Source of the DNA: a virus
Taxonomy: Duplodnaviria > Heunggongvirae > Uroviricota > Caudoviricetes
Strand: one strand, 5' to 3'
Length of the DNA: 64,000 bases
Virus record (IMG/VR): IMGVR_UViG_3300012347_000377
Span: 1-64,000 of that record
Shown: positions 1 to 64,000 of the stretch, piece by piece
How positions within the stretch are numbered: the stretch's first letter is position 1
Layout of the letters: the number at the start of each line of letters is the position of its first letter
The notes under the pieces: model-generated
What the model saw: the letters and a program-made list of their open reading frames with translations, nothing else
What the model was told of the DNA's origin: nothing
The model's database searches: none
Made by a program: the position numbers and the translations under genes

Positions 1-66
1 AAAATAATTAGGATATATCAATTTTTTTTCGTATGTTTGTTATATGAAAGATTACTCACAATTTAA
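1..66 (+). repeat. 66-nt direct repeat, copy 1 (promoter-like -7 box TATGTTTG at 32-39 plus ATG and first 7 codons MKDYSQF)
   Basis: Exact match to 2716-2781; contains tttcgtatgtttg element and atgaaagattactcacaattt; copy may extend left of window. Confidence 0.8.
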
Positions 67-78
67 ACAATAAATGTT

Positions 79-273
79 ATGGAAAACTTAATTAAAATTA
101 AATCAGACATTGGAGCACAATTAACAGACAGTGAATTAGCAGTAAGATGGTGGGGTAGATTATCCGTTGAAGAAAAACGAGCAATCTTAAAAGAACATTT
201 ACCTTCATATGATATTGGTAATATGAATAATGAATACGTTTATTGGGTGTGGTTAAAACAACAAAAATTATAA
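79..273 (+). CDS. hypothetical protein (64 aa)
   Basis: ORF downstream of promoter-like repeat; no recognisable motif. Confidence 0.35.
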   Translation: MENLIKIKSDIGAQLTDSELAVRWWGRLSVEEKRAILKEHLPSYDIGNMNNEYVYWVWLKQQKL

Positions 274-277
274 AATA

Positions 278-721
278 TTGTCAAGAGGCGAGAGGAACAC
301 GTCCCGAAACATTGATACAAAACTTTCTGACAGAAGAGCAACGGAGTCTCTGCTTTATCAATGTGCTGATGGAGACTATCACTGGTTCGAATCCAGTATT
401 GACAACAATAACATAAAAACAAACAAAATGATACATTTTTTAAGGAATCAAAGAAATCAAACTATTGTAGAATGTGAAGTCTATGGTAACGATTTAAGTG
501 CAGGAACTGATATCGAAAATTATTCAGTGATGTTGATTGACTTACACAATAGGGATTTACATTATCCATTCATCAATGATATCTCACAATTAGACCAGAT
601 TAGAGGTTGGTGGTGGGAAATGGCCAAGGATAGTGGAAAATATAAATCAATAGACTACTTTGTTAAGGAGAAGTTTATAGAAGTTGCACAAAAACACAAT
701 TTGAATTACGTAACAGATTAA
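278..721 (+). CDS. hypothetical protein (147 aa)
   Basis: Long ORF in + orientation like all neighbours; no recognisable motif. Confidence 0.45.
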   Translation: MSRGERNTSRNIDTKLSDRRATESLLYQCADGDYHWFESSIDNNNIKTNKMIHFLRNQRNQTIVECEVYGNDLSAGTDIENYSVMLIDLHNRDLHYPFINDISQLDQIRGWWWEMAKDSGKYKSIDYFVKEKFIEVAQKHNLNYVTD

Positions 722-725
722 AAGA

Positions 726-838
726 TAGTCAGGTGGCGGAATTGGTTAGACGCTGCTCGTGGAGAGTTGATTGGTTCTGTTCGATTCAGACGTTGGAAAT
801 GGTGTTCCACAAATACAGGTTCGAATCCTGTCCTGACT
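726..838 (+). tRNA. tRNA-like gene with roughly 40-nt insertion between D- and T-arms (intron-containing or degenerate tRNA; paralogue of 25501-25627)
   Basis: Acceptor AGTCAGG/CCTGACT, D-arm GCGGAATTGGTTAGACGC, T-arm ACAGG-TTCGAAT-CCTGT; total 113 nt, too long for canonical tRNA. Confidence 0.4.
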
Positions 839-860
839 ACAAACTTTAAACAAAAAGAGA

Positions 861-1145
861 ATGAATAAACTAATAGTTAAACTAAACATACTATGGAAGA
901 TTATAACTAATCAGTATAAACACTTTGTTGTGCTTGATATTAGTCAAGAGCATATGATTAATTTATTTTCCGATGAAGATTTTGATGTTGAAGTAATGTA
1001 TTATGGACTTCAACCTTATGTTGTTCAGAGAATGATTAATCAATGTTCAACTGTCAAAGATGATGTTGATATGATATTAGATAAAGCACAATTTGAAGCA
1101 GAGGCCGAATTGCACTCACATAAACAACAAAACAATGGAAAATAA
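861..1145 (+). CDS. hypothetical protein (94 aa)
   Basis: ORF; 11-nt overlap with next gene. Confidence 0.35.
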   Translation: MNKLIVKLNILWKIITNQYKHFVVLDISQEHMINLFSDEDFDVEVMYYGLQPYVVQRMINQCSTVKDDVDMILDKAQFEAEAELHSHKQQNNGK

Positions 1146-1398
1146 ACAAATATGGAAATTTGAGATTAATGAAGGTCCTATCAGAATGCCCATTGGTGCA
1201 AAGATATTATCTGTGCAATCACAAAGAGAACGTGGAATGATCTGGGCATTGGTTGATCCTAATGCGGAAGATGAACCGAGACAATTTGTGGTAGTGGGAA
1301 CGGGAGAACCTTTTGATGAAACTAATATGACCTATATTGGCACATACCAAGAATCACCATTTGTTTGGCATTTATTTGAGTGGAAAGATAAACAATAA
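1135..1398 (+). CDS. hypothetical protein (87 aa; start chosen at MENKQIWKF)
   Basis: ORF 1093-1398 trimmed to internal ATG just after the upstream stop. Confidence 0.4.
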   Translation: MENKQIWKFEINEGPIRMPIGAKILSVQSQRERGMIWALVDPNAEDEPRQFVVVGTGEPFDETNMTYIGTYQESPFVWHLFEWKDKQ

Positions 1399-1402
1399 GA
1401 CA

Positions 1403-1807
1403 ATGAATAAGAATATCACATCATCACCAGAAGATGATATAGTATCTTTTGACCAAGCACTAGAACTATGTATCATAGGATACGATGAACCTACATTTTG
1501 TATGTATGAGATAGAGAACCGACAATTATGTTTATGTCATCTTGATGAAGATGGGTTGCATATACCTGATAAAGACTTACATGCTCCTACTAAGAGTCAA
1601 GTATTTAGATGGCTTAGAAATAACTATAATTTACATGCTGTAATTATACCAACAATAACAATGTATTGGACATTCAAAACAATGACAGTTGTAGAAGGTA
1701 TGGTTGAAGTTCCGCCATATAATCATGTTGATGCGATTGATTATCCTACCTACGAAGAAGCAGAGAATGCAGCAATAAATAAACTTATAGAGATAGTTAA
1801 CCAATAA
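1403..1807 (+). CDS. hypothetical protein, paralogue of 1812-2195
   Basis: Shares QVFRWLRNNYN... and C-terminal ...TYEEAENAAINKLIEIV motif with the next ORF (...TYEEAENACIDKLIELA). Confidence 0.5.
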   Translation: MNKNITSSPEDDIVSFDQALELCIIGYDEPTFCMYEIENRQLCLCHLDEDGLHIPDKDLHAPTKSQVFRWLRNNYNLHAVIIPTITMYWTFKTMTVVEGMVEVPPYNHVDAIDYPTYEEAENAAINKLIEIVNQ

Positions 1808-1811
1808 TGAT

Positions 1812-2195
1812 ATGGAAAAAGACGAGTTCGTAACTAGAAAGCAAGCATTAGCCCTAAAGGAATTGGGGTTTGATGAACATTGTTTAGCAACTTGGGAGAA
1901 AGACATTAAATATCCTCAGCGATGGGATTGGGATTTTGAACTACGAAATTCTACTAATCAAGAGGACGAAGTTGAATGTACTGCACCACTTAAACAACAA
2001 GTATTTAGGTTTTTTCGGGAAAAGTACAACATAATCGGAATAATTGAAGTAGGATACACAGAAGGTAAGAATGTATTTAGCTATGTTATTTGGCGAGAGT
2101 CGGATGATGATTGGACTGATGATATTTATGACACCTACGAAGAAGCAGAGAATGCTTGTATTGATAAATTAATTGAATTAGCTAAACAACAATAA
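1812..2195 (+). CDS. hypothetical protein, paralogue of 1403-1807
   Basis: Tandem paralogue; conserved C-terminal motif. Confidence 0.5.
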   Translation: MEKDEFVTRKQALALKELGFDEHCLATWEKDIKYPQRWDWDFELRNSTNQEDEVECTAPLKQQVFRFFREKYNIIGIIEVGYTEGKNVFSYVIWRESDDDWTDDIYDTYEEAENACIDKLIELAKQQ

Positions 2196-2196
2196 A

Positions 2197-2553
2197 ATGC
2201 TACCAATCCTAAATAAAACATATTACTCTTTTGATGATGGTAAGATTAGACCTAGTCGAAGAAGTATGGTTGTAATAAAAGAAATCATTCCATTTAACGA
2301 AATTGACAAAGAAACTCTAACTAAATGGGAGGAGGAAGTAAATCAGTGCGATTGGCTATATAGAGAAACAACCGACTACTTTATTAAAGCCGAAACATAC
2401 TATGAAACAATAATCTTTGTTAGAAGTAAGAACGATGGTTGGTTCAGTCTACTTGATTCTAGTTTTGGTGCTGGAAGATTAGACATTGATGGTAGACTTA
2501 ATGATATATGTAAGGAAATAATTAAACAACAAGACAATGGAACTTCCGATTAA
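2197..2553 (+). CDS. hypothetical protein (118 aa)
   Basis: ORF, ATG 1 nt after preceding stop. Confidence 0.45.
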   Translation: MLPILNKTYYSFDDGKIRPSRRSMVVIKEIIPFNEIDKETLTKWEEEVNQCDWLYRETTDYFIKAETYYETIIFVRSKNDGWFSLLDSSFGAGRLDIDGRLNDICKEIIKQQDNGTSD

Positions 2554-2715
2554 AGGTAAGGATATTGAGGGAATAACTTCCAATGGTGATAAGGTATGGT
2601 GTTTTAGATGTAATTGTCATAATCAAAGTTGTATTGAATGGAGAGATTCAATCACTGGCTATCACTTAAATGTGGATATAGTTAAATGGGAATACTTTAA
2701 AGATGAAAAATAATT

Positions 2716-2781
2716 AAAATAATTAGGATATATCAATTTTTTTTCGTATGTTTGTTATATGAAAGATTACTCACAATTTAT
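2716..2781 (+). repeat. 66-nt direct repeat, copy 2 (promoter plus start of gene 2759-2953)
   Basis: Identical to 1-66. Confidence 0.8.
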
Positions 2782-2953
2782 TGGTAAAAGAATTTCGGTA
2801 GTATCACCTCGTTGGCCGAAAGAAAGATTAGTTGGTAAATGCACTTTTGCTGGCATTGGATTTAGTGGTGATTTCCAAGTTACAATTGATAGAATGCCTA
2901 TCTGGCCAGTAGACCCAAACGATATTAGAATAATTAACGATAAAACAAATTAA
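2759..2953 (+). CDS. hypothetical protein (64 aa)
   Basis: ORF starting inside repeat copy 2 (MKDYSQF...). Confidence 0.4.
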   Translation: MKDYSQFIGKRISVVSPRWPKERLVGKCTFAGIGFSGDFQVTIDRMPIWPVDPNDIRIINDKTN

Positions 2954-3607
2954 ATGAAAATTACATTAAACAAAGGACAAAAGTTATGGTTCACAAGTGA
3001 TACTCACTATAACCATGCAAACATTTGTTCCGCCACAACAAAGTGGACAGACCCCGTAACTTGTAGAGAGTTTACATCGTTAGCACAAATGAACTCACAT
3101 CTTATAGCTAACATCAATTCAGTTGTGGAACAAGATGACATTTTATTTCATTTGGGTGATTGGAGTTTCGGTGGGTTTGAACAAATACAAATATTCAGAG
3201 ATAGTATTTTTTGTAAAAACGTTCACATTATTACTGGTAATCACGACCATCACATTGAAAACAATAAGGAAGATTGTCAATCACTTTTCAGTTCGGTAAA
3301 CAAATACCTAAACTTAAATGTAAAATGGAATGTAGGAACTCATTTCGCAGGTGAACAACGATTTGCTCTAATGCACTTTCCAATTGCAAGTTGGGATAAT
3401 ATGGCTAAGGGTGCAATTCACTTACATGGTCACGTTCACTTTTCACCTAAATTAAGAATCGGTAAAGGTAAGATGATGGATGTGGGCGTAGATGGTAATC
3501 GTTTATTCCCAATTGAAATGAGCGAGGTATTAAAGTTAATGAAACCACAGCCAATCAAAAGTTTGTTTGAGTTTGATCATCACGAGATTGTTGAAAATTA
3601 TAGATAA
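2954..3607 (+). CDS. calcineurin-like metallophosphoesterase
   Basis: Motifs SDTHYNH, HLGDW, GNHDHH typical of the metallophosphoesterase fold. Confidence 0.65.
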   Translation: MKITLNKGQKLWFTSDTHYNHANICSATTKWTDPVTCREFTSLAQMNSHLIANINSVVEQDDILFHLGDWSFGGFEQIQIFRDSIFCKNVHIITGNHDHHIENNKEDCQSLFSSVNKYLNLNVKWNVGTHFAGEQRFALMHFPIASWDNMAKGAIHLHGHVHFSPKLRIGKGKMMDVGVDGNRLFPIEMSEVLKLMKPQPIKSLFEFDHHEIVENYR

Positions 3608-3820
3608 ATGAAAAAAATTAAATTAGTAAAATATGATTATGATTCATTTCCAATAGAATGGAAAACAAATAATCATAATCCATTTGAAGGACAGGTATTT
3701 GCTTTAATTGGTGAAGTAGATCAAATGCCAGGTCATTCTTATTTACAGAATATAGAAACTGGTTTACCAATTATATTGGACACCGATAATTTAATCGAAT
3801 TAAACGAAGACGAACTATGA
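3608..3820 (+). CDS. hypothetical protein (70 aa)
   Basis: ORF, TAAATG junction with upstream gene. Confidence 0.4.
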   Translation: MKKIKLVKYDYDSFPIEWKTNNHNPFEGQVFALIGEVDQMPGHSYLQNIETGLPIILDTDNLIELNEDEL

Positions 3821-3992
3821 TAAAAGTATTTACATCAAGTGTAAGTCCGGACAATAATGAGGCCGGTATTGATTTTACTAAAATGATTGAATTGTGGATA
3901 AGCGGATTAGCAACTAAAATACAAATTAAAAACATACATACCAATTCAAATGAATATGGTTGGATGGTTATTATTCACTACGAATTATGGTA
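3816..3992 (+). CDS. hypothetical small protein (58 aa)
   Basis: ATGA overlap with upstream stop; not in supplied track (<60 aa). Confidence 0.3.
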
Positions 3993-4181
3993 AGAACTAA
4001 AGAATGGATTTGTAAAGTTATCGGTCACAAGTATTCCTATAACTTTGGATGGATGCCTAATAAGTGTGAGTGTAAACGCTGTGGCATGAAATGGAAAACT
4101 ATTAAGAACCCAGAATATATTCCTGGTAAGTCTAATCCAATTGAAACTGATTTATATAGTTGGATTGAAGATAATTCCTAA
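3986..4181 (+). CDS. small Cys-containing protein (CxC...CxxC, zinc-ribbon-like)
   Basis: ORF 3960-4181 trimmed to ATG overlapping upstream stop; KCECKRCG motif. Confidence 0.35.
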
Positions 4182-4185
4182 AACA

Positions 4186-4219
4186 TTTGGAAATATCAAA
4201 AATTATTTGTATATTTACA
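4186..4219 (+). promoter_or_regulatory. phage promoter, Bacteroidota sigma-A type (-33 TTTG / -7 TAtaTTTA)
   Basis: atttggaaatatcaaaaattatttgtatatttacat; member of family recurring about 23 times. Confidence 0.55.
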
Positions 4220-4241
4220 TATCGAATTAAAAAAACAGATT

Positions 4242-4451
4242 ATGGCAAGAAAAGAAATTTCATTTAGAATACCGGGAATCAATTGGATAATCGGATTGGT
4301 GATAGCAATGATTGGATATACCATTCACAATAGTATATTTTGGGCAATTATGGATTATATCTTTTGGCCTTTTGCAGTAGTTAAATGGTTAATCTGTCAT
4401 GAAGTTAATTTAACAATTATAAAACAGACCTTTGATTGGTTCTTAAAATAA
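4242..4451 (+). CDS. small membrane protein
   Basis: Hydrophobic 69-aa ORF. Confidence 0.4.
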   Translation: MARKEISFRIPGINWIIGLVIAMIGYTIHNSIFWAIMDYIFWPFAVVKWLICHEVNLTIIKQTFDWFLK

Positions 4452-4464
4452 AAAAAAGAAAATT

Positions 4465-4722
4465 ATGAAAAAAGTATTATTAGGATTATTGGGAATTATG
4501 ATGTTAGTATCTTGTACTGAAAACACGCGTGCAAGAGTATGGGGTGGAACACAAACTCTTCAGTTAGAAGAAGGAGTTAGATTAGTAAATGTAACTTGGA
4601 AAGAAGGTTCAGATTTATGGATTCTTACAAAAAAGGATACTACTAAAGCATCAACATATTCATTTAGTGAAAAATCAAATTTGGGTGTGATGGAAGGACA
4701 AGTAATCATTATAGAAAAATAA
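4465..4722 (+). CDS. putative lipoprotein (85 aa)
   Basis: Signal peptide with lipobox-like LVSCTEN. Confidence 0.45.
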   Translation: MKKVLLGLLGIMMLVSCTENTRARVWGGTQTLQLEEGVRLVNVTWKEGSDLWILTKKDTTKASTYSFSEKSNLGVMEGQVIIIEK

Positions 4723-4732
4723 AATAAAAGTT

Positions 4733-5380
4733 ATGGCTATTAAATTAAACGCAGAAAGTTGGCATTATAAGTTATTCAAAAAAGAATTACCATACACCGA
4801 ACCACCACGAACACTTTGTCCATATTTTTGGATATTAGTTGGGTTGTGTATTGCTACTCCATTTTTAGCAATTGGTAGAGGAATTGATTCAATAACTACA
4901 AAAGCAACATCATTAATTCCGAAAAAACCAAAGGTTGAAAAATCAGCCGAAGAATGGTTAAAAGAATGGGATGAGAAGGACAGACGGAGAGAAATTAAAC
5001 TAATTAGAATGGAAAAGATTGGTAAGTTTTTTGGTAAAGTGTTTATGTATGGAATCGTGCCAATATGTTTAATTTTATTATTATATGGTATGTTTACCGA
5101 GTTTCAAAAAATTGGTTGGTATAATTCGTTAATCGGAGTAGGTGTATGTATCTTAATTGCACTATTCATAGTTGGATTTTTTCACTTAATTGGATTCCTT
5201 TTTGAACGATATTCAACTAAAGTAGGAAATGCTATTGTTAAATTTTCAATATTCATTTTTACACCGATAAAATGGATTGGGTGGATGATTAAAGCAGGAT
5301 ATGAAAAAGCATGTCCTTTAGTAGAATGGGAAGGTGATGTGTATAAAGAACGTAAGAGAGAATACAATCAGTTTGATTAG
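4733..5380 (+). CDS. integral membrane protein (215 aa)
   Basis: Several hydrophobic helices. Confidence 0.5.
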   Translation: MAIKLNAESWHYKLFKKELPYTEPPRTLCPYFWILVGLCIATPFLAIGRGIDSITTKATSLIPKKPKVEKSAEEWLKEWDEKDRRREIKLIRMEKIGKFFGKVFMYGIVPICLILLLYGMFTEFQKIGWYNSLIGVGVCILIALFIVGFFHLIGFLFERYSTKVGNAIVKFSIFIFTPIKWIGWMIKAGYEKACPLVEWEGDVYKERKREYNQFD

Positions 5381-5392
5381 ATAATCAATATT

Positions 5393-5686
5393 ATGAGTAT
5401 AACATTTGGAGGTGAGCATTTAACAATAAAAGGTAGCACGAAAGCTACAATCAAACGTTCGATTGAAATAGTTGGAACTAATTCAGTATTACCAATTGAA
5501 ATAATTGGTGATTTCAAAGATATTCCACCACATTTACATCAAATGTATATAGAATCAATGATAGCATCGTATGGTAGTGTGGATGTGTATGATAATACTG
5601 AACCAGAACCTAAAACAATTGAAGAGCAAAAGAGTGAGTGGAGATGGAATAGAATAGTTGATATAATTGGTAAAGCAATAAGATGA
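5393..5686 (+). CDS. hypothetical protein (97 aa)
   Basis: ORF; ATGA overlap with next gene. Confidence 0.45.
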   Translation: MSITFGGEHLTIKGSTKATIKRSIEIVGTNSVLPIEIIGDFKDIPPHLHQMYIESMIASYGSVDVYDNTEPEPKTIEEQKSEWRWNRIVDIIGKAIR

Positions 5687-6066
5687 AAGAATTAATATTA
5701 GTTAGAGGATTGCCGGGAAGTGGTAAATCAACATTTGCATCAATCCTAAGTGGGTGGGTGTTAGAAGCAGATATGTATTTTATACAAGATGGAAAATACA
5801 AATTTGATGCATCTAAATTATCAGAAGCACATAAGTGGTGTAGAAATGAATGTTTGAATTATATGAAATCTGAAAAACCTAAGATTATCGTTTCAAACAC
5901 ATTTACCCAACAATGGGAAATGGATGCGTATATGGGTATGGCTAAAGAATATGGTTATAGAGTTCATACTGTCATTGTAGAAAACAGACACGATGGTGTA
6001 AATATCCACAATGTACCAGAAGATAAGTTAGAACAAATGGCTAATCGTTTTGAAATTCAATTATAG
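5683..6066 (+). CDS. P-loop kinase, polynucleotide-kinase-like (kinase domain only)
   Basis: N-terminal Walker A LVRGLPGSGKSTFA resembling T4 Pnk kinase domain. Confidence 0.55.
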   Translation: MKELILVRGLPGSGKSTFASILSGWVLEADMYFIQDGKYKFDASKLSEAHKWCRNECLNYMKSEKPKIIVSNTFTQQWEMDAYMGMAKEYGYRVHTVIVENRHDGVNIHNVPEDKLEQMANRFEIQL

Positions 6067-6195
6067 GATATGAAAGTAAATGAAATATTGGATGTAGTAA
6101 TTCCTGGACTAATAATATTACCTATGATAATTATGATTTCTGTAATATTCGTGAAGGCGATGTGGGTAGTTTTTAAGAGTATTAAATAATAAATT

Positions 6196-6630
6196 ATGAC
6201 AAACCATATAGATGAATTTTTCAATGATGATTTTGTTCCAAATTTTCCACCAAATCAATCATTTGAATACACAATGATTCCAACACAAAAATTGGAAGCA
6301 TATAAACGATTGTTAGCTGATACATTTCAACTACAATTAAATGCAGGTGATTTCTTTTATTATGCTTGTGCTCAAATGTTGAATGTAGTTTCGGAAGATG
6401 TTGAGTGGGTGGTAGAGCATATTCAACAATTTGGTGATGAAGGATTGTATTCAGCAATGGCATATATCCAAAACCAAGAACCAATCAAACCACATCTAAC
6501 TGATAAGTTCAATGAAGCAATGAAAGTATTAGTAGATAGAAAGCAGGAGGTATTTGGTGATATTGATTGGGATTATCATGGATATCAAGAAGAAGGTCCT
6601 TATAGAACAATAAACGAAGAATGGTTATGA
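6196..6630 (+). CDS. hypothetical protein (144 aa)
   Basis: ORF. Confidence 0.45.
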   Translation: MTNHIDEFFNDDFVPNFPPNQSFEYTMIPTQKLEAYKRLLADTFQLQLNAGDFFYYACAQMLNVVSEDVEWVVEHIQQFGDEGLYSAMAYIQNQEPIKPHLTDKFNEAMKVLVDRKQEVFGDIDWDYHGYQEEGPYRTINEEWL

Positions 6631-7028
6631 ACCCACAATTAGAAGCATTAAAGAAACATTTGGAATCCGATGAGGGAAAAGCATCTATGAAACGATTCGT
6701 TGAAAAGATGGTTAGAGAAGCTGAGGTTAGACAACGATGGGTTGAAAAGATTCATACCTACTATGGAAATGATATTGATTCACTAACTGAAAAACTAATG
6801 GGTAAATATTATTCAGATGTTTATAGAGATAGAGAATACGATAAATGTCATTGTGAGCCAAGAGAACCCCTATTATGGCTATTGATGGAATACGCTGAAA
6901 CATATGGTGAGGAATGCAACGATGAAAACTACTTTAATGATTTCACCGGAGATGCATACTACTTAGGTTCATATGTAATTCAAACAATGCACGGACAGGG
7001 TTCGGTAATTAGAATAGATAAAAAATAA
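6621..7028 (+). CDS. hypothetical protein (135 aa)
   Basis: ORF overlapping upstream stop. Confidence 0.45.
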   Translation: MVMNPQLEALKKHLESDEGKASMKRFVEKMVREAEVRQRWVEKIHTYYGNDIDSLTEKLMGKYYSDVYRDREYDKCHCEPREPLLWLLMEYAETYGEECNDENYFNDFTGDAYYLGSYVIQTMHGQGSVIRIDKK

Positions 7029-7172
7029 ATTATGGAAAATAGTAAATTATCAATAATTACAAATACCATCTTTAATGTTGCATTAGTTGCAGGTATTGTA
7101 TATCTAGCATCTAATAATTCGGATGGCTGGGGATGGTTGATATTAATATTACTTTTAAAAGAATGTTAAAAT

Positions 7173-7736
7173 ATGGGATTCACAATACCAACTCCACCTA
7201 TTAGTTTCAAGTCAAATAACGATAATAAAATGGAACACATTGAACAACATCACTTTGTAAAGAAAAGTGAGAAACAAGCAGTAAATAAACATCAACCCAA
7301 AGAAGAGCCAAGTCAAGTTCAATCTCAAAGTTCTGATGTTGAAACAATAACTTTTCATAACACCCAACCAACCAGTAGTTATAATCCATATACATTTCAA
7401 ACGGAAACATCATATACTGGTTTAGGGGAAGCAATTGCAAATGGAAAGGATTCCGATTTAGTAGCAGTATCAGTTGGAGAAATTAGAAAACTACATGAAC
7501 GGATTAGGGTGTTGGAAGAAGAAGTTATGAAATCAACTAGAATCACATCTTCAAACACATCTCACAAACAAAAGGTATTAGATGCGGAGAGGGCTAGAAT
7601 CGAAATGAACTACGAAACACATAAGAAACTAACAGAATTAAAAAAGGCTGAAATTATTAAACAGACCGAATTAAAAAGGTCTGAAGCTTTACAACGTATG
7701 CAATCTTCAAAGTTCGATGGGATATTTAATCGATAA
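7173..7736 (+). CDS. hypothetical coiled-coil protein (187 aa)
   Basis: ORF, charged heptad-like C-terminus. Confidence 0.45.
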   Translation: MGFTIPTPPISFKSNNDNKMEHIEQHHFVKKSEKQAVNKHQPKEEPSQVQSQSSDVETITFHNTQPTSSYNPYTFQTETSYTGLGEAIANGKDSDLVAVSVGEIRKLHERIRVLEEEVMKSTRITSSNTSHKQKVLDAERARIEMNYETHKKLTELKKAEIIKQTELKRSEALQRMQSSKFDGIFNR

Positions 7737-7766
7737 AAACATTTTACCTTTAACTAAATGATAATT

Positions 7767-7797
7767 AATGAGTTATGAAAATAACTCATTTTTTATT
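7767..7797 (+). terminator. rho-independent terminator
   Basis: AATGAGTTAT-gaaa-ATAACTCATT followed by TTTTT. Confidence 0.6.
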
Positions 7798-7827
7798 TGG
7801 AAATATCAAAAATAAGTTGTATATTAG
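7796..7827 (+). promoter_or_regulatory. phage promoter (TTTG ... TAtaTTAG variant)
   Basis: atttggaaatatcaaaaataagttgtatattagc. Confidence 0.5.
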
Positions 7828-7842
7828 CTTTATAAAAACAAT

Positions 7843-8700
7843 ATGAATATGACACGTTTATTATTAAATCTTACTGATGTTGAAAAATCAGACATCGCAT
7901 TTAAAATTTCTTATTTTCCAGATGGCCAGCAATCCATCTCAATTGAACCAGTCGGTTCTACTCCTACAATTCGAATTCAATCACGATTAAATTCATTCAG
8001 AGATGTTGAATTAATTATTTGTGCTAACCAATCTCTTAAAGAAATGGGTGCTAAAGATATTGAATTATATGTTCCATATTTTTTAGGTTCTAGAAGTGAT
8101 AGAAAATTTGGTGAAGGTCAAACTAACTATCTTAAAAATGTTATTTCTCCAATTATTAATTCACAAGGATTTTCAAAAGTTATTACATTAGACCCACATA
8201 GTGATGTATTGGAGGCATGTTTAAACAACTACGAGAAAGAAGATAATTTCAAATTAGTAGAATATGCAATCGAACAATTGGGTAAGAAAGAAAACTTAGT
8301 TTTAGTATCACCCGATGCAGGAGCATTTAAGAAAATATTTGAAGTTGGTAAAGAATTCCAAATTGAGAACATTATTACTGCAAGTAAAGTTCGTGATATA
8401 AAAACAGGTGATATTGTGAGTACGAGTATTCCAATGTTAAGTAGAAACAATCGTTTTAAGTATGTAATCATCGATGATATTTGTGATGGTGGCAGAACGT
8501 TTATCGAACTTGCAAAGGCTATTAAAGAACAACGTGAAGGTGTTGAAATTTATTTGGTTGTAACTCATGGAATATTCTCAGCAGGATTTACTGAATTAAC
8601 TAAATACTTTAATGGTATTTTCTGCACTAATAGTTATAGAAATGTTTTAGATGATGAGTATGGAGTTAAAACCAAAACAAAACAAATAAATGTATATTAA
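7843..8700 (+). CDS. prs: ribose-phosphate pyrophosphokinase family protein (Prs-like; possibly ADP-ribose pyrophosphokinase of an NAD+ reconstitution pathway)
   Basis: VPYFLGSRSDRK, VSPDAGAF, IIDDICDGGRTF (PRPP-binding), VTHGIFS align to Prs motifs. Confidence 0.8.
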   Translation: MNMTRLLLNLTDVEKSDIAFKISYFPDGQQSISIEPVGSTPTIRIQSRLNSFRDVELIICANQSLKEMGAKDIELYVPYFLGSRSDRKFGEGQTNYLKNVISPIINSQGFSKVITLDPHSDVLEACLNNYEKEDNFKLVEYAIEQLGKKENLVLVSPDAGAFKKIFEVGKEFQIENIITASKVRDIKTGDIVSTSIPMLSRNNRFKYVIIDDICDGGRTFIELAKAIKEQREGVEIYLVVTHGIFSAGFTELTKYFNGIFCTNSYRNVLDDEYGVKTKTKQINVY

Positions 8701-8701
8701 T

Positions 8702-9127
8702 ATGGAAAACGTAGATGAATATTTAGAAACTGGTAAATCATTACGAAGATTAATCGATGAATATACCAAGTATGGTTCATTATGTATTGGATATGATTTT
8801 GATGGAACGGTCTATGATTATCACCAAACCGGTGCAAAGTATGATCAAGTAATTGATTTACTACAAGACCTTAAGGTAATGAATTGTAAATTGATTTGTT
8901 GGACAGCACAAAATGATTTAGAATTTGTTGAGAAATTTTTAACGGAAAATAGCATACCATTTGATGGGATAAATACCGATGGTATTAACTTAGGTTGGGA
9001 AAGTAGAAAACCATTCTTCTCAGCACTTTTAGATGATAGAGCTGGATTGAAACAAGTCTATGAAGACCTTCGTATGTTAGTGACTTTATTTAAAATACCT
9101 ACCGATAAATTTGGAAATCCAAAATAA
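8702..9127 (+). CDS. small HAD-like protein (DFDGT motif)
   Basis: ORF 8690-9127 trimmed to ATG after Prs stop; YDFDGTVYDYH. Confidence 0.35.
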   Translation: MENVDEYLETGKSLRRLIDEYTKYGSLCIGYDFDGTVYDYHQTGAKYDQVIDLLQDLKVMNCKLICWTAQNDLEFVEKFLTENSIPFDGINTDGINLGWESRKPFFSALLDDRAGLKQVYEDLRMLVTLFKIPTDKFGNPK

Positions 9128-9141
9128 AAGTTGTATATTAG
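9110..9141 (+). promoter_or_regulatory. phage promoter overlapping end of upstream gene
   Basis: atttggaaatccaaaataaaagttgtatattagc. Confidence 0.45.
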
Positions 9142-9171
9142 CTTTATAATTAACAGATAAACAATAAAACT

Positions 9172-10650
9172 ATGAATCCATTATTATTAACCGATGGTTA
9201 TAAGACAGGTCATCACCAACAATACCCAGAGGGAACAACGTTGGTTTATTCAAATTTCACACCCCGCAGTAACAAATATGCACCAACGGGTTGTGATAAT
9301 GTAGTATCGTTTGGTCAACAAATGATTATGAAACAAATTCACGAGGCATTTCAAAATGAATTCTTCTCTAAACCAAAAGAAGAAGTTTGTGGTGAAATGA
9401 AACGTGAGTTAAGTTTGTATTTGGGAACTGATTATGATGTTTCTCATTTTGAAGCATTACATGATTTGGGTTATTTACCAATCATTGTAAAAGGTATTGA
9501 AGAAGGAACATTAGTTCCAATGAGAGTACCAGTATTAACAATCTATAATACATTACCGGAATTTTATTGGGTTACAAATTATTTAGAAACAATCATTTCT
9601 AACTTATTATGGAAACCAATGACATCTGCTACTATTGCTCATACCTATCGTAAGGTATTAACTAAATGGCAAGAAAAAACCGATGCTGAAAAAGGTTGGT
9701 TTGTTGATTGGCAAGGACATGACTTCTCAATGAGAGGAATGGATTCAGTTGAAGCTACAATCGCTAGTGGATTAGGACACTTAACATCATTTAGTGGAAC
9801 TGATAGTTTACCTGCTATTTACGGAGCAAGAAAGTTCTATGGTGAAGAAGGATTCGTTGGAGGTTCGGTAAACGCAACCGAACATAGTGTAATGTGTGCT
9901 GGTTCTAAAGATGATGAAGTTGGAACATTCCGCAGATTGTTAGAAACATATCCAAAAGGTATTTTATCAGTTGTAAGTGATACTTGGGATTTATGGAAAG
10001 TATGCACCGAACATATCGTTACTCTTAAAGAAGAAATCTTAGCAAGAGATGGTAAGTTGGTAATCAGACCTGATAGTGGTGACCCCGTAGATATTCTTTG
10101 TGGATTAGCAAACACCGACAGAGCGGCTAAAGGAGATTCTCATGATAATGCAAACGCAGCTTATAAAGGAGTTATTGAATTACTTTGGGACGTGTTTGGT
10201 GGAACAATCAACGAACAAGGTTACAAAGTATTAGATTCTCACATTGGAGCAATTTATGGTGATAGTATCACAATTGATAGAGCTGATGAGATTTGTAGAA
10301 GATTGGAAGCAAAAGGTTTCGCATCTACAAACGTTGTATTAGGTATTGGTTCATTCACATATCAGTATAACACGAGAGATACATTTGGATTCGCTATGAA
10401 AGCAACCTATGTTGAAGTAAATGGTGAAGGTAGAGAAATCTTCAAAGACCCTATTACTGATGATGGTGTTAAGAAATCAGCCAAAGGTTTATTAAGAGTT
10501 GCGGGAGATGAAACCCATATGTTATTAGAAGACCAATGTACGTGGGAACATGAAACAACTGGTAAATTACAAACCATTTATAAGAATGGTGAGTTTTATA
10601 ATGAAACTACTTTAACTAAAATCAAAGAGAAAATTAAAACAAATAAATAA
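9172..10650 (+). CDS. nadV: nicotinamide phosphoribosyltransferase family protein (NAMPT/NadV-like)
   Basis: N-terminus MNPLLLTDGYKTGHHQQYPEGT... matches NAMPT family start (..ATDSYKVTHYKQYPP..); 492 aa. Confidence 0.8.
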   Translation: MNPLLLTDGYKTGHHQQYPEGTTLVYSNFTPRSNKYAPTGCDNVVSFGQQMIMKQIHEAFQNEFFSKPKEEVCGEMKRELSLYLGTDYDVSHFEALHDLGYLPIIVKGIEEGTLVPMRVPVLTIYNTLPEFYWVTNYLETIISNLLWKPMTSATIAHTYRKVLTKWQEKTDAEKGWFVDWQGHDFSMRGMDSVEATIASGLGHLTSFSGTDSLPAIYGARKFYGEEGFVGGSVNATEHSVMCAGSKDDEVGTFRRLLETYPKGILSVVSDTWDLWKVCTEHIVTLKEEILARDGKLVIRPDSGDPVDILCGLANTDRAAKGDSHDNANAAYKGVIELLWDVFGGTINEQGYKVLDSHIGAIYGDSITIDRADEICRRLEAKGFASTNVVLGIGSFTYQYNTRDTFGFAMKATYVEVNGEGREIFKDPITDDGVKKSAKGLLRVAGDETHMLLEDQCTWEHETTGKLQTIYKNGEFYNETTLTKIKEKIKTNK

Positions 10651-10670
10651 TAATTAAAACACAAAAAAAA

Positions 10671-12545
10671 ATGTTACAAACAATTTTAGGTTACTCATGG
10701 ATATTAATTCCAGTATTAGCATTGGTATTTTACAAATTCATTCTAAGAGTGGTATTTGGTATGGTGATTATTCCAGAAAATAAAATCGGATTAATTACTA
10801 AGAAGTTCGTTTTATTCGGTGCAAACAAATCGTTACCCGATGGAAAGATTATCGCATTGAATGGTGAGCCGGGTTACCAAGCTCAAACTCTTGCTCCTGG
10901 TTTATATTGGGGATATTGGATTTGGCAGTATTCAATTGACCAAGCTAATTTAACGGTTATTGAAAAAGGTAGAATTGGTTTATTATCCGCAAAGGATGGT
11001 GCACAATTACCAACCGGGGCAATCTTAGCTCGTCATATCGAATGTGATAATTTCCAAGATACAAAAGCATTCTTATTAAATGGTGGACAAAGAGGTAAGC
11101 AAGTAAACTATTTGAACAACGGAGTTTATCGTATTAATCCATTCTTATTTGATGTTGCAACTGCTGATATTACAAACATTGAAGATGGGCAAGTTGGTAT
11201 TATTACTGCATTAGATGGAACACCATTGGATAGTGGGAATATTGCGGGAACAACTATTGAAGGACATAATAACTTTCAGGACTTTGATAAGTTCTTAGCA
11301 AATGGTGGACAGAGAGGTTTACAAACACAAGTAGTTCAAGCCGGTAACTATTCATTTAACCCGTGGGCTATTCAAGTGGAGAAAGTAGATATGACTCAAA
11401 TTCCTATTGGACACGTTGGTGTTATTATTTCATATGTTGGTAAAGAGGGTAAAGATACTTCGGGTACAACTTTCAAACATGGTAATATCGTAGGTAAAGG
11501 TGAGAAGGGTGTTTGTGGTGTTCCATTAGACCCAGGTAAATATGCAATCAATCCTTATACTCATAAGATTGAAGTTGTTCCAACTACTAACTTAGTATTG
11601 AATTGGGCAAACGCAAGAAGTGAATCACATAATTTAGATAAAGGATTGAGCACGATTACTGTCCGTTCAAAAGATGGTTTCCCATTCAACTTAGATGTAT
11701 CACAAATTATTCACATTCCTGCAACTGAAGCACCAAAGGTAATTGCACGATTCGGTTCAATGCAGAACTTAGTTTCACAAGTATTAGAACCAACGATTGG
11801 AAACTATTTCCGTAACTCGGCACAAGATAGTGATGTAATCGCGTTCTTATCAACTCGTCAGATGAGACAAGATGCAGCGAAAGTATCCATCTCTAAAGTG
11901 TTAGATGAATATAACGTTCACGCAGTAGATACATTGATTGGTGATATTAACCCACCAGAATCATTAATGAAAACTCTTACTGATAGAAAGATTGCACAAG
12001 AAGAAGAGGTTACATTTGAAACACAACGTAAAGCACAAGACCAACGTAAAACATTGGAATCTGCTAAGGCGTTAGCGGATATGCAAGGACAGATGGTAGC
12101 AGCACAACAATCGGTAGAAATTTCCGAAAGAGAAGCACAGGCATCGGTTAAACGTTCCGAAGGTGAGGCTAAAGCAATTGAGTTAAAAGCAACTGCACAA
12201 GCAAACGCGAAGAAAGTAACTGCTTCTGCAGATGCAGCACAAATCGAATTAGTAGGTGCCGCGGAAGCAACGAAGATTGAAGCAATTGGTAAATCAACCG
12301 CTGAGGCGTATAAGTTACAAGTTGATGCTATGGGTGGTGATAATTTCGCTAAGTTTAAAATTACCGAAGAGATTGGTAAGAACGGAATTAAAATTATTCC
12401 AGAAATCTTAATCAATGGTAATGGTAATGGTTCACCGATTGATGGATTATTAGGAATGGAATTGTTAAAACAAATTCAGGACAAAAAAGATATTCAATCA
12501 ATTGTAGAAACAACAACTGAACCTACATCCAAAAAAAGTAAATAA
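10671..12545 (+). CDS. flotillin/SPFH (band 7) family membrane protein, YqiK-like
   Basis: N-terminal TM helix, repeated NGGQRG...INPF segments, C-terminal Ala/Glu-rich flotillin-type region. Confidence 0.55.
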   Translation: MLQTILGYSWILIPVLALVFYKFILRVVFGMVIIPENKIGLITKKFVLFGANKSLPDGKIIALNGEPGYQAQTLAPGLYWGYWIWQYSIDQANLTVIEKGRIGLLSAKDGAQLPTGAILARHIECDNFQDTKAFLLNGGQRGKQVNYLNNGVYRINPFLFDVATADITNIEDGQVGIITALDGTPLDSGNIAGTTIEGHNNFQDFDKFLANGGQRGLQTQVVQAGNYSFNPWAIQVEKVDMTQIPIGHVGVIISYVGKEGKDTSGTTFKHGNIVGKGEKGVCGVPLDPGKYAINPYTHKIEVVPTTNLVLNWANARSESHNLDKGLSTITVRSKDGFPFNLDVSQIIHIPATEAPKVIARFGSMQNLVSQVLEPTIGNYFRNSAQDSDVIAFLSTRQMRQDAAKVSISKVLDEYNVHAVDTLIGDINPPESLMKTLTDRKIAQEEEVTFETQRKAQDQRKTLESAKALADMQGQMVAAQQSVEISEREAQASVKRSEGEAKAIELKATAQANAKKVTASADAAQIELVGAAEATKIEAIGKSTAEAYKLQVDAMGGDNFAKFKITEEIGKNGIKIIPEILINGNGNGSPIDGLLGMELLKQIQDKKDIQSIVETTTEPTSKKSK

Positions 12546-12548
12546 AAT

Positions 12549-13025
12549 ATGGCATTAGTATTAAAGCCAGGTATGGTAGGGACGGGAGCAATCTCGTCCC
12601 CATCTGTATTTTTAGCAGGTTCTATTGAAATGGGAGTTGCTGAAAATTGGCAAGAAAGAATTGAAAGAGAATTTTCAGATGAAGAACTAACATTCTTTAA
12701 TCCTCGCAGAGATGATTGGGATAGTAGTTGGTCACAAACTGGAGAACAATTTAACACACAAGTAAATTGGGAATTAAATGCATTAGATGATTCAGATATT
12801 ATCTTTATGTATTTTTCACCCGAAACTAAATCACCAATTTCTTTATTAGAATTGGGATTATATGCAGATTCACAAAAAATGATTGTAGTTTGTCCAGATG
12901 GATTTTGGAGAAAGGGTAATGTGAGTGTGGTGTGTACAAGAAATAATATACCAATGTTTAATACAATCGAAGAGGGTATATTTGCATTAAGAACATCTGT
13001 TAGAAAAAATCAAAAATTATATTAG
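12549..13025 (+). CDS. nucleoside 2-deoxyribosyltransferase-like Rossmann protein
   Basis: VFLAGS..., ...SLLELGLY... pattern reminiscent of the NDT-like family; weak. Confidence 0.3.
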   Translation: MALVLKPGMVGTGAISSPSVFLAGSIEMGVAENWQERIEREFSDEELTFFNPRRDDWDSSWSQTGEQFNTQVNWELNALDDSDIIFMYFSPETKSPISLLELGLYADSQKMIVVCPDGFWRKGNVSVVCTRNNIPMFNTIEEGIFALRTSVRKNQKLY

Positions 13026-13053
13026 GATATATCAAAAATATTTTGTATATTTG
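13021..13053 (+). promoter_or_regulatory. phage promoter (attagg variant of -33, -7 TATATTTG)
   Basis: attaggatatatcaaaaatattttgtatatttg. Confidence 0.45.
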
Positions 13054-13079
13054 TAATATAAATTAATAAGATATAAAAG

Positions 13080-13526
13080 ATGAATGATAAAATTGTAGGA
13101 TTTACGTGTAGCACATTTGATTTACTTCATACTGGTCATATTTTGATGTTAGAAGAAGCTAAATCTCAATGTGATTATTTAATTTGTGGATTACAGATAG
13201 ACCCAACGGTAGATAGACCTCAAAAGAATTCACCGGTTCAATCGTATTACGAACGTTTTATTCAATTGAGTGCAGTTAAATATGTGGATGCAATTATACC
13301 ATATACGACCGAAGAAGAATTGATGACAATATTACAAACAAACGATATTGATATTAGAATATTGGGTGATGAGTATGAAAGAAAACTATTCACTGGTTCT
13401 AATTTAGATATGGATTATTACTTTAATAAACGAACTCACAATTATAGCACAACCGAATTACGAAAACGAGTTGCATTAAAGGAATCTCAATTAGGAGGAA
13501 GTGAAACTGATAATACTAAACAATAA
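13080..13526 (+). CDS. cytidylyltransferase-like nucleotidyltransferase (HxGH); candidate NMN adenylyltransferase
   Basis: GFTCSTFDLLHTGHILMLEEAK is the (T/H)xGH nucleotidyltransferase signature. Confidence 0.5.
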   Translation: MNDKIVGFTCSTFDLLHTGHILMLEEAKSQCDYLICGLQIDPTVDRPQKNSPVQSYYERFIQLSAVKYVDAIIPYTTEEELMTILQTNDIDIRILGDEYERKLFTGSNLDMDYYFNKRTHNYSTTELRKRVALKESQLGGSETDNTKQ

Positions 13527-13532
13527 TAAGAA

Positions 13533-14672
13533 ATGGAAAACTTAAATTCAGTTTGCTACGTAGCAACGATTAATGAAATCAAACCAATCGAAGGTGCTGA
13601 CAACATCGAACTTGTAATAGCAGGTGGATGGAATGCAATCACAAAGAAAGGTGAATTTAAAGTAGGTGATACAACCATCATCGCAACTACTGATGCAGTT
13701 ATACCAGAATCACTTTCCGAAGAAATGGGAGTTACAAACTATCTTCGTAAAGGTAATAGAGTTAGGACTGTGAAGTTAAGAGGTGTATATTCAGAATGTT
13801 TGATTATACCAAAGCAGTATCTAATGGGTAATGTGACAATGGGTGATTATGATTTGGGTGAAGGTAGTGATTGTATGGAGTTCTTAGGGATTACTAAATT
13901 CGAACCACCAGTTAAGATGGTTCAATTAGCAAGTGGTAAAAAGATTCGTTATCAAGATAATCCAAACTTTCATGTCTATTATAAGTTTCCTAACTTAAAG
14001 AATGTACCTGATATGTTTACTAACAATGATTTAGTAGAAATCACTCGTAAGATACATGGAACTAATGCTCGATATGGTATTGTTAAAAAGAACAAATTAT
14101 CATTATTTGATAAGCTTAAGAAATTCTTTGGATTTGCCGATAAGTGGATTGATTACGAATTCGTAGTTGGTTCTCATAACGTAGAGAAAGGTTCAGACTC
14201 CAATGGGTTCTATGATACTAATGTTTGGTATGAAATTGAAAAGAAATACAACATCAAACAAAAATTATGGGATTACGTTAAAAATGAAAACGTTTATATT
14301 GGTGATGGTATTACCTTATATGGTGAGATTTACGGAGCGGGAATCCAAAAGGGATATGAGTATGGGTTAAAAGATATTGAGTTCGTAGGATTCGATGTAA
14401 AGGAGTGTGGTGAGTATTTAAGTACCTACAATGCTTGGAGGGTAATTAAAAATGAATTAGAATTACCTTATGTTGAAATTTTACACTTCGGTGATTGGTC
14501 ACAAGAAATACAAGATTCTTTTGTATTTAATAACTTTATCGAAGGAACAAAAGTTCCACATGAAGGAATTGTAATCAAATACCACACAGGTGAAAGACCA
14601 AAGATTGCTAAGGTAATCAACCCTGATTATTTAATCTTTGCAGAAAAACACAATGTGGGGGATTCCCATTAA
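13533..14672 (+). CDS. ATP-dependent RNA ligase, Rnl2-like, with extra N-terminal domain
   Basis: Motif I KIHGTN, motif IV EGIVIK, motif V IAKVIN in canonical order. Confidence 0.65.
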   Translation: MENLNSVCYVATINEIKPIEGADNIELVIAGGWNAITKKGEFKVGDTTIIATTDAVIPESLSEEMGVTNYLRKGNRVRTVKLRGVYSECLIIPKQYLMGNVTMGDYDLGEGSDCMEFLGITKFEPPVKMVQLASGKKIRYQDNPNFHVYYKFPNLKNVPDMFTNNDLVEITRKIHGTNARYGIVKKNKLSLFDKLKKFFGFADKWIDYEFVVGSHNVEKGSDSNGFYDTNVWYEIEKKYNIKQKLWDYVKNENVYIGDGITLYGEIYGAGIQKGYEYGLKDIEFVGFDVKECGEYLSTYNAWRVIKNELELPYVEILHFGDWSQEIQDSFVFNNFIEGTKVPHEGIVIKYHTGERPKIAKVINPDYLIFAEKHNVGDSH

Positions 14673-14686
14673 TAATTAAAACAATT

Positions 14687-15094
14687 ATGAAACAGAGAAT
14701 TTATTTAGATGATGTTAGAACTCCCGTTGGAGATGGATGGACAATAGTTAGAAACTATGACCAATTCATATCTACCATTCAATATATTGGATTAGAAAAT
14801 ATTGAACTAATATCATTAGACCACGATTTGGGAGATTCGGCAATGAAAGAATGGCATTATGGTGTGACTAAAAATTATGCTATTAACTATGACAACATTA
14901 CAGAAAAGACTGGAATGGATTGCACCAAATGGTTAGTTAATCAATGGTTAGATGGACAACCGGTAGTGGATGTAGTAGTCCATTCAGCAAACGCAATTGG
15001 TTCTGCTAATATGATGGGGTATATAAACAATTATAGACATTTGAATAGACTACCACAAAATTGTGTAAGAGTTCAAATAGAACATACCGTTTAA
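14687..15094 (+). CDS. hypothetical protein (135 aa)
   Basis: ORF. Confidence 0.45.
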   Translation: MKQRIYLDDVRTPVGDGWTIVRNYDQFISTIQYIGLENIELISLDHDLGDSAMKEWHYGVTKNYAINYDNITEKTGMDCTKWLVNQWLDGQPVVDVVVHSANAIGSANMMGYINNYRHLNRLPQNCVRVQIEHTV

Positions 15095-15102
15095 AAATTA
15101 CG

Positions 15103-15261
15103 ATGATGATGTTTATTACAATGTTAGTTATACTTTTTTTATGGCTTGCATATGCAGGATGGTCTGCACCTCTTATGAGAGAAAACAAAGATGGAAGTTG
15201 GACAACGATTCAACCACAAAAACGATTTAAAGATTTATTTAAAAAATCTAAAAAGAAATAA
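15103..15261 (+). CDS. small membrane protein (52 aa)
   Basis: ORF 15061-15261 trimmed to ATGATGATG start; hydrophobic. Confidence 0.3.
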   Translation: MMMFITMLVILFLWLAYAGWSAPLMRENKDGSWTTIQPQKRFKDLFKKSKKK

Positions 15262-15539
15262 TGAATAATCAATATAAAATATATAGACAATCTTATTTGG
15301 ATGAATATGGTGTAGAGAGTTCAATATCATATTATATCAGAGAACGTAAAAACTTTTTAGGTATTTCATATTGGAAATCTATAAAACATGAGGTATGTGG
15401 ATATGGTGATTGCTATAATGTGAGAACCCAATTTAAATCAGTAGAAGAAGCCGAAACCTTTGTTAAGGAAAAACTTTGCACAAAGATTGGTAAGGATAAG
15501 TGGGTAGAGAAAGAAGTAAAACAATTAAGTTGTAATTAA
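15261..15539 (+). CDS. hypothetical protein (92 aa)
   Basis: ORF. Confidence 0.45.
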   Translation: MNNQYKIYRQSYLDEYGVESSISYYIRERKNFLGISYWKSIKHEVCGYGDCYNVRTQFKSVEEAETFVKEKLCTKIGKDKWVEKEVKQLSCN

Positions 15540-15540
15540 A

Positions 15541-16122
15541 ATGAAAGTAATATTTTTAGACCACGATGGTGTTATATGTTTAGCAACTGAATGGGGTGGT
15601 AGATTTAAGAAACAAACTGAAGTGGGTAGAAAATTATCCCAATCAGTTACGTCTTTACCCACCGATGCACGTTTTGATAATTTCAATAAAAAAGCAATTG
15701 TAATATTAAATGAAATATTAGAAGAAACTAACGCTGAGATTGTTGTATCATCTGATTGGAAAAGATGGGCAAGTGTTGAGGAGATGGGTGAATATTATGA
15801 ATCACAAGGAATCAAAAAGAAACCAATAGCATTTACCAAAAATTTAAGTGAGTGTGATGTACCTGAAAATTTCGTATGGTCACGTAAATGGGATTTGGAA
15901 CAAACTCGCTCGTTAGAAATTAATCAATACCTTAGAGATAATCCAAGTATTACTCATTGGGTTGCAGTAGATGATTTGAATATGGGAATACCTCAAACAC
16001 ATGAATCGTGGGGTGATATGGAAATGGATTGGGGATTAACTAACTTTGTTCTAACACCGAGAAGTAGAGAAGGAATTAAACAAAGTGGTATTAAAGAAAA
16101 AATATTAGAATTTCTAAAATAA
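15541..16122 (+). CDS. HAD-superfamily phosphatase
   Basis: Motif I FLDHDGVI at N-terminus, VAVDD near C-terminus. Confidence 0.5.
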   Translation: MKVIFLDHDGVICLATEWGGRFKKQTEVGRKLSQSVTSLPTDARFDNFNKKAIVILNEILEETNAEIVVSSDWKRWASVEEMGEYYESQGIKKKPIAFTKNLSECDVPENFVWSRKWDLEQTRSLEINQYLRDNPSITHWVAVDDLNMGIPQTHESWGDMEMDWGLTNFVLTPRSREGIKQSGIKEKILEFLK

Positions 16123-16126
16123 TATT

Positions 16127-16897
16127 ATGCCGGAATTAGCAGAACTACGTCTTACCGCAGATTATATCAATCAAACTGCAAAGGGTAAAATTTTTCATAG
16201 TGTAAGAAAGAATCCAACTCACAAATGTCCTGAAATATCGGAAGAGTTGGATTTTCCTTTTACCATTAAAGCAGAAAGTAAAGGTAAAGAATTGATGCTT
16301 GAAATTACGCCACAACTAATGGATGGTGAAAAAAAATACTTAATGATGACAATGGGTATGAGTGGTCATTTCAAATGGTTAGTAGAAGGAACTACTCATA
16401 AACATGCACATTTAATATTTAATTCTGATGGAGGTTCTTTGGCTTTTGTAGATGTTAGAAGATTTGGTAAATGGAAATGGGGAAGTTGGGGTAATGATAG
16501 AGGACCAGACCCTACCACCGATTTTCAAAACTTTATTCGTAATATTAAAAATAACCTACATAAGAACGATTTTAATAAACCAATATGTGAAGTTCTGATG
16601 AATCAAAAATACTTCAATGGTATTGGTAATTATTTGAGAGCAGAAATATTATATAGAGTTAATGTAAATCCATTTATTCCAGCAAGAGAAGCATTAACAT
16701 CTCATTCTGAAATTTATGAATTATGTAGATGGGCACCATTACAAGCTTATAAATTAGGGGGTGGTGTAGTTGAATCATATAGACAAATGTTGAATAGTTG
16801 GGAAGAATTCATTCTATGTTATAATCGACCAAATATGAGTAAAGTGAAAGATAAAAATGGAAGAACATTTTGGTATGATAAAAAATGGGATATTTAA
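16127..16897 (+). CDS. nei: Fpg/Nei-family DNA glycosylase (endonuclease VIII-like)
   Basis: N-terminal MPELAEL (catalytic Pro2/Glu3); H2TH motif NGIGNYLRAEILYRV. Confidence 0.75.
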   Translation: MPELAELRLTADYINQTAKGKIFHSVRKNPTHKCPEISEELDFPFTIKAESKGKELMLEITPQLMDGEKKYLMMTMGMSGHFKWLVEGTTHKHAHLIFNSDGGSLAFVDVRRFGKWKWGSWGNDRGPDPTTDFQNFIRNIKNNLHKNDFNKPICEVLMNQKYFNGIGNYLRAEILYRVNVNPFIPAREALTSHSEIYELCRWAPLQAYKLGGGVVESYRQMLNSWEEFILCYNRPNMSKVKDKNGRTFWYDKKWDI

Positions 16898-16910
16898 TAA
16901 AAAAGGAATT

Positions 16911-17471
16911 ATGATAAAATTAAAAGATTTAATAACCGAAAAGAAAACTGGTTATGATTACGGATGTGTAATGTTATATTTTACACCAAACGAAGATGTA
17001 GTTAAATTTCAAAATCAAATATCACCATCTGATTTGTATATTGCAGAAGATAATGGTGGATATGGAATTGAAGATGAAGCACATTGCACCTTATTGTATG
17101 GATTACATGAAGAAGTTAAGTTAGAAACGATTTCACAAATATTGAATAGAATTCAATTTGGAGAATGTAAAATTCATAACCCATCTCTTTTTGAAAACGA
17201 AAAGTTTGATGTTCTTAAATTTGATGTAGGCTATCCATCCAAAGGTGGTGCGTTTTTACATAAAGCAAATACGGAATTGGTAAAACTACCAAACACTCAA
17301 ACATATCCAGATTACCACCCACATATGACAGTTGCATATTTAAAACCGGGAATGGGTAAAAAGTATGTTGATATGTTAAATGGTAAAGTAAATACGTTTA
17401 TACTTAATCCTACACACGCAGTGTATTCACAGCCGGATGGTAGTAAAACTGAAATCAAAATAAATAAGTAA
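16911..17471 (+). CDS. 2H phosphoesterase (LigT/CPDase-like)
   Basis: Two H-x-T-x motifs: HCTLL and HMTVA. Confidence 0.5.
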   Translation: MIKLKDLITEKKTGYDYGCVMLYFTPNEDVVKFQNQISPSDLYIAEDNGGYGIEDEAHCTLLYGLHEEVKLETISQILNRIQFGECKIHNPSLFENEKFDVLKFDVGYPSKGGAFLHKANTELVKLPNTQTYPDYHPHMTVAYLKPGMGKKYVDMLNGKVNTFILNPTHAVYSQPDGSKTEIKINK

Positions 17472-17741
17472 ATGAAAAAACAAATTATTATACAACTTAT
17501 TAGTTTTATTTTAACAACAATAGTTACATATGGTATTATAAAAATGTTAGAACCGAAACCTAATCAAGCAATCCAATCGAATGTATTAGAAACCGAAAGA
17601 AAAATCGATTCATTGGAAACTGAATTGTTTCAAGCACAATCTATAAATGGTAGATATGAATTATCAGTAGAACATTTATACGAAACTAATCCATCAGTTG
17701 CAAGAGAATTTGATGAATACTTTAATAATGAAACCGAATAA
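17472..17741 (+). CDS. small membrane/coiled-coil protein
   Basis: TAAATG junction; N-terminal TM helix. Confidence 0.45.
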   Translation: MKKQIIIQLISFILTTIVTYGIIKMLEPKPNQAIQSNVLETERKIDSLETELFQAQSINGRYELSVEHLYETNPSVAREFDEYFNNETE

Positions 17742-17743
17742 CT

Positions 17744-18079
17744 ATGGTCACTATATCTGATAAAGCATTAAATCACGTTCTTTCACTAATGAAAGATAGT
17801 GGATTATCAACTGAAACACACAACCTAAGAGTTGGTGTTAAAGGTGGAGGGTGTTCCGGTTTATCCTATACAATGGATTTTGATGAAGTAATTGATACTA
17901 CAACCGATGATGTGGTTGAAGTTAGTAATGGATTGAAGATTGTAATAGATAGAAAATCCCTTTTATACTTAATTGGAACTGAATTGAATTATTCAGATGG
18001 ACTGAATGGTAAGGGATTTGAATGGATTAACCCCAATGCATCACGAACTTGTGGATGTGGGGAATCCTTTTCTCTTTAA
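17744..18079 (+). CDS. iscA: IscA/HesB-type iron-sulfur cluster insertion protein
   Basis: GGGCSG and C-terminal CGCGESF signature. Confidence 0.8.
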   Translation: MVTISDKALNHVLSLMKDSGLSTETHNLRVGVKGGGCSGLSYTMDFDEVIDTTTDDVVEVSNGLKIVIDRKSLLYLIGTELNYSDGLNGKGFEWINPNASRTCGCGESFSL

Positions 18080-18419
18080 TCTAACTTCAAAGGTTCGGTG
18101 TGTTGACGATGTCCTTTACCGGAAACCTTACTATAAGTTTTAGATAATCCAGCACCTAAAGTTGTGCATACTAAAAATAATCCTATTAATAAATTTATCA
18201 TAATAATTGTGTTTTTTTAATATAAATATCAACAAGCAACACTAAAAACTAACAAAAACGTAATATTGTTAGTAAGTTGATGAAGATACTTTATATAATA
18301 CAATTTTATCATATTGGAATAGTTATACAAATAATTCACTATAAGTAAATTTATTTGTTTTTATTGAATTATTATATTTATAGTGGTAGAATTAACTAAA
18401 ACAAAAAAAGGATTATATT

Positions 18420-18629
18420 ATGGCACAAGGACAATATTGTATCGTGGATTTAACGATTGATGGTAATGTAGCATTAGAAGGATTGACTGGATTAACATCT
18501 GAAGCTGCTGAAGCTTGGTTAGCAGAAAATCAAGTAGAAGTACCTGAGTTTGATGTAGAAGCAGGTAAATCAACTTCAAAATTCGCTATGGCACCGGATA
18601 ACTGGGTAACTGATGAAGATTTAGCTTAA
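18420..18629 (+). CDS. hypothetical acidic protein (69 aa)
   Basis: ORF followed by terminator. Confidence 0.4.
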   Translation: MAQGQYCIVDLTIDGNVALEGLTGLTSEAAEAWLAENQVEVPEFDVEAGKSTSKFAMAPDNWVTDEDLA

Positions 18630-18655
18630 TTGTTAATATATCTTACACACATCAT

Positions 18656-18688
18656 AACCCATTGAATTTCAATGGGTTATTTTTTTAT
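18656..18688 (+). terminator. rho-independent terminator (AACCCATTGAA...TTCAATGGGTT family)
   Basis: Perfect hairpin plus T-run; near-identical hairpins at 33476 and 40875. Confidence 0.65.
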
Positions 18689-18696
18689 CTAAAATA

Positions 18697-18728
18697 TTTG
18701 GAAATATCAATTTTTATTCGTATCTTTG
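18697..18728 (+). promoter_or_regulatory. phage promoter (-33 TTTG / -7 TATCTTTG)
   Basis: atttggaaatatcaatttttattcgtatctttg. Confidence 0.55.
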
Positions 18729-18747
18729 ACTTATAATAATAAAAGAA

Positions 18748-18963
18748 ATGGAAGATAATACTAAAAAATACAATCCGTATCATAAGGAAGCAATTAGACT
18801 CTCTGAAGAATCTAAACTAACATTAACAATAGATGCTTCTATTATAACGAAGTATTCAAACGATATGGAATTGGGTGGTATTATTAGAGAAATGTATATC
18901 AAAAAATGTAAATCAGCAGATGAACAAATTGACCATATACAAACTTTAATGAAAAATATTTAA
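18748..18963 (+). CDS. hypothetical protein (71 aa)
   Basis: ORF. Confidence 0.4.
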   Translation: MEDNTKKYNPYHKEAIRLSEESKLTLTIDASIITKYSNDMELGGIIREMYIKKCKSADEQIDHIQTLMKNI

Positions 18964-19029
18964 TTATTTTTTACGTTTCATATATTTTTATATATGTATA
19001 TAAACAAAAAGAAAGTTCTTTAACATAAT

Positions 19030-19404
19030 GGGGATGCCCGGTATTGACAGATATGAAGTGTTGATATAATTGCAAGCAGGATTAGATGGAAATCCTTAAT
19101 CACCTATCGAACAATAAACGCAGAAGAAAAATCTTCATTCACCTTTGCAGATGCTATGGCATTTGTAGGTGCTGATTTAGCTGTAGCAGCATAATCATCC
19201 TCGCACACATCGTGAGCTAAAAAAGAATGTGAACTCAGGTGGAAAAGTGATTGAACCCGAAATCGAATCACTCATTGTTTATCGGTTGCCGATGGTGAAG
19301 AACCAACCGAATATTTTGTTAGTTAAGAAAAACTAACTAAGCTTGTGAATGAGGTTTATTAAACCATATTTTGGACGAGGGTTCGACTCCCTCCATCTCC
19401 ACCA
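19030..19404 (+). ncRNA. ssrA: tmRNA (SsrA)-like RNA, phage-encoded
   Basis: 5' GGGGATG pairs with 3' CATCTCC-ACCA (G3:U70); 3' end GGACGAGGGTTCGACTCCCTC...CCACCA is tmRNA-like; internal frame aataaacGCAGAAGAA...GCTGTAGCAGCATAA ends in ...ADLAVAA stop. Confidence 0.6.
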
Positions 19405-19423
19405 AAAAAAAATTACAAATATA

Positions 19424-19455
19424 TTTGGAATTGTAAAAATAATTTCGTATCTTTG
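19424..19455 (+). promoter_or_regulatory. phage promoter
   Basis: atttggaattgtaaaaataatttcgtatctttg. Confidence 0.55.
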
Positions 19456-19570
19456 TATTGTTATTAAAATAAAGGTTGAAGCCAATAGTAATAAAACCGA
19501 CTATGTGACCCCGTAAGGAAGAAAGCCGGATACCATTATTTTAATAATAAAAAAAATAAATGAAAAAAGA

Positions 19571-19602
19571 TTTGGAAATGTGAAAATATTTTCGTATCTT
19601 TA
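19571..19602 (+). promoter_or_regulatory. phage promoter
   Basis: tttggaaatgtgaaaatattttcgtatcttta. Confidence 0.5.
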
Positions 19603-19786
19603 CAAAGTAATCAGAATTCGTAAAAACGTACCTGAAGTAAGAGTGACGAAGTTTACTATACCAAATGGTTGATTCTGATTACAAAATCGTTCTTTGAGAA
19701 ATATAATAATTGTGGGAGAGTAGACTAATTGTAAATAAGACGCCCGTAAAATGTACAACATTTCAATTATTATTAAACATTATATC

Positions 19787-19857
19787 GCGAGGGGGAGGTA
19801 AGGTATTTCATTGGTCTCATAAGCCAACCTAAGTGGGTTCGATTCCCACCCTACGCA
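19787..19857 (+). tRNA. tRNA-like gene, anticodon CAT, degenerate D-arm
   Basis: Acceptor GCGAGGG/CCTACGC (1 mismatch), anticodon arm TTGGT-CTCATAA-GCCAA, T-arm GTGGG-TTCGATT-CCCAC. Confidence 0.3.
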
Positions 19858-19940
19858 ACTAAGAGTAAGTAAGAGAACCGGTTATCTAAACCTTTGAGTG
19901 AAGAGCCAAACGTCATACTTACTTACTCAAAAAAAAAACT

Positions 19941-19972
19941 TTAAAAAAGATTTGGAATTGTGAAATTAATTT
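19941..19972 (+). promoter_or_regulatory. phage promoter
   Basis: tttggaattgtgaaattaatttcgtatcttta. Confidence 0.5.
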
Positions 19973-20057
19973 CGTATCTTTACAAAGTAATAAGAAACTA
20001 ATCAACCAAACAACACAAAATTAAAAAGTATTGTTCAATTTAAAAAAAAAATAAATT

Positions 20058-20270
20058 ATGGTAAAGTTTCATAAAGTTCTTTTAATTGCTGGATGTGTGA
20101 CATCATTATTAAGTGGTGTGATAAGTGTAGTTCAAAATAAGTTTGATACATATGCATTTATATCAGCATTGTTATTCTTTAATTTATATCTTAGTTTAAT
20201 TACTAATACGAAATTAGAAAATGCAATTAATGATCACGTTAAATCAGTTAGAAAAATAATTAAAAAATAA
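20058..20270 (+). CDS. small membrane protein (70 aa)
   Basis: Two hydrophobic helices. Confidence 0.4.
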   Translation: MVKFHKVLLIAGCVTSLLSGVISVVQNKFDTYAFISALLFFNLYLSLITNTKLENAINDHVKSVRKIIKK

Positions 20271-20281
20271 TTGTAAAATTA

Positions 20282-20313
20282 TTTGGAAATACGAAAAAAG
20301 TTTCGTATCTTTG
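20282..20313 (+). promoter_or_regulatory. phage promoter
   Basis: tttggaaatacgaaaaaagtttcgtatctttg. Confidence 0.5.
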
Positions 20314-20384
20314 TAAAGTTGGTTCTGAACTCATAGGCAATGAAAGATACTCGGTATCAGAAACAAAAAAAAGTTTAAAAAATA

Positions 20385-20416
20385 TTTGGAATTGTAAAAT
20401 TAATTTCGTATCTTTG
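20385..20416 (+). promoter_or_regulatory. phage promoter driving ORF-free region
   Basis: tttggaattgtaaaattaatttcgtatctttg. Confidence 0.55.
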
Positions 20417-20424
20417 ATAAACAA

Positions 20425-21550
20425 AACGTTCTTTAAATTATTGAAAACATTGCACATAGTATTCTCGTAATACATAGTGCATATCCGCCGCATATGGTGG
20501 TTAAATAAACTTGGAAACAAGGATAAAGTGAATACATTGGTTAATGTGTTTGCGGTTTCAAACCGAAAGGAATGGAACTCGAGTATGCAAGTGGAATATC
20601 ATTAGACCTGATTAGTGAGGGTAACTCCGTAGTGAAATGGTTTGATGACTGGGCTATAGTAGAAGTTCAGTTGAAGTGGGAACACTAATAAGAATAATCC
20701 ATAGAGTTAATGCAAGAAGTGAGAACTTAATCTCTTCTCATCATTGCGTGATTCAATATTAAAGGTGACTTAAAACCGAAAGGTATGATAAAGTACGAGT
20801 GGTGTCGTTATTATCCTTACCTACCTCTCACCAAAGAGTGGGTATTGAAGTAATCTTAAAATATGGCGTTAGAGATAACGCATCGAGTAGTATAGTATTC
20901 TGTTCTTCAAAATGGAACGGAGCTAGTGGTAATCCACTACTTGAATTCTTCTACAAACCAAAACTCAATTTGCTATTTGAATGCAAACTCAAAAACAAAT
21001 AAGAGAAAGAGGTTACCAGTTACAATCGAAAGGTGTGTACTTAGTAGGGAGATGTTCCCTGCCACAAACACTCTCAAGGTGAATGTGATTCTTTCAAAAA
21101 ACTTCTAGCATTGCGAGATGTTAATCGGGTCGGCAGATTCGAAGAGGCGGAGTAAAAAGAGAGTAGGTTGTGACTTAAAGATTGGTAAATCTATAATTAC
21201 CCACATTGAATTGGTACTTCTCAAAAGGAAGTGGAAATTAAGGCAACCCATAACCCTTATAAAGCTGGTTCACAATATGGAGTATTCTCATCCTTATACA
21301 AGATGTAATAGTGTAATGGTAGCACGTTCCAATGGTGACTTTGGAAAGCAAGGTTCGATTCCTTAAACATCTCTTCGTAGTGGTTTACGGCAGATAGGTT
21401 AGGTGTATCTCTCTAACAACTGAAAGTCCACTTAAATAAAAATGACAAATAGTATGAAGATATGGTTTTCAGTAGGGGATTTTCGCCTTAAACAATCTCA
21501 ACCAATACGAATTAGTGTTGATGGTAAACAATGGATGTAGCTAGTCCTTT
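20425..21550 (+). ncRNA. candidate large structured non-coding RNA (about 1.1 kb, ORF-free)
   Basis: Bounded by consensus promoter and terminator; no ORF >82 aa in any frame; visibly G+C-richer than coding DNA; recurring ccgaaagg/tcgaaagg GNRA-like hairpins (20562, 20778, 21037). Confidence 0.35.
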
Positions 21551-21586
21551 GGAAAGAACCACCCTACGAAATCTTTCCTTTTTTAT
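21551..21586 (+). terminator. rho-independent terminator
   Basis: GGAAAG-16nt-CTTTCC followed by TTTTTT. Confidence 0.5.
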
Positions 21587-21661
21587 AACAATGGTTGTAG
21601 GTAGGTTCGATTCCTCCGTTATATCTAAATTAATTAAACACAAACAAAAAAAACAATTATT

Positions 21662-21841
21662 ATGAAAAAAGTATTAGCAATTTTCGCAGTGGCATCTTTA
21701 GTAGTATTAGCATCTTGCGGTGGTAAAGCAACAACTGAAGCAACAACAGATTCAACGGCAGTAGCAACAGATTCAGTATCGGTAGATTCAACCGCAACAC
21801 CAGCAGTAGATTCAACAGCAACAACAGCGGAAGTAAAATAA
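21662..21841 (+). CDS. small lipoprotein (59 aa) with DSTA repeats
   Basis: MKKVLAIFAVASLVVLASCGG lipobox; not in supplied track (<60 aa). Confidence 0.45.
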   Translation: MKKVLAIFAVASLVVLASCGGKATTEATTDSTAVATDSVSVDSTATPAVDSTATTAEVK

Positions 21842-21887
21842 TTTCGTAAAAAATAATTAAAAAATAAATTTTATATATTTATAAGCA

Positions 21888-22049
21888 ATGAAAACTCTAA
21901 CATTACATACAATCAACCAACTACCAACACAGAAATGTGCGTGGACAGGGAATCGTATGTTTAGTATGATAGAACTACCGCAAGCAAAATCGATTATTGG
22001 CAATGTGGATTATAATAGTTCTTCGTTAGGGGAGGCATCTGGATGGTAA
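21888..22049 (+). CDS. hypothetical small protein (53 aa)
   Basis: ORF followed immediately by terminator. Confidence 0.3.
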   Translation: MKTLTLHTINQLPTQKCAWTGNRMFSMIELPQAKSIIGNVDYNSSSLGEASGW

Positions 22050-22080
22050 TATAATAAAATTTATATTTATATTTTGGAAA

Positions 22081-22115
22081 CCCTAACTGATATTTAGTTA
22101 GGGTTTTTTGTTTTT
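22081..22115 (+). terminator. rho-independent terminator
   Basis: CCCTAACT-gatattt-AGTTAGGG plus TTTTTTGTTTTT. Confidence 0.6.
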
Positions 22116-22187
22116 GGGGATATAGCTCAATGGTAGAGCAACGGACTGTTAATCCGTAGGTTGTAGGTTCGAATCCTTCTATCCCCG
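22116..22187 (+). tRNA. tRNA-Asn (GTT)
   Basis: GGGGATA/TATCCCC acceptor, loop CTGTTAA, T-loop TTCGAAT. Confidence 0.85.
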
Positions 22188-22275
22188 CAATAAGAGTTCA
22201 TTGACATATTGGATATTAACTAATGGGCTTTAGTGGGAAGCCGCAAGAACGATAGATGTTGTTCATCCACTAAAT

Positions 22276-22347
22276 GCGAATATCGTATAATGGTTATTAC
22301 TCCTTCCTTCCAAGTAGGAGATGTAGGTTCGATTCCTACTATTCGCT
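22276..22347 (+). tRNA. tRNA-Gly (TCC)
   Basis: GCGAATA/TATTCGC acceptor, loop CTTCCAA, GTAGG-TTCGATT-CCTAC. Confidence 0.75.
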
Positions 22348-22451
22348 CAATAAACACATTGAAGGTTCGACCCTCTACCAAATATGATATATTCATAAAT
22401 GGATTCATGAGGGAGCTACCTATTGATAAGTGACCGCACAAGCGGTAAAAT

Positions 22452-22522
22452 TGCCTGATGGTGTAGCGGTAGCACAACTGTTTTTGGTGCAGTTAGGGTA
22501 GGTTCGAATCCTGCTCGGGTAA
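22452..22522 (+). tRNA. tRNA-Gln (TTG)
   Basis: TGCCTGA/TCGGGTA acceptor (2 G-U), anticodon arm ACTGT-TTTTGGT-GCAGT, T-loop TTCGAAT. Confidence 0.55.
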
Positions 22523-22528
22523 CAATTT

Positions 22529-22602
22529 AGAAGATTAGCTCAGTTGGTTAGAGCATTTGGTTTACATCCAAAGGGTCATAGGTTCGAATCCTATATCTTC
22601 TA
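22529..22602 (+). tRNA. tRNA-Val (TAC)
   Basis: AGAAGAT/ATCTTCT acceptor, GCTC-AGTTGGTTA-GAGC D-arm, loop TTTACAT. Confidence 0.85.
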
Positions 22603-22610
22603 CAATAATT

Positions 22611-22694
22611 GGGAGTGTTGAGCAACGGTTGCTTAGCGGACTGTAAATCCGTGGTCTTTCGGCATTGGGGGTTCGAATCCCTCCACTCCCACCA
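22611..22694 (+). tRNA. tRNA-Tyr (GTA), CCA encoded
   Basis: GGGAGTG/CACTCCC, loop CTGTAAA, long variable arm, ends ACCA. Confidence 0.85.
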
Positions 22695-22697
22695 ATC

Positions 22698-22770
22698 GGA
22701 GCTTTGGTATAGCTGGTGCGTACGCTAGTCTGAAGAACTAGAGGACAAGGTTCGATTCCTTGAGGCTCCA
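22698..22770 (+). tRNA. tRNA-Phe (GAA)
   Basis: GGAGCTT/AGGCTCC, loop CTGAAGA, CAAGG-TTCGATT-CCTTG. Confidence 0.8.
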
Positions 22771-22832
22771 CAATAAAGTGATATTTGAACAATAAATTGA
22801 TTATCTTTATTAGACAGAAATAAGTTTATTAT

Positions 22833-22906
22833 GACTCCGTAGCTCAGTTGGTTAGAGCACCTCACTTTTAATGAGGGAGTCAATGGTTCGAGTCCATTCG
22901 GGGTCA
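22833..22906 (+). tRNA. tRNA-Lys (TTT)
   Basis: GACTCCG/CGGGGTC, loop CTTTTAA, T-loop TTCGAGT. Confidence 0.85.
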
Positions 22907-22962
22907 CAATAGTAGTTTTGAGGTTGGCGAATTCTACTTTAAAAAAATAATCCATCCACCAT

Positions 22963-23035
22963 AGGGTAGTTGACTAATGGTTAAGTCACTTGCTTTGGGA
23001 GCAAGACGATGGAGGTTCGAGTCCTCTCTACCCTA
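22963..23035 (+). tRNA. tRNA-Pro (TGG)
   Basis: AGGGTAG/CTACCCT, arm CTTGC-TTTGGGA-GCAAG (G37). Confidence 0.8.
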
Positions 23036-23041
23036 CAACAC

Positions 23042-23115
23042 TGGTAATTAGCTCATTTGGTTAGAGCATCTCGCTGATACCGAGAAGGTGGCAGGTTCGA
23101 ATCCCGCATTACCAA
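23042..23115 (+). tRNA. tRNA-Ile (GAT)
   Basis: TGGTAAT/ATTACCA, loop CTGATAC. Confidence 0.8.
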
Positions 23116-23126
23116 CTATAAAATAC

Positions 23127-23197
23127 ACGGGTATGGTGCAATGGTAGCATACGGCTCTCCAAAAGCTTTGATGGAAGTTCGAATCTTTCTATCCGTG
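23127..23197 (+). tRNA. tRNA-Trp (CCA)
   Basis: ACGGGTA/TATCCGT, loop CTCCAAA, GGAAG-TTCGAAT-CTTTC; anticodon stem has one mismatch. Confidence 0.55.
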
Positions 23198-23258
23198 CTA
23201 AATGTAAAATTATGAAACAATTATTTGACAAACATTAGGTAACAAAACCTAATGTATA

Positions 23259-23462
23259 ATGAAAGAAGAAAGAGTAAAAAGAATGAGAATGGAATGGAAC
23301 TATTGTTTCATTTGTTCTAAAAGATGTGGTAGTTGGTATTATGATTGTGCACCTTCAAAGATTTGGGGTAGACATGGAAATGGTAAACCAATTTATTCAC
23401 ATAAGTTCAGAGAGTATAAAAGTTGGAAACACAACAGAAAGACACAATGGAAGATAATGTAA
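23259..23462 (+). CDS. small Cys/Trp-rich protein (67 aa)
   Basis: ORF between tRNA blocks. Confidence 0.35.
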   Translation: MKEERVKRMRMEWNYCFICSKRCGSWYYDCAPSKIWGRHGNGKPIYSHKFREYKSWKHNRKTQWKIM

Positions 23463-23689
23463 TAAATCGGTTAGTTCCGAGATTGAAAAAAATTGGTATT
23501 GAAGTGGAATTAGCTGGAAACTATCCTTGGATATATCTTGAAAAAGTAAATGGAAATAGGATAAAGAGAGAGGATTTCTTTAGAGGGAATCATGGATTCA
23601 CCATTGCTTTCTTACCAATCAGAAATGATCAAGTTATGGAATTGACTGATATTGGTAAAGTATTTGAAATGATACGAAAGTATAAATAA
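23423..23689 (+). CDS. hypothetical protein (88 aa; start may be internal ATG at 23447)
   Basis: ORF. Confidence 0.35.
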   Translation: METQQKDTMEDNVINRLVPRLKKIGIEVELAGNYPWIYLEKVNGNRIKREDFFRGNHGFTIAFLPIRNDQVMELTDIGKVFEMIRKYK

Positions 23690-23692
23690 AAT

Positions 23693-23764
23693 AGTTCCGT
23701 AGTTTAACGGATAGAACAATTGGCTACGAACCATTAAATGGGAGTTCGATTCTCTCCGGAACTA
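23693..23764 (+). tRNA. tRNA-Arg (ACG)
   Basis: AGTTCCG/CGGAACT, loop CTACGAA, GGGAG-TTCGATT-CTCTC. Confidence 0.65.
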
Positions 23765-23828
23765 CAAATGATATGGTACCTGAAACGTTAAATGGAGGGG
23801 GGTTCGCCTGAAATGCCATATCATTAAA

Positions 23829-23901
23829 TGTCAGGTTGACCGAGTTGGTTAGGTGGAGGTCTGCAAAACCTTTTACATTGGTTCGAATCCAATACTTGAC
23901 T
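23829..23901 (+). tRNA. tRNA-Cys (GCA)
   Basis: GTCAGGT/ACTTGAC, arm GAGGT-CTGCAAA-ACCTT, ATTGG-TTCGAAT-CCAAT. Confidence 0.65.
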
Positions 23902-23960
23902 CGATAAAGGATACTGGTCGTATCGCCTGACGAGGAGAGTGTGGTTCGATTCCACAAAAC

Positions 23961-24030
23961 TGCGTGACTTAGTGGAAAAGAACTTTCTCTCATAAGGAAG
24001 GTCAATTGAGTTCGAACCTCAAACACGCAA
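23961..24030 (+). tRNA. tRNA-like, anticodon CAT (Met/Ile2-type loop), weak D-arm
   Basis: TGCGTGA/ACACGCA (1 mismatch), TTTCT-CTCATAA-GGAAG, TTGAG-TTCGAAC-CTCAA. Confidence 0.3.
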
Positions 24031-24096
24031 CGATGAATAATATATTATACAAAAGCAGTATATTTAGGGGTAAATGAATAATATATTATACAACAT

Positions 24097-24182
24097 AGAG
24101 AGTTACCCAAGTCGGTGAAGGGGCCTGTTTGCTAAACAGGTAGGATGTTAAAGTCGCAAGGGTTCGAGCCCCTTACTCTCTA
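24097..24182 (+). tRNA. tRNA-Ser (GCT)
   Basis: AGAGAGT/ACTCTCT, CCTGT-TTGCTAA-ACAGG, long variable arm. Confidence 0.85.
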
Positions 24183-24199
24183 CGGAAAAATAATTAATT

Positions 24200-24274
24200 G
24201 CTCGTATGGCGGAATTGGAATACGCAACGGCCTTAGAACCCGTACAATTGAAAGTTCGAATCTTTCTATGAGCA
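24200..24274 (+). tRNA. tRNA with UAG anticodon (Leu-decoding) but short variable arm
   Basis: GCTCGTA/TATGAGC, loop CTTAGAA, GAAAG-TTCGAAT-CTTTC; class-I architecture is unusual for Leu. Confidence 0.45.
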
Positions 24275-24297
24275 CAAACACTTAAACAACGATAATT

Positions 24298-24756
24298 ATG
24301 GTTTACAGAAAACTGGGAGACAGAACCGAAGTTGATTTAGTAGAATACATTAAAACGTATTTAACTAATCACGATGATGTTGATATTCTAATTGGGTGTG
24401 ATTCACAAAATCACAGATTCCAAACAACCTATGCCATCGTAGTTGCGTTGTATCATAGGGGTAAAGGTGGTCATGTCTTATATAACAAATGGACAGTTCC
24501 AAGAGAAAGAGTAAGACAAACTCGTTTATTAAATGAAGTTTGGTATTCAGTTGAAACTGCTGAATTACTAAGAGAATCAGGAATACCAAAACCAAAATGG
24601 ATTGATGTGGATTTAAATCCAGATCCACGTTTCAAATCTAACGAAGTGTTTAGACAAGCAGTTGGTATGGTTGAAGGAATGGGTTATCAGGTTAGATATA
24701 AATCATTAGGTCCGATTGCAACATATTGTGCAGACCACTTAGTAAAAAATAATTAA
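24298..24756 (+). CDS. DUF458/YkuK-like RNase H-fold protein
   Basis: DILIGCDSQ...YAIVVALYHRGKGG resembles YkuK family core (viGTDSq). Confidence 0.4.
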   Translation: MVYRKLGDRTEVDLVEYIKTYLTNHDDVDILIGCDSQNHRFQTTYAIVVALYHRGKGGHVLYNKWTVPRERVRQTRLLNEVWYSVETAELLRESGIPKPKWIDVDLNPDPRFKSNEVFRQAVGMVEGMGYQVRYKSLGPIATYCADHLVKNN

Positions 24757-24763
24757 AAAAACA

Positions 24764-24795
24764 TTTGGATATATAAAATAATTTTCGTATCTTTG
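24764..24795 (+). promoter_or_regulatory. phage promoter
   Basis: tttggatatataaaataattttcgtatctttg. Confidence 0.55.
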
Positions 24796-24810
24796 TAATG
24801 TATTAAAAAA

Positions 24811-24929
24811 TAAAGAGGTAGTGAAGCTGTAATGATGAGCTTTGGGGTAAAGGTTGGAAAAAGGGTTAATAGTATGACTTAAAGCCTACACTCATCATCA
24901 GTAACCCTGAAAGACCCGAAACCTCTTTA
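24811..24929 (+). ncRNA. structured RNA element (nested perfect helices) in 5' leader of tRNA-Met
   Basis: Outer 9-bp helix TAAAGAGGT/ACCTCTTTA; inner CTG-ta-ATGATGAG/CTCATCAT-CAG helix. Confidence 0.35.
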
Positions 24930-24933
24930 ATTT

Positions 24934-25010
24934 GGACTTGTAGCTCAGTTGGTTAGAGCAACTGACTCATAATCAGTAGGTAATAGGTTCGATCCCTATC
25001 TGGTCCACCA
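24934..25010 (+). tRNA. tRNA-Met (CAT), CCA encoded
   Basis: GGACTTG/CTGGTCC (one U-U), GCTC-AGTTGGTTA-GAGC, ACTGA-CTCATAA-TCAGT, ends ACCA. Confidence 0.75.
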
Positions 25011-25021
25011 AATAAAAAAGT

Positions 25022-25264
25022 ATGATTCCAAAAAGTGAAATGTTAGAAGGTTGGTATAATGGATTTAGTAGAAACAACCATGTAGCATATTGGGATGGTG
25101 ATCAATTCCAATACATCAGATATTCATTCGGTTTCTATTTGGATACGATTGAACATTTTGAAGATGTTAAAGAAAGTGGGTTTGATGGATTTGTTCCAGT
25201 TGAAAGAATTGAACGAATTCCAAATGATACTCAATGGAAAATTAAAGACGAAATTGGGTATTAA
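25022..25264 (+). CDS. hypothetical protein (80 aa)
   Basis: ORF. Confidence 0.4.
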   Translation: MIPKSEMLEGWYNGFSRNNHVAYWDGDQFQYIRYSFGFYLDTIEHFEDVKESGFDGFVPVERIERIPNDTQWKIKDEIGY

Positions 25265-25281
25265 AAAAAAGTAAAAAAAGA

Positions 25282-25313
25282 TTAGGAAATGTAAAATATT
25301 TTTCGTATCTTTA
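25282..25313 (+). promoter_or_regulatory. phage promoter (attagg variant)
   Basis: attaggaaatgtaaaatatttttcgtatcttta. Confidence 0.45.
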
Positions 25314-25349
25314 TAATGTTCTTTGAAACGATGGTTAGTAAAGTAATAT

Positions 25350-25424
25350 GGTGGTTGTAGCTCAACTGGTTAGAGCATCCGATTGTGATTCGGAAGGTTA
25401 TGGGTTCGAAACCCATCATTCACC
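25350..25424 (+). tRNA. tRNA-His (GTG) with encoded G-1
   Basis: G-1 plus GTGGTTG/CATTCAC, C73, loop TTGTGAT. Confidence 0.7.
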
Positions 25425-25500
25425 CAAGGAGTTCCCAATCTCAAGTGCTGGTTAGTTGAAACACGCTGATCGAAGAGCCCATCAAAATTGGTGGAATAAT

Positions 25501-25627
25501 AGTCTTGTGGCGAAATGGTAAACGCAAATGTCACTCGGAGAAGAAGGAACTAAGCCAACATCTCCTTGCAAGTGATAGGGTATTCTAAAGAGTAAATCCC
25601 GTACAGGTTCGAATCCTGTCATGACTA
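25501..25627 (+). tRNA. tRNA-like gene with roughly 55-nt insertion (paralogue of 726-838)
   Basis: AGTCTTG/CATGACT acceptor, D-arm GGCGAAATGGTAAACGC, ACAGG-TTCGAAT-CCTGT; internal hairpins CACTCGGAGA...TCTCCTTGCAAGTG and AGGG...CCC. Confidence 0.4.
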
Positions 25628-25819
25628 CAATGTATCAAATGTGCAGTGAAAATAAATGTAGGCATACATATATGAGGTGGGTTCGACTCCCGTATAATAA
25701 TTCCAACTTAGGGGGGAAGCCAAGTAACTGAAAACACATTATAGCCGATTTGGGTTGTGCACCTCGTCCGAGAAACCCTAATAGTTCCTAATAGGTCGGT
25801 ATGGAACTGATACATAATT

Positions 25820-25892
25820 GCTTCCATAGCTCAACTGGTAGAGCCCTCGATTTGTAATCGAGAGGTTGTTGGTTCGATTCCGACTGGAAGCT
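25820..25892 (+). tRNA. tRNA-Thr (TGT)
   Basis: GCTTCCA/TGGAAGC, CTCGA-TTTGTAA-TCGAG. Confidence 0.8.
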
Positions 25893-26268
25893 CCGATTGA
25901 TGTTTCGTTTGATGGTATGTTTTTAAGTTGCCAAAGTGCCGAAAGGATTACTTGATAAGTAAAAAGGATAAACCATCGTAATTGGCTCTATAATTGTTGA
26001 GGTCGCACCAAAGACAATGAGTGGGTGAATGATGATTAAATGTAGGTGACACTCCTTAATACTAGGATTGGAGAGAAGAGTTGGTGCATTTAGTAAGTAG
26101 TTCATAAGATGGGTTCGATTCCCATTAGAGTCTCAATGATTACTGAAATTGAATGATACGAGCCCCGAAAGTTCGAAAAGAGTCAGGCAGTAATCATAGA
26201 GTGGATTCATCAGTTGATGAAAACCAATCGGGGGTTGTCCCACTAGAATGGAAACATCCCCTGCATTT

Positions 26269-26342
26269 GGGACGTTAGTAGAGATGGTTACAATGTCGCC
26301 CTGTCACGGCGAAGGTCACGGGTTCGAGTCCCGTACGTCCCG
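26269..26342 (+). tRNA. tRNA-Asp (GTC)
   Basis: GGGACGT/ACGTCCC, TCGCC-CTGTCAC-GGCGA, ACGGG-TTCGAGT-CCCGT. Confidence 0.8.
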
Positions 26343-26465
26343 CAAATCCCGTTGATTACCTAATCTCAACATAAGGAATCACGTATAGGGAGTTGAGCAG
26401 ATTGAGAAGCTGTTTTGGCGGTAACGCTGAGAATATCTTGACACTTTGGAAAGACAAAGATTTTT

Positions 26466-26537
26466 GGCCCTATAATTAAACGGATATAATGCTTCCCTTC
26501 TAAGGAAGACTTGGGAGTTCGATTCTCTCTGGGGCTA
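26466..26537 (+). tRNA. tRNA-Arg (TCT)
   Basis: GGCCCTA/TGGGGCT, CTTCC-CTTCTAA-GGAAG. Confidence 0.7.
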
Positions 26538-26584
26538 CATAAAAATTAAAACGTAAACCATAAAATAAACCAAAACAAAAAATT

Positions 26585-27013
26585 ATGCAAAATCTTTTTA
26601 TTAGTATTATTATGTTGTTGTCACCAATTGAATTGACATCGACAAATGTAGAAATTGAAGAAAGTAGTTTAGAAGAAATTGGAGTAGTAACGGTCACAAC
26701 ATATACATCAACAATTGGAGAATGTGATAGTTCACCCAACGTAACTGCGAGTGGATTTAAAATCAGTAAGAGGAATCCAAAAAAACACAGAATCATTGCC
26801 GTAAGTAGAGATTTAAAACGTAAATTGAAATTCGGTCAGAAAGTAAAAGTAACTGGTGCTGGAAAGTATAATGGTGAATATGTAGTAAGGGATGTAATGA
26901 ATAAAAGATATAGAAGACATATCGATATTCTAATCAATCCTAAAGATAAACAAACTAAATTTTCAAAAGTGAAAATTTATAAAATAAAAGATAAAAAAGA
27001 TTTGGAATTGTAA
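26585..27013 (+). CDS. 3D-domain (MltA/YocH-like) protein, secreted
   Basis: Signal peptide; TASGFKI...IIAVSRDL...KVKVTGAG...RHIDIL resembles 3D domain. Confidence 0.4.
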   Translation: MQNLFISIIMLLSPIELTSTNVEIEESSLEEIGVVTVTTYTSTIGECDSSPNVTASGFKISKRNPKKHRIIAVSRDLKRKLKFGQKVKVTGAGKYNGEYVVRDVMNKRYRRHIDILINPKDKQTKFSKVKIYKIKDKKDLEL

Positions 27014-27032
27014 AATAAATTTCGTATCTTTG
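27001..27032 (+). promoter_or_regulatory. phage promoter overlapping end of upstream gene
   Basis: tttggaattgtaaaataaatttcgtatctttg. Confidence 0.5.
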
Positions 27033-27094
27033 TATATATCATACACAATTGATTGATTTTCTAACATATCTTATATTTATATTAAAGAGTTGAT

Positions 27095-27535
27095 ATGAAA
27101 GTAAGTGATGAAAAGATAATTGAAATATGTAATAACTCAATATCAATGGCTAGAGCAGCAGTTGATTTAGGAATACATTTTAATACTCTAAAAAGTAGAG
27201 CAATTAAATTGGGGTGTTATAAAATAAACCCATCTGGTAAGGGGATAAAAAAACCTAAAAGAGATGGATTTGATAAGATAGCTCTTTCTAAAATACTGAA
27301 TGGTGATGAACCACAATATCAAACTAATAAATTACGAATTAGATTGATTAAAGAAGGTATTAAAGAAGAAAAATGTGAAGTATGTGGTATAACCGAATGG
27401 AATGGTAAATCAGTTTCATTTGAATTGGATCATATAGATGGTAATAGGACAAATCACAAATTAATTAATTTAAGAATAATTTGTCCAAATTGTCATTCAC
27501 AAACTGAAACATATAGAGCAAGAAATATTAAGTAA
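27095..27535 (+). CDS. HNH homing endonuclease
   Basis: ELDHIDGNRTNH...ICPNCH (HNH with zinc ligands). Confidence 0.7.
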   Translation: MKVSDEKIIEICNNSISMARAAVDLGIHFNTLKSRAIKLGCYKINPSGKGIKKPKRDGFDKIALSKILNGDEPQYQTNKLRIRLIKEGIKEEKCEVCGITEWNGKSVSFELDHIDGNRTNHKLINLRIICPNCHSQTETYRARNIK

Positions 27536-27536
27536 T

Positions 27537-27622
27537 GCCTCGGTGGAGAAATTGGTAGACTCGCAGCACTTAAAATGCTGTCCGCCGTAAGGAGGGTGCC
27601 GGTTCGACTCCGGCCCGAGGTA
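27537..27622 (+). tRNA. tRNA-Leu (TAA)
   Basis: GCCTCGG/CCGAGGT, CAGCA-CTTAAAA-TGCTG, long variable arm, GCCGG-TTCGACT-CCGGC. Confidence 0.8.
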
Positions 27623-27737
27623 CAATGTAATGATTCGAAAGAATAGCGGAACAGATGCTAAGAATGAAATGGAAACGTTTGAAACTCGTATAAAGGAGTG
27701 AATTCGAAACAAACCGCACAGACATTACATTATTTTT

Positions 27738-27811
27738 GGGGATGTAGCTCAGTTGGCTAGAGCATCTGCCTTGCACGCAGAGGGTCGCAGGTTCGATTCC
27801 TGTCATCTCCA
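27738..27811 (+). tRNA. tRNA-Ala (TGC)
   Basis: GGGGATG/CATCTCC with G3:U70, TCTGC-CTTGCAC-GCAGA. Confidence 0.85.
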
Positions 27812-27819
27812 CTTTATTT

Positions 27820-27891
27820 GCTCCGTTCGACAAGCGGTTAAGTCACGTCCCTTTCACGGATGAGTCACGGGTTCGATTCCCGTACGGAGTA
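27820..27891 (+). tRNA. tRNA-Glu (TTC)
   Basis: GCTCCGT/ACGGAGT, CGTCC-CTTTCAC-GGATG. Confidence 0.75.
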
Positions 27892-27921
27892 CAACTATCG
27901 TTCTTTGATAAAACTAAAATT

Positions 27922-28284
27922 ATGGAAATACTATACATTGGCTTAGGTATATTATCATCGGCTTTTATATTCCTTTTGGGGTATTCGGTGAATGGTGTAT
28001 TTAACACACAGAAAAGAATAGTTGAATTGCAAGAGCAAATTAAAACTATTGATGTCAATTTAGGACAGATTGAAGAACACATTCATATCAGAATTAATGT
28101 AGTTGAAAAAGAACTACAAACAAACATTGATAGGGTGGATAGGGAATCGACAGCATTGTTAGATTCTCGATTAGACAAATTGGAAGCACGAATTCGAAAG
28201 GATATTCCAATTACGAATGATGAATTATTAAAAGAAATGAACGAAATTAAAGATGCGTTCAGACAAATGAGATTAACTTTATAA
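27922..28284 (+). CDS. membrane-anchored coiled-coil protein (120 aa)
   Basis: N-terminal TM helix then heptad-rich segment. Confidence 0.45.
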   Translation: MEILYIGLGILSSAFIFLLGYSVNGVFNTQKRIVELQEQIKTIDVNLGQIEEHIHIRINVVEKELQTNIDRVDRESTALLDSRLDKLEARIRKDIPITNDELLKEMNEIKDAFRQMRLTL

Positions 28285-28310
28285 ACTAATATAAAGAACG
28301 ATAGTTAAAC

Positions 28311-28398
28311 GGAGAGTTGTCAGAGTGGTCGATTGAGGTAGTCTTGAAAACTACTGCTTGTAACAGGGCCGGGGGTTCGAATCCCTCACTCTCCTCCA
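28311..28398 (+). tRNA. tRNA-Ser (TGA), CCA encoded
   Basis: GGAGAGT/ACTCTCC, GTAGT-CTTGAAA-ACTAC, long variable arm, ends TCCA. Confidence 0.8.
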
Positions 28399-28423
28399 AT
28401 TTTTAAATTTAAAACTAAATAGA

Positions 28424-28852
28424 ATGAATGTAAAACAAGCGTTAAAACTAAAAAATAAATTAGTTGGCGAAATCAAAGAGCAATACGAAATTGCAAAAAA
28501 GTATAATTCAATCGAAGAAGGTAATCCTCGTAGATACCAGATTGAAGGAGCATTACAACGTTCCGCAACTTTAACCAAAGAGTTGGTTGAATTGAAAACC
28601 AAATTACACAAAGCAAATATGCCGGTGTATCATTTAATCTTCGAATTAGCTGAAGCTAAGGGTAGAATTAAAGAATTGAAAAAAATCCCAACGGATGAAG
28701 GTAAACAAGAATCTCGTTATGGTAGTGTCATTTCAGTTAAAGAAGTAGAATTATCAGTAGTTGAAATCGCTGGTAAAATTAGATCAATGGAAGAAACTAT
28801 TGAAAGAATTCAGAATGAGTTGGATATTCATAATTCGAATACCCAAATCTAA
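28424..28852 (+). CDS. coiled-coil protein (142 aa)
   Basis: ORF. Confidence 0.45.
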   Translation: MNVKQALKLKNKLVGEIKEQYEIAKKYNSIEEGNPRRYQIEGALQRSATLTKELVELKTKLHKANMPVYHLIFELAEAKGRIKELKKIPTDEGKQESRYGSVISVKEVELSVVEIAGKIRSMEETIERIQNELDIHNSNTQI

Positions 28853-29073
28853 AAATATTGAGTAGAAGGGGGAGATGATATTTTTCTAATACATTCTTAC
28901 AATTCAACTATCTGGCACATAGCGGATGAACGATTAAGATATAGAACGATACACAACCTTCAACCCTTTTAGAGTCAACAATCGACCACTTTCAATGAAC
29001 TCAAACCTCGCTGAAACCTGGATGTCTTTTAAATTTTGATTCGAACCCTGAAACTCATTTATAAAAAACACAT

Positions 29074-30150
29074 ATGGATATTAATCAAATATTTGGAAAT
29101 TCTAAACAATTTAGTAATATTACACAGATAAACGAATTATTAAATGATGATGAAATCTATATCATAGATGGGTATATGATTAAACAAATGTCTTATCGTA
29201 TTGATGATGAAACTCCATATAAAGTTTCCATTGATCGTAAAGCCATCATTAGAAATAATCTAAAAAAAATAACAGATACATATAAAAAAATTATGTATTT
29301 TGAATCCGAAGAACTAGCATATGATTATGAGTCGGTTTCATATTTTATCGATTTATGTATGGAATTCGATGTTAAATTATTCATTTATTCATTTAATTGT
29401 AATATTAACGATTTCTTAAAAGTAAAATATCCAAATAAATATCCTACTCAAATATTAGCAAATACTGCAACTACTCTAATACAAAATTGTAATGGGCTTC
29501 CATCTAATTTGACTAGAACTAAAAATAAAAAATTACTTTTTTTAAATTATAATAGAAAAATAAATAGAGATTTAATAATAACATATCTTAAAAATTGGAA
29601 TGAATTACATAATCCAGAAAACATAATTTCATATCATAACAATTATACATTTAATTCAAATGTATATAAAACTATGTATAAAGATTATGCTGAAAAAAAT
29701 GGTATAGATTTTAATTATTTAGATTCATTGGTTTTAAAACCTGAAGAAGTTGATGTTCATAATCAAAGTGATGCACAGCAAAAAGCACAATTACTGCATT
29801 ATGAATCTAAATTTAATATAATTTGTGAACCATTTTTTGGATTAAGTGATAATCCAAATGAATATGAATATTACAACCATACACTAAGTAGAAAGGTAGT
29901 ATATCCTATATTATATAACAATGTTATATTTGTTCACGAACATAGTCCAATCTTATCTAAGACATTGAAAAATTTAGGATTTGAATTATTTTTTGATAAT
30001 ATTGAGGATTTTAAAAATAATATGACAGATAAGTTTTACTATTCAGACGAAACTCAAAGAAAACTCATACATAATAATACGTTATTGGAAAAACTTGGCT
30101 CAAGTTATAAAAAAACTTTAACGGATGAAATAAATAATTTTTTTAATTAA
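29074..30150 (+). CDS. hypothetical protein (358 aa), very A+T-rich (N/Y/I/K-rich)
   Basis: Long ORF inside tRNA region; composition differs from neighbours. Confidence 0.45.
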   Translation: MDINQIFGNSKQFSNITQINELLNDDEIYIIDGYMIKQMSYRIDDETPYKVSIDRKAIIRNNLKKITDTYKKIMYFESEELAYDYESVSYFIDLCMEFDVKLFIYSFNCNINDFLKVKYPNKYPTQILANTATTLIQNCNGLPSNLTRTKNKKLLFLNYNRKINRDLIITYLKNWNELHNPENIISYHNNYTFNSNVYKTMYKDYAEKNGIDFNYLDSLVLKPEEVDVHNQSDAQQKAQLLHYESKFNIICEPFFGLSDNPNEYEYYNHTLSRKVVYPILYNNVIFVHEHSPILSKTLKNLGFELFFDNIEDFKNNMTDKFYYSDETQRKLIHNNTLLEKLGSSYKKTLTDEINNFFN

Positions 30151-30186
30151 AAATTAAAAATAGTATATATATAAGTATATACAAAC

Positions 30187-30271
30187 GGAGGCGTGGCAGA
30201 GTGGTCGAACGCGGCGGTCTTGAAAACCGTTATACTGCAAGGTATCGTAGGTTCGAATCCTACCGCCTCCG
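30187..30271 (+). tRNA. tRNA-Ser (TGA), second copy
   Basis: GGAGGCG/CGCCTCC, GCGGT-CTTGAAA-ACCGT, long variable arm. Confidence 0.75.
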
Positions 30272-30515
30272 CAACCTTATTCTCATGTTGGGCTCAGGTG
30301 AGTGAAAAGCGTACGAGGTTACTGAGTCCTTTATTGTAGTGTGACGAAATTGGCAGACGTGCCCTCCTGTCTCGGGGGTGTGGAATAAAGAAATAGATTG
30401 ACAATATGGGGTAGACCACCAGCATGCATGCGAACGATGTTGTCAATTGAATCTCCATTTGAGTGGTTCGAATCCCTTCACTACAGCATTATTAATTTAA
30501 TATCCAGTATCGATA

Positions 30516-30725
30516 ATGGCAACATTAGAAACCCAATTTAAACAATACCAATATGATAATCCAACTTCTAAATTAAGTTTTGAGGAATGGAAAACATCGG
30601 TATTATCAGTTCAATCACAAAGTATTATTGAACAAATTATTGAATTAAAAAAACTTCCCACAACTCAAACTACTAAATTGTTGATACAAAAACTTCAACA
30701 ACAAATGGATGAGTCATATGAATAA
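30516..30725 (+). CDS. hypothetical protein (69 aa)
   Basis: ORF. Confidence 0.4.
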   Translation: MATLETQFKQYQYDNPTSKLSFEEWKTSVLSVQSQSIIEQIIELKKLPTTQTTKLLIQKLQQQMDESYE

Positions 30726-30727
30726 CA

Positions 30728-30988
30728 ATGAGTCAGATAATTAACATACTTGAAGGTTGGGGTAATGTAGTTAGAAATCATTTCGATATGCTCGATAAAG
30801 ATACTAAATCATTATCCATAACTCGATTAGTGCATTGTGATAATTGTGATTTAAGAACTTCAAATTCATGTGATACTGATAAATACGGATACCATGTTAA
30901 AACTGGTAAACGAACTTATGGTTGTGGTTGTAATATTGCAGCTAAAACTTTATCCAGAAATTCTGAATGTCCATTAGGTAAATGGTGA
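30728..30988 (+). CDS. Cys-rich small protein (86 aa, at least 9 Cys)
   Basis: CDNCD...SCD...GCGCN...ECPLGKW. Confidence 0.4.
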   Translation: MSQIINILEGWGNVVRNHFDMLDKDTKSLSITRLVHCDNCDLRTSNSCDTDKYGYHVKTGKRTYGCGCNIAAKTLSRNSECPLGKW

Positions 30989-31004
30989 TTACCTATATAA
31001 TAAA

Positions 31005-31274
31005 ATGAAACTAATCAAAAACCAAAAAACGATTGAATTATTAGAAGGTGTTGGTGTAGTAATGCGAATTATAGCTTTCGGAACACTTTCCATTATGGGT
31101 AAAGATACTCCCTTTCTTTGGATGTGGATATGGAATACCATCGATGCAGTTATATTAACTTATGCTGCATGGGCCCGTGATAATAAATCGTATATTCTTT
31201 TAAACTTCTTTTGGTTAATAGTGGGAGTTGTTGGTATTTACACCTCAATATATGGAAATGGTATTTCTCACTAA
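31005..31274 (+). CDS. small membrane protein
   Basis: 3 hydrophobic helices. Confidence 0.4.
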   Translation: MKLIKNQKTIELLEGVGVVMRIIAFGTLSIMGKDTPFLWMWIWNTIDAVILTYAAWARDNKSYILLNFFWLIVGVVGIYTSIYGNGISH

Positions 31275-31295
31275 TCTTGCCCGCTTAAAATTAAT

Positions 31296-31544
31296 ATGAA
31301 AGGTAATGTAATTAACATCGATAAACAACAAATTGAGTTAATCAATTTAATAGATGAATGGTTGCGAGATGAAATGGTGGAAACAACTACTACCAAAGCT
31401 CAATTAAATGTAATTTATAACGCTAGAGAATTTCTAACAAAGATTTTAGAAAAAGGATGGTATAGAGATGGTGGTGATGATCAATTACTACTTATCGAAT
31501 TAAGAAGTGAATGGATTAGAAATGGTGGCAAGTGGAGAAGCTAA
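31296..31544 (+). CDS. hypothetical protein (82 aa)
   Basis: ORF. Confidence 0.4.
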   Translation: MKGNVINIDKQQIELINLIDEWLRDEMVETTTTKAQLNVIYNAREFLTKILEKGWYRDGGDDQLLLIELRSEWIRNGGKWRS

Positions 31545-31642
31545 TTAGCTTATCAGTTAAAGGTTATTAAGTTTTCTTTTTACTTTTCCCCCCTCCCCCA
31601 TATATAGCTTATATAACTATAGCGATTTAAAAAAAATAATAA

Positions 31643-33472
31643 ATGGAAGATATTTCAAAAGTAGAAAAACGAATTCTTGAACAAATAGAAAGTAATGTTC
31701 CGTTGGTTGATGTGAAAATTGATTTAAGTAATTATCTGAAACATGCGTTTGTTAATGACCACATCGATAAATCTAAACAAGAAATAACTCACACTTTTCA
31801 ATATGAAACATTAGGAGAACAAGATTGTTTATTAATGCAAGCTCCTAATATCAATGAATCTGGTTATTATGCCGGTATTGTTGCGTTAAAATCCTACATA
31901 GATAAATTTCATTCAGATTTGAATGTTGCAATTATAGACCCCGTAATTGATTATTTTTATCTATATCCACCAAATAAAGAATCTGAATTTTTTAATATGT
32001 TCAACACCTATGCAATGCAAGGTCAATATGAACGTTTATATGAATTCACCGAAATGAATGATATGGTTGAAGGATTTGTCTTCAAATATATCGAAAAAAC
32101 CAATCCTGCATTTTTTGGATTAAGTATTATCGATGGTAATATCGATGCATCGATTGCAATTGCAAGAAGAGTTAAAGAACAATATCCACATATTAAAATT
32201 TTGATGGGTGGTAATGGAATTGAGGTTTTAGACTTCGGTGTTCTACCGAATCCTACTTACACAACTGAAAAATATGATTTCATTGATATTTTTGTAAGGG
32301 GCGATGGTGAAATTACTTTTGTGGAAATTTTGAAATCGGACATGTCTGAAGAATATCTAAAAACTATAAATGGAATTATTTGGAGAAATTCGGAAGGTAA
32401 GTTAGTTCATAATCATACTCGTGAAAATGTTGATATGGATATTTTACCATTTCCAGATTATGCTTCATTAGAGGAAAATTATTATTACAAATCTACCTAC
32501 CAATACAATGTTCCACTTGTTATGAGTAGAGGATGTCCTTACAGATGCACATTTTGTTCAGTACCTGAATTTATTCCGGTCTTCCGCTATCGTAAATTAG
32601 AATCGGTAATTGAAGAAATGGAACATTGGATTAACAAAGGACGTTATCACTTTTTCTGCCACGATTCAATTATTAATGGTGATCCAAGATGGTTGAAAAA
32701 ATTCTGCGAGGCAGTTATTGAAAAAGATTGGTATGCAAAATATGGTGTATCATTTGGTGGTAATATGAGATTACAAACTCCAATGCGTGATTTAGAAACA
32801 ATGCGATTATATCGTAAAGCCGGATTATTAAAAATGATTACAGGGTTTGAATCTGCATCAGAGCCAGTTTTAAAACATATGAAAAAATATCCTAATATGG
32901 ATGGGGTTAGGGAAATTTTTGAAAATGTTCGAATTATCAATAGTGAAAATGAACCTCCAATGATGTTTGCAATGCAACTTATTATTGGATACTTAAATGA
33001 GAGTGAGGAAGATTTTCAGAAAACAATTGATTTTGTGAAAGAGTATAAAGATTGTATGTCTGAAATCTTAACTTGTTCTGGGTTTCTTATCCACGAAACT
33101 TTACGAAAGAAATGGGTAGAAGATGGTAATTTTTTACAATATCATAATACGGTTAATTTTAATACCAATTATAATACTGCAGAAGAACGTTTGGATAGAC
33201 TTAACAGAATCGATGAAGTATTTAAAGAAATAGGAATACCACATTCGGTCTATAATAGAGGTTTATATTATGATTTAAAAGATAAAACTGATACGGAAAT
33301 CGGTGATATTTACAATATCGATGATTGTAAAAATCCGGACAAGATATTAGAAATAAATCAGTATTATAAAAATACTGAAGAAGAAATAATGGTTGAAACT
33401 GAATCGGAGATAATTGAAGAATATATTCAAATGTCAAATGAAGAACCTCCAAAAATTACTAAATTAATTTAA
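31643..33472 (+). CDS. B12-binding-domain radical SAM enzyme
   Basis: CPYRCTFCSV (CxxxCxxC) preceded by Rossmann-like ILMGGNGIE region typical of cobalamin-binding rSAM proteins. Confidence 0.75.
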   Translation: MEDISKVEKRILEQIESNVPLVDVKIDLSNYLKHAFVNDHIDKSKQEITHTFQYETLGEQDCLLMQAPNINESGYYAGIVALKSYIDKFHSDLNVAIIDPVIDYFYLYPPNKESEFFNMFNTYAMQGQYERLYEFTEMNDMVEGFVFKYIEKTNPAFFGLSIIDGNIDASIAIARRVKEQYPHIKILMGGNGIEVLDFGVLPNPTYTTEKYDFIDIFVRGDGEITFVEILKSDMSEEYLKTINGIIWRNSEGKLVHNHTRENVDMDILPFPDYASLEENYYYKSTYQYNVPLVMSRGCPYRCTFCSVPEFIPVFRYRKLESVIEEMEHWINKGRYHFFCHDSIINGDPRWLKKFCEAVIEKDWYAKYGVSFGGNMRLQTPMRDLETMRLYRKAGLLKMITGFESASEPVLKHMKKYPNMDGVREIFENVRIINSENEPPMMFAMQLIIGYLNESEEDFQKTIDFVKEYKDCMSEILTCSGFLIHETLRKKWVEDGNFLQYHNTVNFNTNYNTAEERLDRLNRIDEVFKEIGIPHSVYNRGLYYDLKDKTDTEIGDIYNIDDCKNPDKILEINQYYKNTEEEIMVETESEIIEEYIQMSNEEPPKITKLI

Positions 33473-33475
33473 TAT

Positions 33476-33509
33476 ATAACCCATTGAAATTCAATGGGTT
33501 TATTTTTTA
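33476..33509 (+). terminator. rho-independent terminator (conserved hairpin family)
   Basis: AACCCATTGAAATTCAATGGGTT plus T-run. Confidence 0.65.
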
Positions 33510-33530
33510 TTAAAAATAATTGAAAAAACA

Positions 33531-33562
33531 TTTGGAAAATTGAAAAAAAGGTTGTATATTAG
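33531..33562 (+). promoter_or_regulatory. phage promoter
   Basis: tttggaaaattgaaaaaaaggttgtatattag. Confidence 0.5.
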
Positions 33563-33598
33563 CTAAGTAATAAGAGATAAACAATAAAACTTAAACAT

Positions 33599-33889
33599 AT
33601 GAAAACTCAATTTGAAATTTGGTTAGAAAAGGTTAATAGTGAATTTGAAGGTGTGGTATATAGTTGGTCACCTTTAACTGCTAAGAAAGGTTCTAAGTTT
33701 ATAAAAATACAAAACGGAAGTACGGTTTGGGGATTCGTTTCAATGTATGATGGTGAGTTTCAAGGATTTCCTGTTAAGAAAGGTGATTTAATGAAACCAG
33801 CAAGTTGGAGAGCCCCAGCCAAACATAGTAGAGGAAATATATTCGATGGAACTGCTCGTTATAAATGGACAGGACCAGAATACTTATAA
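33599..33889 (+). CDS. hypothetical protein (96 aa)
   Basis: ORF. Confidence 0.45.
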   Translation: MKTQFEIWLEKVNSEFEGVVYSWSPLTAKKGSKFIKIQNGSTVWGFVSMYDGEFQGFPVKKGDLMKPASWRAPAKHSRGNIFDGTARYKWTGPEYL

Positions 33890-34032
33890 AATTAAATTAT
33901 GGAAACATTAGCAGTAATAGTAGGATTGTTATGTGTGGTATTTATATACCTATCGTTCAAACATGTTCAGATACATGAAAAAAAAGATATTAAAGTTTTT
34001 AAAAAAATGACAAAAAATAAAAAACCAAAAAA

Positions 34033-34293
34033 ATGATTGTAAAGGATTTTAGAAAATGGATTAATTCATTACCAGTTGAATTCGATGAGTATGAATTAAC
34101 TCATAGAGAATATTATGATGTAGATGGTGAAAATCTCTTTGCAAATGAAGTTCCGTTAGTATCAGTTCATATTGATGATTCTGAAAACAAAGCTTGTTTA
34201 ATGCACGAACAATCATATTTAGTATTTAAAGGTGATGAATCTATAACTAAATTAAAAGTTCCAAGTAAAAAAGTAGAGGTAGATGGATTATGA
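34033..34293 (+). CDS. hypothetical protein
   Basis: ORF. Confidence 0.4.
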   Translation: MIVKDFRKWINSLPVEFDEYELTHREYYDVDGENLFANEVPLVSVHIDDSENKACLMHEQSYLVFKGDESITKLKVPSKKVEVDGL

Positions 34294-34516
34294 TGATCCA
34301 TATGAATTAGAGGCTGATTTATATTATAAAAATTCCAAAGCTCCATTTGAAATAATGGTAGATACGTTTCATGGAATTTATAATAGAAATTGGAAACTAT
34401 ATTTACAATCAATCGAATGGGATAGTGAGTGGTTAAGACACGATACTATGGCTGAAATGATTGAACGATTTGAGAGAAAACAAAAAGAATTGCACCCTTT
34501 TAAACAATTTATATGA
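34283..34516 (+). CDS. hypothetical protein
   Basis: ORF overlapping neighbours by ATGA-type junctions. Confidence 0.4.
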   Translation: MDYDDPYELEADLYYKNSKAPFEIMVDTFHGIYNRNWKLYLQSIEWDSEWLRHDTMAEMIERFERKQKELHPFKQFI

Positions 34517-34758
34517 TGTATGATTTTGAATATGAAAATATAATTCAGCATTGGGCTGATAAATTAGATATGGAAGTTGATGAAGTTCAACGTGCAATTT
34601 TAATTGAATCCTATAAAGTAATAACGGAACAATTTGGGGTAACCACTATGAGTTTCGATGAATTAATTCAGAATACTCTTTTAGATTTAAAGTGGGAAGC
34701 TAAATATCCCGGTCTAAATCTACACGAAAGAGTAACTGCTTATTATAACCTAAATTAA
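34513..34758 (+). CDS. hypothetical protein
   Basis: ORF. Confidence 0.4.
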   Translation: MMYDFEYENIIQHWADKLDMEVDEVQRAILIESYKVITEQFGVTTMSFDELIQNTLLDLKWEAKYPGLNLHERVTAYYNLN

Positions 34759-35099
34759 TGAATAACCTAATAACAGGTATCCTCTATGGAATAGTGGGAC
34801 AAATAATAACTTTTTTACAATTACAAGGAAATGTAAAATATGGTTGGTATGAAAAATATCCAATCATAATTTTACTTAGTTCAATCCCATCCACATGGTT
34901 TTATGTTAAATCCGTAGATAATTTTGTTCAAGCATTTGATGGTCAGATTTGGCCATCGAGAATGATTGGGTTTGGTATTGGTATTATTATATTCGTAACA
35001 TTGAGTATGATTTTATTCAAAGAACCAATTACCATTAAAACCTTAATTTGTTTAATCCTTGCAGTTGCTATTCTTTGTATTCAAATTTTTTGGAAATAA
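34758..35099 (+). CDS. membrane protein (113 aa)
   Basis: Hydrophobic. Confidence 0.45.
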   Translation: MNNLITGILYGIVGQIITFLQLQGNVKYGWYEKYPIIILLSSIPSTWFYVKSVDNFVQAFDGQIWPSRMIGFGIGIIIFVTLSMILFKEPITIKTLICLILAVAILCIQIFWK

Positions 35100-35100
35100 A

Positions 35101-35132
35101 TTTGGATATGTAAAATATTATTCGTATATTTG
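35101..35132 (+). promoter_or_regulatory. phage promoter
   Basis: tttggatatgtaaaatattattcgtatatttg. Confidence 0.5.
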
Positions 35133-35160
35133 TAATATAAACATTAAACCATAAACGAAT

Positions 35161-35343
35161 ATGACTTGGAAATATAGAGAAATGGGTTCTCGTGATAAAA
35201 AAACTGGTAAGTTAAAATATTACGATGTGACCGTTACGGATTGGAAAATTACCAATTGCACATGTGAGGCTAGAAGTTTTCGTAGATTCTCTCCTTGCAA
35301 ACATATGGTTTCAATAAATAAAAAATTAGGACATACTTTATAA
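35161..35343 (+). CDS. SWIM-type zinc-finger small protein
   Basis: CTCEARSFRRFSPCKH fits CxC...CxH. Confidence 0.4.
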   Translation: MTWKYREMGSRDKKTGKLKYYDVTVTDWKITNCTCEARSFRRFSPCKHMVSINKKLGHTL

Positions 35344-35346
35344 AAA

Positions 35347-35916
35347 ATGGCAAATCACATGACAACGTATGTTAAGGTTGATAATCTTAACGAAGAATCT
35401 TTTGATAAATTAATTCAATTGATATACCCATCAAAAGGACAATATAATATTCAATCGGTTGAAATCGTAAATCGTTTATTTGAAACAGATTATTCGGTAG
35501 AAGAAAAACGATTCCCCGATAATGGTTGGATGTTGGATAATATTGGTGCTAAGTGGATTGAGATTGAGTGTGATGATACACCCGAATTCGACACCACATA
35601 TTCATTCAGAGTAACATCGGCATGGCACGTACCTGAAGAATATTTACTAACTCTAACACAAACACTGGTCGATATAAAATCAGATGTTGTATTATATGGG
35701 ACTTATGAAGATGAATCATATGATCCAATTGGAGCATTTGTGTATGCAGATGATTATGATGATGCTGAAGATTTGGATATAGAAATTGATTTTGATCAAA
35801 TATGGGAAGATGATAATTATCGAATTTCAATCTTTGATGAACTCCATTTATTAAAGGAAAATCTATATGATTCTTACTTAGAATATATTGCAGATAAATT
35901 AAATGACGAAAATTAA
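35347..35916 (+). CDS. acidic hypothetical protein (189 aa)
   Basis: ORF. Confidence 0.45.
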   Translation: MANHMTTYVKVDNLNEESFDKLIQLIYPSKGQYNIQSVEIVNRLFETDYSVEEKRFPDNGWMLDNIGAKWIEIECDDTPEFDTTYSFRVTSAWHVPEEYLLTLTQTLVDIKSDVVLYGTYEDESYDPIGAFVYADDYDDAEDLDIEIDFDQIWEDDNYRISIFDELHLLKENLYDSYLEYIADKLNDEN

Positions 35917-35927
35917 AATATAAAAAT

Positions 35928-36122
35928 ATGAAACAAGAAATGTTTAATTGGTTGGTTGGTGTTGGATTATTTGCAGGAATTGCAACTATTATTTACATAA
36001 TTGGTGCACAAATCAATCCGTATGCACATTTTAGTTGGTTAGAAAGTTGGGGATTAGTTATGTTAGGTATAACTATGAAATCTGGTTTAGATACTTATAA
36101 TGAAGATAATGAATCTGAATAA
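35928..36122 (+). CDS. small membrane protein
   Basis: ORF. Confidence 0.35.
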   Translation: MKQEMFNWLVGVGLFAGIATIIYIIGAQINPYAHFSWLESWGLVMLGITMKSGLDTYNEDNESE

Positions 36123-36334
36123 TGAGATACCCGTTTAATAGAAGACCCCTTAGAGAAATCAATGGTAGTTTATATGAGGTTATTGCAGATTACCCAATTG
36201 ATAGAGTTTCAAACGTAACACAAATCAAAGAATGGTTAAATTGTGATACTGCGTTCAAAGTTGGACATGAGGGAATTTATATGTTTTGCGTAAAGATTGA
36301 AGAGGCACAAATAATAGAAGAATATGACAAGTAG
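36122..36334 (+). CDS. hypothetical protein
   Basis: ORF. Confidence 0.35.
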   Translation: MRYPFNRRPLREINGSLYEVIADYPIDRVSNVTQIKEWLNCDTAFKVGHEGIYMFCVKIEEAQIIEEYDK

Positions 36335-36656
36335 CGAGGCTAAAAATAAATACAAACATTTTCTAAGAGTAGGTGATTTAAAAAAAGAACTTGAAAATTA
36401 CCCCGATGATGCATTAGTAGTAGCACAAAGAGTGGAGGATAGATACTACGAAGGTGTAGATATAAGTGGAATAACGGGAAAATTATCAGATGGAACTTGG
36501 GGAATATTACCATCTGGTAGTAAAGCAACGGGTTGGGAAACTATAAAAAAACCAGATCCAATATATCCGGAGTTCAACCAAGAATATACACCTGTTTGGG
36601 GTATTTGTCAATATAAAGACGATACTAATTGTTTATTTTTAGATTTACATTATTAA
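36324..36656 (+). CDS. hypothetical protein
   Basis: ORF. Confidence 0.4.
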   Translation: MTSSEAKNKYKHFLRVGDLKKELENYPDDALVVAQRVEDRYYEGVDISGITGKLSDGTWGILPSGSKATGWETIKKPDPIYPEFNQEYTPVWGICQYKDDTNCLFLDLHY

Positions 36657-36657
36657 T

Positions 36658-37113
36658 ATGAATTGGATAGAATACTTTAGAAATCTTGCTAATAACGTTA
36701 AACTAAAATCAAAAGATTCAAAAACACAGATTGGTGCAATTATAGTTGGAAATGATAATGAAATTGTTTCTACTGGTTACAATTCATTTCCAAGAGGAAT
36801 CGATGATACGAATCTATTAAGACAAGAAAGACCAGAAAAGTATTTTTGGTTTGAGCATGCCGAACGTAATGCTATTTATAATGCAGCAAGAATTGGAGTT
36901 TCCACCAAAGGAACTACTATGTATTTAAGTCATTGGTTTCCATGTGCAGATTGTGCAAGAGGAATTATTAATGCAGGAATAACTACTATTTATTGTGATA
37001 AGATTGATACGGAAGATAAATCTACATCTTATTTAGAATCGTTCAAACGAAGTAAAGAAATGTTATTAGAAGCAGATGTTAAGATTTGTTTTTATGATGA
37101 TATAAAAAATTAA
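36658..37113 (+). CDS. dCMP/cytidine deaminase
   Basis: Zinc motifs HAERNA ... PCADCA. Confidence 0.8.
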   Translation: MNWIEYFRNLANNVKLKSKDSKTQIGAIIVGNDNEIVSTGYNSFPRGIDDTNLLRQERPEKYFWFEHAERNAIYNAARIGVSTKGTTMYLSHWFPCADCARGIINAGITTIYCDKIDTEDKSTSYLESFKRSKEMLLEADVKICFYDDIKN

Positions 37114-37290
37114 AATATGGTATTTTCATTACAAGAGTATATTGAAATCGAACTGATACTAACTGAAGCAAATGCAGTAGGATTGAAAGGTGAGGTTGAA
37201 GAGTATGCTAAAAAATTCTTAGAAGAAGGATGCGACCCAATCGAAGCATACCAACTTGCCTATAATGAGTGGGTTAAATAAATATAATCG

Positions 37291-37316
37291 TGGATTCCAA
37301 AATCCACTTTTTTTAT
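37291..37316 (+). terminator. rho-independent terminator
   Basis: GTGGATT-ccaaa-AATCCAC plus TTTTTTT. Confidence 0.55.
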
Positions 37317-37326
37317 ATTTATAGGT

Positions 37327-38589
37327 ATGGAATATAAGTCATTAGATAGAATAACAAATCGATATCCGGCAGATGAGTTGGGTATGAAAAAATCTGCATT
37401 GACTGAAAAAACTCAAACCTCATTTAGATTGTTGGGTAAGTATTCTGAAAACTTTGCAGATTATCCAATTACCGATTATACAAATATTACTCCAGTCACA
37501 GGAACTTCGTTTGAATTTGTATTAGAATTAAACCCAGGTCGTTATTATACATCACAACCATTTTACGATACGTTAAAAACTGCATACGAAGAGAGTAATC
37601 CTTTCTTCAATATGAAGACAGTTCCATTGGTTAAATTGGATTATAATTTCTTACAGAATTATAAAAATAAAAATAAATTCAAAATCACCGAAGCATATTG
37701 TGAAGTTGAAGTTTTGGAATCAATTGATACTGAAGAAAGAATATGTAAACATATTGATTGGTTAGTATCCAAAGATGCAAATGATATTGAATTAAGACCC
37801 GTTTCTGATTTAGGTAGATGGAGAATCTTTCACAACCCAAACGGAGATTATGCATTGGGTGCTAAGGATGAATATGATGCAATGACTAATGGTAATCCAG
37901 ATCCAGAAGGGTATGGTGCAAACATTACATTAGAACAATATGATTTAACTTTACCAAAAGAAGTAGTGGTTAGTATAAATCAACCATCTCAAACTCAATT
38001 AAACCCAGTAGAAGAATTAGTTCGTATAATGGCAAATATACCAACACCTCCCGGTCATACCTTATACAAACCATTTGGTGGAACATTAGGATTGGTATTA
38101 GGTGGTATTGCAGGAGTTGCATTATCAGTATTGACAGGTGGTATTGCAGCGTTAGGAGTTGGTGCGTTATTGACAGGTGGTGCGATTGCAGGAGCAGCAG
38201 TTGCGGGTTCATATATCGGAAAAACATTAGGAGATGTTTTAGGTAAAAATTATACTGCAGATGGAAAGTATTGGGCTATTATATTACAAAGAGAAAACGA
38301 TAGGTCACTAGGTGAAAGTATAAATAAGGTATTTAATAGAGAAAAGAATTCAGATGAAGCTGAATGGAAGGAATTGATGATTGCAACTGGTAAACAAATG
38401 AAGTGTACATATACAGCTTCAGATGTTAATCAAGCACTTAAAATACTTCTTTCAATGGCAGTAGGTGAAGGTGATTCAAACGGAACTGTCCGAAAATCAG
38501 ATTATGGTTACGCAGTTAATGTAGGGAATGGAACTCGTTGGTTTAGAACTAACGCAGTAGACAAATTTAATATTAAAATAACTTATTAA
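37327..38589 (+). CDS. hypothetical protein with glycine-zipper hydrophobic segment (420 aa)
   Basis: GGTLGLVLGGIAGVALSVLTGGIAALGVGALLTGGAIAGAAVAG segment. Confidence 0.5.
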   Translation: MEYKSLDRITNRYPADELGMKKSALTEKTQTSFRLLGKYSENFADYPITDYTNITPVTGTSFEFVLELNPGRYYTSQPFYDTLKTAYEESNPFFNMKTVPLVKLDYNFLQNYKNKNKFKITEAYCEVEVLESIDTEERICKHIDWLVSKDANDIELRPVSDLGRWRIFHNPNGDYALGAKDEYDAMTNGNPDPEGYGANITLEQYDLTLPKEVVVSINQPSQTQLNPVEELVRIMANIPTPPGHTLYKPFGGTLGLVLGGIAGVALSVLTGGIAALGVGALLTGGAIAGAAVAGSYIGKTLGDVLGKNYTADGKYWAIILQRENDRSLGESINKVFNREKNSDEAEWKELMIATGKQMKCTYTASDVNQALKILLSMAVGEGDSNGTVRKSDYGYAVNVGNGTRWFRTNAVDKFNIKITY

Positions 38590-38607
38590 CCAAAATAGGA
38601 GAATACT

Positions 38608-38967
38608 ATGAGAGCTAGAACATTTACAACCGTTGGTTGGGAAAAATATCTAAATCCAATCGACAATCCTTTTGTTCAAAAATTTTTAGATAAAAATGGA
38701 AATGAGGTATTTGACCAAATTGCATTGAACATAAATACAGCAATCCTTCAGAAAAAAGAATCAATAGCATTTGTAGTTCATACCAACGCATCTTCGATAG
38801 TTGTAATCGAAAGAAAAGATTATGAAGTTGTGTTAAATCATTGCTTAGATTGGTTTATTAAAAAAGAAAATTATGAATTCTGTGCTAGAATTGATGAATT
38901 CAAACAAAATTTAGCAAAATCAAAAGAACCTGTTAGTAGATTTAAGAGTAAAAAAACTTTAATTTAA
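38608..38967 (+). CDS. hypothetical protein
   Basis: ORF. Confidence 0.45.
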   Translation: MRARTFTTVGWEKYLNPIDNPFVQKFLDKNGNEVFDQIALNINTAILQKKESIAFVVHTNASSIVVIERKDYEVVLNHCLDWFIKKENYEFCARIDEFKQNLAKSKEPVSRFKSKKTLI

Positions 38968-39021
38968 TATGTATGGTTAGAAGGGGTATTCCTTTTAAAT
39001 AATTTTATACAAATTTAGTTT

Positions 39022-39747
39022 ATGGCAGATAATCAATCAGCAAAGCACAAAGAGTTGACTCAACAAATTAAAGATGACAAAACTCAAAGACCTAAGGCTC
39101 CAATTAAATTTCAAATACAATTAAATGAGGAGCAGAAATTAGCAAAAGAAAAGATTTTAAATAACGCCATAACAATTCTAAGTGGTAAAGCTGGAAGTGG
39201 TAAAACACTTTTAGCATGTCAGGTAGCATTAGATATGTTATTTAAAAAAACTGTCAATAAAATAATTATCACCCGTCCAACGGTTAGTAAAGAAGAAATC
39301 GGATTCTTACCCGGTGATTTAAGAGAAAAGATGGAGCCATGGATGCAACCTGTCTATTCTAACTTCTACCAATTATACAATAAAGAAAAAATCGATAAGA
39401 TTTTAGAAAGTGGACAAGTTGAAATTGTTCCTCTTGCATTTATGAGAGGTAGAACTTTCTTAGATTCATTTATTATTGTGGATGAGGCACAGAACTGCAC
39501 TAATGACCAAATGGAAATGATTACATCTCGTTTAGGTTTGAGAAGTAAGATGGTAGTGTGTGGTGATTCACAACAAGTGGATTTAAAATATAAAGGAGAT
39601 AGTGGATTTAAATTTCTAGTAACTGCCGCAAAGAAGATTAAAGATATGGATTCACAGACTCTTTTAATGAATCACAGACACCCAGTGGTAGATGCACTTT
39701 TAGATGCATATTTAGAATATAACGAAACCACCAATGCAAAAAAATAA
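39022..39747 (+). CDS. phoH: PhoH-family ATPase
   Basis: Walker A GKAGSGKT, IITRP, VDEAQN (Walker B). Confidence 0.85.
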   Translation: MADNQSAKHKELTQQIKDDKTQRPKAPIKFQIQLNEEQKLAKEKILNNAITILSGKAGSGKTLLACQVALDMLFKKTVNKIIITRPTVSKEEIGFLPGDLREKMEPWMQPVYSNFYQLYNKEKIDKILESGQVEIVPLAFMRGRTFLDSFIIVDEAQNCTNDQMEMITSRLGLRSKMVVCGDSQQVDLKYKGDSGFKFLVTAAKKIKDMDSQTLLMNHRHPVVDALLDAYLEYNETTNAKK

Positions 39748-40876
39748 TATACAATTCTGGTATCACCCTATAATGGGTGGTACGGGATTGCAATCATTAT
39801 TAGAATCACTTTATCCAAATTCATTTAAGTTATATACCGATGATTCTGATATAGATTCATCAATTCAAAATATAATTACATTTTTTTGGGAAACTCATTC
39901 TGCTATTAACTTAGAAGCCAAAACCAACAAACCCGAATTCTTTGAGTTGGTTTCTAAATTAAATAATAAAGGATTTTATTTTTTAGCAGATTATACAACC
40001 GAAGCAAATAATAATGTTGATTTAGATAGAGTTGAGTTTTTATCTAAATTATTAGATTGTGGTGTTGGATTGACTAGAAACTTTGCACTTACTACAAATG
40101 ATTCAACTCATTTAAATCTAGTACAACATCAATATGGAATTCACACCATAAACAAAATTCATTTCCCACATTTTTTAATTAGCACTCCATTGGAAATGGG
40201 TAAGTATATTATTGATGTATCCGATAGAGAAACTATTACACCAACCAAAGATTTTCTTTGTTTGAATCGAAGAATGCAATCTCATAAATTCAATATGGTT
40301 AAACATATTTGGGAAAATGACGAGTTGGAAAATACACATCTAAGTTGGGTTTGTAATAAGATGGATATTGAATCAATTAAGGATGAACCAATCATTTCAG
40401 CGTTAGGAATCGATTTAAATAATTTTCAATCAATACAATTGGAAGATGATATAATGTATGGTAGTGAATTAGATACTGCCGATGAATATCTTTACACTAT
40501 AAATCCAGAATGGTATTATAAAAGTAAAGTAAATATAATAATCGAAACTAACGCATATAATTCACCAACTCACATAACCGAAAAGACATTAAAATCTATA
40601 TTTTTAGAAACTCCATTTGTAATATTTGCAACGGATTTACATTTAGATGTATTACAGAAATATGGATTTGTAGTATTTGATGAATTTACAAAATATCAAC
40701 CATCCAATGAAAAATCAGTATTGGATTCTGCTAGAGAACTTGCAAAAATATATGATTATGATTCCATTCGTAATGTATGTAGATTTAATCGAAACGTATT
40801 ATTGGATACTCATAATCAACGGAGAATATTAGAAACGTATTTCATATCATCTATAAAAACTTTAAATAATACATAA
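39734..40876 (+). CDS. hypothetical protein (380 aa)
   Basis: ORF. Confidence 0.5.
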   Translation: MQKNNIQFWYHPIMGGTGLQSLLESLYPNSFKLYTDDSDIDSSIQNIITFFWETHSAINLEAKTNKPEFFELVSKLNNKGFYFLADYTTEANNNVDLDRVEFLSKLLDCGVGLTRNFALTTNDSTHLNLVQHQYGIHTINKIHFPHFLISTPLEMGKYIIDVSDRETITPTKDFLCLNRRMQSHKFNMVKHIWENDELENTHLSWVCNKMDIESIKDEPIISALGIDLNNFQSIQLEDDIMYGSELDTADEYLYTINPEWYYKSKVNIIIETNAYNSPTHITEKTLKSIFLETPFVIFATDLHLDVLQKYGFVVFDEFTKYQPSNEKSVLDSARELAKIYDYDSIRNVCRFNRNVLLDTHNQRRILETYFISSIKTLNNT

Positions 40877-40906
40877 CTCATTGATTTCCAATGGGTTATT
40901 TTTTTA
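40875..40906 (+). terminator. rho-independent terminator (conserved hairpin family)
   Basis: AACTCATTGATTTCCAATGGGTT plus T-run. Confidence 0.6.
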
Positions 40907-40928
40907 TCAAAAATAAATGATAAAATAT

Positions 40929-40960
40929 TTGGATATGTCAAAAAAATGTTGTAGATTAGC
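40929..40960 (+). promoter_or_regulatory. phage promoter
   Basis: tttggatatgtcaaaaaaatgttgtagattag. Confidence 0.45.
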
Positions 40961-40984
40961 TTTATAACATTAAGAGATAAACAT

Positions 40985-41125
40985 ATGAAATCTAAAACTA
41001 AATTACCAAAACACAGACAATTATTAATCGAATCAATGGAATTACTTTTTAGTGGTAATAAATCCAAATCTAAGAAAGTTTTGAAAAAAGCAGAATTGGA
41101 AATTGACAAATTTTATCAAAAATAA
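40985..41125 (+). CDS. hypothetical small basic protein (46 aa)
   Basis: ORF between two consensus promoters; below track cutoff. Confidence 0.25.
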   Translation: MKSKTKLPKHRQLLIESMELLFSGNKSKSKKVLKKAELEIDKFYQK

Positions 41126-41136
41126 TCGATAAAATA

Positions 41137-41168
41137 TTTGGAAATATCAAACTATTTTCGTATATTTA
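41137..41168 (+). promoter_or_regulatory. phage promoter
   Basis: tttggaaatatcaaactattttcgtatattta. Confidence 0.5.
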
Positions 41169-41212
41169 CTAAGTAATAAGAGATAAACAATTAAACTTTA
41201 AAATATAAAATT

Positions 41213-41479
41213 ATGAATTATTCAGAATTATCAAAAATGTCAGTTGAGGAGTTGCGTGACATCAATCAGATGGTAGTTGCACTTATCAAATCAAAACGTA
41301 ACATGGAATCGTTACAAAACAAAATTGGGTTACGAGTAGGTATGTTGGTGAAAGTTAATCACCCTAAATTACAAGGTAGAGAGTTAGAGGTTACTAAAAT
41401 TAACCGAACTAAGGCTAACCTGCGAGTGGTAGGTGGATTTGCTTCTTATAATGTACCAGTTTCTTTAATCCAATACTAA
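41213..41479 (+). CDS. hypothetical protein (88 aa)
   Basis: ORF. Confidence 0.45.
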   Translation: MNYSELSKMSVEELRDINQMVVALIKSKRNMESLQNKIGLRVGMLVKVNHPKLQGRELEVTKINRTKANLRVVGGFASYNVPVSLIQY

Positions 41480-41490
41480 ACCTAAACAAA

Positions 41491-42789
41491 ATGAAAAAGA
41501 TATTATTTTTAATTTCAAGTGTTGTTCTTTTTACTGCGTGTAGTAAAGAAGATATTCCAGAACCAATTGTAATCAAAAAAGATAGTGTAATTGTAACCCC
41601 ACCATCACCCTCGTTTCAATCTAAAACGATTGGGGATACTACATATATTCTAAAAATTATACCTACTAAATACAATTTATATAAGGAATCTGTAAAAAAC
41701 CAACGTAGTGGTATATTTTTCCAATGGCAAGAAAATTATAGTGTGAATCCACTATATCTACCCCAAACAGATGAAATGTCTAAAGCTTGGTTCGGTGGTG
41801 GTCAGAATTATGGTGATGTAAATAATGATGGATTTGTTGATTTCATAACTGCAGTTCATACTCCAGATGCCGGTGTTGAATTAAAATGGTTTATTAATGA
41901 AGGTGATAATTACCACTTTAAAAAGAATACATCTATGTTTAATCAAAGCACCAAAGGACTAGACGCACATAAGATAGTTAAAACCGATGTGAATAATGAT
42001 GCAATTGCAGATTATATAGCGTTTGGAGTAGATGAACGAGTTCCTGGCGATTATAGTGGTAATTTTTCCGTATTGATTGGTAAATCTAATGGAACGTTTG
42101 ATGTGAATATGATTCCAAATCCAACTAAGTATTGGTTTCATAATGGAGCAGCGGGAGATTTGAACAAAGATGGATTTGTAGATGTTATTTCGGCAACATT
42201 TATATGGTTTGGTGATGGTAAGGGTAATTTCACAAAAGTTTCCGATTTGAATGATTATTGTCGGTCAATATTAATATATGAAATATTAGATATGAATAGT
42301 GATGGGTTAAATGATATTATTTTATCAGGCCCGAATGATGTTACTACGATAGTATATAACAACAATGGTGTATTTAACAATTCGAATAGAGTTGTAAAAT
42401 TGGAAAAAGTTGAATATGGTGGTATTAACGATGTTGAACTATATGATATTGATTCCGATGGTGATTTTGATATTATTGAAAATAGACAAATGGAACCTGA
42501 ACCAAAAACTAAATTGTTTGTTCATCTTAATAATGGAAATACATTTAATTATGTTTCCAATTATATCCAAAACTCAAATGATGGTGCTTGGTTAAACGGA
42601 AATAAAAATGTTGGAGTTGGTTATCAAGATAAATATGGTTGGAGCACTTTTAAATTTGATGATATTGATGGTGATGGGATTGATGATATTATACCTGAAA
42701 ATTACCATGATGGTAAATTTAATGGGTTGAAAAAAATAAACGGAGTTTGGACACCTCATATTTTTTCTTTCCAAAAATGTAAAAAATAA
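41491..42789 (+). CDS. lipoprotein with FG-GAP-like calcium-binding repeats
   Basis: Lipobox LFTACSKED; repeats DVNNDGFVDFI, DLNKDGFVDVI, DIDSDGDFDII, DIDGDGIDDII. Confidence 0.55.
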   Translation: MKKILFLISSVVLFTACSKEDIPEPIVIKKDSVIVTPPSPSFQSKTIGDTTYILKIIPTKYNLYKESVKNQRSGIFFQWQENYSVNPLYLPQTDEMSKAWFGGGQNYGDVNNDGFVDFITAVHTPDAGVELKWFINEGDNYHFKKNTSMFNQSTKGLDAHKIVKTDVNNDAIADYIAFGVDERVPGDYSGNFSVLIGKSNGTFDVNMIPNPTKYWFHNGAAGDLNKDGFVDVISATFIWFGDGKGNFTKVSDLNDYCRSILIYEILDMNSDGLNDIILSGPNDVTTIVYNNNGVFNNSNRVVKLEKVEYGGINDVELYDIDSDGDFDIIENRQMEPEPKTKLFVHLNNGNTFNYVSNYIQNSNDGAWLNGNKNVGVGYQDKYGWSTFKFDDIDGDGIDDIIPENYHDGKFNGLKKINGVWTPHIFSFQKCKK

Positions 42790-42800
42790 GTAAAGAAATA

Positions 42801-42832
42801 TTTGGAAAATACGAAAAAAAGTTGTATATTTG
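42801..42832 (+). promoter_or_regulatory. phage promoter
   Basis: tttggaaaatacgaaaaaaagttgtatatttg. Confidence 0.5.
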
Positions 42833-42867
42833 TTATATAAGAAAGAGAGATAATAAAAGATAAAGTT

Positions 42868-43353
42868 ATGAGTGAAAAGAAAAAGATTATTTATATTGAT
42901 ATGGATGGGGTTTTAGTTGATTTGAGTAAAGAGTTTGATAGATTCTTTACTAACAATCCTCATTTAAAAGAAAGATATAAAAAGAACCCAGATCATATAC
43001 AAGGAATCTTCAGAAATGCTCCGGCTATCGAAGGAGCAATTGAGGCTGTTAAGAAATTGGCAGAATGTGGTAAGTATGAATTATTCATCGCTACCGCAGC
43101 TCCGTGGGGAAACCCAATGTCTGCATCGGATAAAAGATTTTGGATTGAAGACCACTTTGGAAATCTGTTCCACAAAAAGATGTTCGTTACTCACAGAAAA
43201 GACCTTTTGATGGGTGATTACCTAATTGATGACCGATTGAAGAATGGTGCTGAAGATTTCAGAGGTGAGTTGTTACGATTCGGTTGGGCGTATGAAACCG
43301 AAACTTGGAATGAATATCCGACTTGGGAATCAATCTTAAATAAGTTATTATGA
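42868..43353 (+). CDS. 5'(3')-deoxyribonucleotidase (HAD, NT5C family)
   Basis: N-terminal IYIDMDGVLVDL. Confidence 0.65.
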   Translation: MSEKKKIIYIDMDGVLVDLSKEFDRFFTNNPHLKERYKKNPDHIQGIFRNAPAIEGAIEAVKKLAECGKYELFIATAAPWGNPMSASDKRFWIEDHFGNLFHKKMFVTHRKDLLMGDYLIDDRLKNGAEDFRGELLRFGWAYETETWNEYPTWESILNKLL

Positions 43354-43910
43354 GAATAAGTTGGTTATTAGTTTGGGGTTTACTATTTACGGCATGTAGT
43401 AAAGATGAAATTTACGAACCACAATGGGGCCCAACCATTCAAACTCCAAATACAAATACATCTACCAAACCTCAGCCAAATATAACAATTGAATTGGATG
43501 GTAGATTACCAAAAGATGGTAATGGATATTATCACTTAATCTTAAATAAATCTACAAATCAAACTATACATCGAGTTGAGGGTAAAGTATTGAACGTAGT
43601 CGAACCAACTAAGGTTGATTGGGAGAGTAACTTATTTTGGTGGTTAAAACCCGGAGAAGTGGTTGCTAACACAACTAAAACCTATATAAACCAATTCACT
43701 GGTGAACTTACTTATGTTAATCTACCACCTATAACAAATTGGAAAGAACAATTAGTTCCAACTACAAATTGTTGTTCGTATGTTGATAGTAAAAACCAAA
43801 TTAACACAATCATCGCACCCATATATAAAATGGCAGGAGATACGTTAGTATTAACCGCATCGATTAAAGAAAAGAAAATAACAAAATCAATTAAGATAAT
43901 TTTAGAATGA
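43350..43910 (+). CDS. lipoprotein (186 aa)
   Basis: Lipobox LLFTACSKDE. Confidence 0.5.
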   Translation: MRISWLLVWGLLFTACSKDEIYEPQWGPTIQTPNTNTSTKPQPNITIELDGRLPKDGNGYYHLILNKSTNQTIHRVEGKVLNVVEPTKVDWESNLFWWLKPGEVVANTTKTYINQFTGELTYVNLPPITNWKEQLVPTTNCCSYVDSKNQINTIIAPIYKMAGDTLVLTASIKEKKITKSIKIILE

Positions 43911-44287
43911 TAACCGAAGACCATATTGAATTTCCAGAAACACCAATTACCGAACGAACATTTGAAACACAAGGTTGGTTACGAGTTGATGAAACTGAAG
44001 GAGGATTTTCCGATTCGGAAGATGATGATGATTTAGATGATGAAGATTCGGATAATGATGGTGTTTCATATTATTATTTCATTTTACCCCTACCAAAAGA
44101 TAATCCAGATTCTGAATGTAAGATGTTAATCTCAAATTGTAATGATGAATATCAAGACATCGGATTACCCAAAGGACAATATTATGTTGAGTTGGAAAAT
44201 ATGAATGGATTGGGATTGTGTCAGAGTGAAGAACAAATTGAAATTTTATATCGGTCATTAACCGGCAGAGATATTTACGAAGATTAA
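43907..44287 (+). CDS. acidic hypothetical protein
   Basis: ORF, DDDDLDDEDSDND tract. Confidence 0.45.
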   Translation: MITEDHIEFPETPITERTFETQGWLRVDETEGGFSDSEDDDDLDDEDSDNDGVSYYYFILPLPKDNPDSECKMLISNCNDEYQDIGLPKGQYYVELENMNGLGLCQSEEQIEILYRSLTGRDIYED

Positions 44288-44584
44288 TAAACTAACTAAA
44301 AATGAAAGAAATCAAAACACCCCTATTACTTTTTATAGTCGGATTTACATTATGCCTATTGGTATTGAAATGTGGAACAATGTAATTTAACAATCAAATA
44401 AAATAAAAATGAAAAACTTTAAGACATCAGAAATTCTGATATTAGTAATGACAATCGCAGTAATCTTCATTAGTGAATACCACTACATAGTTGAAAATGA
44501 CGTAACCAAAGCAATCTTTATTGGATTATGGCCACCAACCATTTTAGGATTGCTGAATTATATAAACTCTAAAACAAATAAATA

Positions 44585-44935
44585 ATGGAAGTAATTTTTT
44601 TAACAACAATCGTAGTTACGCTATTCATTGTATTTGGAATAGCAACATATCGAGAATTTGCTCGAATGGAAGTAGAAGGTTATAAATCAGACCCTAATGC
44701 TAAAAAATATGGTAGAGATGCTTTATTTGTTATGATGCAGAGATTATTTGATGGGGAAATCATTCCTAAAAAAGAACAAAAAGCAATCTATAAAGCAATG
44801 TTTAGAACAATTGCGGATATGGAATCTGATGGTGTATATTTTGATGATGACATCAAACGAATGATAATTGAAAAGAAGGAAGAATTATATTGTGAATATA
44901 GTGGATTACCATCCGTAAAAGCATACGAAAAATAA
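44585..44935 (+). CDS. membrane-anchored hypothetical protein
   Basis: ORF. Confidence 0.45.
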   Translation: MEVIFLTTIVVTLFIVFGIATYREFARMEVEGYKSDPNAKKYGRDALFVMMQRLFDGEIIPKKEQKAIYKAMFRTIADMESDGVYFDDDIKRMIIEKKEELYCEYSGLPSVKAYEK

Positions 44936-44938
44936 ATT

Positions 44939-45598
44939 ATGAAAAACTATTCAGCAGAAGACCTACAAAAGAATTATGATAAATTCATTGAGGCATTGGG
45001 TAAGGTATTTAGTGGAGAACGTTTAGAGAAATTAAAGTTCATGTATTCACAAGAGGAATTGGGGACCGAATTGGTTCTTGCTCCTGCAAGTGGTAAAGAA
45101 CATTATCATTCGGCATATGTTGGTGGGTATTTAGACCACGTTATGAACGTTGCACGTAATGCGTATAAGATGAAGAAGATATACGAGGAAGGTGGAATCA
45201 AGGTTGATTTTACCGATGAAGAATTATTCTTTGCAGCGTTCCATCACGATTTGGGTAAATTAGGAACTAAGGGAAATCCACATTATGTAGAGGAAGAATC
45301 TGATTGGCACAAAAAGAATCAGGGTTCAATGTTTAAGATAAATGGTGAGAACCATTATATGGATGTAACCCATCGAGCATTGTGGCTACTTAATCAGTAT
45401 GGAATTACCTATACCGAAAAGGAAATGATTGGGATTATGTTAGCAGATGGATTATACAACGAAGGAACTAAACCTTACTTTATTAGTTTCCGTCCCGAGA
45501 TGAGGTTAAAAACTGATTTACCATACATTCTACATTGGGCAGACCATATGAGTTGTAGACAAGAAAATAAACAATGGGAAGATTCAAAACCTTTCTAA
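44939..45598 (+). CDS. HD-domain phosphohydrolase
   Basis: AAFHHDLGK HD motif. Confidence 0.55.
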   Translation: MKNYSAEDLQKNYDKFIEALGKVFSGERLEKLKFMYSQEELGTELVLAPASGKEHYHSAYVGGYLDHVMNVARNAYKMKKIYEEGGIKVDFTDEELFFAAFHHDLGKLGTKGNPHYVEEESDWHKKNQGSMFKINGENHYMDVTHRALWLLNQYGITYTEKEMIGIMLADGLYNEGTKPYFISFRPEMRLKTDLPYILHWADHMSCRQENKQWEDSKPF

Positions 45599-45698
45599 TG
45601 ACAAGTTGTCAAACTAATACTGACAATGTGTCATTAAAATAATATTGGTATGTAAATTGTAATATATAAGACATTGTTAAACTAAAAAAATAAAAACC

Positions 45699-46088
45699 AT
45701 GTACACAGCAAATTTAGGACACCTATTAGATTTATTTGAAAAGGATTTACCAACTTGGAAATCTACGTCTACATTAAAAAACAATTCAATTGGATATGTT
45801 AAACAGAATGATAATTCATATGAGTTAGCGTTCGATGTAACCGGTCATCCAAAAGAAAATATCTCAATTGAAAATGAAGGTAATACTTTAACTATTAAAG
45901 GAGAAACCTCACATACTGAAGGTTCAATTCTAGCAAGTTTAGTTTCTGATGTTAATCATACAATTCGAATTCCAAACGATTATGATGCATCTCAAGCAAC
46001 TGCAGATGTTGATTTGGGAATTCTATTAATTACAATTCCTAAAAAAGAAGAGGCAAAGAAAAAGAAAATTTTGATTAAAGTGAAATAA
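45699..46088 (+). CDS. hypothetical protein (129 aa)
   Basis: ORF, followed by terminator. Confidence 0.45.
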   Translation: MYTANLGHLLDLFEKDLPTWKSTSTLKNNSIGYVKQNDNSYELAFDVTGHPKENISIENEGNTLTIKGETSHTEGSILASLVSDVNHTIRIPNDYDASQATADVDLGILLITIPKKEEAKKKKILIKVK

Positions 46089-46114
46089 GTTATAATACCT
46101 CTATTGTGATTTGG

Positions 46115-46144
46115 AAAAGGGAGTTTTCGAACTCCCTTTTTTTA
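46115..46144 (+). terminator. rho-independent terminator
   Basis: GGGAGTT-ttcg-AACTCCC plus TTTTTTT. Confidence 0.6.
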
Positions 46145-46192
46145 TAATAATATATTTATATATAATGAATAATATGATAAACTACTTACGCA

Positions 46193-46762
46193 ATGTTTAC
46201 ACTTTTTATAGATAATTTTTTAACAAATGAAGAGTGTGAATCACTCATACAACTTGGAAAAGAAAGTGGATTACAGAAAATGTCATCATCTAAATTTGTA
46301 AATGGTGTTCATGTTGAAACCGCTATAAATGAAGATACTAATAAACGAATGGGATGTTATTTGGTAGATACTTCATTACAACTCCCAATCATACAAACTA
46401 TTTCATCCAAAGTTATTCATACATTAAATGAATTAAAAATATTTAATGGTTTAAATTATTCACATATACCAAAATATTCGTTCAATCAATATTCTAAAAA
46501 TGATTTTTTGGATTGGCATTCAGATTTGCATGAAATTCAATATGGTGCAACCATTACCACTATATTTCAATTAAACGATTCATATGATGGCGGTGATATA
46601 AAATATATAATAGATAATATTGAATATTCCGTTCCTAAAAAGACTGGTAGTATTTTTATTTTTGATTCCAATATCTCACATTCAGTTGATAAATTAACTG
46701 ATGGTATTAGATACTCATTAAATGTTTGGCCAGGAAGTGTTATGAAAAAATCAATAATTTAA
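46193..46762 (+). CDS. 2OG-Fe(II) oxygenase, prolyl-4-hydroxylase-like
   Basis: WHSDLHE (HxD) ... ISHSVD distal His; paralogue of 53186-53752. Confidence 0.55.
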   Translation: MFTLFIDNFLTNEECESLIQLGKESGLQKMSSSKFVNGVHVETAINEDTNKRMGCYLVDTSLQLPIIQTISSKVIHTLNELKIFNGLNYSHIPKYSFNQYSKNDFLDWHSDLHEIQYGATITTIFQLNDSYDGGDIKYIIDNIEYSVPKKTGSIFIFDSNISHSVDKLTDGIRYSLNVWPGSVMKKSII

Positions 46763-46774
46763 TAAATTACTCAT

Positions 46775-47110
46775 ATGAAATTTATAATAATATTTACCAT
46801 ATTTATATTAACATTATACATTAGTATAGGTTGGAACAAAATATGGGATAGATATAAAATGTATTTATCCAACGAATATTGGACAGATTACAATATAATA
46901 GAATTAGCAGCATGGTTGACTAAGGCAATAATCATAATTCCTGGACTAATATTTGGTATTGAATTGTGGTATATGCATTTTTTAACATTAGCAACTTCTT
47001 CTGCTTTAATTTGGGCATCAATGAGAAAATCATTACCAACATTAATATTATTCAATACCATATGGATTTGTATATCACTAACAATAATAATAAGACATTT
47101 AATACCATAA
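46775..47110 (+). CDS. membrane protein (111 aa)
   Basis: Hydrophobic. Confidence 0.45.
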   Translation: MKFIIIFTIFILTLYISIGWNKIWDRYKMYLSNEYWTDYNIIELAAWLTKAIIIIPGLIFGIELWYMHFLTLATSSALIWASMRKSLPTLILFNTIWICISLTIIIRHLIP

Positions 47111-47111
47111 T

Positions 47112-48353
47112 ATGAAAGTAGTAATAATTGGTGGAGGAACTGCCGGATGGTTAACGGCTTTGGTAGTTAATAAATTTTGGAAAAACGCAGACGTTACCTT
47201 AATTGAAAGTTCTAAGATAGGAATATTAGGAGCAGGAGAAGGTGGAACTCCCAATTTCGGAAGAATGCTAAGTTTATTGGATATTAATCATGAAGATTTT
47301 TTTGAAAAAACTAAATCAACTATAAAAAGTGGAGTACATTTAGTTAATTGGACAGGTAATGGGGAATTATCAAAACATTTATTTACTGGAGCAGAACCCG
47401 ATTCATTTAATAAACATCATGCATATCACTTCGATGCTCGAGCAGTTGCTGAATATTTTAAAGGTATTTCCATATCAAGAGGAGTTAATTGGATTGATGG
47501 TGAAGTTGATACAATTGAAAATAATGGTGATGAAATTAAATCTGTTTCATTGAAAGATAATACTAAAATAGATTTAGATTTTGTATTTGATTGTAGTGGG
47601 TTCAAGCGTATTATCATAGATGGCATTCATTCGGAAGAATGGATTGATTATGATAAATATTTAATGATGAATAAGGCGTTTACATTTTTCCTACCACAAT
47701 CTACGGAAGATGTAGGGTATTCCAAAACATATACTCGTATGGTTTCTATGAATTCCGGTTGGATGTTTCAAATACCATTACAACATAGATGGGGATGTGG
47801 GTATGTCCACAACGATAAATATATTTCAATAGATGAAGCTAAGAAAGAAATCGAAGATTATTTAGGACATGAGGTAAATATACAAAAGATATTTGATTTT
47901 AAACCCGGAACACATAAACGTAGTTGGATAGGAAATTCAATATCAATTGGATTATCATATGGGTTTATTGAACCATTGGAAGCAACATCGTTAATGTCTA
48001 CTATCATGCAATTAAAAAGATTGATTGATACCGAGTTCGATGCGGGATATCGAGATAGATATAATACATGGTGCTATCAAATAAACGAACAAAATTTAAA
48101 CTTCATACGATTCCATTATCTATGTGAACGAGAAGATACTGAATTTTGGAAAGATTGCACATCATTACCATTACCTACTAAATTAAAAAATATATTAGAT
48201 AAAAATAATTCATTAATACCAACGAATGATTTCCAATTACTTAATATGCTAGAATTACAAGAATCGTCTGTAAATGAATTAACATTTTATGTAAATAATT
48301 ATTCTACTATTTTTGTAAAAAATAAAAACAAAGGAAAAAGACAATTGTTATAA
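47112..48353 (+). CDS. flavin-dependent halogenase (tryptophan-halogenase family)
   Basis: N-terminal VIIGGGTAGW FAD motif and GWMFQIP matching the WxWxIP halogenase signature. Confidence 0.65.
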   Translation: MKVVIIGGGTAGWLTALVVNKFWKNADVTLIESSKIGILGAGEGGTPNFGRMLSLLDINHEDFFEKTKSTIKSGVHLVNWTGNGELSKHLFTGAEPDSFNKHHAYHFDARAVAEYFKGISISRGVNWIDGEVDTIENNGDEIKSVSLKDNTKIDLDFVFDCSGFKRIIIDGIHSEEWIDYDKYLMMNKAFTFFLPQSTEDVGYSKTYTRMVSMNSGWMFQIPLQHRWGCGYVHNDKYISIDEAKKEIEDYLGHEVNIQKIFDFKPGTHKRSWIGNSISIGLSYGFIEPLEATSLMSTIMQLKRLIDTEFDAGYRDRYNTWCYQINEQNLNFIRFHYLCEREDTEFWKDCTSLPLPTKLKNILDKNNSLIPTNDFQLLNMLELQESSVNELTFYVNNYSTIFVKNKNKGKRQLL

Positions 48354-48354
48354 T

Positions 48355-48996
48355 ATGGAAAAGATAATATTTGATAATGATATTTGTATTTGGAAAACGA
48401 AATTAAATTTGTCTGAATATAAGAATCAAATTTTAGAGTTATGTGAAGACGTAGTCAAAAATAATACAGAGGGTGTAAATTTTGATGCATATTCATATTC
48501 CAAAATAAAAGATGATGTAAATTTCTTAGGTAATATTGTTATTAAAAATAAATTAGATGAGATTGGTCAAATATCTATAAACAATTGTAAAAAAATACAC
48601 AACGATAGGGGTATAGATTTTAATATGGTAGAAACCGATGCTTGGGTTAATATTGTAAGAAGTGATAATCCAGTTCAATTAAATTTTAAGGAAGGTCATG
48701 AAAAATATCACATACATACCGAATTAAATAAAACAAATAATTCATTCGTTCCATCTTATACCTATGTGTATTATATACAAATGCCCGATAGGATAGAGGG
48801 TGAAGATGCTGTTTTATATTTTAAAAGTAAAAGTGGTAAAGAGTATTCTATATTACCAGAAGAAGATGATTTACTAATTATGGAAGCAGATGTCCCACAT
48901 GCACCAAATAATGCACCCAACTCTACGATAGACAGAATTGTGTTTGCAGGTAATGTTGGGTTAAGTTATGTTAAAAAGGAGAAGTCTTTAATATAA
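48355..48996 (+). CDS. hypothetical protein, possible cupin/2OG-oxygenase-like
   Basis: KYHIHTE ... VPHAP could form an HxE...H facial triad; weak. Confidence 0.35.
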   Translation: MEKIIFDNDICIWKTKLNLSEYKNQILELCEDVVKNNTEGVNFDAYSYSKIKDDVNFLGNIVIKNKLDEIGQISINNCKKIHNDRGIDFNMVETDAWVNIVRSDNPVQLNFKEGHEKYHIHTELNKTNNSFVPSYTYVYYIQMPDRIEGEDAVLYFKSKSGKEYSILPEEDDLLIMEADVPHAPNNAPNSTIDRIVFAGNVGLSYVKKEKSLI

Positions 48997-49721
48997 TGCT
49001 AGTAGATAATAAATTTATATATCTAAGTTTACCGAGATGTGCATCAACAGCTTTTTTTATTTCATGTATTAGAAATGGTATAAAAATTGAACATGCTCAA
49101 AATACCGATGATAATATGTATCGTAATATTGATTTGAAATCGATGGGTAATATGGAGTTAGTTTATAATATTAATCATTTTCACGAAACAATCCAATCCT
49201 TAAAAACTAAATTCGGAAATGAGTATGAAATCATATCAGTAAAACGAAATCGTCACCAAAGATTTATTTCATATTTTAACCACATAATCGGTGAATTATA
49301 CCGAAATGGGTATATGGAATTATATCATAAAGTTTTGGAGTTGAATGTAAATGATATATTATTTTATAATAGTATTGATTTGATTAACATTGAAAGTAGA
49401 ACAAAATTAGTTAATACGTTTTTAACTAATATGGGATTTGCTGAATATGATAATAATATACAATCATTATTCTTGCCATTGTTTTCACCATTGTGCACAT
49501 ATCATAACAATGATTCATCAATAAAATGGTTTGATTTTAATAATTTATCTGAATTAGAAAAATGGGTAAGTGTTAAATTAAATAAACCATTTAAATTGGA
49601 AAACTTTGGTTCTAGTTATAACTACAAATCTAAGTTGATAGTAGATGACGAGTTTATACAAAAATATAACAACATTTACGATTATTATGATTTACCAAAA
49701 TCAATAAAAACTTTAATATAA
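48996..49721 (+). CDS. sulfotransferase-like protein, tandem paralogue A
   Basis: MLVDNKFIYLSLPRCASTAF (PAPS 5'PSB-like) ; first 60 nt nearly identical to next gene. Confidence 0.4.
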   Translation: MLVDNKFIYLSLPRCASTAFFISCIRNGIKIEHAQNTDDNMYRNIDLKSMGNMELVYNINHFHETIQSLKTKFGNEYEIISVKRNRHQRFISYFNHIIGELYRNGYMELYHKVLELNVNDILFYNSIDLINIESRTKLVNTFLTNMGFAEYDNNIQSLFLPLFSPLCTYHNNDSSIKWFDFNNLSELEKWVSVKLNKPFKLENFGSSYNYKSKLIVDDEFIQKYNNIYDYYDLPKSIKTLI

Positions 49722-50479
49722 TGTTAGTAGATAATAAATTTATATATCTAAGTTTACCGAGATGTGCATCAACAGCATTTCACTATTCATGTCTTATATC
49801 CGATTTAAAAGTTGAAACTTATACCAATACTTTAATACCATTAAATGATAATGTTGATTTTAAATCAATTGATAAGTCTAATTTAATGAATCACATATAT
49901 CATGCTCACGAATCAATTGGTGATTTACAATCTAAATTTGGAACATCATATCCAGTTGTTGCAGTTAAACGAAACCGACATGAAAGATTTTATTCATTAT
50001 ATAAACACATTTTGTTTGATTTGAAACGAAGTGGTTATCCTAAAATTTATGAAGCTTTTTCTAAACTTACATTAGATGAATTATTTTTTTTTACTAAAAA
50101 TGATTTAATTAATAAAAAACAAAGATGGGATGTAATATCTCAATATTTAATTGACTTAAAACTATTAGATAAAAAAGTTGATATTATCAATTGGGAAAAT
50201 ACTATATTTGGTTATGCTGTAAATATGATTGATATATTACTAACACCCATTTCATATTGGACAAATAACGATTCTAATATTATTTGGTTTGATTTTGATA
50301 AAATAAATGAGTTGGAAAGTTGGGTTTCTGAAAAAGTAGATAAACCCTTTAAATTAGAATCAGCAAATTCTAGTAAACACATTGAATGCAATATTGTATT
50401 AGATGATAGGTTTATAAACAAATATAATGATATTTATGATTACTACGATTTACCAAAATCTACCATTACCTTAATATAA
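49721..50479 (+). CDS. sulfotransferase-like protein, tandem paralogue B
   Basis: Same N-terminus and C-terminal IYDYYDLPKS motif as paralogue A. Confidence 0.4.
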   Translation: MLVDNKFIYLSLPRCASTAFHYSCLISDLKVETYTNTLIPLNDNVDFKSIDKSNLMNHIYHAHESIGDLQSKFGTSYPVVAVKRNRHERFYSLYKHILFDLKRSGYPKIYEAFSKLTLDELFFFTKNDLINKKQRWDVISQYLIDLKLLDKKVDIINWENTIFGYAVNMIDILLTPISYWTNNDSNIIWFDFDKINELESWVSEKVDKPFKLESANSSKHIECNIVLDDRFINKYNDIYDYYDLPKSTITLI

Positions 50480-50483
50480 TAAT

Positions 50484-50771
50484 ATGATTGATTACAAAGA
50501 AATATTTGAAGCATGGAAAATATCGTTTAATCCAAATCATTCACAAGAATTATTGGCAAAGGAACGATTGGATGTATGTTTGGGATGTGATTTTAGAAAA
50601 GAAGTTTTAAAAGGAGTGAAGTGGTCTGCATATTGTGGTGATTGTGGATGTCCGTTAAATAAAAAAGTATTTTCAACTATGTTTAATCCCTGCACTCAAA
50701 AAAAATGGGAAAATGTTGATTCTAAGTATTTAGATGTAATTAAAACTAAAAATAAAAATTCTATAATTTAA
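50484..50771 (+). CDS. Cys-rich small protein (95 aa)
   Basis: CLGCDF ... CGDCGCP ... C. Confidence 0.4.
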   Translation: MIDYKEIFEAWKISFNPNHSQELLAKERLDVCLGCDFRKEVLKGVKWSAYCGDCGCPLNKKVFSTMFNPCTQKKWENVDSKYLDVIKTKNKNSII

Positions 50772-50817
50772 ATAATCATATATTTATAGAAGAATATTAA
50801 ACAAATATAAGGATTTT

Positions 50818-52305
50818 ATGAAAGCAACTATCATAGGTAGCGATTTATTGGAAAAAAATGGAAGTGTTAAGTTTTTAGAAATAAACACAAATACAACCAT
50901 TTATAACACAGGTGCCGATTTATTAGATTATACCGCATTATTTGATGTCTTAACAACTAACAACATAACTGAATTTCATTTTATATGGACAGAAGTGGAT
51001 TCATATACTCCACTTGTAGAACCATTTAGATTTAAAGAAATTTTACAAGAAAAATGTGCGGAAAATAACATATCATTCACAGAATATGTAGTTCCTGTTA
51101 ATTCAGTAACCGTTCCATACATTGAAGATGCACCTAACAAATTTATATTAAGACAATCATATGATACTACTGCATTAGTAGATGAAACATATTGTGCTAA
51201 TAAATTTGAGTTCTTTAACTTAATGAGTGGGTCTGAATATATTCCTGCTACATATTTTAGTGGTAGTGCATTACAAATGGATGAATTTTCTACATTGGAT
51301 ACGTCATTAGATGCACCAAATGTTTTAGTTAAAGCAAACTCTCCTTCATATGATTTAAATTTATATCCAGCATTATACAAATTAGATGATATTTCTGAAT
51401 TGAATAGTTTAAAAACCGAATTAGGTTCTGATTACTTAGTTCAAGAATTTGTTTATTCGGATGATAATATTGTTGATGGTAGATATTCTATCATTCGTAG
51501 TATTGATATTATATATGGTTCTAACTTAGATGTAATCAACTTAGGTGGATATAAACAAAGCACATTAATACCGATGAGTTTTACTACTGATGAATTTGTT
51601 TCAGATACAAAACGTTTGAATCAAAAAAGTAGAATAAAATATATTTCAAAACCTATTACAAGAGAATATGCTAATGAATACCATACCGATTCTGATTCTG
51701 TTATTTTAGATTATACCGGTTCATTGGTCGATGTAGATAATTTGAAATTAGGTGATTATATAAAATCTATAAATTTCCAAGATATACATGGTAATAATGC
51801 AGCTGGATTTGATCAAACTCTTTTAGAAACCTATGGTTGGGAAACTACAATACCGCAAGCAAATGAAACCCTAACTGCCGAATCATCTAGTTTAGCAAAC
51901 GTATATTCTTCATCGGTTGATACTATCTATGTAAGAATTACATTAGAAGATGGGAAAACGTGGGTAGATGCACCTTCTTGTACATATTTCATTGAAGAAA
52001 CTGATTCAGATAAAACTAGATTTGAAAAAGTAAATAATATGGTAGTAGGTGATAAATTGGTTGTAACTGATACATCTACAAACGAATTAACTACGATAGC
52101 AATTACATCATTAGAAATGGAACATGCTCAAACAATTATTTATAGTTTAGACTTTGAACCATCTGATTTATTCTTAGTAGATGTAGGTGATGGTTTGTTT
52201 AGCGTGATGCACAATACTTGTTGGTGTCCTTGGGTCTATTGTGGATACTATTGTAACTCTAACTACTGCCCTGGCTGTGGTGGTGGTGGTTTTGAAAAAG
52301 CATAA
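50818..52305 (+). CDS. hypothetical protein with Cys/Trp/Tyr/Pro-rich C-terminal tail
   Basis: C-terminus HNTCWCPWVYCGYYCNSNYCPGCGGGGFEKA. Confidence 0.5.
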   Translation: MKATIIGSDLLEKNGSVKFLEINTNTTIYNTGADLLDYTALFDVLTTNNITEFHFIWTEVDSYTPLVEPFRFKEILQEKCAENNISFTEYVVPVNSVTVPYIEDAPNKFILRQSYDTTALVDETYCANKFEFFNLMSGSEYIPATYFSGSALQMDEFSTLDTSLDAPNVLVKANSPSYDLNLYPALYKLDDISELNSLKTELGSDYLVQEFVYSDDNIVDGRYSIIRSIDIIYGSNLDVINLGGYKQSTLIPMSFTTDEFVSDTKRLNQKSRIKYISKPITREYANEYHTDSDSVILDYTGSLVDVDNLKLGDYIKSINFQDIHGNNAAGFDQTLLETYGWETTIPQANETLTAESSSLANVYSSSVDTIYVRITLEDGKTWVDAPSCTYFIEETDSDKTRFEKVNNMVVGDKLVVTDTSTNELTTIAITSLEMEHAQTIIYSLDFEPSDLFLVDVGDGLFSVMHNTCWCPWVYCGYYCNSNYCPGCGGGGFEKA

Positions 52306-52475
52306 TATTACTAATTAAAAAAAATATAAAATAAAATGGCAACTATAAATAAAACACACAGACCGGCTTCAGTAATTAAAGCTAACATCACTCCACTATC
52401 AAGTGAATTAAAAGTGAAACTTGCAAATGCAGTTAGTGAAGTTGTAAATAAAATCAAAGAAACCCATTTAAATTA

Positions 52476-53171
52476 ATGGCTTCATCCAGATTACATCAAT
52501 TAAAAATAGTTGATAGTATTGTGGGTGCTGAGATTGGAAACACATTATTATCAAAAATCGAAATAGATTATGGTAATGATATCAGAAAACATAGTGATTT
52601 TACATTACGAAATATTGTCCACGATGTTTCCAATTACATCGAAATGGGATTCAATTCCGATTGGAATATTTTAAATAAAAATACCATACAAGAAATACAA
52701 AAGTTATGGGGTGAATATATTACAAACTATCGTAATAATTATTCACCCCATAATTATATCGAAACTAATGCAATTTTATTAGATAATAGAGTTGATGGTA
52801 TTGGATACTATTGGGTTGATTTAAATACTCGTTATTCAATTGAAATGATTGCCAGAATGGGAAATTGTGGTAGATGTAATTATGGTAATACTTTAATAGA
52901 ATTACGAGAAACTACAAAAGATTCAAGTAAATCCCACGTTGTTATTGTATATAATATAGCATCTGGTCTTATAAGACAAATCAAAGGTAAAGGTGATATA
53001 ATACCATCCGAAGAATATTGGGATGAAATATTTAATTTTTATATTAACACCCCATATCACATTTCAGGTCATAATTATACACAGAAAGAAGGTATAGATT
53101 TTAAACCAGAAATGTTTAGTAAAGAAAAATATGAATTAGTCAAATCTAAAATTATAAATAAAATATTTTAA
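52476..53171 (+). CDS. hypothetical protein (231 aa)
   Basis: ORF. Confidence 0.45.
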   Translation: MASSRLHQLKIVDSIVGAEIGNTLLSKIEIDYGNDIRKHSDFTLRNIVHDVSNYIEMGFNSDWNILNKNTIQEIQKLWGEYITNYRNNYSPHNYIETNAILLDNRVDGIGYYWVDLNTRYSIEMIARMGNCGRCNYGNTLIELRETTKDSSKSHVVIVYNIASGLIRQIKGKGDIIPSEEYWDEIFNFYINTPYHISGHNYTQKEGIDFKPEMFSKEKYELVKSKIINKIF

Positions 53172-53185
53172 ATAATTAACTTATT

Positions 53186-53752
53186 ATGAATTATACTATA
53201 AACCATAATTTTTGTGATAAAACTGAAGCTAATTCTATAATTGATTTTTGTATCAAATATGGAGAACCCTTTTCATATCAACCAACCGAAGTTTGGGATT
53301 GTAGACGAATATATGATGAATCATTTAAAACAAAAATATTAAATAAATTAATCAATTATTACAAAAATGGTGAATTCAAATTATGGTTTGATTATAATAA
53401 TTTTAATGTAAAAAATTTTAATATTAGTTTAACTTCGTATTATGATGGTAGATTTTTAAACTTACATAAAGATAAAGTAAGTGAACTAACAACAGTAATA
53501 GTATTATCCGATGGATTTGAAGGTGGTGAGTTTGCATTATGCGAGGATACAAATCCACCAATATATTTTGAAACATTAGACGAGGTTTCAACTTTCAATC
53601 TTAACTTAGGAGATTCCATCTCTTTTAATGGTTCTAAAACATATCATGGAGTATTACCCGTAACCAATGGTATTAGATATGCATTGAATATTTGGATGAC
53701 AGAATCCAATTATACATACCCACTAACTAAAGTTAATACTACATTATTATGA
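53186..53752 (+). CDS. 2OG-Fe(II) oxygenase, prolyl-4-hydroxylase-like (second copy)
   Basis: LHKDKVSE ... GGEF ... YHGVLPV ... RYALNIW parallels 46193-46762. Confidence 0.5.
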   Translation: MNYTINHNFCDKTEANSIIDFCIKYGEPFSYQPTEVWDCRRIYDESFKTKILNKLINYYKNGEFKLWFDYNNFNVKNFNISLTSYYDGRFLNLHKDKVSELTTVIVLSDGFEGGEFALCEDTNPPIYFETLDEVSTFNLNLGDSISFNGSKTYHGVLPVTNGIRYALNIWMTESNYTYPLTKVNTTLL

Positions 53753-54396
53753 GAGTTGCAATACTAACGAGTGCACGAAGTGGTTCTACGAGTTTATATC
53801 ATTTAATCGAAGCCCATTTAAATAAAAAAAATCATATTTGTATATCAGAACCATTTAATAATTATTGGCGAGAGAAGATAGGTAAACAAACATATGATGT
53901 GAATTTTTTTGAAAATAAAAAAAACATTTTTATAAAAACATTTGTCAGTAAAACTCAAAAACCAAAAAGTTTATTAGAAAACGAAGAGGGGTATTGGGAG
54001 TGGTTTTTTAATTATTTTGAAAAAATAATTCTGTTAGATAGAATAGATAAAGATTTACAAAGTGAAAGTTTAACATATCACATAAAAGTAGATGATATTC
54101 ATAGTTGGCAAAAAAGACAAGTATATGATTTATCAATAACTACACCTGAAGAGATTCTTAATAGTAAAAATGTATTATTAAATGAATCCAATATGATACA
54201 CAATTTTTCTAAAAAAGGTTACCCCTTATATTATTTTGAAGATATTTTTATCAAAAAAGATAAAAGTAAAATCATTGATATTTTTAAATATTTGGATATA
54301 GATTTGAACGAATCAATGTATAATGATTATGTGTATTCAGATGCGTGTAAAATACGAATTGGCGAAGATGAATCTAAATTCAAAAGTATAATATAA
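53749..54396 (+). CDS. sulfotransferase (Stf0/Sulfotransfer_3-like)
   Basis: N-terminal ILTSARSGSTSLYHLI PAPS-binding motif. Confidence 0.5.
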   Translation: MRVAILTSARSGSTSLYHLIEAHLNKKNHICISEPFNNYWREKIGKQTYDVNFFENKKNIFIKTFVSKTQKPKSLLENEEGYWEWFFNYFEKIILLDRIDKDLQSESLTYHIKVDDIHSWQKRQVYDLSITTPEEILNSKNVLLNESNMIHNFSKKGYPLYYFEDIFIKKDKSKIIDIFKYLDIDLNESMYNDYVYSDACKIRIGEDESKFKSII

Positions 54397-54413
54397 AAAT
54401 CTAACATACTATA

Positions 54414-54445
54414 TTTGGTATTATCATAAATTTTTAGTATATTTG
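54414..54445 (+). promoter_or_regulatory. phage promoter
   Basis: tttggtattatcataaatttttagtatatttg. Confidence 0.45.
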
Positions 54446-54513
54446 TGACTACGATATATAAGTCCCTTTTTTTATATCCTAATATTTATTACTATACACT
54501 AAAATATATAATT

Positions 54514-54693
54514 ATGAAAGATGTTTACAAGCAAAGAATTGATAATAGTATGATTTCAATTCAGCAAAGAGTTAAGATTGTTCAAGAAATGCTAACGGGT
54601 CAAAGACCTGCAGATGCTCAAATGGCTGAACAATACTTAAAAGAAGTTCAAAAGAGTTTAGAAACTATACAAGAAATTGTAGATTTATCGTAA
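54514..54693 (+). CDS. small hypothetical protein (59 aa; ORF 54445 trimmed to ATG downstream of promoter)
   Basis: Upstream part of the track ORF overlaps the promoter. Confidence 0.35.
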   Translation: MKDVYKQRIDNSMISIQQRVKIVQEMLTGQRPADAQMAEQYLKEVQKSLETIQEIVDLS

Positions 54694-54694
54694 T

Positions 54695-55891
54695 ATGAAT
54701 TCGTTAAAGTATTTAGTAGGATTATCAGCATTAATTATTGCTGGATGTGCTGCGTATTTTTCAGTAACGGGATTGGGTGTTCTTTTTGCAGGAGCATCTA
54801 TACCTGTAATGATAATGGCAAGTTCATTGGAATTTGCTAAATTAGTAGCAGCAACTTATCTAAAACAAACTTGGGGTGAAATTAAAGGTTTTAACAAATG
54901 GTATTTAACTATATCAGTTGGAATTTTGATGTTAATCACATCTGCAGGTATTTTTGGCTATCTTTCTAATGCTTTTCAAACACAATCTCTTCAATTACAG
55001 CAAGTTGATAGGGAAGTATTGGTTTTTTCAACCAAAATTGACCAAAATACATCACAAATAGAGCAGTTAAACACTCAATTAGGACAATTATCTTCAACTC
55101 AATCTCAAATTTTAGAAAAAGGTAAGGTAAATTCACGTTTATTACGTTCAATTGACAATAAAGACAAGCAAGTTTCCCAAATTAATAAGAAAATAGCAGA
55201 TTTACAAGAAGAAAACGCCAAAAATAACGAAAAAATCAACGAAATTAAGGTAAAAAACTTAGGATTAGAGAAAGAAGTGGGTGGTTTTCGATTTATTGCC
55301 GAAGTTTTTGGTATGGAATTGAAAAATGTTGTAAAATTCTTCATATTTTTGATTGTAATTGTGTTTGACCCCCTTGCAATTGCCTTAATTATCGCATTTA
55401 ATGGTTTAATTGGTGATAAAAAAACCAAACAACGTAAAATTCTTACCGAAATGATGGAAAATGACCAAAAATTAGGTTTGTATGAAGTATATGGTGATAA
55501 AAAAGAAGATTTAGTGGAAAATAATTCACAAAATAAAGAAGAAACACCCATTATAGTGGAAAATCCACCAATAACACCCAATGATGAGTTAATCGAAGCA
55601 TTTGAAACTTATAATTCCAATTTAGATTTAGATAAGGATGGAATTGTGTCAGAGGAAGAACAATCTGCTGATTCAGATGGTGATGGTGTGGTCTCTGAAG
55701 AAGAACAACGAAAATGGTATGAGGAAGGTGGATGGAAATCACCATATGAAGGAAAAGCTTTCTATCACCATCCCTGGTTTGATTGGAGTAAGAGAGAACG
55801 TTGGATTAATGATAGAAAAGCAATAGATTATTGGTTAAGTTATCAAGGTGGAACTCAAGCTGCGTTAGAAGAATACAAAAAAAGTAAATAA
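54695..55891 (+). CDS. membrane protein with coiled coil and EF-hand-like DxDxDG motifs
   Basis: N-terminal TM helices; DLDKDGIVSEEE and DSDGDGVVSEEE. Confidence 0.45.
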   Translation: MNSLKYLVGLSALIIAGCAAYFSVTGLGVLFAGASIPVMIMASSLEFAKLVAATYLKQTWGEIKGFNKWYLTISVGILMLITSAGIFGYLSNAFQTQSLQLQQVDREVLVFSTKIDQNTSQIEQLNTQLGQLSSTQSQILEKGKVNSRLLRSIDNKDKQVSQINKKIADLQEENAKNNEKINEIKVKNLGLEKEVGGFRFIAEVFGMELKNVVKFFIFLIVIVFDPLAIALIIAFNGLIGDKKTKQRKILTEMMENDQKLGLYEVYGDKKEDLVENNSQNKEETPIIVENPPITPNDELIEAFETYNSNLDLDKDGIVSEEEQSADSDGDGVVSEEEQRKWYEEGGWKSPYEGKAFYHHPWFDWSKRERWINDRKAIDYWLSYQGGTQAALEEYKKSK

Positions 55892-55894
55892 TTA

Positions 55895-55926
55895 TTTGGT
55901 ATTTTGAAATATTATTCGTATATTAG
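55895..55926 (+). promoter_or_regulatory. phage promoter
   Basis: tttggtattttgaaatattattcgtatattag. Confidence 0.5.
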
Positions 55927-55952
55927 CTTTATAAAATGTAAAACTATATAAT

Positions 55953-56852
55953 ATGAATTTAGGTTACGCATGTATCAATATGACATTAGGAGAACAAACT
56001 CCTAAGATTACTACCAATCGTAGTATGGTTAAGAAAACGTTTCATCAGAAAGGTATTTCTTACGCATCCGAATTAGCACTACAAAACTCTCGTGATTTAT
56101 TTGAGATTATCAAATGGAATGTTGCCAACAACATTAAAGTGTTTCGTATCTCTTCAGATATGATGCCGTGGGCATCCGAATATAATGTAGAAGATATGCC
56201 GGATTATACCAAAATATCAAACATCCTCAAAGGTTGTGGAACTTATGCTAGAGAAAATGGTTTACGTCTTACCTCACATCCCGGTCCATTTAATGTATTG
56301 GTGTCACCTAATCCAAAAGTAGTTGAGAACACTATTAAAGATTTGGAATTACATGGTAAAATATTTGATTTATTAGGATTAGATTTAACTCCTTATAATA
56401 AGATTAATATCCATTGTAATGGTGTGTATGGAGATAAAATATCAGCAATGGATAGATTCTGTTCTAACTTTGAGAAACTCTCTGATAGTGTAAAGAAACG
56501 ATTGACAGTTGAGAATGATGATAAATCATCTATGTATTCTGTTTCCGATTTGATGTATATTCACAAAAAGATTGGTATTCCAATTGTATTCGATTATCAT
56601 CATCACCAATTTTGTACGGGTGATTTATCAGAACAACAAGCTTTAGAATTAGCATTAACAACTTGGCCAAAAGGTATTAAACCAATTGTTCATTATTCAG
56701 AATCAAAAGCATTACACGAAGAAAATAGTAAACTTAAACCACAGGCCCATTCAGATTATATCAAACAACTCCCTAACACATATGGTTTGGCCGTAGATAT
56801 TATGGTTGAGGCTAAGGCTAAAGAATTAGCAATTTTACCTTTTATTAAATAA
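55953..56852 (+). CDS. uvdE: UV DNA damage endonuclease (UvdE/UvsE)
   Basis: MNLGYACI start and KRLTVENDDKS...IPIVFDYHHH matching Bacillus UvsE. Confidence 0.8.
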   Translation: MNLGYACINMTLGEQTPKITTNRSMVKKTFHQKGISYASELALQNSRDLFEIIKWNVANNIKVFRISSDMMPWASEYNVEDMPDYTKISNILKGCGTYARENGLRLTSHPGPFNVLVSPNPKVVENTIKDLELHGKIFDLLGLDLTPYNKINIHCNGVYGDKISAMDRFCSNFEKLSDSVKKRLTVENDDKSSMYSVSDLMYIHKKIGIPIVFDYHHHQFCTGDLSEQQALELALTTWPKGIKPIVHYSESKALHEENSKLKPQAHSDYIKQLPNTYGLAVDIMVEAKAKELAILPFIK

Positions 56853-56956
56853 CATGAAACCACAAGGAAAAAGACCCGAACAAATTAAATACTCTGAAGA
56901 TGTATCATTTTATGCATGTATCGGATTGGTAGTTATGTTAATTATTATTTCACTAT

Positions 56957-57187
56957 TTGAATAATAATATGGGAATGATACATGAAGTTAATCAAGTATT
57001 AATAGTTAATACCGAATTTGGTGAAGCACAAGTTTTATTCATAATTGATTATGGTATTCATATGAATTCAATTTGGGTATGTGCATCATTTGAAGATGGA
57101 AAAATACGACACTATGATACTAATCAAATAACCATAGCAAAAAACTGCACTATGGATTTTAATATTAAAAAAGTAAATGGAAAATAA
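56957..57187 (+). CDS. hypothetical protein (76 aa)
   Basis: ORF. Confidence 0.4.
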   Translation: MNNNMGMIHEVNQVLIVNTEFGEAQVLFIIDYGIHMNSIWVCASFEDGKIRHYDTNQITIAKNCTMDFNIKKVNGK

Positions 57188-57410
57188 TAAAATAAATTCA
57201 GGTCATTATTTGGAATTGATGGATAGATTGCATATATTAGCATCTACATTGAATGACCATTGTTTAGAACACCCATTGGCTGAATTCGATGAAGAAATCT
57301 GTAAAGCAATAGAAATTGCTACTGAAGCAACATATGAAGCATATCAAATAGTTGGTCATAAAAGTTACGAATACGATGAAGCGAATAACACACATATCGG
57401 ACACTCATAA
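57177..57410 (+). CDS. hypothetical protein (77 aa)
   Basis: ORF. Confidence 0.4.
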   Translation: MENNKINSGHYLELMDRLHILASTLNDHCLEHPLAEFDEEICKAIEIATEATYEAYQIVGHKSYEYDEANNTHIGHS

Positions 57411-58152
57411 TAAACACAAACAACTTAATGGTAAGTTGCCAGGTGGTGATATTCTCATTCATAGTGGGGATATTTCTTCATTGGGTAGACAGAAAGAAGT
57501 TGAAGGGTTTATCAAATGGTTTAATGAAGTAGATAATTATACTCATAAAATTTTCATTGCAGGTAATCATGATATGTCCTTCGATTCAGAAATATTAATG
57601 CAGGATAAAATTGATTACTTTGATGGTAAACGTTCAGTATGGGAAACCGAAGGTAATACACATTTTCCATCGGTGGGTAAACCACAATGGTTAGATATAT
57701 TATTAAATTCTGATTTGAATTCAAATGTATTTTATTTAGAAAATTCTGATATTACAATTGATGGATTAAAAATATGGGGTTCACCAATCACACCATCATT
57801 TGGATATGGTTGGGCATTTAACGCAGATAGAGGTTATGAAATTAATCAAATTTGGAATACTATACCAGATGATACTGATATTGTTATTACTCACGGTCCG
57901 ATACATGGTTATTGTGATAGAACTGATAGAGGTGGATTGAATGTAGGGTGTGAACAATTATATCACCGATTAAACGAAATAAAACCCCAATTACATTTTT
58001 CAGGTCATATTCATGAGGCATATGGTTATAGACATACCGATTGGGGATATGCATTTAACGGATGTAATTGTGATTTGAGTTATGAGGTAAATAACGAACC
58101 ATTAACGTTTGATTATGATTTTGAAAAAAAAGAAATAATAGATTTTATATAA
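57376..58152 (+). CDS. calcineurin-like metallophosphoesterase (second)
   Basis: HISDTH, GDI, GNHD motifs; start trimmed to MKRITHISDTH. Confidence 0.65.
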   Translation: MKRITHISDTHNKHKQLNGKLPGGDILIHSGDISSLGRQKEVEGFIKWFNEVDNYTHKIFIAGNHDMSFDSEILMQDKIDYFDGKRSVWETEGNTHFPSVGKPQWLDILLNSDLNSNVFYLENSDITIDGLKIWGSPITPSFGYGWAFNADRGYEINQIWNTIPDDTDIVITHGPIHGYCDRTDRGGLNVGCEQLYHRLNEIKPQLHFSGHIHEAYGYRHTDWGYAFNGCNCDLSYEVNNEPLTFDYDFEKKEIIDFI

Positions 58153-58153
58153 T

Positions 58154-58786
58154 ATGAAAGTAGAGTTTAAGGATACATTTTTTGAAAGTGTAGAAAAATT
58201 AGTTTGGTATGATACTAAACTATGGAAGGCGTGGGAATTTATTAGAAGAGGTATTCCAACATTCTTTGGAAATATATGGCGGTTTCGTAAAGAGTTATAT
58301 TCACATCAATGGTGGGATTATCGTTATACATTAGATATGTTACATCGTTCTCTAACTATTATGGTTGAAAAATTGGAAACTAATGGAATGGAAGTGGATT
58401 CAAGTAGAAATAAAAAAACCACTAAAATTCGTAGAGCAATTGAAATACTAAAATCTAAAATTGATGATGATTATGTTGATAGAGCAGAATTGGAATTGGG
58501 TAAAGTTGATTGGCCGGAGATTGAATTTGAAAAAATAGAAAATAGTGATTCATATCGATTGATAGATAATGATACTGATGCTCAGAAAAAACATATACGA
58601 AAAGTATTTGCACTGGCACATAAAATTGAAGAAAGAGAGTGGAAGGAACTTTGGAAAATATTTGAAGGACAAAACATAAACGAATATAAAAAATTATCAA
58701 AATCACTAACACCCGAAGAACATAAAACTAGAGATATATGGAATGAATGGTTTGATGGTTCTGATATGAGAGGTTGGTGGGATTAG
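58154..58786 (+). CDS. hypothetical protein (210 aa)
   Basis: ORF. Confidence 0.5.
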   Translation: MKVEFKDTFFESVEKLVWYDTKLWKAWEFIRRGIPTFFGNIWRFRKELYSHQWWDYRYTLDMLHRSLTIMVEKLETNGMEVDSSRNKKTTKIRRAIEILKSKIDDDYVDRAELELGKVDWPEIEFEKIENSDSYRLIDNDTDAQKKHIRKVFALAHKIEEREWKELWKIFEGQNINEYKKLSKSLTPEEHKTRDIWNEWFDGSDMRGWWD

Positions 58787-58792
58787 TAAATT

Positions 58793-59005
58793 ATGGGAAA
58801 TATAAATAGCATATCTGATATTTGGGTAGTTCATAAAGGCCCGAGAAAAAACTCAAAAATTCAAATTGAAGTATTTAAGAATATGCGGGTCGATGATATA
58901 TTGGATGCAAAAAAGAGAAAACCACCAATACCGCATGAAAATGAGATATTGGAAATAGGAGTTGGAAACTTCGAAGAGAAATACAAAAAGAAATACAATT
59001 TATGA
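58793..59005 (+). CDS. hypothetical protein
   Basis: ORF. Confidence 0.4.
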   Translation: MGNINSISDIWVVHKGPRKNSKIQIEVFKNMRVDDILDAKKRKPPIPHENEILEIGVGNFEEKYKKKYNL

Positions 59006-59286
59006 TTATAAGAAAAAAGATAGGAAAACTAAAAGTAAATATAGTTTTCAGATATCAAGGTGATAAAGTAGGAACGGACGATTCCTATGAAAAAACAAAG
59101 TGGCAAGAAAAGAAATTAGGTGTGTGGTGGAAAACTTACAAAGCAGTTGGAACTAAATACAAAGGTAAACAAATGTTTAAAAGTGATAATCACAGACCAG
59201 GAATTATGTTAGGGTTAAATTTAATATGGGCAAATCTATGGATTGATGTTTCATATGGAGTTTTAACTTTTAGTATGAAAAAATAA
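59002..59286 (+). CDS. hypothetical protein
   Basis: ORF. Confidence 0.4.
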   Translation: MIIRKKIGKLKVNIVFRYQGDKVGTDDSYEKTKWQEKKLGVWWKTYKAVGTKYKGKQMFKSDNHRPGIMLGLNLIWANLWIDVSYGVLTFSMKK

Positions 59287-59293
59287 AGATGTT

Positions 59294-60679
59294 TTGGAAT
59301 TAAGACAAAATCAAATAGACCCCGTTACGATTGGTATTGAATTTTTTAAAATACCTAAAATGGCACCTTCAATTATCGTTGCACCTACTGCATTCGGTAA
59401 ATCAATTGTTATTGCCCATATCGCAAAGGGTATTGAAGAGAAAGTGTTAGTTCTACAACCATCTAAGGAATTATTAGAACAGAATTATAATAAGTTTGTT
59501 TATTTTGGTGGAAAGGCTGCAATCTACTCTGCTTCAATGGGAAGTAAAGAGTTGGGTGATGTGACATATGCAACCATCGGTTCTATCGTATCAATTGGAT
59601 ATAAATTCAGAGAATTGGGTATTACTAAGGTAATCATCGATGAGTGTGATCGATATCCAAGAGATAAAGGTGGAATGTTGAGAAGGTTTTTAGATTCAAT
59701 GAAAGCAACTCACGTTTTGGGATTAACCGCAACTCCACTTAAATTGCAATCCAATATGAGTGAAACTGGTCCTTACTCAAAGTTAGTAATGTTGACCAAT
59801 AAATCAAAACATGGAGTATTCTTCAAACATATTCTTCATGTTGCTCAAATTCAAGATATTGTTAAGTTGGGATTTTGGACACCATTGGTATATCAATCAT
59901 ATGATTTCGATACAGGTGCATTGATGTTTAATTCATCTGGTGCTGAATATACTAATGATTCTATCGCACGTGCATATGAGAATCAAAATTTGGAAACAAA
60001 GATTGTTAAGAAGATATACGAAATGCATGATAGAAAATCTATTCTGATTGCAGTTCCTACAATCGAACAGGCAACACAACTTGCTAGAAAGATTCCATCT
60101 GCTGCAGTAGTTCATGGTGAAACTCCAACTGCAGAACGAAATCGAATTATTGAAGAATTCCGTAATCAACAAATCAGAGTTATTGTTCAGGTCAATGTAT
60201 TGACGGTTGGATTTGATTATCCAGAATTAGATTGTTTGATTACTGCTAGACCAACTGCATCTATCTCATGGTGGTATCAGTTTGTAGGAAGGGGAACTCG
60301 TATTCACAACAACAAAAAGGATTGTTTAGTTGTGGATTTTGTGGGGTCTCTTGAACGCTTTGGTAAGGTTGAGGATTTATACTACAAAGAGGATGAAGAG
60401 GGGACTTGGGAACTCTATGGGGAAAATAAGAAGAAGATTACTGGAATACCGATTCATGAGATTGGATTACATCTTGAAGGTGGGGTAAATCTTGCGGAAC
60501 AAAGAAATGATGAAGGTGAAATTCAAAAGGTTTATATGACCTTTGGTAAATACAAAAATAAACCGGTGGCATCAATACCACCTTATTATAGAAAATGGTT
60601 ATTGGATAATATAACGTGGAATCCGTATAATCAGAAAATTAAAGAAGAAATTCTACGTTTAGAACAAATAAAAAAATAA
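59294..60679 (+). CDS. SF2 helicase (DEAD/DEAH-like)
   Basis: Motif I APTAFGKS, motif II IIDECD, motif III LGLTATP, C-terminal helicase domain. Confidence 0.7.
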   Translation: MELRQNQIDPVTIGIEFFKIPKMAPSIIVAPTAFGKSIVIAHIAKGIEEKVLVLQPSKELLEQNYNKFVYFGGKAAIYSASMGSKELGDVTYATIGSIVSIGYKFRELGITKVIIDECDRYPRDKGGMLRRFLDSMKATHVLGLTATPLKLQSNMSETGPYSKLVMLTNKSKHGVFFKHILHVAQIQDIVKLGFWTPLVYQSYDFDTGALMFNSSGAEYTNDSIARAYENQNLETKIVKKIYEMHDRKSILIAVPTIEQATQLARKIPSAAVVHGETPTAERNRIIEEFRNQQIRVIVQVNVLTVGFDYPELDCLITARPTASISWWYQFVGRGTRIHNNKKDCLVVDFVGSLERFGKVEDLYYKEDEEGTWELYGENKKKITGIPIHEIGLHLEGGVNLAEQRNDEGEIQKVYMTFGKYKNKPVASIPPYYRKWLLDNITWNPYNQKIKEEILRLEQIKK

Positions 60680-60683
60680 AATT

Positions 60684-60884
60684 ATGAACATTCAACAAAT
60701 TGCAGCAAAGTACAAGATTTCGGAAAACTTTTTAAATTCTAGAGATGATGGTTTTAATATTTCAATCGAATCAGTTAATGATATTATATTGGAATTAAAA
60801 AAAGGAATGGAAGCCGAAATGACTATAAAAAAATTAGAAAAAGTTAGAGATTTCATGTTTGATGTTAGAAACTCCACATTTTAA
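60684..60884 (+). CDS. hypothetical protein
   Basis: ORF. Confidence 0.4.
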   Translation: MNIQQIAAKYKISENFLNSRDDGFNISIESVNDIILELKKGMEAEMTIKKLEKVRDFMFDVRNSTF

Positions 60885-60896
60885 TAAGTTATACCG

Positions 60897-61673
60897 ATGA
60901 TAAAAAAAGCAGTATATAGTTACAAACTAATTGATGATTATTGGAAAGGTCAATCTGAAACGTTTTATAAACTTGCTAGATTGTCTTTAAAGTTAGCAAA
61001 AAGACATTACAAAACTATCTTATATTGTGATAGAAGAACTGATAGAAATTTCAAAGAAAACGATTTGTATTTCGATGAAGTTGTTATTCTAAATTCACTA
61101 AGAGATGTAAACGAACATACTTACGGATTAGCAAAAATTTATGCTATGATGGAACAGAATGAACCTTACATTATGTTGGATTTGGATACTCTTATATTCG
61201 AACCAATAATTACACCTCATACAATTACTTATGGGTATAAAGAAGGTGAACCCGAAAATATAGCAGGAACTCATTATATCAACAATTATTATTTGAATTC
61301 ATATGAAGAATTCAAAGATAGAATTGATATTCAATTGAATTGGTTGACGTTTCCAAATAATAGTTTAGTTGCGGTAAACAATCCATTTATTGTTAAAAAA
61401 ATGTATGAAAAGATTTTAAGAATAATGAATGGTGATTGGACTAAATCAAGTGTTCAATTCTACGAACAATTTTTATTATACAATTATCTTGCATATTACA
61501 AAACTGATATTGGATTTTTGTATGAATACTCTCCATTTTCGGAACAATTGGAATCTTATGATATAAACAATGCATTAGCAAAAAAGTTTGTTCATTTAGA
61601 TTTTTATTTCAGACAACCGAAATCTCATATATTAATTGATGAAATCGAAGAACATACGAAAATAATTGTTTAA
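60897..61673 (+). CDS. hypothetical protein (258 aa)
   Basis: ORF. Confidence 0.5.
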   Translation: MIKKAVYSYKLIDDYWKGQSETFYKLARLSLKLAKRHYKTILYCDRRTDRNFKENDLYFDEVVILNSLRDVNEHTYGLAKIYAMMEQNEPYIMLDLDTLIFEPIITPHTITYGYKEGEPENIAGTHYINNYYLNSYEEFKDRIDIQLNWLTFPNNSLVAVNNPFIVKKMYEKILRIMNGDWTKSSVQFYEQFLLYNYLAYYKTDIGFLYEYSPFSEQLESYDINNALAKKFVHLDFYFRQPKSHILIDEIEEHTKIIV

Positions 61674-61677
61674 TATT

Positions 61678-61709
61678 TTTGGAAATATCATAAATAATTT
61701 GTATATTTG
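61678..61709 (+). promoter_or_regulatory. phage promoter
   Basis: tttggaaatatcataaataatttgtatatttg. Confidence 0.5.
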
Positions 61710-61714
61710 ATATA

Positions 61715-61999
61715 ATGAAAAAAATACTATTAATACTAATGTTGTTGGGAGTGATGACATTAGAAGCTAAACCAAAATATCGTATTGAGACTTGGGTAGA
61801 TAATGGGGTAAAATACTATCTCCCACAGAAAAAAGTGTGGTATAGAACGAATTATTTTTATTTACCATTTAAAGTATGGAATTCGGGTGCATACCCATTT
61901 CAACATCAATCACAGGCTGAAGAAATTATTCAAAATTGGAAAATGGATTATCAAGCAAAGATTGATTACAGACGTTCAGAATTTATAATTGTAGAATAA
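61715..61999 (+). CDS. secreted small protein
   Basis: N-terminal signal peptide MKKILLILMLLGVMTLEA. Confidence 0.45.
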   Translation: MKKILLILMLLGVMTLEAKPKYRIETWVDNGVKYYLPQKKVWYRTNYFYLPFKVWNSGAYPFQHQSQAEEIIQNWKMDYQAKIDYRRSEFIIVE

Positions 62000-62002
62000 T
62001 AT

Positions 62003-62368
62003 ATGAAAAAATCATCGTTTATTGCTTTTGGTCTTATATTACTCTTTTTAGGTGTTGTTGCACTTATAACTAAATATGAAATTGATTCAACACCTACAAT
62101 TATAAAATCAGATATTACCAAAGTTGATTCATTACAAAATGTAATTGATAGTTTACAATCTGATATAAAGATATTGGAAGATGGATTTGATATTCGAGAA
62201 ACCCGATATGAAGATGTTATTTTTAGATATGAAATGTCATTGGATTATTTGAAACATAATCATTCTAATGCATATAGAGATTTTATTCGTATTTCTCAAA
62301 TGAAAGAAAAGTATGATAGAAAAACTGAAGCAGAATTTAAAAAAGAAATGCAATTAAATAATTTATGA
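62003..62368 (+). CDS. membrane-anchored coiled-coil protein
   Basis: TM helix then charged helix. Confidence 0.45.
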   Translation: MKKSSFIAFGLILLFLGVVALITKYEIDSTPTIIKSDITKVDSLQNVIDSLQSDIKILEDGFDIRETRYEDVIFRYEMSLDYLKHNHSNAYRDFIRISQMKEKYDRKTEAEFKKEMQLNNL

Positions 62369-62438
62369 AAATTATAAAAGGAATAATATTCGTAATTAAT
62401 TTAGTTATTAATAAAATTAAAAGAAAAAGAAAATCAAT

Positions 62439-63581
62439 TTGGGATTTATGAATACAATAGATAAAAAATATCAGGACTTACTACAAGATATATTAGATAA
62501 CGGGATTGTTAAATCGGATAGAACTGGCACTGGTACAATATCTGTATTTGGAAGACAAATTAGACATAGAATGTCCCAAGGGTTTCCATTGCTAACCACA
62601 AAGAAAATGGCATGGAATGTTATGGTGACAGAGCTCTTATGGTTTCTAAGAGGTGATACTAACATCAAATTCTTATTGGATTATGATTGTCATATTTGGG
62701 ATGGTGATGCTTATAAGAACTACACTAAACAAGTCAATGATATTATTGATGGATATGAATGTGGAGATATAATGGGAATACAACCACATATTGAGGAGAT
62801 GTTCAGTAATTCAGATAAACTTATTCCTTTAACCCAATTCGAGTTTATCAACAAAATCAAAACAGATGATAAGTTTGCTAAACAATGGGGTGAATTAGGA
62901 CCAATCTATGGAAGAATGTGGAGAAAGTTTGATGAGGATAGTTATGGTGGCATTGATCAAATTCAAAACTTAATTGAGGATTTAAAAACAAATCCCGATA
63001 GTAGAAGATTAATGGTTACTGCTTGGCACCCTGGTTATAATGAACATTCGGTTCTCCCACCTTGTCATTATGGATTTCAAGTTTATACGAGAGAGTTGAG
63101 TGAGGATGAACGATTAGAATATTGGACAAAATCATTGGATAAGAGTATTCATTACGCAGATGATTTCAGTCATTCAAAATTAGATACATTAAGAATACCA
63201 AGAAGAACAATCTCCTTAATGTGGAATCAACGTTCAGTAGATACATTCTTAGGTTTACCATTCAATATTGCATCATATGGTTTGTTATTAGAAATCATAG
63301 CAAAGGAAGTGAATATGATACCCGATGAATTGATTGGTAATTTAGGTGATGTTCATTTATATTCAAACCACATTGAACAAGCAAAAGAACAAATTCAAAG
63401 AACTTCATATGATTTACCAAAAATTCAAATTACCGAACGTAATTGGTATCAGCATGAAAAAGTAAAAGAACATTTAGGTGAAAAAACTTTTAGTGAAAAG
63501 ATATTATCATACAGACCGGAATGTTTTGAATTAGTAGATTATCAATCACACCCAAAAATTAAAGCACCATTATCAAACTAA
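62439..63581 (+). CDS. thyA: thymidylate synthase ThyA (with insertion)
   Basis: DRTGTGT, RRLMVTAWHPG, LPPCH active-site Cys, DVHLY. Confidence 0.9.
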   Translation: MGFMNTIDKKYQDLLQDILDNGIVKSDRTGTGTISVFGRQIRHRMSQGFPLLTTKKMAWNVMVTELLWFLRGDTNIKFLLDYDCHIWDGDAYKNYTKQVNDIIDGYECGDIMGIQPHIEEMFSNSDKLIPLTQFEFINKIKTDDKFAKQWGELGPIYGRMWRKFDEDSYGGIDQIQNLIEDLKTNPDSRRLMVTAWHPGYNEHSVLPPCHYGFQVYTRELSEDERLEYWTKSLDKSIHYADDFSHSKLDTLRIPRRTISLMWNQRSVDTFLGLPFNIASYGLLLEIIAKEVNMIPDELIGNLGDVHLYSNHIEQAKEQIQRTSYDLPKIQITERNWYQHEKVKEHLGEKTFSEKILSYRPECFELVDYQSHPKIKAPLSN

Positions 63582-63593
63582 ACTTAAAATAAA

Positions 63594-63755
63594 ATGATAG
63601 AATTATTAATATTTTTCCTGGCTATTTTAATATTTGCATCAATAATTGGCATCTCTATGGTGGCATTTACCATTGCATTTAAATCTCTAATTAAAGTAAA
63701 AGTATTGGAGACTGAATTAATTGAGTTGAAGCAAAAAATTAAAAAAGTAAAATGA
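63594..63755 (+). CDS. small membrane protein (53 aa)
   Basis: Hydrophobic N-terminus then charged tail; below track cutoff. Confidence 0.3.
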   Translation: MIELLIFFLAILIFASIIGISMVAFTIAFKSLIKVKVLETELIELKQKIKKVK

Positions 63756-63947
63756 AACAATGGAAACATCAAAAATATTGATTAAAGTAAAAGATAGGAA
63801 TGGTAATGAATATACTAAATTAGTAGAGTATAGTTCTTTAATTGATGCTAACAACAAACGAAAAATTGTAAAGAAAGAATTGAATAAATTAATTAAATCT
63901 AACAATTTGAAAAAATAAATATGAGTGATTATTTACAAGGAAATAAA

Positions 63948-63979
63948 TTTGGAATTGTAAAATAATTTTCGTATCTTTA
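63948..63979 (+). promoter_or_regulatory. phage promoter at window end
   Basis: tttggaattgtaaaataattttcgtatcttta. Confidence 0.5.
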
Positions 63980-64000
63980 CATTATGAAAAAAGAACTATT

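Follow-up and report, generated by a model that had tools for sequence, protein, structure and literature searches.

The viral DNA analysed here (the window, 64,000 nt) carries an island of 24 canonical tRNA genes with 23 anticodons, together covering 20/20 amino acids. This island is best understood, with a probability of roughly 0.6, as the own tRNA pool of a large uncultured phage, which would keep translation going when host tRNAs fail. The tRNA genes are part of a wider RNA island composed of a tmRNA, a GOLLD RNA and the tRNAs, and owing to these two RNAs and to non-decoding tRNA-like RNAs the locus is more than a list of tRNAs.

All 24 genes were located by ARAGORN on the + strand between positions 22116 and 30272, and Rfam agrees. 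A previous sequence-only reading had claimed at least 23 canonical tRNAs for all 20 amino acids, all on the + strand and within less than 9 kb (22116-30271); these calls were upheld rather than rejected by ARAGORN and the coordinates match, while its list of 23 tRNAs had overlooked one Leu tRNA. From 5′ to 3′, with Rfam scores in brackets, the genes are tRNA-Asn (GTT) at 22116-22187 (79.8 bits), tRNA-Gly (TCC) at 22276-22347 (63.2 bits), tRNA-Gln (TTG) at 22452-22522 (52.9 bits), tRNA-Val (TAC) at 22529-22602 (73.8 bits), tRNA-Tyr (GTA) with a long variable arm at 22611-22694 (53.2 bits), tRNA-Phe (GAA) at 22698-22770 (60.3 bits), tRNA-Lys (TTT) at 22833-22906 (71.9 bits), tRNA-Pro (TGG) at 22963-23035 (61.8 bits), tRNA-Ile (GAT) at 23042-23115 (64.1 bits), tRNA-Trp (CCA) at 23127-23197 (57.2 bits), tRNA-Arg (ACG) at 23693-23764 (61.3 bits), tRNA-Cys (GCA) at 23830-23901 (57.8 bits), tRNA-Ser (GCT) at 24097-24182 (57.2 bits) and tRNA-Leu (TAG) at 24200-24274 (53.8 bits), the last with a variable region of about 6 nt, i.e. 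class-I architecture. They are followed by an elongator-type tRNA (CAT; Met or Ile2) at 24934-25010 (69.2 bits), tRNA-His (GTG) at 25350-25424 (63.6 bits), tRNA-Thr (TGT) at 25820-25892 (68.8 bits), tRNA-Asp (GTC) at 26269-26342 (60.1 bits), tRNA-Arg (TCT) at 26466-26537 (58 bits), tRNA-Leu (TAA) at 27537-27622 (53.7 bits), tRNA-Ala (TGC) with G3:U70 at 27738-27811 (72 bits), tRNA-Glu (TTC) at 27820-27891 (57.5 bits) and two copies of tRNA-Ser (TGA) at 28311-28398 (52.8 bits) and 30187-30271 (57.1 bits).

Every one of the 24 exceeds the Rfam tRNA gathering score of 29 bits (range 52.8-79.8; E <= 3e-9) and has Y32, U33, R37 and an anticodon stem of 4-5 bp; the T-loop motif GTTCRANNC was observed 52 times versus 11.7 expected. 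C74 is encoded in all 24 genes and the full CCA in three. Encoded CCA ends had been noted before, with their number given as two; they are found in tRNA-Tyr (22692-22694), the CAT tRNA (25008-25010) and the first copy of tRNA-Ser (TGA) (28396-28398). The genomic G-1 reported for tRNA-His is present as well, with G at 25350 opposite C73 at 25424. Spacing between adjacent tRNAs goes down to 3-10 nt in the ARAGORN coordinates, and many six-frame ORFs overlap tRNAs (e.g. 23724-24026 on the - strand, 100 aa), in line with the remark that the array inflates ORF calls.

With strict pairing, 45 sense codons are within reach of the 23 anticodons, corresponding to 83% of the codons used in 54 ORFs of the window; if expanded wobble lets U34 read every codon of a family box, 59 of 61 sense codons and 97.4% of usage are covered. 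Each codon box or half-box has a single tRNA, without selective enrichment besides the second Ser-TGA, the sole duplicated tRNA of the set. The set is not fully autonomous, because under strict wobble codons ending in U or C in eight family boxes need expanded U34 wobble or host tRNAs (heavily used U-ending ones being GGU, GUU and ACU with 32, 26 and 23 per 1000), because AUA (26 per 1000) can be read only after lysidinylation of one CAU tRNA by a host enzyme, and because an initiator tRNA is missing: none of the three CAU tRNAs in the window is of the initiator type, and several relatives have one.

Phage genes in the window are AT-rich, with a GC3 of about 20% and preferences such as UUA (RSCU 3.66), AGA (3.51), GCA (2.48) and CCA (2.36). 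Compensation of codon usage, in which the tRNAs top up host-scarce isoacceptors for AT-rich phage genes and thereby speed late-gene translation, is the classical account of phage tRNAs (reviewed in PMC10264068), and it fits the U34 and G34 anticodons, all of which match the A- and U-ending codons preferred by the phage, as well as the duplication of Ser-TGA, which reads the most-used Ser codon. We nevertheless consider it rather unlikely as the explanation of the island, since the set is unselective: exactly one tRNA is present in every box, including the hardly used CUN Leu and CGN Arg boxes, a signature of a complete minimal set rather than of a patch. The promoter type described below moreover makes a low-GC flavobacterium a plausible host, and in that case there would be little mismatch to compensate.

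A tmRNA at 19030-19404 (+ strand; ARAGORN; Rfam 102.2 bits) marks the 5′ boundary of the RNA island; it has an encoded CCA and a tag of 24 aa (AEEKSSFTFADAMAFVGADLAVAA) and is syntenic in relatives. It is followed by the conserved 3′ domain of a GOLLD RNA at 20883-21294 on the + strand (Rfam RF02032, 260.5 bits versus a gathering score of 150), whose transcript probably starts near 20420, 3′ of a promoter-like site at 20385-20416. Directly adjoining is a + strand tRNA-like element (21301-21373; ARAGORN 'tRNA-???'; Rfam 30.3 bits) with an 8-nt anticodon loop lacking U33. Neither the tmRNA and the GOLLD RNA nor the tRNA-like RNAs that lie among the tRNAs and cannot decode had been part of the tRNA finding in the sequence-only reading. 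GOLLD was detected in seven relatives with 262-302 bits; in all seven the order tmRNA-GOLLD-tRNA is kept, and in the related loci L005 and L008 GOLLD adjoins a genuine tRNA-Gly. A cryo-EM study noted GOLLD near tRNA islands and tRNAs that can occupy the GOLLD linker, and proposed encapsulation (PMC12286853). This arrangement would suit a delivery or sequestration system, rather than a plain tRNA supply, in which a GOLLD nanocage holds or releases covalently linked or neighbouring phage tRNAs. However, the main tRNA blocks have promoter-like sites of their own, as far as 6 kb 3′ of GOLLD, and the GOLLD scan covered the closer relatives, which makes such a system improbable as the role of the island.

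Atypical tRNAs, mentioned already in the sequence-only reading, were located at several sites, all on the + strand. A tRNA(CAU) with an odd D-arm at 19787-19857 (ARAGORN; Rfam 33.8 bits) has copies of 96-100% identity in L001-L003 and L042 (blastn). Another tRNA(CAU) at 23961-24031 lacks a D-stem and reaches only 21.4 bits in Rfam; it is conserved at 79-100% across 14 loci with an invariant anticodon loop CUCAUAA, and both-sided changes in 13 of 18 pairs support its acceptor, anticodon and T arms. A tRNA-like RNA some 150 nt long (30335-30487; blastn, alignment, covariation) is conserved and structured; it comes after tRNA-Ser (TGA) in relatives, has 98.4% of cells paired versus 41-53% in slid controls and both-sided changes at 13 pairs, and no Rfam match was obtained for it. 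There is additionally a candidate 151-nt tRNA-like RNA at 25984-26134 with a 7-bp acceptor, a 5-bp T-arm and N73-C74, which is about 89% conserved in L001, L002, L042 and L052 and has few homologues. A further, phage-specific family consists of non-decoding, tRNA-Leu-like frame RNAs with a Leu-type D-arm, a near-constant acceptor/D/T frame (acceptor AGUCAGG/CCUGACU near-invariant) and hypervariable, unrelated centres. One member at 25501-25628 (Rfam tRNA 38.2 bits) has the variant acceptor AGUCUUG/CAUGACU and a 77-nt centre; the second copy (AGUCAGG...CCUGACUAC) lies outside the island at 727-840 (37.3 bits), and its homologue in L003 sits within the island of that phage. The tRNA-like RNAs of the island form large families across metagenomic phages.

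The island also contains protein genes and promoter-like repeats. An RNaseH_like (PF04308) protein is encoded at 24298-24756 (+; Pfam 2.4e-20; phrog_11311). The HNH endonuclease seen before among the tRNAs is a free-standing homing endonuclease at 27095-27535 (+), marginal in Pfam (2e-4; 21.9 bits versus a cutoff of 21.4) and clear in PHROGs (phrog_10822, 1.6e-34), with a stop codon 1 nt 5′ of tRNA-Leu (TAA). The interspersed promoters proposed earlier correspond to a 31-nt promoter-like repeat that is clustered in the island at the heads of tRNA blocks. About ten copies were found by pattern matching, one of them being TTTGGAAtTGTAAAATaATTTCGTATCTTTG at 24764-24795 (+), with further starts at 18697, 19424, ~19571, ~19951, 20282, 20385, ~25282 and 27001. 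The pattern TTTG-N17-23-TAnnTTTG has 24 matches versus 5.8 expected, and the 12-mer TTTCGTATCTTT has 17 versus 1.2. The repeats are of the Bacteroidota type, and the phage host is probably a member of this phylum. Genes for PhoH, thymidylate synthase, a helicase, an RNA ligase and NAD salvage are present in the window. Genes assignable to RNA repair lie upstream, namely the RNA ligase (13533-14672), HAD_SAK_2 (15541-16122) and a weakly matching 2H-phosphoesterase (16857-17471), 5-8 kb from the tRNA island and possibly serving other purposes.

Related loci were retrieved from IMG/VR with the RNaseH_like ORF as query. The same island was found in 49 loci on contigs of up to 434 kb, with RNaseH_like protein identities of 33-95%, which together with the phage genes in the window bears out the description of the set as typical of large phages; among 50,697 deposited phage genomes no relative at the DNA level was found. 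Most well-covered loci contain 18-26 tRNAs, and closer relatives share nearly the same order (Asn-Gly-Gln-Val-Tyr-Phe-Lys-Pro-Ile-Trp-Arg-Cys-...-Ser-Leu-[RNaseH_like]-...-Thr-Asp-Arg-Leu-Ala). The retention of content and order therefore indicates that the set as a whole has long been under purifying selection. A passenger role, in which the array would mainly be a mobile tRNA cassette that recombines readily, is carried around by homing endonucleases and is of little use to the phage, is most improbable. In its favour, the HNH gene has only sporadic homologues at differing sites in relatives, spacers are mosaic among close relatives and arrays with GOLLD and HNH were transferred horizontally into mycobacteria (PMC6582537). 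Against it, tRNA content and order are kept down to 33% identity of the marker protein, canonical loops and stems are present in 24/24 genes, individual tRNAs show purifying selection, and covariation is seen even among atypical members.

A near-complete tRNA island is an already known feature of big phages. The tRNA cluster of phage T4 comprises 8 tRNAs and the stable 'species 1 and 2' RNAs (rnaC, rnaD) of 120-140 nt, which are released by the tRNA-processing machinery and whose function is unknown; by description, it resembles the present island in that further RNAs are interspersed among the tRNAs, although T4 has only 8 tRNAs. Huge phages have up to 67 tRNAs plus tmRNA (PMC7162821) and Xanthomonas phage XacN1 has 56 tRNAs for all 20 amino acids (PMC5852040). 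As here, the arrays of such phages, including Vibrio phage KVP40, hold tens of clustered tRNAs on one strand for all or nearly all amino acids, accompanied by tmRNA and translation or RNA-repair genes; the present island differs by its Bacteroidota-type promoters and the strict one-per-box minimal set. KVP40 likewise encodes a PF04308 homologue about 5 kb from the tRNA cluster, but its tRNAs that were checked encode the full CCA, whereas those described here have C74 and mostly lack CCA. Mycobacterium arrays (PMC6582537; Morgado et al. 2020, cited in PMC12286853) share with the island a large tRNA array, GOLLD with an adjacent pseudo-tRNA and HNH; they lie on actinobacterial chromosomes or plasmids, in contrast to the phage genome, Bacteroidota-type promoters and additional tmRNA found here. 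The frame family may be regarded as an analogue of the engineered 'tRNA scaffold' (PMC3753655), tmRNA and bacterial Y RNA mimics (PMC4201824), in which an intact acceptor/T(/D) module confers tRNA-like processing and stability and the anticodon region is replaced. The frame RNAs differ by their Leu-type D-arm, near-invariant acceptor and unrelated centres; unlike tmRNA they have no ORF, and no Ro-type partner was found. Membership in these classes is not claimed.

For the tRNA pool itself, the spacing of 3-10 nt and the promoter-like repeats heading the blocks suggest a polycistronic layout, in which several copies of one phage promoter would drive tRNA precursors. Shared 3′ processing is proposed because C74 is universal, CCA is encoded in only three genes and the ORFs scanned yielded no CCA-adding enzyme; host RNase P, 3′ trimming and the host CCA-adding enzyme would excise the tRNAs, and host synthetases would charge them. 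Most likely, the pool would then sustain phage translation once the tRNAs of the host have been degraded, depleted or cut by defences that target tRNAs, and the upstream RNA-repair genes may serve the same end. Phage tRNAs are known to rescue infection from tRNA-cleaving defences (PMC10264068, PMC11464382, PMC11555353), where in T5 and others they replace host tRNAs cut by PARIS, retron effectors or anticodon nucleases, the mechanism proposed here; there, single tRNAs or small numbers of them with loop changes face a known defence, in contrast to the complete set of the present island. Buffering of codon usage and countering of host defences against tRNAs had both been suggested in the sequence-only reading. 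The one-tRNA-per-box design and the adjacent RNA-repair genes point more towards an island that would replace or protect the tRNA pool than towards one that would patch a few rare codons.

A total of 24 tRNA genes, all located on the + strand between positions 22116 and 30272, were detected with ARAGORN, and all 24 were recovered independently with the Rfam model RF00005 at 52.8-79.8 bits against a gathering threshold of 29. The cloverleaves show acceptor stems with 6-7 of 7 pairs, a 5-bp T-stem with a GTTCRA loop and an anticodon stem of 4-5 bp, and each of the 24 anticodon loops comprises 7 nt with Y32, U33 and R37. The genes carry 23 different anticodons and represent all 20 amino acids. 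The near-complete + strand repertoire proposed by the sequence-only reading was thus borne out by both tools, with the isotypes as listed there and a second tRNA-Leu to be added to its 23 genes. Encoded 3′ CCA ends, of which two had been noticed, are present in three genes, namely tRNA-Tyr, the CAT tRNA at 24934 and tRNA-Ser(TGA) at 28311. The genomic G-1 ascribed to tRNA-His was found at 25350 opposite C73 at 25424, as in the bacterial type, and the expected inflation of six-frame ORF calls is apparent from the many such ORFs that overlap tRNAs. A low-threshold ARAGORN run gave 68 calls, which were mostly noise and were left out of the results.

The decoding capacity was compared with a codon usage table of 13,406 codons from 54 ORFs of the window. 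With strict reading (Watson-Crick, G:U/U:G and I34) the 23 anticodons cover 45 sense codons, corresponding to 83% of usage, and if U34 pairs with any third base in a family box, 59 of the 61 codons are read (97.4% of usage). AUA (25.9 per 1000) and CGG (0.5 per 1000) are left unread even with expanded U34, so that the decoding of AUA would need a lysidine-modified CAU tRNA. The compensation of codon usage is a possible explanation of this gene content; the set is a minimal one with one tRNA per box and not a pick of a few isoacceptors.

The window has a G+C content of 28-39%, its long ORFs all lie on one strand, and its gene content is that of a phage (PhoH, thymidylate synthase, helicase, endonuclease and RNA ligase). 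A search of IMG/VR with the RNaseH_like (PF04308) ORF of the window (24298-24756) retrieved 49 loci (L001-L049) with 33-95% identity, all of them on viral contigs of up to 434 kb, and therefore the window was assigned to a large uncultured phage. No deposited phage genome was similar at the DNA level, as megablast gave only short tRNA matches. Among the related loci with good coverage most have 18-26 tRNAs, and the tRNA order around the RNaseH_like gene is nearly unchanged in the closer relatives. Clustered, co-oriented, conserved among relatives and located on a phage genome, the array has the features of the tRNA islands of jumbo and huge phages. A same-site exchange of cassettes between the window and the close relative L042 was considered and rejected, since the alignment showed a mosaic insertion and not an exchange in place. 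Downstream of the island, a B12-binding radical-SAM enzyme and a flavoenzyme of the tryptophan-halogenase family are encoded at 31643-33472 and 47112-48353, respectively, which are unusual auxiliary genes for a phage.

Several tRNAs depart from the common pattern. The anticodon CAU occurs in a canonical tRNA of elongator type at 24934-25010, in a tRNA at 23961-24031 that is devoid of a D-stem and in which the acceptor, anticodon and T arms covary around an invariant loop CUCAUAA, and in a tRNA at 19787-19857 with an odd D-arm that is 96-100% conserved in relatives. The initiator signature, C1xA72 together with three G:C pairs in the anticodon stem, was found in none of these three tRNAs, and an assignment as initiator, Met or Ile2 was dropped because of this absence and because the sequence fails to separate Met from Ile2. 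An initiator-type tRNA follows the tmRNA in the relatives L001, L003, L007, L008, L010 and L014. A long variable arm is the rule in bacterial tRNA-Leu; the variable region of tRNA-Leu(UAG) at 24200-24274 comprises only about 6 nt, i.e. a class-I architecture, and versions of 82-83 nt are found in some relatives. Additionally, some relatives possess a tRNA with the anticodon TTA, by which the stop codon UAA would be read, or a tRNA-Ile(TAT) (L023 2799-2871; L045 18198-18272; L017-L019, L023, L024, L026-L027 and L034-L037), and neither is present in the window.

The tRNA array is part of a wider RNA island of the window at approximately 19.0-30.5 kb. The island starts with a tmRNA (19030-19404), two promoter-headed short RNAs, the atypical tRNA(CAU) with the odd D-arm and a 70-aa ORF, followed by a GOLLD RNA (20883-21294) and an adjoining tRNA-like element in which U33 is missing. 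Two small ORFs and a terminator-like hairpin then precede ten tRNAs from Asn to Trp that form one block, with gaps of 3-10 nt in the tightest runs, and after this block come small ORFs, Arg, Cys, the D-armless tRNA(CAU), Ser, Leu and the RNaseH_like ORF. Further downstream, a promoter with the CAT tRNA and an ORF precede a second group made up of a promoter, His, tRNA-like RNAs, Thr, a tRNA-like RNA, Asp and Arg. The island closes with an ORF, a promoter, an HNH gene, Leu, Ala and Glu, and then an ORF, Ser, two ORFs, Ser and a tRNA-like RNA of about 150 nt.

The tmRNA (RF00023) scored 102.2 bits with Rfam and has a tRNA-like domain with encoded CCA and a tag ORF with a hydrophobic end in AA. 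The tag predicted by ARAGORN, AEEKSSFTFADAMAFVGADLAVAA, is unusually long with 24 aa; the long tag is conserved in L003, L005, L007, L008, L030, L031, L033 and L042, and short tags occur in L001 and L006 (GVNNYALAA and GEYNYAIAA). The 3′ domain of the GOLLD RNA (RF02032) matched the full model (1-416) with 260.5 bits against a threshold of 150, and the 5′ end of this RNA probably lies near 20420. The order tmRNA-GOLLD-tRNA is kept in seven close relatives, where GOLLD scored 262-302 bits. The neighbouring tRNA-like element at 21301-21373 was called 'tRNA-???' by ARAGORN, and in L005 and L008 GOLLD adjoins a real tRNA-Gly. A functional link between GOLLD and the island tRNAs is suggested by this synteny and was speculated upon by the authors of a cryo-EM study, in which another member formed a homo-oligomeric nanocage (14-mer) (PMC12286853).

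The HNH endonuclease already recognized within the array is encoded by a free-standing gene (27095-27535) with a marginal Pfam match (21.9 against a cutoff of 21.4) and a clear PHROGs match (phrog_10822, 1.6e-34). Its homologues are sporadic among the relatives and located at differing places, as expected for a mobile homing endonuclease. The RNaseH_like protein (PF04308/DUF458-type) is embedded in the tRNA islands of L001-L049. Its homologue in phage KVP40 (167708-168238) adjoins an 'RNA-binding protein' near a tRNA cluster.

Several spacers between the tRNAs are 87-100% conserved where the RNaseH_like protein is only about 73% identical. Some of them fold as stem-closed modules with z-scores of about -2 to -4; those with terminal stems of 9-15 bp (z -2.1 to -4.0) are located at 23766-23829, 26135-26197, 27624-27737, 22349-22451 and 19458-19550, the last being one of the upstream short RNAs. 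These modules may be processing sites or small RNAs. Other spacers do not fold in this way, and for several of them z was unremarkable despite high conservation, e.g. +0.24 for 25703-25819. Between the D-armless tRNA(CAU) and tRNA-Ser(GCT), at 24037-24094, a sequence of about 20 nt, ATGAATAATATATTATACAA, is present as two direct copies.

In Bacteroidota the -33 box of sigma-A promoters is TTTG. A 31-nt repeat, TTTGGAAtTGTAAAATaATTTCGTATCTTTG, fits such a promoter with its -33 and -7 boxes, in accordance with promoters having been proposed within the array. The -7 box of Bacteroidota is TAnnTTTG (PMC9723704). The promoter pattern has 24 matches in the window versus 5.8 expected, and its 12-mer core has 17 versus 1.2 expected. 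About ten copies of the repeat are located at 18697-27032, and others at 35101, 42801, 61678 and near 63948. Its conservation extends far beyond the need of a generic promoter and suggests a putative phage-specific promoter class. Moreover, 3 of 8 metagenome-bin contigs with a related RNA are labelled Bacteroidota, and we infer that the host belongs to this phylum.

Upstream of the island, genes of NAD salvage type encode a PRPP-synthetase-like protein (7843-8700), NAMPT (9172-10650) and a cytidylyltransferase-like protein (13080-13526) that, judged by its Pfam match, may be an NMN adenylyltransferase. They are followed by genes of RNA-repair type for an RNA ligase (13533-14672), HAD_SAK_2 (15541-16122) and a weak match to 2H phosphoesterase/Acb1-like proteins (16857-17471), so that the region 7843-17471 looks like a counter-defence neighbourhood. 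Phage tRNAs are known to rescue infection from tRNA-cleaving defences (PMC10264068, PMC11464382, PMC11555353). In our view the phage provides its own tRNA pool, based on a complete minimal set under long selection with putative expression from phage promoters and on the genes located 5-8 kb upstream for RNA ligase, HAD_SAK_2 and, as a weak match, a 2H phosphoesterase. Several points argue against full autonomy: heavily used U-ending codons depend on the expanded wobble of U34, an initiator tRNA is absent from the window, and host lysidine synthase, CCA-adding enzyme, TadA (for the ACG anticodon) and synthetases would be needed. Large tRNA arrays with tmRNA have been described for huge phages (PMC7162821) as well as for isolated phages, e.g. 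XacN1 (PMC5852040), and GOLLD near tRNA islands as well as tRNA arrays with GOLLD and HNH genes are also known (PMC12286853, PMC6582537). The array itself is hence of a known sort, and the new parts may be a C74 rule, the class-I-like tRNA-Leu(UAG), the D-armless tRNA(CAU), the 150-nt RNA and a family of tRNA-Leu-like RNAs, here termed frame RNAs.

The C74 rule refers to a C directly after the discriminator, which was found in all 24 tRNAs of the window at a background of 12.8% C. It was also found in 255 of 259 distinct tRNAs of close relatives, in 417 of 429 from other related loci and in 502 of 519 from unrelated IMG/VR loci carrying a frame RNA, giving 1,198 of the 1,231 tRNA genes examined (about 97-100% by group). 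The commonest trinucleotide after the discriminator is CAA, and most tRNA-like RNAs of the window likewise show N73-C74. A full CCA is rare, and with just 3 of 24 window tRNAs encoding it a CCA-adding enzyme is required; in KVP40, CCA is encoded by 5 of the 5 tRNAs checked. C74 without CCA suggests a single shared route of 3′ maturation in which CCA would be completed by the host enzyme.

Beside the canonical tRNAs, and in line with the atypical ones mentioned in the sequence-only reading, tRNA-like RNAs unable to decode were identified. The two frame RNAs of the window, at 727-840 and 25501-25628, belong to a family in which the centres are unrelated between copies and the frame is nearly constant, with an acceptor stem (AGUCAGG/CCUGACU), a D-arm GGCGGAAU(U)GGUAGACGC, a T-arm ACAGGUUCGAAUCCUGU, A73 and C74. 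Their D-arm is of the class-II Leu type (GGCGGAAUUGGUAGACGC), and the D-arm half of the frame matches annotated tRNA-Leu genes of Erwinia and Klebsiella phages. In a first census, an exact-flank scan of IMG/VR that is biased to invariant frames, at least 120 stretches with at least 129 distinct sequences were found, with up to three per contig. A second scan was anchored on the D- and T-arms only, which corrects this bias for the acceptor stem alone, and yielded at least 115 distinct elements. The AGUCAGG acceptor is present in 79 of 115, and in most of the others the acceptor helix differs and is still fully or nearly fully paired, i.e. it covaries. A73 was found in 101 of 115 members. The centres are 25-130 nt long and fall into 91 unrelated classes; no k-mer, motif or anticodon was enriched in them in comparison with shuffles, and their mean folding z-score relative to shuffles was -0.89 (p = 2e-12), so that on average they exceed the shuffles in structure. 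Wherever a canonical tRNA was present in a frame locus it lay on the same strand (76/76), at a median distance of 274 nt.

We consider, with a probability of roughly 0.4, that the island and many environmental phages encode a new class of non-decoding tRNA-like RNAs, namely the frame RNAs, and that the RNA at 30335-30487 represents a second family. An identity as tRNA-Leu fits the D-arm and A73 of the elements at 727-840 and 25501-25628, and fails on the Leu anticodon arm and the long variable arm. A stem with a 7-nt loop at the anticodon position occurs in 25 of 121 members, with U33 in only 3, and ARAGORN calls nothing for 80 of 114. Since an anticodon arm of the Leu type is missing, the frame RNAs were not filed as tRNA-Leu. 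Reading the long elements as intron-containing tRNAs was rejected as well, because the intron mode of ARAGORN gave inconsistent results (Ser(cga) for 727-840 and Ala(tgc) for 25501-25628) with shifting intron sites and absurd kb-scale 'introns'; Rfam revealed no intron family in them, and the centres share no common sequence. An origin as host tRNA or attachment-site remnant was dismissed, as the at least 120 viral stretches face only 8 cellular matches, all on metagenome-bin contigs, among 185,579 bacterial and archaeal species that were each represented by a single genome.

The frame was absent from deposited phage genomes, and no description of the family was found in the literature; a catalogue of viral candidate RNAs names tRNA-like structures in general terms only (PMC10690425). 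The frame RNAs have no constant protein partner, since among the ORFs within 3 kb of 148 frame copies no protein family occurred in more than 10 contexts. The RNaseH_like gene lies directly downstream of a frame RNA in 9 other contexts. The centres were also considered as possible antisense guides; a search in 2 Mb of sequence, all of it from phages, gave two borderline antisense matches of 15-16 nt, the other listed matches being the elements themselves.

The RNA at 30335-30487 has homologues with 74-95% identity that follow tRNA-Ser(TGA) in about 12 loci, and no Rfam match was obtained for it. Its fold is closed by an acceptor-like helix and further comprises an anticodon-arm-like hairpin, a T-arm and a long arm that covaries and contains conserved internal motifs. 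In the alignment with its homologues the consensus fold has 35 pairs with 98.4% of cells paired versus 41-53% in slid controls, and 13 pairs change on both sides versus 0-2 in these controls. None of 500 shuffles reached the observed value on four of five measures. The conserved blocks are GGCAGAC, the loop CUGUCUC of the anticodon-arm-like hairpin (9 of 11 aligned sequences) and AUAUGGGGUAGACCACCA. Other candidates, supported only by their conservation and a simple fold, are located at 25984-26134, 279-405 and 21535-21625, and candidate elements with only a T-arm at 23903-23960 and 25629-25702.

For the frame RNAs, a mechanism can be proposed in which the frame would channel the RNA into processing by RNase P and the 3′ pathway, into CCA addition and perhaps into leucylation. 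The latter is conceivable because LeuRS does not read the anticodon. The centre could then be the cargo of a tRNA-scaffolded small RNA. Alternatively, host factors that bind tRNAs might be caught by the whole frame RNA, which would then be a decoy or sponge.

The array provides a further example of big phages with their own tRNA sets, here from an uncultured lineage with Bacteroidota-type promoters. For annotation it is of use because about 8 kb of spurious ORFs are masked by it and because it hints at the host. With a minimal decoding set, a long-tag tmRNA, GOLLD and adjacent RNA-repair genes, the locus offers a small natural system that could help to test whether phage tRNAs replace a collapsing host pool and which role GOLLD plays near tRNAs. 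The by-products, i.e. C74 without CCA and the two non-decoding tRNA-like families, may outweigh the array itself. The frame family is common in phage metagenomes and nearly missing in bacterial genomes, and the non-decoding families point to tRNA-shaped RNAs with putative non-translational roles in phage infection.

Follow-up and report, generated by a model that had tools for sequence, protein, structure and literature searches.

Why a phage should carry a gene for a radical SAM enzyme of the type associated with cobalamin, and on what substrate such an enzyme would act, are the questions raised by a 609 aa reading frame in the 64 kb stretch of DNA analyzed here (the window). Class B radical SAM enzymes carry out some of the hardest C-H functionalizations in biology, and very few of them have known substrates. 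A preliminary description of the window had proposed that the protein combines a cobalamin-binding-like N-terminal domain with a radical SAM cluster motif, and that it could hypermodify nucleic acid or mature a peptide; it had also drawn attention to small cysteine-rich ORFs just upstream and to an IscA protein encoded elsewhere in the window. We found the enzyme to belong to a known class, of which it is an as yet uncharacterised member, and not to represent a new kind of system. The phage origin of the DNA was borne out: all of the genes in the window lie on the plus strand, they are accompanied by 26 tRNAs and a tmRNA, and relatives occur on IMG/VR contigs.

The reading frame is present in the ORF list, and the features of the gene and its surroundings are collected in Table 1. 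Pfam Radical_SAM (PF04055) matches the enzyme with 58.1 bits, above the gathering cut-off of 29.5, and the match covers positions 2–166 of the 166 in the profile. The CPYRCTFC motif was correctly recognized in the preliminary description: its three cysteines are kept in 100% of 121 family sequences and, without exception, in relatives of 25–60% identity. The two ends of the protein are poorly predicted. Residues 1–8 and 18–45 have pLDDT values below 50, and in the alignment cellular homologues begin near residue 60 and lack the N-terminal extension; residues 580–609, in the acidic tail, have pLDDT values of about 31–35. The orthologues in L028 and L039 are shorter, at 550 aa. The hairpin that follows the gene has a 10 bp stem and a 3 nt loop and is followed by TATTTTTTAT, and the gene closes its own transcription unit at this terminator-like structure.

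Table 1. Features of the enzyme locus and of other genes discussed in the text (window coordinates)
Feature	Position	Strand	Basis or remark
IscA/HesB-type Fe-S carrier, 111 aa	17744..18079	+	Pfam Fe-S_biosyn, 60.8 bits
cys86, folded conserved 86 aa protein, syntenic neighbour	30728..30988	+	alignment; AF2
memb89, small hydrophobic protein, syntenic neighbour	31005..31274	+	in 20 loci
p82, small conserved neighbour	31296..31544	+	locus gene orders
Radical SAM enzyme gene with B12-binding-type N-terminal domain	31643..33472	+	ORF list, 609 aa; Pfam
N-terminal extension, residues 1–55, variable, poorly predicted	31643..31807	+	pLDDT; alignment
Rossmann-type (cobalamin-binding-like) domain, about residues 60–250	31820..32392	+	weak PF02310; predicted fold
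Radical SAM core, residues 293–465	32519..33037	+	Pfam PF04055, 58.1 bits
CPYRCTFC, CxxxCxxC ligands of the SAM-cleaving [4Fe-4S] cluster (C298, C302, C305)	32534..32557	+	
C-terminal domain, about residues 466–546, family-conserved, C478 and H484 invariant	33038..33280	+	conservation; secondary structure
Acidic tail, variable, disordered in the model, missing from most homologues	33281..33469	+	alignment gaps; pLDDT
Terminator-like hairpin with T-run, starting 6 bases past the enzyme stop codon	33478..33510	+	
c30, orphan 380 aa protein	39734..40876	+	of the enzyme gene's neighbours, the one recurring across the most diverged lineages

The assignment of the N-terminal domain differed between fold and sequence. 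In the AF2 model of the enzyme (pLDDT 77), strands and helices alternate through the Rossmann domain from E62 to E216, and the top 15 PDB matches found with Foldseek are the class B enzymes TokK, TsrM, OxsB, CysS, and MgmA (E values of 2e-15 to 1.6e-13), with alignments of about 490–560 columns that take in the Rossmann domain as well as the core. Sequence-level PDB matches included MgmA (E = 1.9e-9), TokK (1.7e-8), and CysS (6e-6). In Pfam, where the radical SAM core is above its cut-off, the B12-binding profile PF02310 matches residues 147–229 only below it (25.0 bits, E = 1.7e-5, against a cut-off of 32.1), and of the best 120 of 915 homologues, fewer than half carry a precomputed match to PF02310. 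The cobalamin-binding-like domain of the preliminary description thus stands at the level of the fold and is weak at the level of the sequence profile; judged by its fold, the enzyme does contain a domain of this type and is not to be placed with generic Fe-S oxidoreductases. The proposed class, which combines a B12-binding-type Rossmann domain with a radical SAM core, is supported, solidly by the fold and weakly by the sequence.

Curated families did not narrow this assignment further. NCBIfam returned 26 matches to the enzyme, predominantly B12-type radical SAM families (BchE, 114 bits; rSAM_ocin_1, 96; HpnJ, 93; ApyD, 85; PhpK, 80), and no curated subfamily cut-off was attained: the BchE equivalog TIGR02026 requires 481.35 bits, and the RiPP C-methyltransferase subfamily TIGR03975 requires 281.85 bits, against 96.1 for the enzyme. 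BchE (TIGR02026), HpnJ (TIGR03471), rSAM_ocin_1 (TIGR03975), and PhpK (TIGR04479) share with the enzyme the arrangement of a B12 domain and a radical SAM core, but the enzyme scores 3- to 7-fold under their cut-offs (481, 578, 282, and 600, respectively), and because the scores lie close together, no single family stands out. The likeness to MiaB and RimO is confined to the core (29–54 bits against cut-offs of 251–357), with neither UPF0004 nor TRAM detected by Pfam. No PHROGs family matches the enzyme, and PADLOC gave a single generic match (31 bits, candidate model PDC-M51A) and no assignment to defence or counter-defence.

A Rossmann domain of this fold need not bind cobalamin. AprD4 has the same fold and does not use cobalamin, and the phage enzyme might likewise carry out a non-methylating radical reaction such as dehydration, rearrangement, or cyclization. 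This alternative is one of chemistry and could hold for any of the substrates considered below. It is consistent with the subthreshold and patchy PF02310 matches, with the presence of AprD4 among the strong structural matches (E = 1.5e-11), and with the absence of cobalamin-related genes from the 64 kb window; many aquatic hosts, moreover, are B12 auxotrophs. However, AprD4 and MiaB rank below the cobalamin-using enzymes among the PDB matches, and the NCBIfam AprD4 model is absent from the matches listed for the enzyme and scores 22–27 bits on cellular relatives. In addition, G159, S161, G189-G190, and E223 (in a GDGE/GEGE motif) show little or no variation down to relatives of 25–40% identity, and S161, G189, and G190 are situated where the "SxL...GG" motifs of a B12 domain would be expected. 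We regard a domain that does without cobalamin as rather unlikely.

The closest solved structures are those of TokK (7KDX/7KDY), TsrM (6WTE/6WTF), OxsB (5UL2-4), CysS (9N1B-D), and MgmA (9CCB). They share with the phage enzyme an N-terminal Rossmann domain, a radical SAM barrel with the CxxxCxxC motif, and a C-terminal domain, but the identity is only 14–18% and the TM-scores are only about 0.5, and the phage enzyme differs from all of them in its N-terminal extension of about 55 residues, its acidic tail, and a different C-terminal domain. Virus-encoded proteins of the same fold occur in Streptomyces phage SF3 and, as "COG1032 Fe-S oxidoreductase," among the uncultured Caudovirales entries of BFVD; none of these has been characterised, and since they are only 13–25% identical to the enzyme, they represent separate lineages. 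Bacterial megaproteins (P0124-P0128) consist of two to four tandem B12-radical SAM modules, each 25–30% identical to the phage enzyme, and their gene clusters, which contain glycosyltransferases, carbamoyltransferases, SPASM proteins, and a GDSL hydrolase, echo the phage neighbourhoods. These cellular proteins are themselves uncharacterised. We considered them as special relatives and rejected this, because their high rank results from summing the scores of two to four modules, and an estimated score of about 110 bits per module brings them no closer than single-domain relatives.

Of the 915 homologues of the enzyme, the best 120 are at least 62% identical to it, and 122 representatives have E values below 1e-30 (about 120 bits or more). 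The family is almost entirely phage-borne and is found almost only in large uncultured aquatic phages. The contigs that carry relatives reach 276 kb among viral (IMG/VR) sequences and 286 kb among metagenomes, and the subfamily comprises hundreds of 90%-identity clusters in uncultured aquatic phages, on contigs of up to about 289 kb; a metagenome scan added at least four family loci. A profile scan of 185,579 species genomes found more than 32% identity in only one 1.9 kb contig (61%), followed by one at 32% and generic relatives at 24–29%. Megablast of window positions 29000–36000 gave no match among GenBank phages, and no homologue above 25% identity was found in GenBank/INPHARED phages. Our literature search found no paper that describes the family; reports on HpnH in amoC-phages, on radical SAM cassettes of pelagimyophages, and on a SPASM-type maturase of a cyanophage concern unrelated proteins. 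Strong purifying selection acts on the gene (dN/dS 0.10–0.21). The host of the phage is probably a member of the Bacteroidota: only 5 of 72 genes in the window have a Shine-Dalgarno-like motif and the leaders are A-rich, the helicase encoded in the window has its nearest counterparts in crAss-like and Cellulophaga phages, and the related locus L028 carries a TonB-dependent receptor of the Bacteroidota type.

Comparison of closely related phages showed that the enzyme gene is accessory and dispensable, and that it comes and goes as a cassette of one gene. Loci L027 and L011 share flanks of 93–96% nucleotide identity, between which L027 has a 2.36 kb block containing the enzyme gene and the gene c13, and L011 has 3 bp. 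Similarly, L002 and L013 share flanks of 90–97% identity, between which a 1.72 kb block containing the enzyme gene alone in L002 is replaced by 10 bp in L013. By eye, c13 had appeared sulfotransferase-like (PxKxG...RxPxxxxxS), but Pfam and a PDB profile search did not support this.

These pairs bear on the role of the small proteins encoded upstream. The preliminary description had counted at least nine cysteines in an 86 aa protein (cys86), had spoken of small cysteine-rich proteins in the plural, and had raised the prospect of a peptide product. We found six cysteines in cys86 (positions 37, 40, 48, 66, 68, and 81), all invariant, and none in the other small upstream proteins, p69, memb89, p82, and p96. 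The case for the enzyme as a peptide or protein C-methyltransferase (a RiPP-type maturase), with cys86 or another phage or host protein as its target, draws on TIGR03975 as the second-best NCBIfam match (96 bits), on the ApyD score of 85 bits, and on the proximity of cys86, which in about 19 of 24 loci is no more than 5 kb from the enzyme. Among class B enzymes, MgmA and Mmp10 are able to methylate folded proteins. The scores, however, are far below the cut-offs of 282 (TIGR03975) and 750 (ApyD), and cys86 is conserved from end to end and confidently folded in its AF2 model (pLDDT 83), unlike a leader-core precursor. Nor is there a co-inherited precursor: eight phage loci (L011 and L013-L019) contain cys86 but lack a radical SAM gene in the surrounding 6 kb, four loci (L028 and L037-L039) contain the enzyme with no cys86 within about 7 kb, and cys86 is retained where the enzyme gene is precisely missing, whether by loss or because it was never acquired. 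Genes for a protease, a transporter, or an RRE-like protein are likewise absent. As cys86 persists without the enzyme, it is not a dedicated substrate, and we conclude that it is a syntenic neighbour of the enzyme and neither its dedicated partner nor its precursor; a peptide or protein substrate in general appears quite improbable.

The fold of cys86 gave no PDB match, and tblastn against GenBank phages found no homologue. In L014, L015, and L019, cys86 adjoins two large co-conserved genes, which appeared terminase- and portal-like by eye, an assignment that Pfam did not confirm. The position of the enzyme gene relative to memb89 varies among loci, and one memb89 homologue has a weak precomputed match to CBU_0592. 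The IscA/HesB protein is encoded where the preliminary description had placed it, with the Pfam match given in Table 1, but no tie to the enzyme could be established: the two genes are 14 kb apart, and none of 29 IscA-bearing viral contigs was among the enzyme-bearing contigs, in a weak co-occurrence test that involved fragments and reached close relatives only. IscA and cys86 do not appear to be dedicated parts of an enzyme system.

The preliminary description had also proposed the hypermodification of nucleic acid, which might apply to the phage's own tRNAs, its tmRNA, or its genomic DNA. The enzyme gene lies 1.4 kb downstream of the array of 26 tRNAs and the tmRNA, and close lineages likewise have the enzyme beside tRNA arrays (L001, L023, L002, and L027). 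The window also contains a set of RNA-repair genes and 2OG-Fe(II) oxygenases, and the partial likeness of the core to MiaB/RimO would suit an RNA substrate. Adjacency to tRNA arrays is limited to some lineages, however, as tRNAs are absent within 7 kb in ten loci of a second lineage, and the array remains in L011 and L013, both of which lack the enzyme. In the enzyme, Pfam detected neither UPF0004 nor TRAM and no nucleic-acid-binding domain, and no class B enzyme is known to act on nucleic acid. We consider modification of RNA or DNA to be quite unlikely, and neither of the two roles first proposed found specific support, the maturase profile TIGR03975 scoring 96 bits against the 282 that it requires.

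The best-scoring NCBIfam match raises another candidate, because BchE (114 bits) is a tetrapyrrole cyclase. The substrate could be a tetrapyrrole, a corrinoid, or another compound imported through TonB-dependent receptors, and the enzyme, acting in the manner of BchE, could, for example, modify or degrade haem or a similar macrocycle during infection. Three loci pair the enzyme with such a receptor. Two of the five cellular relatives, P0129 (38% identity) and P0131 (34%), are at the ends of TonB-dependent receptor operons; the best model for these receptors is TonB-hemin (71 and 171 bits), and the vicinity includes HugZ/HutZ-like genes and genes with a faint likeness to HmuY. In the phage locus L028, whose enzyme is 64% identical to that of the window, a 902 aa receptor is encoded 80 bp upstream of the enzyme gene. 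The three receptors paired with the enzyme are mutually non-orthologous, which means that the pairing had a separate origin in each case. Nevertheless, the BchE score is far under the cut-off of 481 and the receptor scores are under theirs (about 317), a receptor is present in only 1 of about 24 phage loci, and the contexts of the other three cellular relatives are unrelated. Bacteroidota genomes contain very many TonB-dependent receptors, which makes chance adjacency plausible, and no cobalamin riboswitch was found upstream of the enzyme and receptor loci L028, L046, and L129. A substrate of this kind seems unlikely to us.

The gene context of more diverged family members points weakly to the tailoring of sugars or glycans. 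In L038, whose enzyme is 52% identical to that of the window, the neighbours encode a GT2-like protein, three proteins combining GT7 and Laminin_G_3 domains, c30, an SDR/epimerase, a radical SAM-SPASM protein, and UDP-glucose dehydrogenase. The setting is the same in the five marine contigs of a sister clade (P0271, 44% identity), and a cellular relative (P0134, 34% identity) adjoins a sugar epimerase. The orphan c30 is 0–2 genes from the enzyme in at least seven lineages (L001, L023, L038, L042, L161, L164, and L241), in which neighbours of this type are 380–440 aa long. For c30, an "ITEK" motif had suggested a GT10-like protein by eye, but no match was obtained with Pfam, with PHROGs, or in two profile searches of the PDB, and the best 120 of its 249 homologues are all "hypothetical" or unnamed. 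The lack of a detectable glycosyltransferase signature in c30 counts against a glycan substrate, as does the fact that no recognisable gene for a glycosyltransferase or nucleotide-sugar enzyme adjoins the enzyme in the window's own lineage. Moreover, a glycan context could result, without any functional coupling, from phage synteny and from the accumulation of cargo genes in one hypervariable region.

With these reservations, the explanation that we tentatively prefer is that of a stand-alone, accessory phage enzyme of the class B type, in a probable Bacteroidota host, that acts on a sugar, a nucleotide-sugar, or a glycan. By analogy with the known chemistry of class B enzymes, SAM would be cleaved at the reduced [4Fe-4S] cluster to yield a 5'-deoxyadenosyl radical, which would abstract hydrogen from one of the substrate's unactivated carbons; methylcobalamin on the Rossmann domain would then donate its methyl group, and a second SAM would re-methylate cob(I)alamin. 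Gene context suggests that the substrate is most likely a sugar, nucleotide-sugar, or glycan and that the product, made during infection, may decorate the host envelope or the virion. The more specific proposal, that the family consists of phage-specific and truly cobalamin-dependent C-methyltransferases that tailor a phage-made sugar or glycan displayed on the virion or on the envelope of the infected cell, we regard as rather unlikely as it stands.

The natural pairs of closely related phages with and without the radical SAM gene provide a clean handle for finding the product of the enzyme. If the enzyme is truly cobalamin-dependent, phage fitness in lakes and oceans would be linked to the availability of B12 and of iron-sulfur clusters. 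If, in addition, the enzyme methylates a glycan, no earlier class B enzyme of a virus would have had a defined substrate, and the infection programme of abundant jumbo phages of aquatic Bacteroidota would depend in part on the host's supply of B12 and Fe-S.

The preliminary description proposed that the window encodes a 609-aa radical SAM protein with the motif CPYRCTFC. This was borne out by the open reading frame, by a Pfam Radical_SAM match over residues 293-465 (58.1 bits, cut-off 29.5), and by the cluster cysteines of the motif (C298, C302, and C305), which are 100% conserved in the query and 120 homologues. The proposal of a cobalamin-type domain held at the level of architecture and fold but was sub-threshold by sequence: the Pfam B12-binding match (residues 147-229) scored 25.0 bits, below its cut-off of 32.1. 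In alignments extending down to 25% identity, G159, S161, G189-G190, E223 (GEGE motif), the cluster cysteines, D341/N345, E403/S406, and K415 are all invariant or nearly so; we take the S...GG pattern to be that expected of the "SxL...GG" motifs of B12 domains. After the stop codon comes a strong terminator-like hairpin. Twenty-six NCBIfam families matched the enzyme, mostly B12-domain radical SAM families, then MiaB/RimO-type methylthiotransferases and a few radical SAM activases, with tightly bunched scores far under the cut-offs: BchE gave 114 bits (cut-off 481), the RiPP C-methyltransferase TIGR03975 96 (282), HpnJ 93 (578), ApyD 85 (750), and PhpK 80 (600). None of the curated subfamilies tested accommodated the family.

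An AlphaFold model based on 27 family sequences (pLDDT 77, pTM 0.74) has a disordered N-terminal extension of ~55 residues, three parts (a Rossmann domain, the radical SAM barrel, and a C-terminal domain), and a disordered acidic tail. The closest solved folds are those of class B (cobalamin-dependent) enzymes, as the top Foldseek matches in the PDB were TokK, TsrM, OxsB, CysS, and MgmA (E 2e-15 to 1.6e-13, alignments covering 490-560 columns). A sequence search of the PDB pointed in the same direction (MgmA 1.9e-9, TokK 1.7e-8, CysS 6e-6). AprD4 and MiaB ranked next with Foldseek, below the cobalamin-dependent enzymes, and we consider an AprD4-like mechanism, which dispenses with cobalamin, unlikely. 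From the architecture, these rankings, and the conserved positions, we conclude that this member of the radical SAM superfamily is of class B type by architecture and predicted fold, with putative cobalamin binding. If it follows established class B chemistry, the reduced [4Fe-4S] cluster would cleave SAM, a hydrogen would be taken from an unactivated carbon of the substrate, methylcobalamin would donate the methyl group, and a second SAM would re-methylate cob(I)alamin.

With a word-indexed protein search, 915 relatives came up; the top 120 all share at least 62% identity with the enzyme, lie on contigs of up to 286 kb, and bear the automatic JGI label "YgiQ-like radical SAM". An exhaustive search of representatives gave 31,250 matches at E < 1e-3 and only 122 at E < 1e-30. 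Next to the phage clade (at least 62% identity) come P0122 and P0123 (42-44%) and a thin set of cellular proteins of 460-505 aa (P0129, P0131, P0134, P0135, P0145, P0148, and P0157; 28-38%). Bacterial megaproteins of 1,000-2,700 aa also appear near the top, but their scores are sums, because each contains two to four tandem modules; at ~110 bits per module, by our estimate, they are no nearer than ordinary relatives and were ruled out as closer ones. In three of 2,100-2,330 aa, as many as four B12-radical SAM modules stand in tandem, and a SPASM module is added in some; the clusters around them are packed with more radical SAM-SPASM genes and with carbamoyltransferases, GT4 fusions, an arylsulfotransferase, and a PAPS-reductase-like gene.

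GenBank/INPHARED phages yielded no homologue above 25% identity, and the other phage B12-like radical SAM proteins in BFVD are only 13-15% identical to the enzyme. A scan of 185,579 species genomes returned one close match (61% identity), on a 1.9-kb contig, probably a viral fragment wrongly binned into a Pelagibacterales MAG; the second-best match, in a Bacteriovoracia MAG, has 32% identity. The family is under purifying selection (dN/dS 0.10-0.21 among members), and it is real, constrained, and essentially phage-borne. In one phage lineage, a ~500-aa orphan with a Cys-rich tail (c3) often lies directly 3' of the radical SAM gene, and a c3-type orphan in L001 clusters with a 901-aa protein bearing Hint/intein matches.

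Pairs of related phages differ in the presence of the gene. Between L027 and L011, whose flanks are 93-96% identical, L027 6978-9340 (the enzyme gene and its neighbour c13) is represented by 3 bp in L011; between L002 and L013 (flanks 90-97% identical), L002 1912-3635 (the enzyme gene alone) is represented by 10 bp in L013. The enzyme-less phages retain cys86, memb89, and p82 (upstream of the enzyme gene in the window) and the tRNA/tmRNA array in place. Where present, the gene follows p82 (window), lies between cys86 and memb89 (L002), or follows a p82-like gene (L001). These clean indels between near-identical phages and the shifting position among the same neighbours indicate that the enzyme gene is a dispensable single-gene cassette, an accessory to a conserved backbone.

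The upstream "Cys-rich ORFs", one with at least nine cysteines, proved overstated: cys86 has six, and no cysteine occurs in the other small ORFs upstream. The cys86 protein is conserved end to end, and C37, C40, C48, C66, C68, and C81 are invariant within the close subfamily; more distant homologues have, in place of C48, a cysteine three positions ahead of C66. The predicted fold is confident (pLDDT 83), with two helices and then a small cysteine knuckle, and comparison of the model with the PDB gave no fold match. The enzyme might act on a peptide, but cys86, fully conserved and confidently folded, persists in the enzyme-less L011 and L013, and 8 of 12 viral loci with cys86 lack any radical SAM gene within 6 kb; conversely, L028 and L037-L039 encode the enzyme without cys86 within ~7 kb. 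We conclude that cys86 is a syntenic neighbour and not a dedicated partner or substrate. In L014, L015, and L019, three of those eight loci, it adjoins two large co-conserved genes that by eye appear terminase- and portal-like, a reading that a Pfam search with one of the two did not confirm. The IscA protein reported in the window is indeed encoded there; a comparison of 29 IscA-bearing viral contigs with the enzyme contigs, a weak test, found none in common.

The substrate was approached through gene context. In L038 (enzyme 52% identical to that of the window), the genes upstream of the enzyme gene are one of GT2-like and three of GT7+Laminin_G_3 type, and those downstream encode c30, an SDR/epimerase, a UDP-glucose dehydrogenase, and a radical SAM-SPASM protein. 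The same module occurs in P0271, the sister clade at 44% identity, which comprises five marine contigs of 28-29% GC. The cellular relative P0134 adjoins a sugar epimerase, and the distant megaprotein clusters contain glycosyltransferases, carbamoyltransferases, epimerases, and a GDSL hydrolase. The orphan c30, for which family searches detected no family, is zero to two genes from the enzyme in L001, L023, L038, L042, L161, L164, and L241 and 6 kb downstream in the window. As the sugar or glycan context is the sole one common to two diverged clades and is tied to the window lineage through c30, we rank sugar or glycan tailoring first, as a tentative reading with somewhat less than an even chance of being right. 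All readings of the substrate depend on context in a hypervariable cargo region, and so the evidence is modest.

The enzyme might instead act on a compound imported via a TonB-dependent receptor, or on a tetrapyrrole. P0129 and P0131 are the closing genes of receptor operons whose best receptor model is TonB-hemin, though below cut-off, with weak HugZ/HutZ-like and faint HmuY-like neighbours, and in phage locus L028 a receptor gene precedes that of the enzyme by 80 bp. However, this is the only one of ~24 phage loci with such a neighbour, and a search of the receptor-paired loci for a cobalamin riboswitch found none. The L028 receptor has a GC content of 39-40% versus 31-33% in its flanks, with RNR genes downstream, and the P0129, P0131, and L028 receptors are not orthologous to one another. 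RNA might also be the substrate, given that tRNA arrays adjoin the enzyme gene in the window, L001, L023, L002, and L027, but 10 loci of the other lineage have no adjoining array.

The window has a GC content of ~31%, and all sizeable ORFs are on the + strand. Between 19030 and 30272 it carries a tmRNA, at the head of the array, and 26 tRNA genes for 20 amino acids. A tmRNA is also present in L002, L027, L011, and L013, and the tags of related phages are akin to that of the window, ending in YAVAA or YAIAA. The two extra Rfam tRNA matches (113 and 127 nt) might be intron-containing or otherwise interrupted tRNA genes. Among the products of its many auxiliary genes are IscA, NAMPT, Fpg, PhoH, UvdE, and ThyA, together with a helicase, an RNA ligase, an SPFH protein, and a tryptophan-halogenase-like protein. 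The NAD-salvage and RNA-repair sets are listed in the table, and the latter is in keeping with the size of the tRNA array. The halogenase-family gene is followed 3' by three co-directional ORFs (213-252 aa) without a family match. The thymidylate-synthase homologue has ~110 residues of insertion, given its length and the end-to-end match. The 60-aa ORF gave no Pfam match; by eye, its pattern resembles a SWIM-type zinc finger.

Features of the window and of related loci
Feature	Locus	Position	Strand	Remarks
NAD-salvage set	window	7843-10650		PRPP-synthetase-like protein, NAMPT (143 bits), NMNAT-like cytidylyltransferase (CTP_transf_like match on an unlocated ORF)
RNA-repair set	window	13533-14672 and unlocated ORFs		RNA ligase with PHA02142 OB domain; cREC_REC, HAD_SAK_2, AAA_33 kinase-like, Metallophos proteins; aggregated scan of 52 ORFs, domains not assigned per ORF
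Extra Rfam tRNA matches	window	727-839, 25501-25627	+	37 and 38 bits; absent from ARAGORN output
IscA	window	17744-18079		Fe-S_biosyn 60.8 bits
tmRNA	window	19030-19404	+	one-piece, phage-encoded, 102 bits, tag AEEKSSFTFADAMAFVGADLAVAA
GOLLD RNA (Rfam RF02032)	window	20883-21294	+	full-length; 260.5 bits, gathering score 150
tRNA-like gene	window	21301-21373	+	7 bases after GOLLD RNA; 4-base anticodon gtga (ARAGORN); Rfam 30 bits
cys86	window	30728-30988	+	86 aa, six cysteines
Radical SAM enzyme gene	window	31643-33472	+	609-aa ORF
60-aa ORF	window	35161-35343	+	CxC...CxH pattern (TNCTCEARSFRRFSPCKH)
dCMP-deaminase-like ORF	window	36658-37113		size like annotated dCMP deaminase of relative L001
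c30	window	39734-40876	+	orphan, 380 aa
Tryptophan-halogenase-family flavoprotein	window	47112-48353	+	Pfam 297 bits
Thymidylate-synthase homologue	window	62448-63581	+	377 aa; 266-position model matched end to end
tmRNA	L002	6854-7225
tmRNA	L027	12547-12922
c3	L033	8805-10313		homologues at other loci
901-aa protein with Hint/intein matches, clustered with a c3-type orphan	L001	18886-21591
Receptor	L028 (IMGVR_UViG_3300005611_000073)	4204-6912		902 aa; CarboxypepD_reg, Plug, barrel domains
Megaprotein	L045	10001-16996
Megaprotein	L127	10001-16840
Megaprotein	L128	10001-16297

Three observations point to a Bacteroidota host. A Shine-Dalgarno-like motif precedes only 5 of 72 window genes, and the leaders (positions -20 to -1 of 72 gene starts) are A-rich and G-poor; few Shine-Dalgarno motifs and A-rich leaders are the style of translation initiation in Bacteroidota. 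The nearest relatives of the window helicase are in a crAss-like phage (40%) and in Cellulophaga phages (36%), and the TonB-dependent receptor of the relative L028 has a CarboxypepD_reg N-domain, typical of Bacteroidota. Because a contig of 288,673 bp encodes a protein 100% identical to the c30 of the window, the window phage is probably a jumbo phage.

The family is an uncharacterised, largely phage-specific one within an already known kind of enzyme; metagenome pipelines have given it generic labels, and nobody has studied it. Its main value lies in the naturally occurring gene-positive and gene-negative phage pairs, which open the question of the substrate to experiment.

Follow-up and report, generated by a model that had tools for sequence, protein, structure and literature searches.

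Cyanomyoviruses and the Pelagibacter phage HTVC008M commonly encode tryptophan-halogenase homologues together with multiple 2OG-Fe(II) oxygenases, and the variable islands of cyanomyoviruses have previously been suggested to modify glycans or small molecules. One viral halogenase has already been characterised, according to a citation in PMC10452541. A separate precedent concerns A-type bacterial intein-like (BIL) domains with a terminal His-Asn, which carry out C-terminal cleavage without ligation (PMC7765530).

The locus described here lies in a 64,000-nucleotide stretch (the window) of a 288,673-bp viral contig. The original prediction was that an A+T-rich block of this window encodes a horizontally acquired peptide- or protein-tailoring pathway of a kind that is not a known phage function. 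The enzymes and a candidate substrate for them stand; the phage precedents above contradict the claim of novelty, and the horizontal origin is not borne out by the comparison with relatives below.

Gene content, conservation and composition of the block

Judged from its predicted proteins, the block has genes for a flavin-dependent halogenase, three 2OG-Fe(II) oxygenases and three proteins with a sulfotransferase fold. The ORFs of the original prediction exist at the coordinates given there, and those of the block are all on the + strand and close-packed or overlapping:

46193..46762, +, 2OG-Fe(II) oxygenase, prolyl-4-hydroxylase (P4H)-like, 189 aa (PF13640 E 3.6e-10, 41.1 bits, gathering score 27; phrog_61 6.8e-23); end ...KKSII
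46775..47110, +, small hydrophobic (membrane-type) protein, 111 aa, without the C-terminal tag described below; homologue in 9/80 related loci
47112..48353, +, flavin-dependent halogenase, tryptophan-halogenase family, 413 aa (PF04820 2.8e-88, 297 bits; phrog_2928 1.5e-99); end ...KRQLL
48355..48996, +, divergent 2OG-Fe(II) oxygenase, 213 aa, near-invariant core (PF13640 1.5e-3); end ...KEKSLI
48996..49721, +, sulfotransferase-fold protein, paralogue a, 241 aa (46% identity to 49721); end ...KTLI
49721..50479, +, sulfotransferase-fold protein, paralogue b, 252 aa, core; end ...ITLI
50484..50771, +, six-Cys protein, 95 aa, core (phrog_13558, unknown function, 8e-7); end ...KNSII
50818..51612, +, 495-aa protein, N-terminal domain, residues ~1-265, weak ATP-grasp / acid-amine-ligase likeness
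51697..52215, +, 495-aa protein, predicted Hint (Hedgehog/intein) fold domain, residues ~294-466, putative start at the invariant Ser294, end at His465-Asn466
52216..52305, +, 495-aa protein, 29-residue tail TCWCPWVYCGYYCNSNYCPGCGGGGFEKA (alignment of 62 sequences)
52336..52476, +, 46-aa ORF, no Cys, directly 3' of the 495-aa gene; homologue in 79/80 related loci
52476..53171, +, 231-aa protein, variable slot; homologue in 11/80 loci
53186..53752, +, 2OG-Fe(II) oxygenase, P4H-like, 188 aa (PF13640 2.1e-8, 35.4 bits, gathering score 27); end ...NTTLL
53749..54396, +, divergent sulfotransferase-family protein, 215 aa (family profile against PDB); end ...KFKSII

Neither the 111-aa nor the 231-aa protein matched any family in searches that included Pfam and PHROG. 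Most relatives carry an SGNH/GDSL-like DUF6071 protein in the slot of the latter, and the 46-aa ORF is an annotated gene in two relatives (L082 and L084).

The same gene order is present in at least 138 related viral contigs (80 + 58), some of them up to 333 kb long. The 495-aa protein has homologues in 97 viral contigs at 57-92% identity; 80 of these 97 were fetched and form the basis of the locus counts given here, many of the contigs being incomplete. All 58 loci fetched independently through the 49721 sulfotransferase family encode a 495-aa homologue downstream. Searches of 50,697 GenBank phages with the core proteins returned no match, nor did searches of 185,579 bacterial and archaeal genomes with the 495-aa protein. 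The invariant core comprises the 48355 oxygenase, the 49721 sulfotransferase, the 95-aa and 495-aa proteins and the 46-aa ORF, and the last three are the most constant genes, sitting mid-module among the enzyme genes. Homologues of the sulfotransferase pair and of the 95-aa protein are each found in 74/80 loci, 48355-type oxygenases in 68/80, 53186-type oxygenases in 58/80, the halogenase in 46/80 and 53749-type genes in 22/80, while most loci have a homologue of the 46193 oxygenase at 50% identity or more.

The composition was predicted correctly: no other 8.2-kb stretch of the window is as rich in A+T, its G+C being the lowest of 112 sliding windows (0.2695 vs 0.317 in the rest), and Asn, Tyr, Ile and Lys make up 31.7% of its proteins vs 27.5% elsewhere. 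However, the block is also A+T-richer than its flanks in 22/22 full-length relatives. Together with the synteny in at least 80 + 58 contigs, this marks it as a module that is old, shared throughout the lineage and distinct in composition, rather than recently acquired.

Relatives add radical SAM, APS kinase and SGNH-like genes to the module or beside it. Genes for a carbamoyltransferase (NodU/CmcH type), a GT25 glycosyltransferase (Glyco_transf_25) and DUF6734 adjoin it, and SGNH-like genes lie inside it; glycosyl- and carbamoyl-transferase genes are absent from the window.

Predicted tailoring enzymes and their possible targets

The enzyme calls of the original prediction held up. Both P4H-like oxygenases score above the gathering score of PF13640 (2OG-FeII_Oxy_3), and the 46193 protein has WHSD, distal His and RYS motifs. 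The possible third oxygenase, 48355, reaches 19.9 bits by itself, below the gathering score of 27, but 14/16 members of its family match PF13640 (best 4.9e-7). The halogenase is short for the tryptophan-halogenase family and contains GGGTAGW, GWMFQIP and FIEPLEA motifs and a Lys in TIKSGVHLVNW; its nearest phage relatives are in HTVC008M (34.8% identity) and cyanophages (~30%).

The three sulfotransferase calls were upheld by more sensitive tests, namely structure matches and family profiles, and not by Pfam, NCBIfam or PHROG, in which the window proteins had no match. The 48996 and 49721 proteins are indeed a tandem duplicate, with common LPRCASTAF and KRNRHxRFxS motifs, and the best structural matches of 49721 are carbohydrate sulfotransferases (heparan-sulfate N-, 3-O-, 6-O- and 2-O-sulfotransferases). 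The 53749 protein has an ARSGSTSL loop and DRxDKxLQSES; the top three PDB matches of its family profile are the CurM sulfotransferase (0.0035), the OLS sulfotransferase domain (0.013) and NodH (0.063), and 8/42 members weakly match Sulfotransfer_3, others matching Stf0 or Sulfotransfer_1. APS kinase is the enzyme that makes PAPS, and its gene adjoins the module in 29/80 related loci, which fits real sulfation chemistry.

Several of these observations favour glycan chemistry. The sulfotransferase matches, together with the carbamoyltransferase, GT25, DUF6734, SGNH/GDSL-like and APS kinase genes of relatives, raise a serious rival to peptide tailoring, although we consider it doubtful: the enzymes may sulfate, hydroxylate, halogenate or carbamoylate a polysaccharide, LPS, a Nod-factor-like compound or some other small molecule that belongs to the virion or the host envelope, with the 495-aa protein acting separately. 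That HTVC008M and cyanophages have the halogenase and dioxygenases in the absence of a Hint protein is consistent with this. However, the 49721 family always occurs with the 495-aa gene (58/58), the most constant genes of the module are the 95-aa, 495-aa and 46-aa ones at its middle, and glycosyl- and carbamoyl-transferases are missing from the window. A glycan target also gives no account of the invariant Cys/Trp/Tyr/Pro tail behind a predicted self-cleaving fold within the operon.

As in the DNA-hypermodification clusters of phages, the oxygenases, the radical SAM enzymes and the P-loop-like "sulfotransferases" might instead modify phage DNA or RNA, as the neighbouring genes in the window suggest: dCMP deaminase, NT5C, a thymidylate-synthase homologue, PhoH, an HD protein and UvdE. 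We give this explanation scarcely any credence. The oxygenases are P4H-like PF13640 proteins, neither TET/JBP- nor AlkB-type, and the P-loop-like motifs (PRxxST, RSGST) are of a kind that binds PAPS and lack a Walker-A GK[ST]; APS kinase accompanies the module in relatives, and halogenases are not known to act in DNA modification.

The 495-aa protein and its C-terminal tail

The tail of the 495-aa protein was predicted to be rich in Cys, Trp, Tyr and Pro, and the alignment of 62 relatives shows that it is strongly conserved, with the pattern x-C-W-C-P-W-x-Y-C-G-x-x-C-x4-C-x2-C followed by a variable end. Cys468, 470, 475, 479, 484 and 487 each recur in 90% or more of these sequences; in a 40-sequence set, Trp469 and Pro471 are invariant and Trp472 and Tyr474 nearly so. 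Because it is invariant in relatives and lies at the centre of the conserved gene order, this C-terminus is a good candidate substrate. The 95-aa protein likewise has the predicted abundance of Cys: six are invariant (C-x2-C ... C-x2-C-x-C ... C), and it is probably metal-binding.

The tail starts immediately after a domain which, according to a structural model (mean pLDDT 57; 63-81 in the best part), appears to adopt a Hint/intein fold. The fold was not detected by sequence in Pfam or a PDB profile search, or by hhalign against three inteins (approximate sequences), and a canonical block-B Thr-x-x-His was not found. His465-Asn466 at its end is invariant across 62 sequences at 57-92% identity, which argues for a working C-terminal junction, while the +1 position is variable and its residue is not a nucleophile. 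Such a domain ahead of the tail would provide a concrete means of releasing it.

Family variants of ~565 aa carry an extra segment (SDISFKENI...GVIAQEL) directly after the tail, with a weak match to Peptidase_S74 that begins at model position 1 (E 0.0028 / 0.0072, below the cut-off), so the tail can have a predicted self-cleaving module on either side. S74-like segments are typical of trimeric tail fibres and spikes, in which they act as intramolecular chaperones. The 495-aa protein might then be a structural, maybe trimeric, virion protein with a metal-binding or adhesive Cys tip that the enzymes modify, perhaps along with other phage or host proteins, the Hint domain being structural or a relic and nothing being released. 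A 1129-aa fibre-like gene ~5 kb downstream in L082, the missing block-B His and the non-nucleophilic +1 residue agree with this arrangement, which we judge unlikely: it sits poorly with the invariance of His465-Asn466, with an N-terminal domain that is enzyme-like (ATP-grasp-like) and has no fibre resemblance, and with the position of the module among nucleotide-metabolism and repair genes rather than structural ones.

A weak covariation supports peptide tailoring: Pro471 was lost twice on the tree, and both losses coincide with those of the halogenase and the 46193-type oxygenase. Other features of the tail run counter to it. Two loci keep Pro471 without a 46193-type oxygenase, and halogenase-less loci keep the tail Trp residues. 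The six-Cys tail could simply bind metal, and the S74-like extension would suit a structural role over a released peptide.

A shared C-terminal tag and a proposed pathway

A new observation is that nearly all the tailoring enzymes share a C-terminal tag. The motif [ST]-[LIV]-[LIV]-COOH ends 7/11 ORFs of the block vs 1/102 elsewhere in the window (hypergeometric P 6.6e-8; expectation 0.69 per 113 ORFs), and a longer form, K-x-[ST]-[LIV]-[LIV]-COOH, is found on nearly all module enzymes and not on flanking genes. Two ORFs outside the block have the tag or a similar end:

38608..38967, +, 119-aa protein without a match in family searches, besides those of the block the sole window ORF carrying the strict tag (...KKTLI)
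31643..33472, +, B12-binding radical SAM enzyme, 609 aa (Pfam Radical_SAM 1.7e-15 and B12-binding; BchE and RiPP C-methyltransferase-like NCBIfam matches below cut-off), tag-like end ...ITKLI

Five families retain the tag in 64/64, 67/69 (48355), 17/17 (48996), 67/76 (95-aa) and 62/69 (53186) homologues, compared with 0 in flanking families. In relatives it is also carried by radical SAM enzymes (one of N-terminal-twitch/SPASM type), SGNH-like proteins and extra oxygenases and sulfotransferases.

The tag bears on whether the block is a functional unit at all. Its genes could be independent "morons" or auxiliary metabolic genes that have merely built up where A+T-rich DNA tolerates them. The C-terminus they share would then be a side effect of constraints that act on gene ends at the nucleotide level, for instance recombination junctions or an A/T-rich region needed to initiate translation of the following gene. 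In favour of this, A/T-only codons exist for Lys, Asn, Ile and Leu, no part of the window is richer in A+T, and the halogenase, 53749-type and 231-aa genes vary between loci. However, the Ser/Thr is position-specific and is encoded by six different G/C-containing codons, which differ between genes; the tag persists where 46-127 nt separate it from the following gene or a terminator-like hairpin follows, and is absent from other close-packed window genes; its residues stay constant in homologues while the preceding ones vary; and the core order is fixed in about 140 contigs. We regard a mere gathering of unrelated genes as very improbable.

The block is a conserved operon-like module found in a clade of large phages that are uncultured, and we tentatively favour, with rather less than even confidence, the view that it tailors a ribosomally made product. 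The Hint domain would cyclise Asn466 and so cut the junction at its C-terminus, by analogy with A-type BIL domains, which would free a ~29-residue peptide or at least expose and position the tail. While the tail is still attached or once it is free, its Trp/Tyr would be substrates of the halogenase, its Pro (or other side chains) of the oxygenases, and its Tyr or new hydroxyls of the sulfotransferases. PAPS could come from the host or from the phage APS kinase encoded beside the module in many relatives. The C-terminal motif may serve for docking or sorting, gathering the enzymes on a single partner; candidates for this role are the 95-aa protein, the 46-aa protein and the ATP-grasp-like domain of the 495-aa protein.

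Judged from these predictions, the block resembles a hitherto undescribed type of viral pathway for decorating peptides or proteins. The end of its predicted Hint domain, as known from sequence and model, resembles that of A-type BIL domains in its terminal His-Asn. HTVC008M and cyanomyoviruses have halogenase and 2OG-Fe(II) oxygenase genes of their own, adjacent there; unlike those phages, which have these families without a 495-aa-like protein, this block combines them with one.

Gene content and conservation of the block at 46193-54396

The block at 46193-54396 holds 11 ORFs of at least 95 residues and one of 46 residues, all on the + strand, with neighbouring ORFs mostly abutting or overlapping by 1-4 bases. 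The halogenase, oxygenases, sulfotransferases and Cys-rich proteins of the original prediction, and the A+T-richness of the block, are all borne out. Searches with curated HMMs gave a split result: the halogenase (PF04820) and the oxygenases at 46193 and 53186 (PF13640) are supported, and the sulfotransferases of the window miss every curated model (no match for 48996, 49721 or 53749 in Pfam, NCBIfam or PHROGs).

Table. Features of the block, with the C-terminal residues of the encoded proteins and the occurrence of each gene among 80 related viral loci, many of them truncated contigs.
46193, + strand: 2OG-Fe(II) oxygenase, P4H-like; PF13640 41.1 bits, above the cut-off of 27; C-terminus ...KKSII
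47112-48353, + strand: flavin-dependent halogenase, tryptophan-halogenase family; PF04820 E 2.8e-88, phrog_2928 1.5e-99; C-terminus ...KRQLL; 46/80 loci
48355, + strand: divergent 2OG-Fe(II) oxygenase; PF13640 19.9 bits, under the cut-off of 27 on its own; C-terminus ...KEKSLI; 68/80 loci
48996, + strand: sulfotransferase-like protein a; C-terminus ...KTLI; a/b in 74/80 loci
49721, + strand: sulfotransferase-like protein b; C-terminus ...ITLI; a/b in 74/80 loci
50484, + strand: 95-residue Cys-rich protein; C-terminus ...KNSII; 74/80 loci
50818-52305, + strand: 495-residue protein with putative ATP-grasp-like domain, predicted Hint domain and Cys-rich tail
52336-52476, + strand: 46-residue ORF; 79/80 loci
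52476-53171, + strand: variable gene, 231 residues
53186, + strand: 2OG-Fe(II) oxygenase, P4H-like; PF13640 35.4 bits, above the cut-off of 27; C-terminus ...NTTLL; 58/80 loci
53749, + strand: sulfotransferase-like protein c; C-terminus ...KFKSII; 22/80 loci

Flavin-dependent halogenases carry a GxGxxG flavin motif, a catalytic Lys, a WxWxIP motif and the Glu of FxEPLE. The protein at 47112 passes the PF04820 family model with 297.2 bits (cut-off 21), and its sequence contains GGGTAGW, the Lys in TIKSGVHLVNW, and FIEPLEA; the WxWxIP site reads WMFQIP, with Phe in place of the second Trp. It is 413 residues long and does not have the long C-terminal substrate domain of the roughly 530-residue Trp halogenases. 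The iron triad His-x-Asp...His of the oxygenases and the Arg some 10 residues past the distal His are readable in 46193 (WHSD...HSV...RYS) and 53186 (HKD...HGV...RYA). PF13640 is matched by 14 of 16 aligned homologues of 48355 (best 4.9e-7), a family in which His119, His121, His182 and Arg194 are invariant and the carboxylate ligand is not clear in the alignment. PDB matches of this family to designed repeat proteins were discarded as an artefact, being confined to one 22-residue stretch.

The PAPS motifs of sulfotransferases are a PKxGTT-like 5'-phosphosulfate loop and a 3'-phosphate motif, R-x(6-7)-S. By eye only, we liken to these the invariant P13-R14-x-x-S17-T18 and R84...F90-S92 of the 49721 family and the invariant R10-x-G12-S13-x-S15 and R98...Q104-x-E-S107 of the 53749 family. 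Structural comparison places 49721 in the sulfotransferase fold; 48996 is its 46%-identical paralogue, with the invariant motifs in common. A PDB profile search with the 49721 family returned a single match, a Zeta-toxin P-loop (E 0.39). Searching 1.84 billion representatives exhaustively turned up only 70 relatives of 53749. Its family profile ranks the CurM sulfotransferase (0.0035), an olefin-synthase sulfotransferase domain (0.013) and NodH (0.063) at the top of the PDB, and weak matches to Sulfotransfer_3 occur in 8 of 42 members (best 1.6e-4), with Stf0 at 1e-4, all sub-threshold. The 95-residue protein has six invariant cysteines, and a PDB sequence-profile search with its family was empty.

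An APS kinase gene (PF01583) adjoins the module in the related loci L082 and L083 and in 29 of the 80 loci, which fits real PAPS-dependent chemistry; there is none in the 64-kb window. In L082 (NCBI GCA_013565755.1, a 324-kb contig; 4831-5624 and 770-3112), the genes upstream of the module include that for the APS kinase and one for a 120-residue protein that bears an HxGH-type nucleotidyltransferase motif (WHKGHEWL); the two may act in sulfate activation. Upstream, too, lie genes for a carbamoyltransferase and a GT25 glycosyltransferase, and downstream those for a 1129-residue fibre-like protein and for three small proteins whose C-termini read ...NYY or ...TYY.

The G+C content of the block is 0.2695 against 0.317, the lowest of 112 sliding 8.2-kb windows, and its proteins are enriched in Asn, Tyr and Ile. 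The module is likewise more A+T-rich than its flanks in 22/22 full-length relatives, so the composition belongs to the module itself and is not a sign of recent transfer. Gene order is constant across the 80 loci fetched: oxygenase, halogenase, 48355-type oxygenase, (oxygenase), sulfotransferase a/b, 95-residue protein, 495-residue protein, 46-residue ORF, variable gene, 53186-type oxygenase, (sulfotransferase c). An independent scan from the sulfotransferase found a homologue of the 495-residue protein in 58/58 new loci with enough downstream sequence, bringing the fixed order to 80 + 58 related loci. The proposal of a horizontally acquired block is thus rejected as regards recent acquisition, on the synteny and on the low G+C kept in the 22 full-length relatives: what the phage carries here is a conserved module of long standing. 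Sigma-70 promoters and terminators are no more frequent in the block than in shuffled sequence, a result that is silent on transcription units.

The 495-residue protein, here on a contig of 288,673 bp, has full-length homologues at 57-92% identity on 97 IMG/VR contigs, the largest up to 316 kb. None of its 575 metagenomic homologues is named or has a Pfam domain; its family alignment found no relative in 185,579 prokaryotic genomes (one per species), and tblastn against GenBank phages gave no match for it, the 95-residue protein or 49721. The 46-residue ORF directly 3' of its gene is its most constant partner, contains no Cys and has no family match. One locus, L145 (IMGVR_UViG_GVMAG-M-3300013132-70_000001), places the sulfotransferase and 495-residue core in a giant-virus metagenome bin, a label that probably reflects faulty binning. 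When the block and the first 25 kb of the window were compared by megablast with 50,697 GenBank phage records, only tRNA matches came up; the phage has no close relative among these records. The helicase of the window is nearest to those of Bacteroidota phages (35-40% identity).

The window also encodes NAD salvage (a PRPP synthetase-like protein and nicotinamide phosphoribosyltransferase, 7843-10650), an RNA ligase (13533-14672), a 624-residue SPFH/Band-7 protein (10671-12545), PhoH, dCMP deaminase and UvdE; the NAD-salvage, RNA-ligase and SPFH/Band-7 genes are typical large-phage cargo, separate from the module. A near-complete set of 26 tRNA genes lies at 19787-30272 and includes a tRNA-like gene (21301-21373) with the four-base anticodon gtga. 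Downstream of the module, 54695-55891 encodes a protein of 398 residues whose N-terminal part has membrane segments and which also contains a coiled coil and acidic DxDxDG-type repeats (DKDGIVSEEEQ, DGDGVVSEEEQ); its EF-hand/Excalibur matches are sub-threshold, and it keeps this place in 14 loci. A thymidylate-synthase homologue at 62439-63581 (phrog_160) is longer than usual at 380 residues; it lies near the dCMP deaminase (36658) and a 5'-nucleotidase (42868), and could be of the pyrimidine hydroxymethylase type, in which case it would hint at modified DNA.

A shared C-terminal tag

Seven of the 11 ORFs of the block end in [ST]-[LIV]-[LIV]-COOH, as against 1 of the 102 other ORFs of the window (hypergeometric P 6.6e-8; 0.69 expected per 113 ORFs), a 119-residue protein at 38608. 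Looser versions end the B12-binding radical SAM enzyme at 31643 (...ITKLI) and the homologues of the halogenase, which retain K-x-L-I. The 495-residue protein and the 46-residue ORF are untagged.

Across the 80 loci, five tagged families retain the tag in 64/64, 67/69, 17/17, 67/76 and 62/69 homologues, and the flanking HD, Hsp20, UvdE and 398-residue families have it in none. Further tagged families in relatives are an SGNH/GDSL-like DUF6071 protein, extra oxygenases, a small sulfotransferase-like protein, DUF6734, a 414-residue unknown and two radical SAM families, one of the N-terminal-twitch type (357 bits). Six different codons are used for the Ser/Thr of the tag, and the tag is also present where the next gene is at least 46 nt away or a hairpin follows, which makes it a feature of the protein. 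A nucleotide artefact of A/T-rich gene junctions is accordingly not its main cause: codons differ, the Ser/Thr position is fixed, and there are gaps. The last three residues are disordered in the one confident model (pLDDT <50).

Short peptides at the extreme C-terminus serve in recognition in encapsulin cargo-loading peptides, PDZ ligands and the C-motif 2 of ClpX. A class I PDZ ligand is [ST]-x-hydrophobic-COOH, and C-motif 2, as in MuA, has basic residues followed by a hydrophobic end. The tag formally fits the former, the Lys-rich stretch preceding it resembles the latter, and all of these share with it that one short motif is common to otherwise unrelated enzymes. The tag may serve in docking on a shared partner, in sorting or in controlled degradation; neither the window nor the related loci showed a receptor such as a PDZ domain, shell protein or unfoldase.

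Directly 3' of the tagged radical SAM gene, a hairpin at 33473-33520, cccattgaaattcaatggg, is followed by a T-run and looks like an intrinsic terminator. The window has a tmRNA gene at 19030-19404 with the predicted tag peptide AEEKSSFTFADAMAFVGADLAVAA; with a phage tmRNA and C-terminally tagged enzymes present together, one may ask whether degrons at C-termini play a part here.

The Cys-rich tail and possible substrates of the module

The last 29 residues of the 495-residue protein have the conserved pattern x-C-W-C-P-W-x-Y-C-G-x-x-C-x4-C-x2-C and then a variable end. Immediately before this tail, His465-Asn466, as in intein block G, is invariant in 62 sequences, and position +1 after Asn466 varies among T, S, G, A and P. 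The upstream segment IYSLDFEPSDLFLVDxGDGxFxVMHN resembles intein blocks F and G on inspection, and an invariant Ser294 followed by VILDYTG...LKLGDY is compatible by eye with block A. No block-B Thr-x-x-His is conserved in the family alignment, where the candidate is T375-L-E-D378.

The AlphaFold2 model of the protein is poor (pLDDT 57 overall, 63-81 at residues 370-440); for this low-pLDDT model, two structure searches agree on a putative Hint fold. In one of them, a Foldseek comparison with predicted viral structures, the matches are proteins with Hint domains or inteins. Pfam Hint and intein models gave zero matches for 40 members at E up to 5, a PDB sequence-profile search with the family gave nothing meaningful, and the C-terminal half of the family, aligned by hhalign with three inteins, scored a probability of 0.2%. 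None of these sequence methods sees a Hint domain, and its assignment is therefore a structural one. A splicing intein is ruled out by position +1, where there is no conserved Cys, Ser or Thr for ligation. On the model, a divergent Hint domain is the most apt description, at most of a cleaving type like the A-type BIL domains, which have a conserved terminal His-Asn, are cut at the C-terminus via Asn and leave their flanks unligated; uncoupled Asn cyclisation frees the C-terminal segment (PMC7765530). By analogy, cyclisation of Asn466 would release or expose the 29-residue tail.

A minority of the family, variants of ~565 residues (P0036, P0079, P0082 and P0110), continue after the tail with a 70-residue extension, SDISFKENI...GVIAQEL. 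Two of the four match Peptidase_S74 (PF13884) from model position 1 at 17-18.4 bits (cut-off 22), and the extension has no match among PDB sequences. If the S74 match is real, the tail would sit between two self-processing modules in these variants. S74 domains typically belong to trimeric fibres, so the extension may mark a structural protein; that the enzymes decorate such a protein and nothing is released is, in our estimate, quite improbable.

Our tentative preference, held with less than even confidence, is that the module tailors the tail of the 495-residue protein. The genetic argument for this is the strongest: the constant core (one oxygenase, one sulfotransferase, the six-Cys protein, the Hint protein and the 46-residue ORF), flanked on both sides by variable enzymes, includes a protein with an invariant Trp/Tyr/Pro/Cys tail. 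Pro471 of the tail has been lost twice on the protein tree, each time together with the 46193-type oxygenase and the halogenase, and two loci retain it without that oxygenase; the covariation is suggestive, two independent losses being too few for statistics. Against tailoring of the tail count the persistence of its Trp residues in loci without a halogenase and the use of the same halogenase and oxygenase families by marine phages that have no Hint protein. The enzymes might instead modify a glycan or small molecule, which we consider rather unlikely: the top structural matches of sulfotransferase 49721 are carbohydrate enzymes, and a carbamoyltransferase and glycosyltransferases adjoin the module in relatives. 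The remaining readings are lower still in probability.

The most specific form of the tailoring reading, which we regard as unlikely, is that jumbo phages of a widespread clade produce a peptide of ~25-29 residues that excises itself, is rich in disulfides and is halogenated, hydroxylated and sulfated by enzymes recruited through a common tag. The peptide would be excised from its 495-residue carrier by the fused Hint domain, in some relatives with an S74-type domain on the opposite side as well, and a dozen unrelated enzymes, all recruited via one C-terminal docking tag, would mature it. Cone-snail peptides contain bromo-Trp, hydroxy-Pro, sulfo-Tyr and several disulfides, and a self-excising peptide of this kind would be their viral analogue.

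If tailoring is the right reading, a maturation pathway for a peptide or protein would be owned by lytic-type large phages and not by bacteria, without counterpart in cultured phages or in the 185,579 prokaryotic genomes, although its homologues in metagenomes number in the hundreds. The halogenase and 2OG-oxygenase genes of aquatic phages, long a puzzle, would gain a natural function; the Hint fold would have a new use, in releasing a small modified peptide; and a portable C-terminal tag would mark the enzymes of one pathway, of use in genome mining and perhaps in engineered enzyme recruitment. Even with a glycan substrate, there would still be no explanation for the tag common to the enzymes or for the ATP-grasp-like/Hint/Cys-tail protein, both of which are testable features.

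Comparison with known systems

The view that such enzymes are not a known phage function does not hold for two of the families. Marine T4-like phages (cyanomyoviruses, Pelagibacter phage HTVC008M) have tryptophan-halogenase-like proteins (PrnA/VirX1-type) and 2OG-Fe(II) oxygenases of the same Pfam families: the window halogenase shares 29-35% identity with its counterparts in 85 phage records, the halogenase of HTVC008M adjoins dioxygenases, cyanomyovirus genomes typically carry several 2OG-Fe(II) oxygenases (PMC3037559), and one viral halogenase is cited as biochemically characterised (in PMC10452541). These phages differ in having no homologue of the 495-residue protein, the 95-residue protein or 49721 and in having the genes spread among structural genes, whereas the window has them in one module; the homologous enzymes of HTVC008M do not carry the tag.

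RiPP clusters, of which phage-borne RiPP-like examples are reported from genome mining (PMC11118758; bioRxiv 10.1101/2020.10.01.322628), resemble the module in placing a Cys-rich gene-encoded peptide beside a halogenase, hydroxylase and sulfotransferase and, in relatives, radical SAM/SPASM-type enzymes, with tailoring enzymes and peptide gene in fixed synteny (80 + 58 loci). Unlike a RiPP precursor, the candidate core here is the C-terminus of a multidomain 495-residue protein with no short leader; no ORF matches an RRE or PqqD-like domain, and there is no recognisable leader protease or transporter. Release would instead fall to the fused Hint domain, and the recognition-like motif is on the enzymes and not on the substrate. 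Recruitment by the tag, if true, would be the opposite of the leader-peptide logic of known RiPP pathways.

In polymorphic toxins of the pretoxin-HINT type, the payload lies C-terminal to the Hint domain. The 495-residue protein has this arrangement too, but the payload is a 29-residue Cys-rich peptide and not a toxin domain. With A-type BIL domains it would share the Hint fold, the terminal His-Asn and a +1 position that is not a conserved nucleophile (PMC7765530). It differs from BIL, pretoxin-HINT and Hog domains in having no sequence-level Hint family match and no block-B Thr-x-x-His, and in its fusion to a putative ATP-grasp-like domain within a phage enzyme operon. The ~565-residue variants also weakly resemble the Peptidase_S74 domain, a self-cleaving intramolecular chaperone of phage tail fibres and endosialidases, through a segment missing from the window protein. 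The sulfotransferases share the fold and, judged by eye, PAPS-loop-like motifs with NodH, CurM/OLS and heparan-sulfate sulfotransferases; as in the NodH-NodPQ system, sulfate activation may be encoded alongside them, by the APS kinase of 29/80 relatives and not in the 64-kb window.

A literature search of incomplete coverage, and hence weak evidence, found neither a paper bringing together phage, sulfotransferase, halogenase and 2OG oxygenase nor one on a Hint-Cys-rich-peptide fusion or a shared enzyme tag. There is a minority chance that the module is something categorically new; we describe it as a gene cluster for tailoring in which the architecture of the substrate and the enzyme tag are without precedent.
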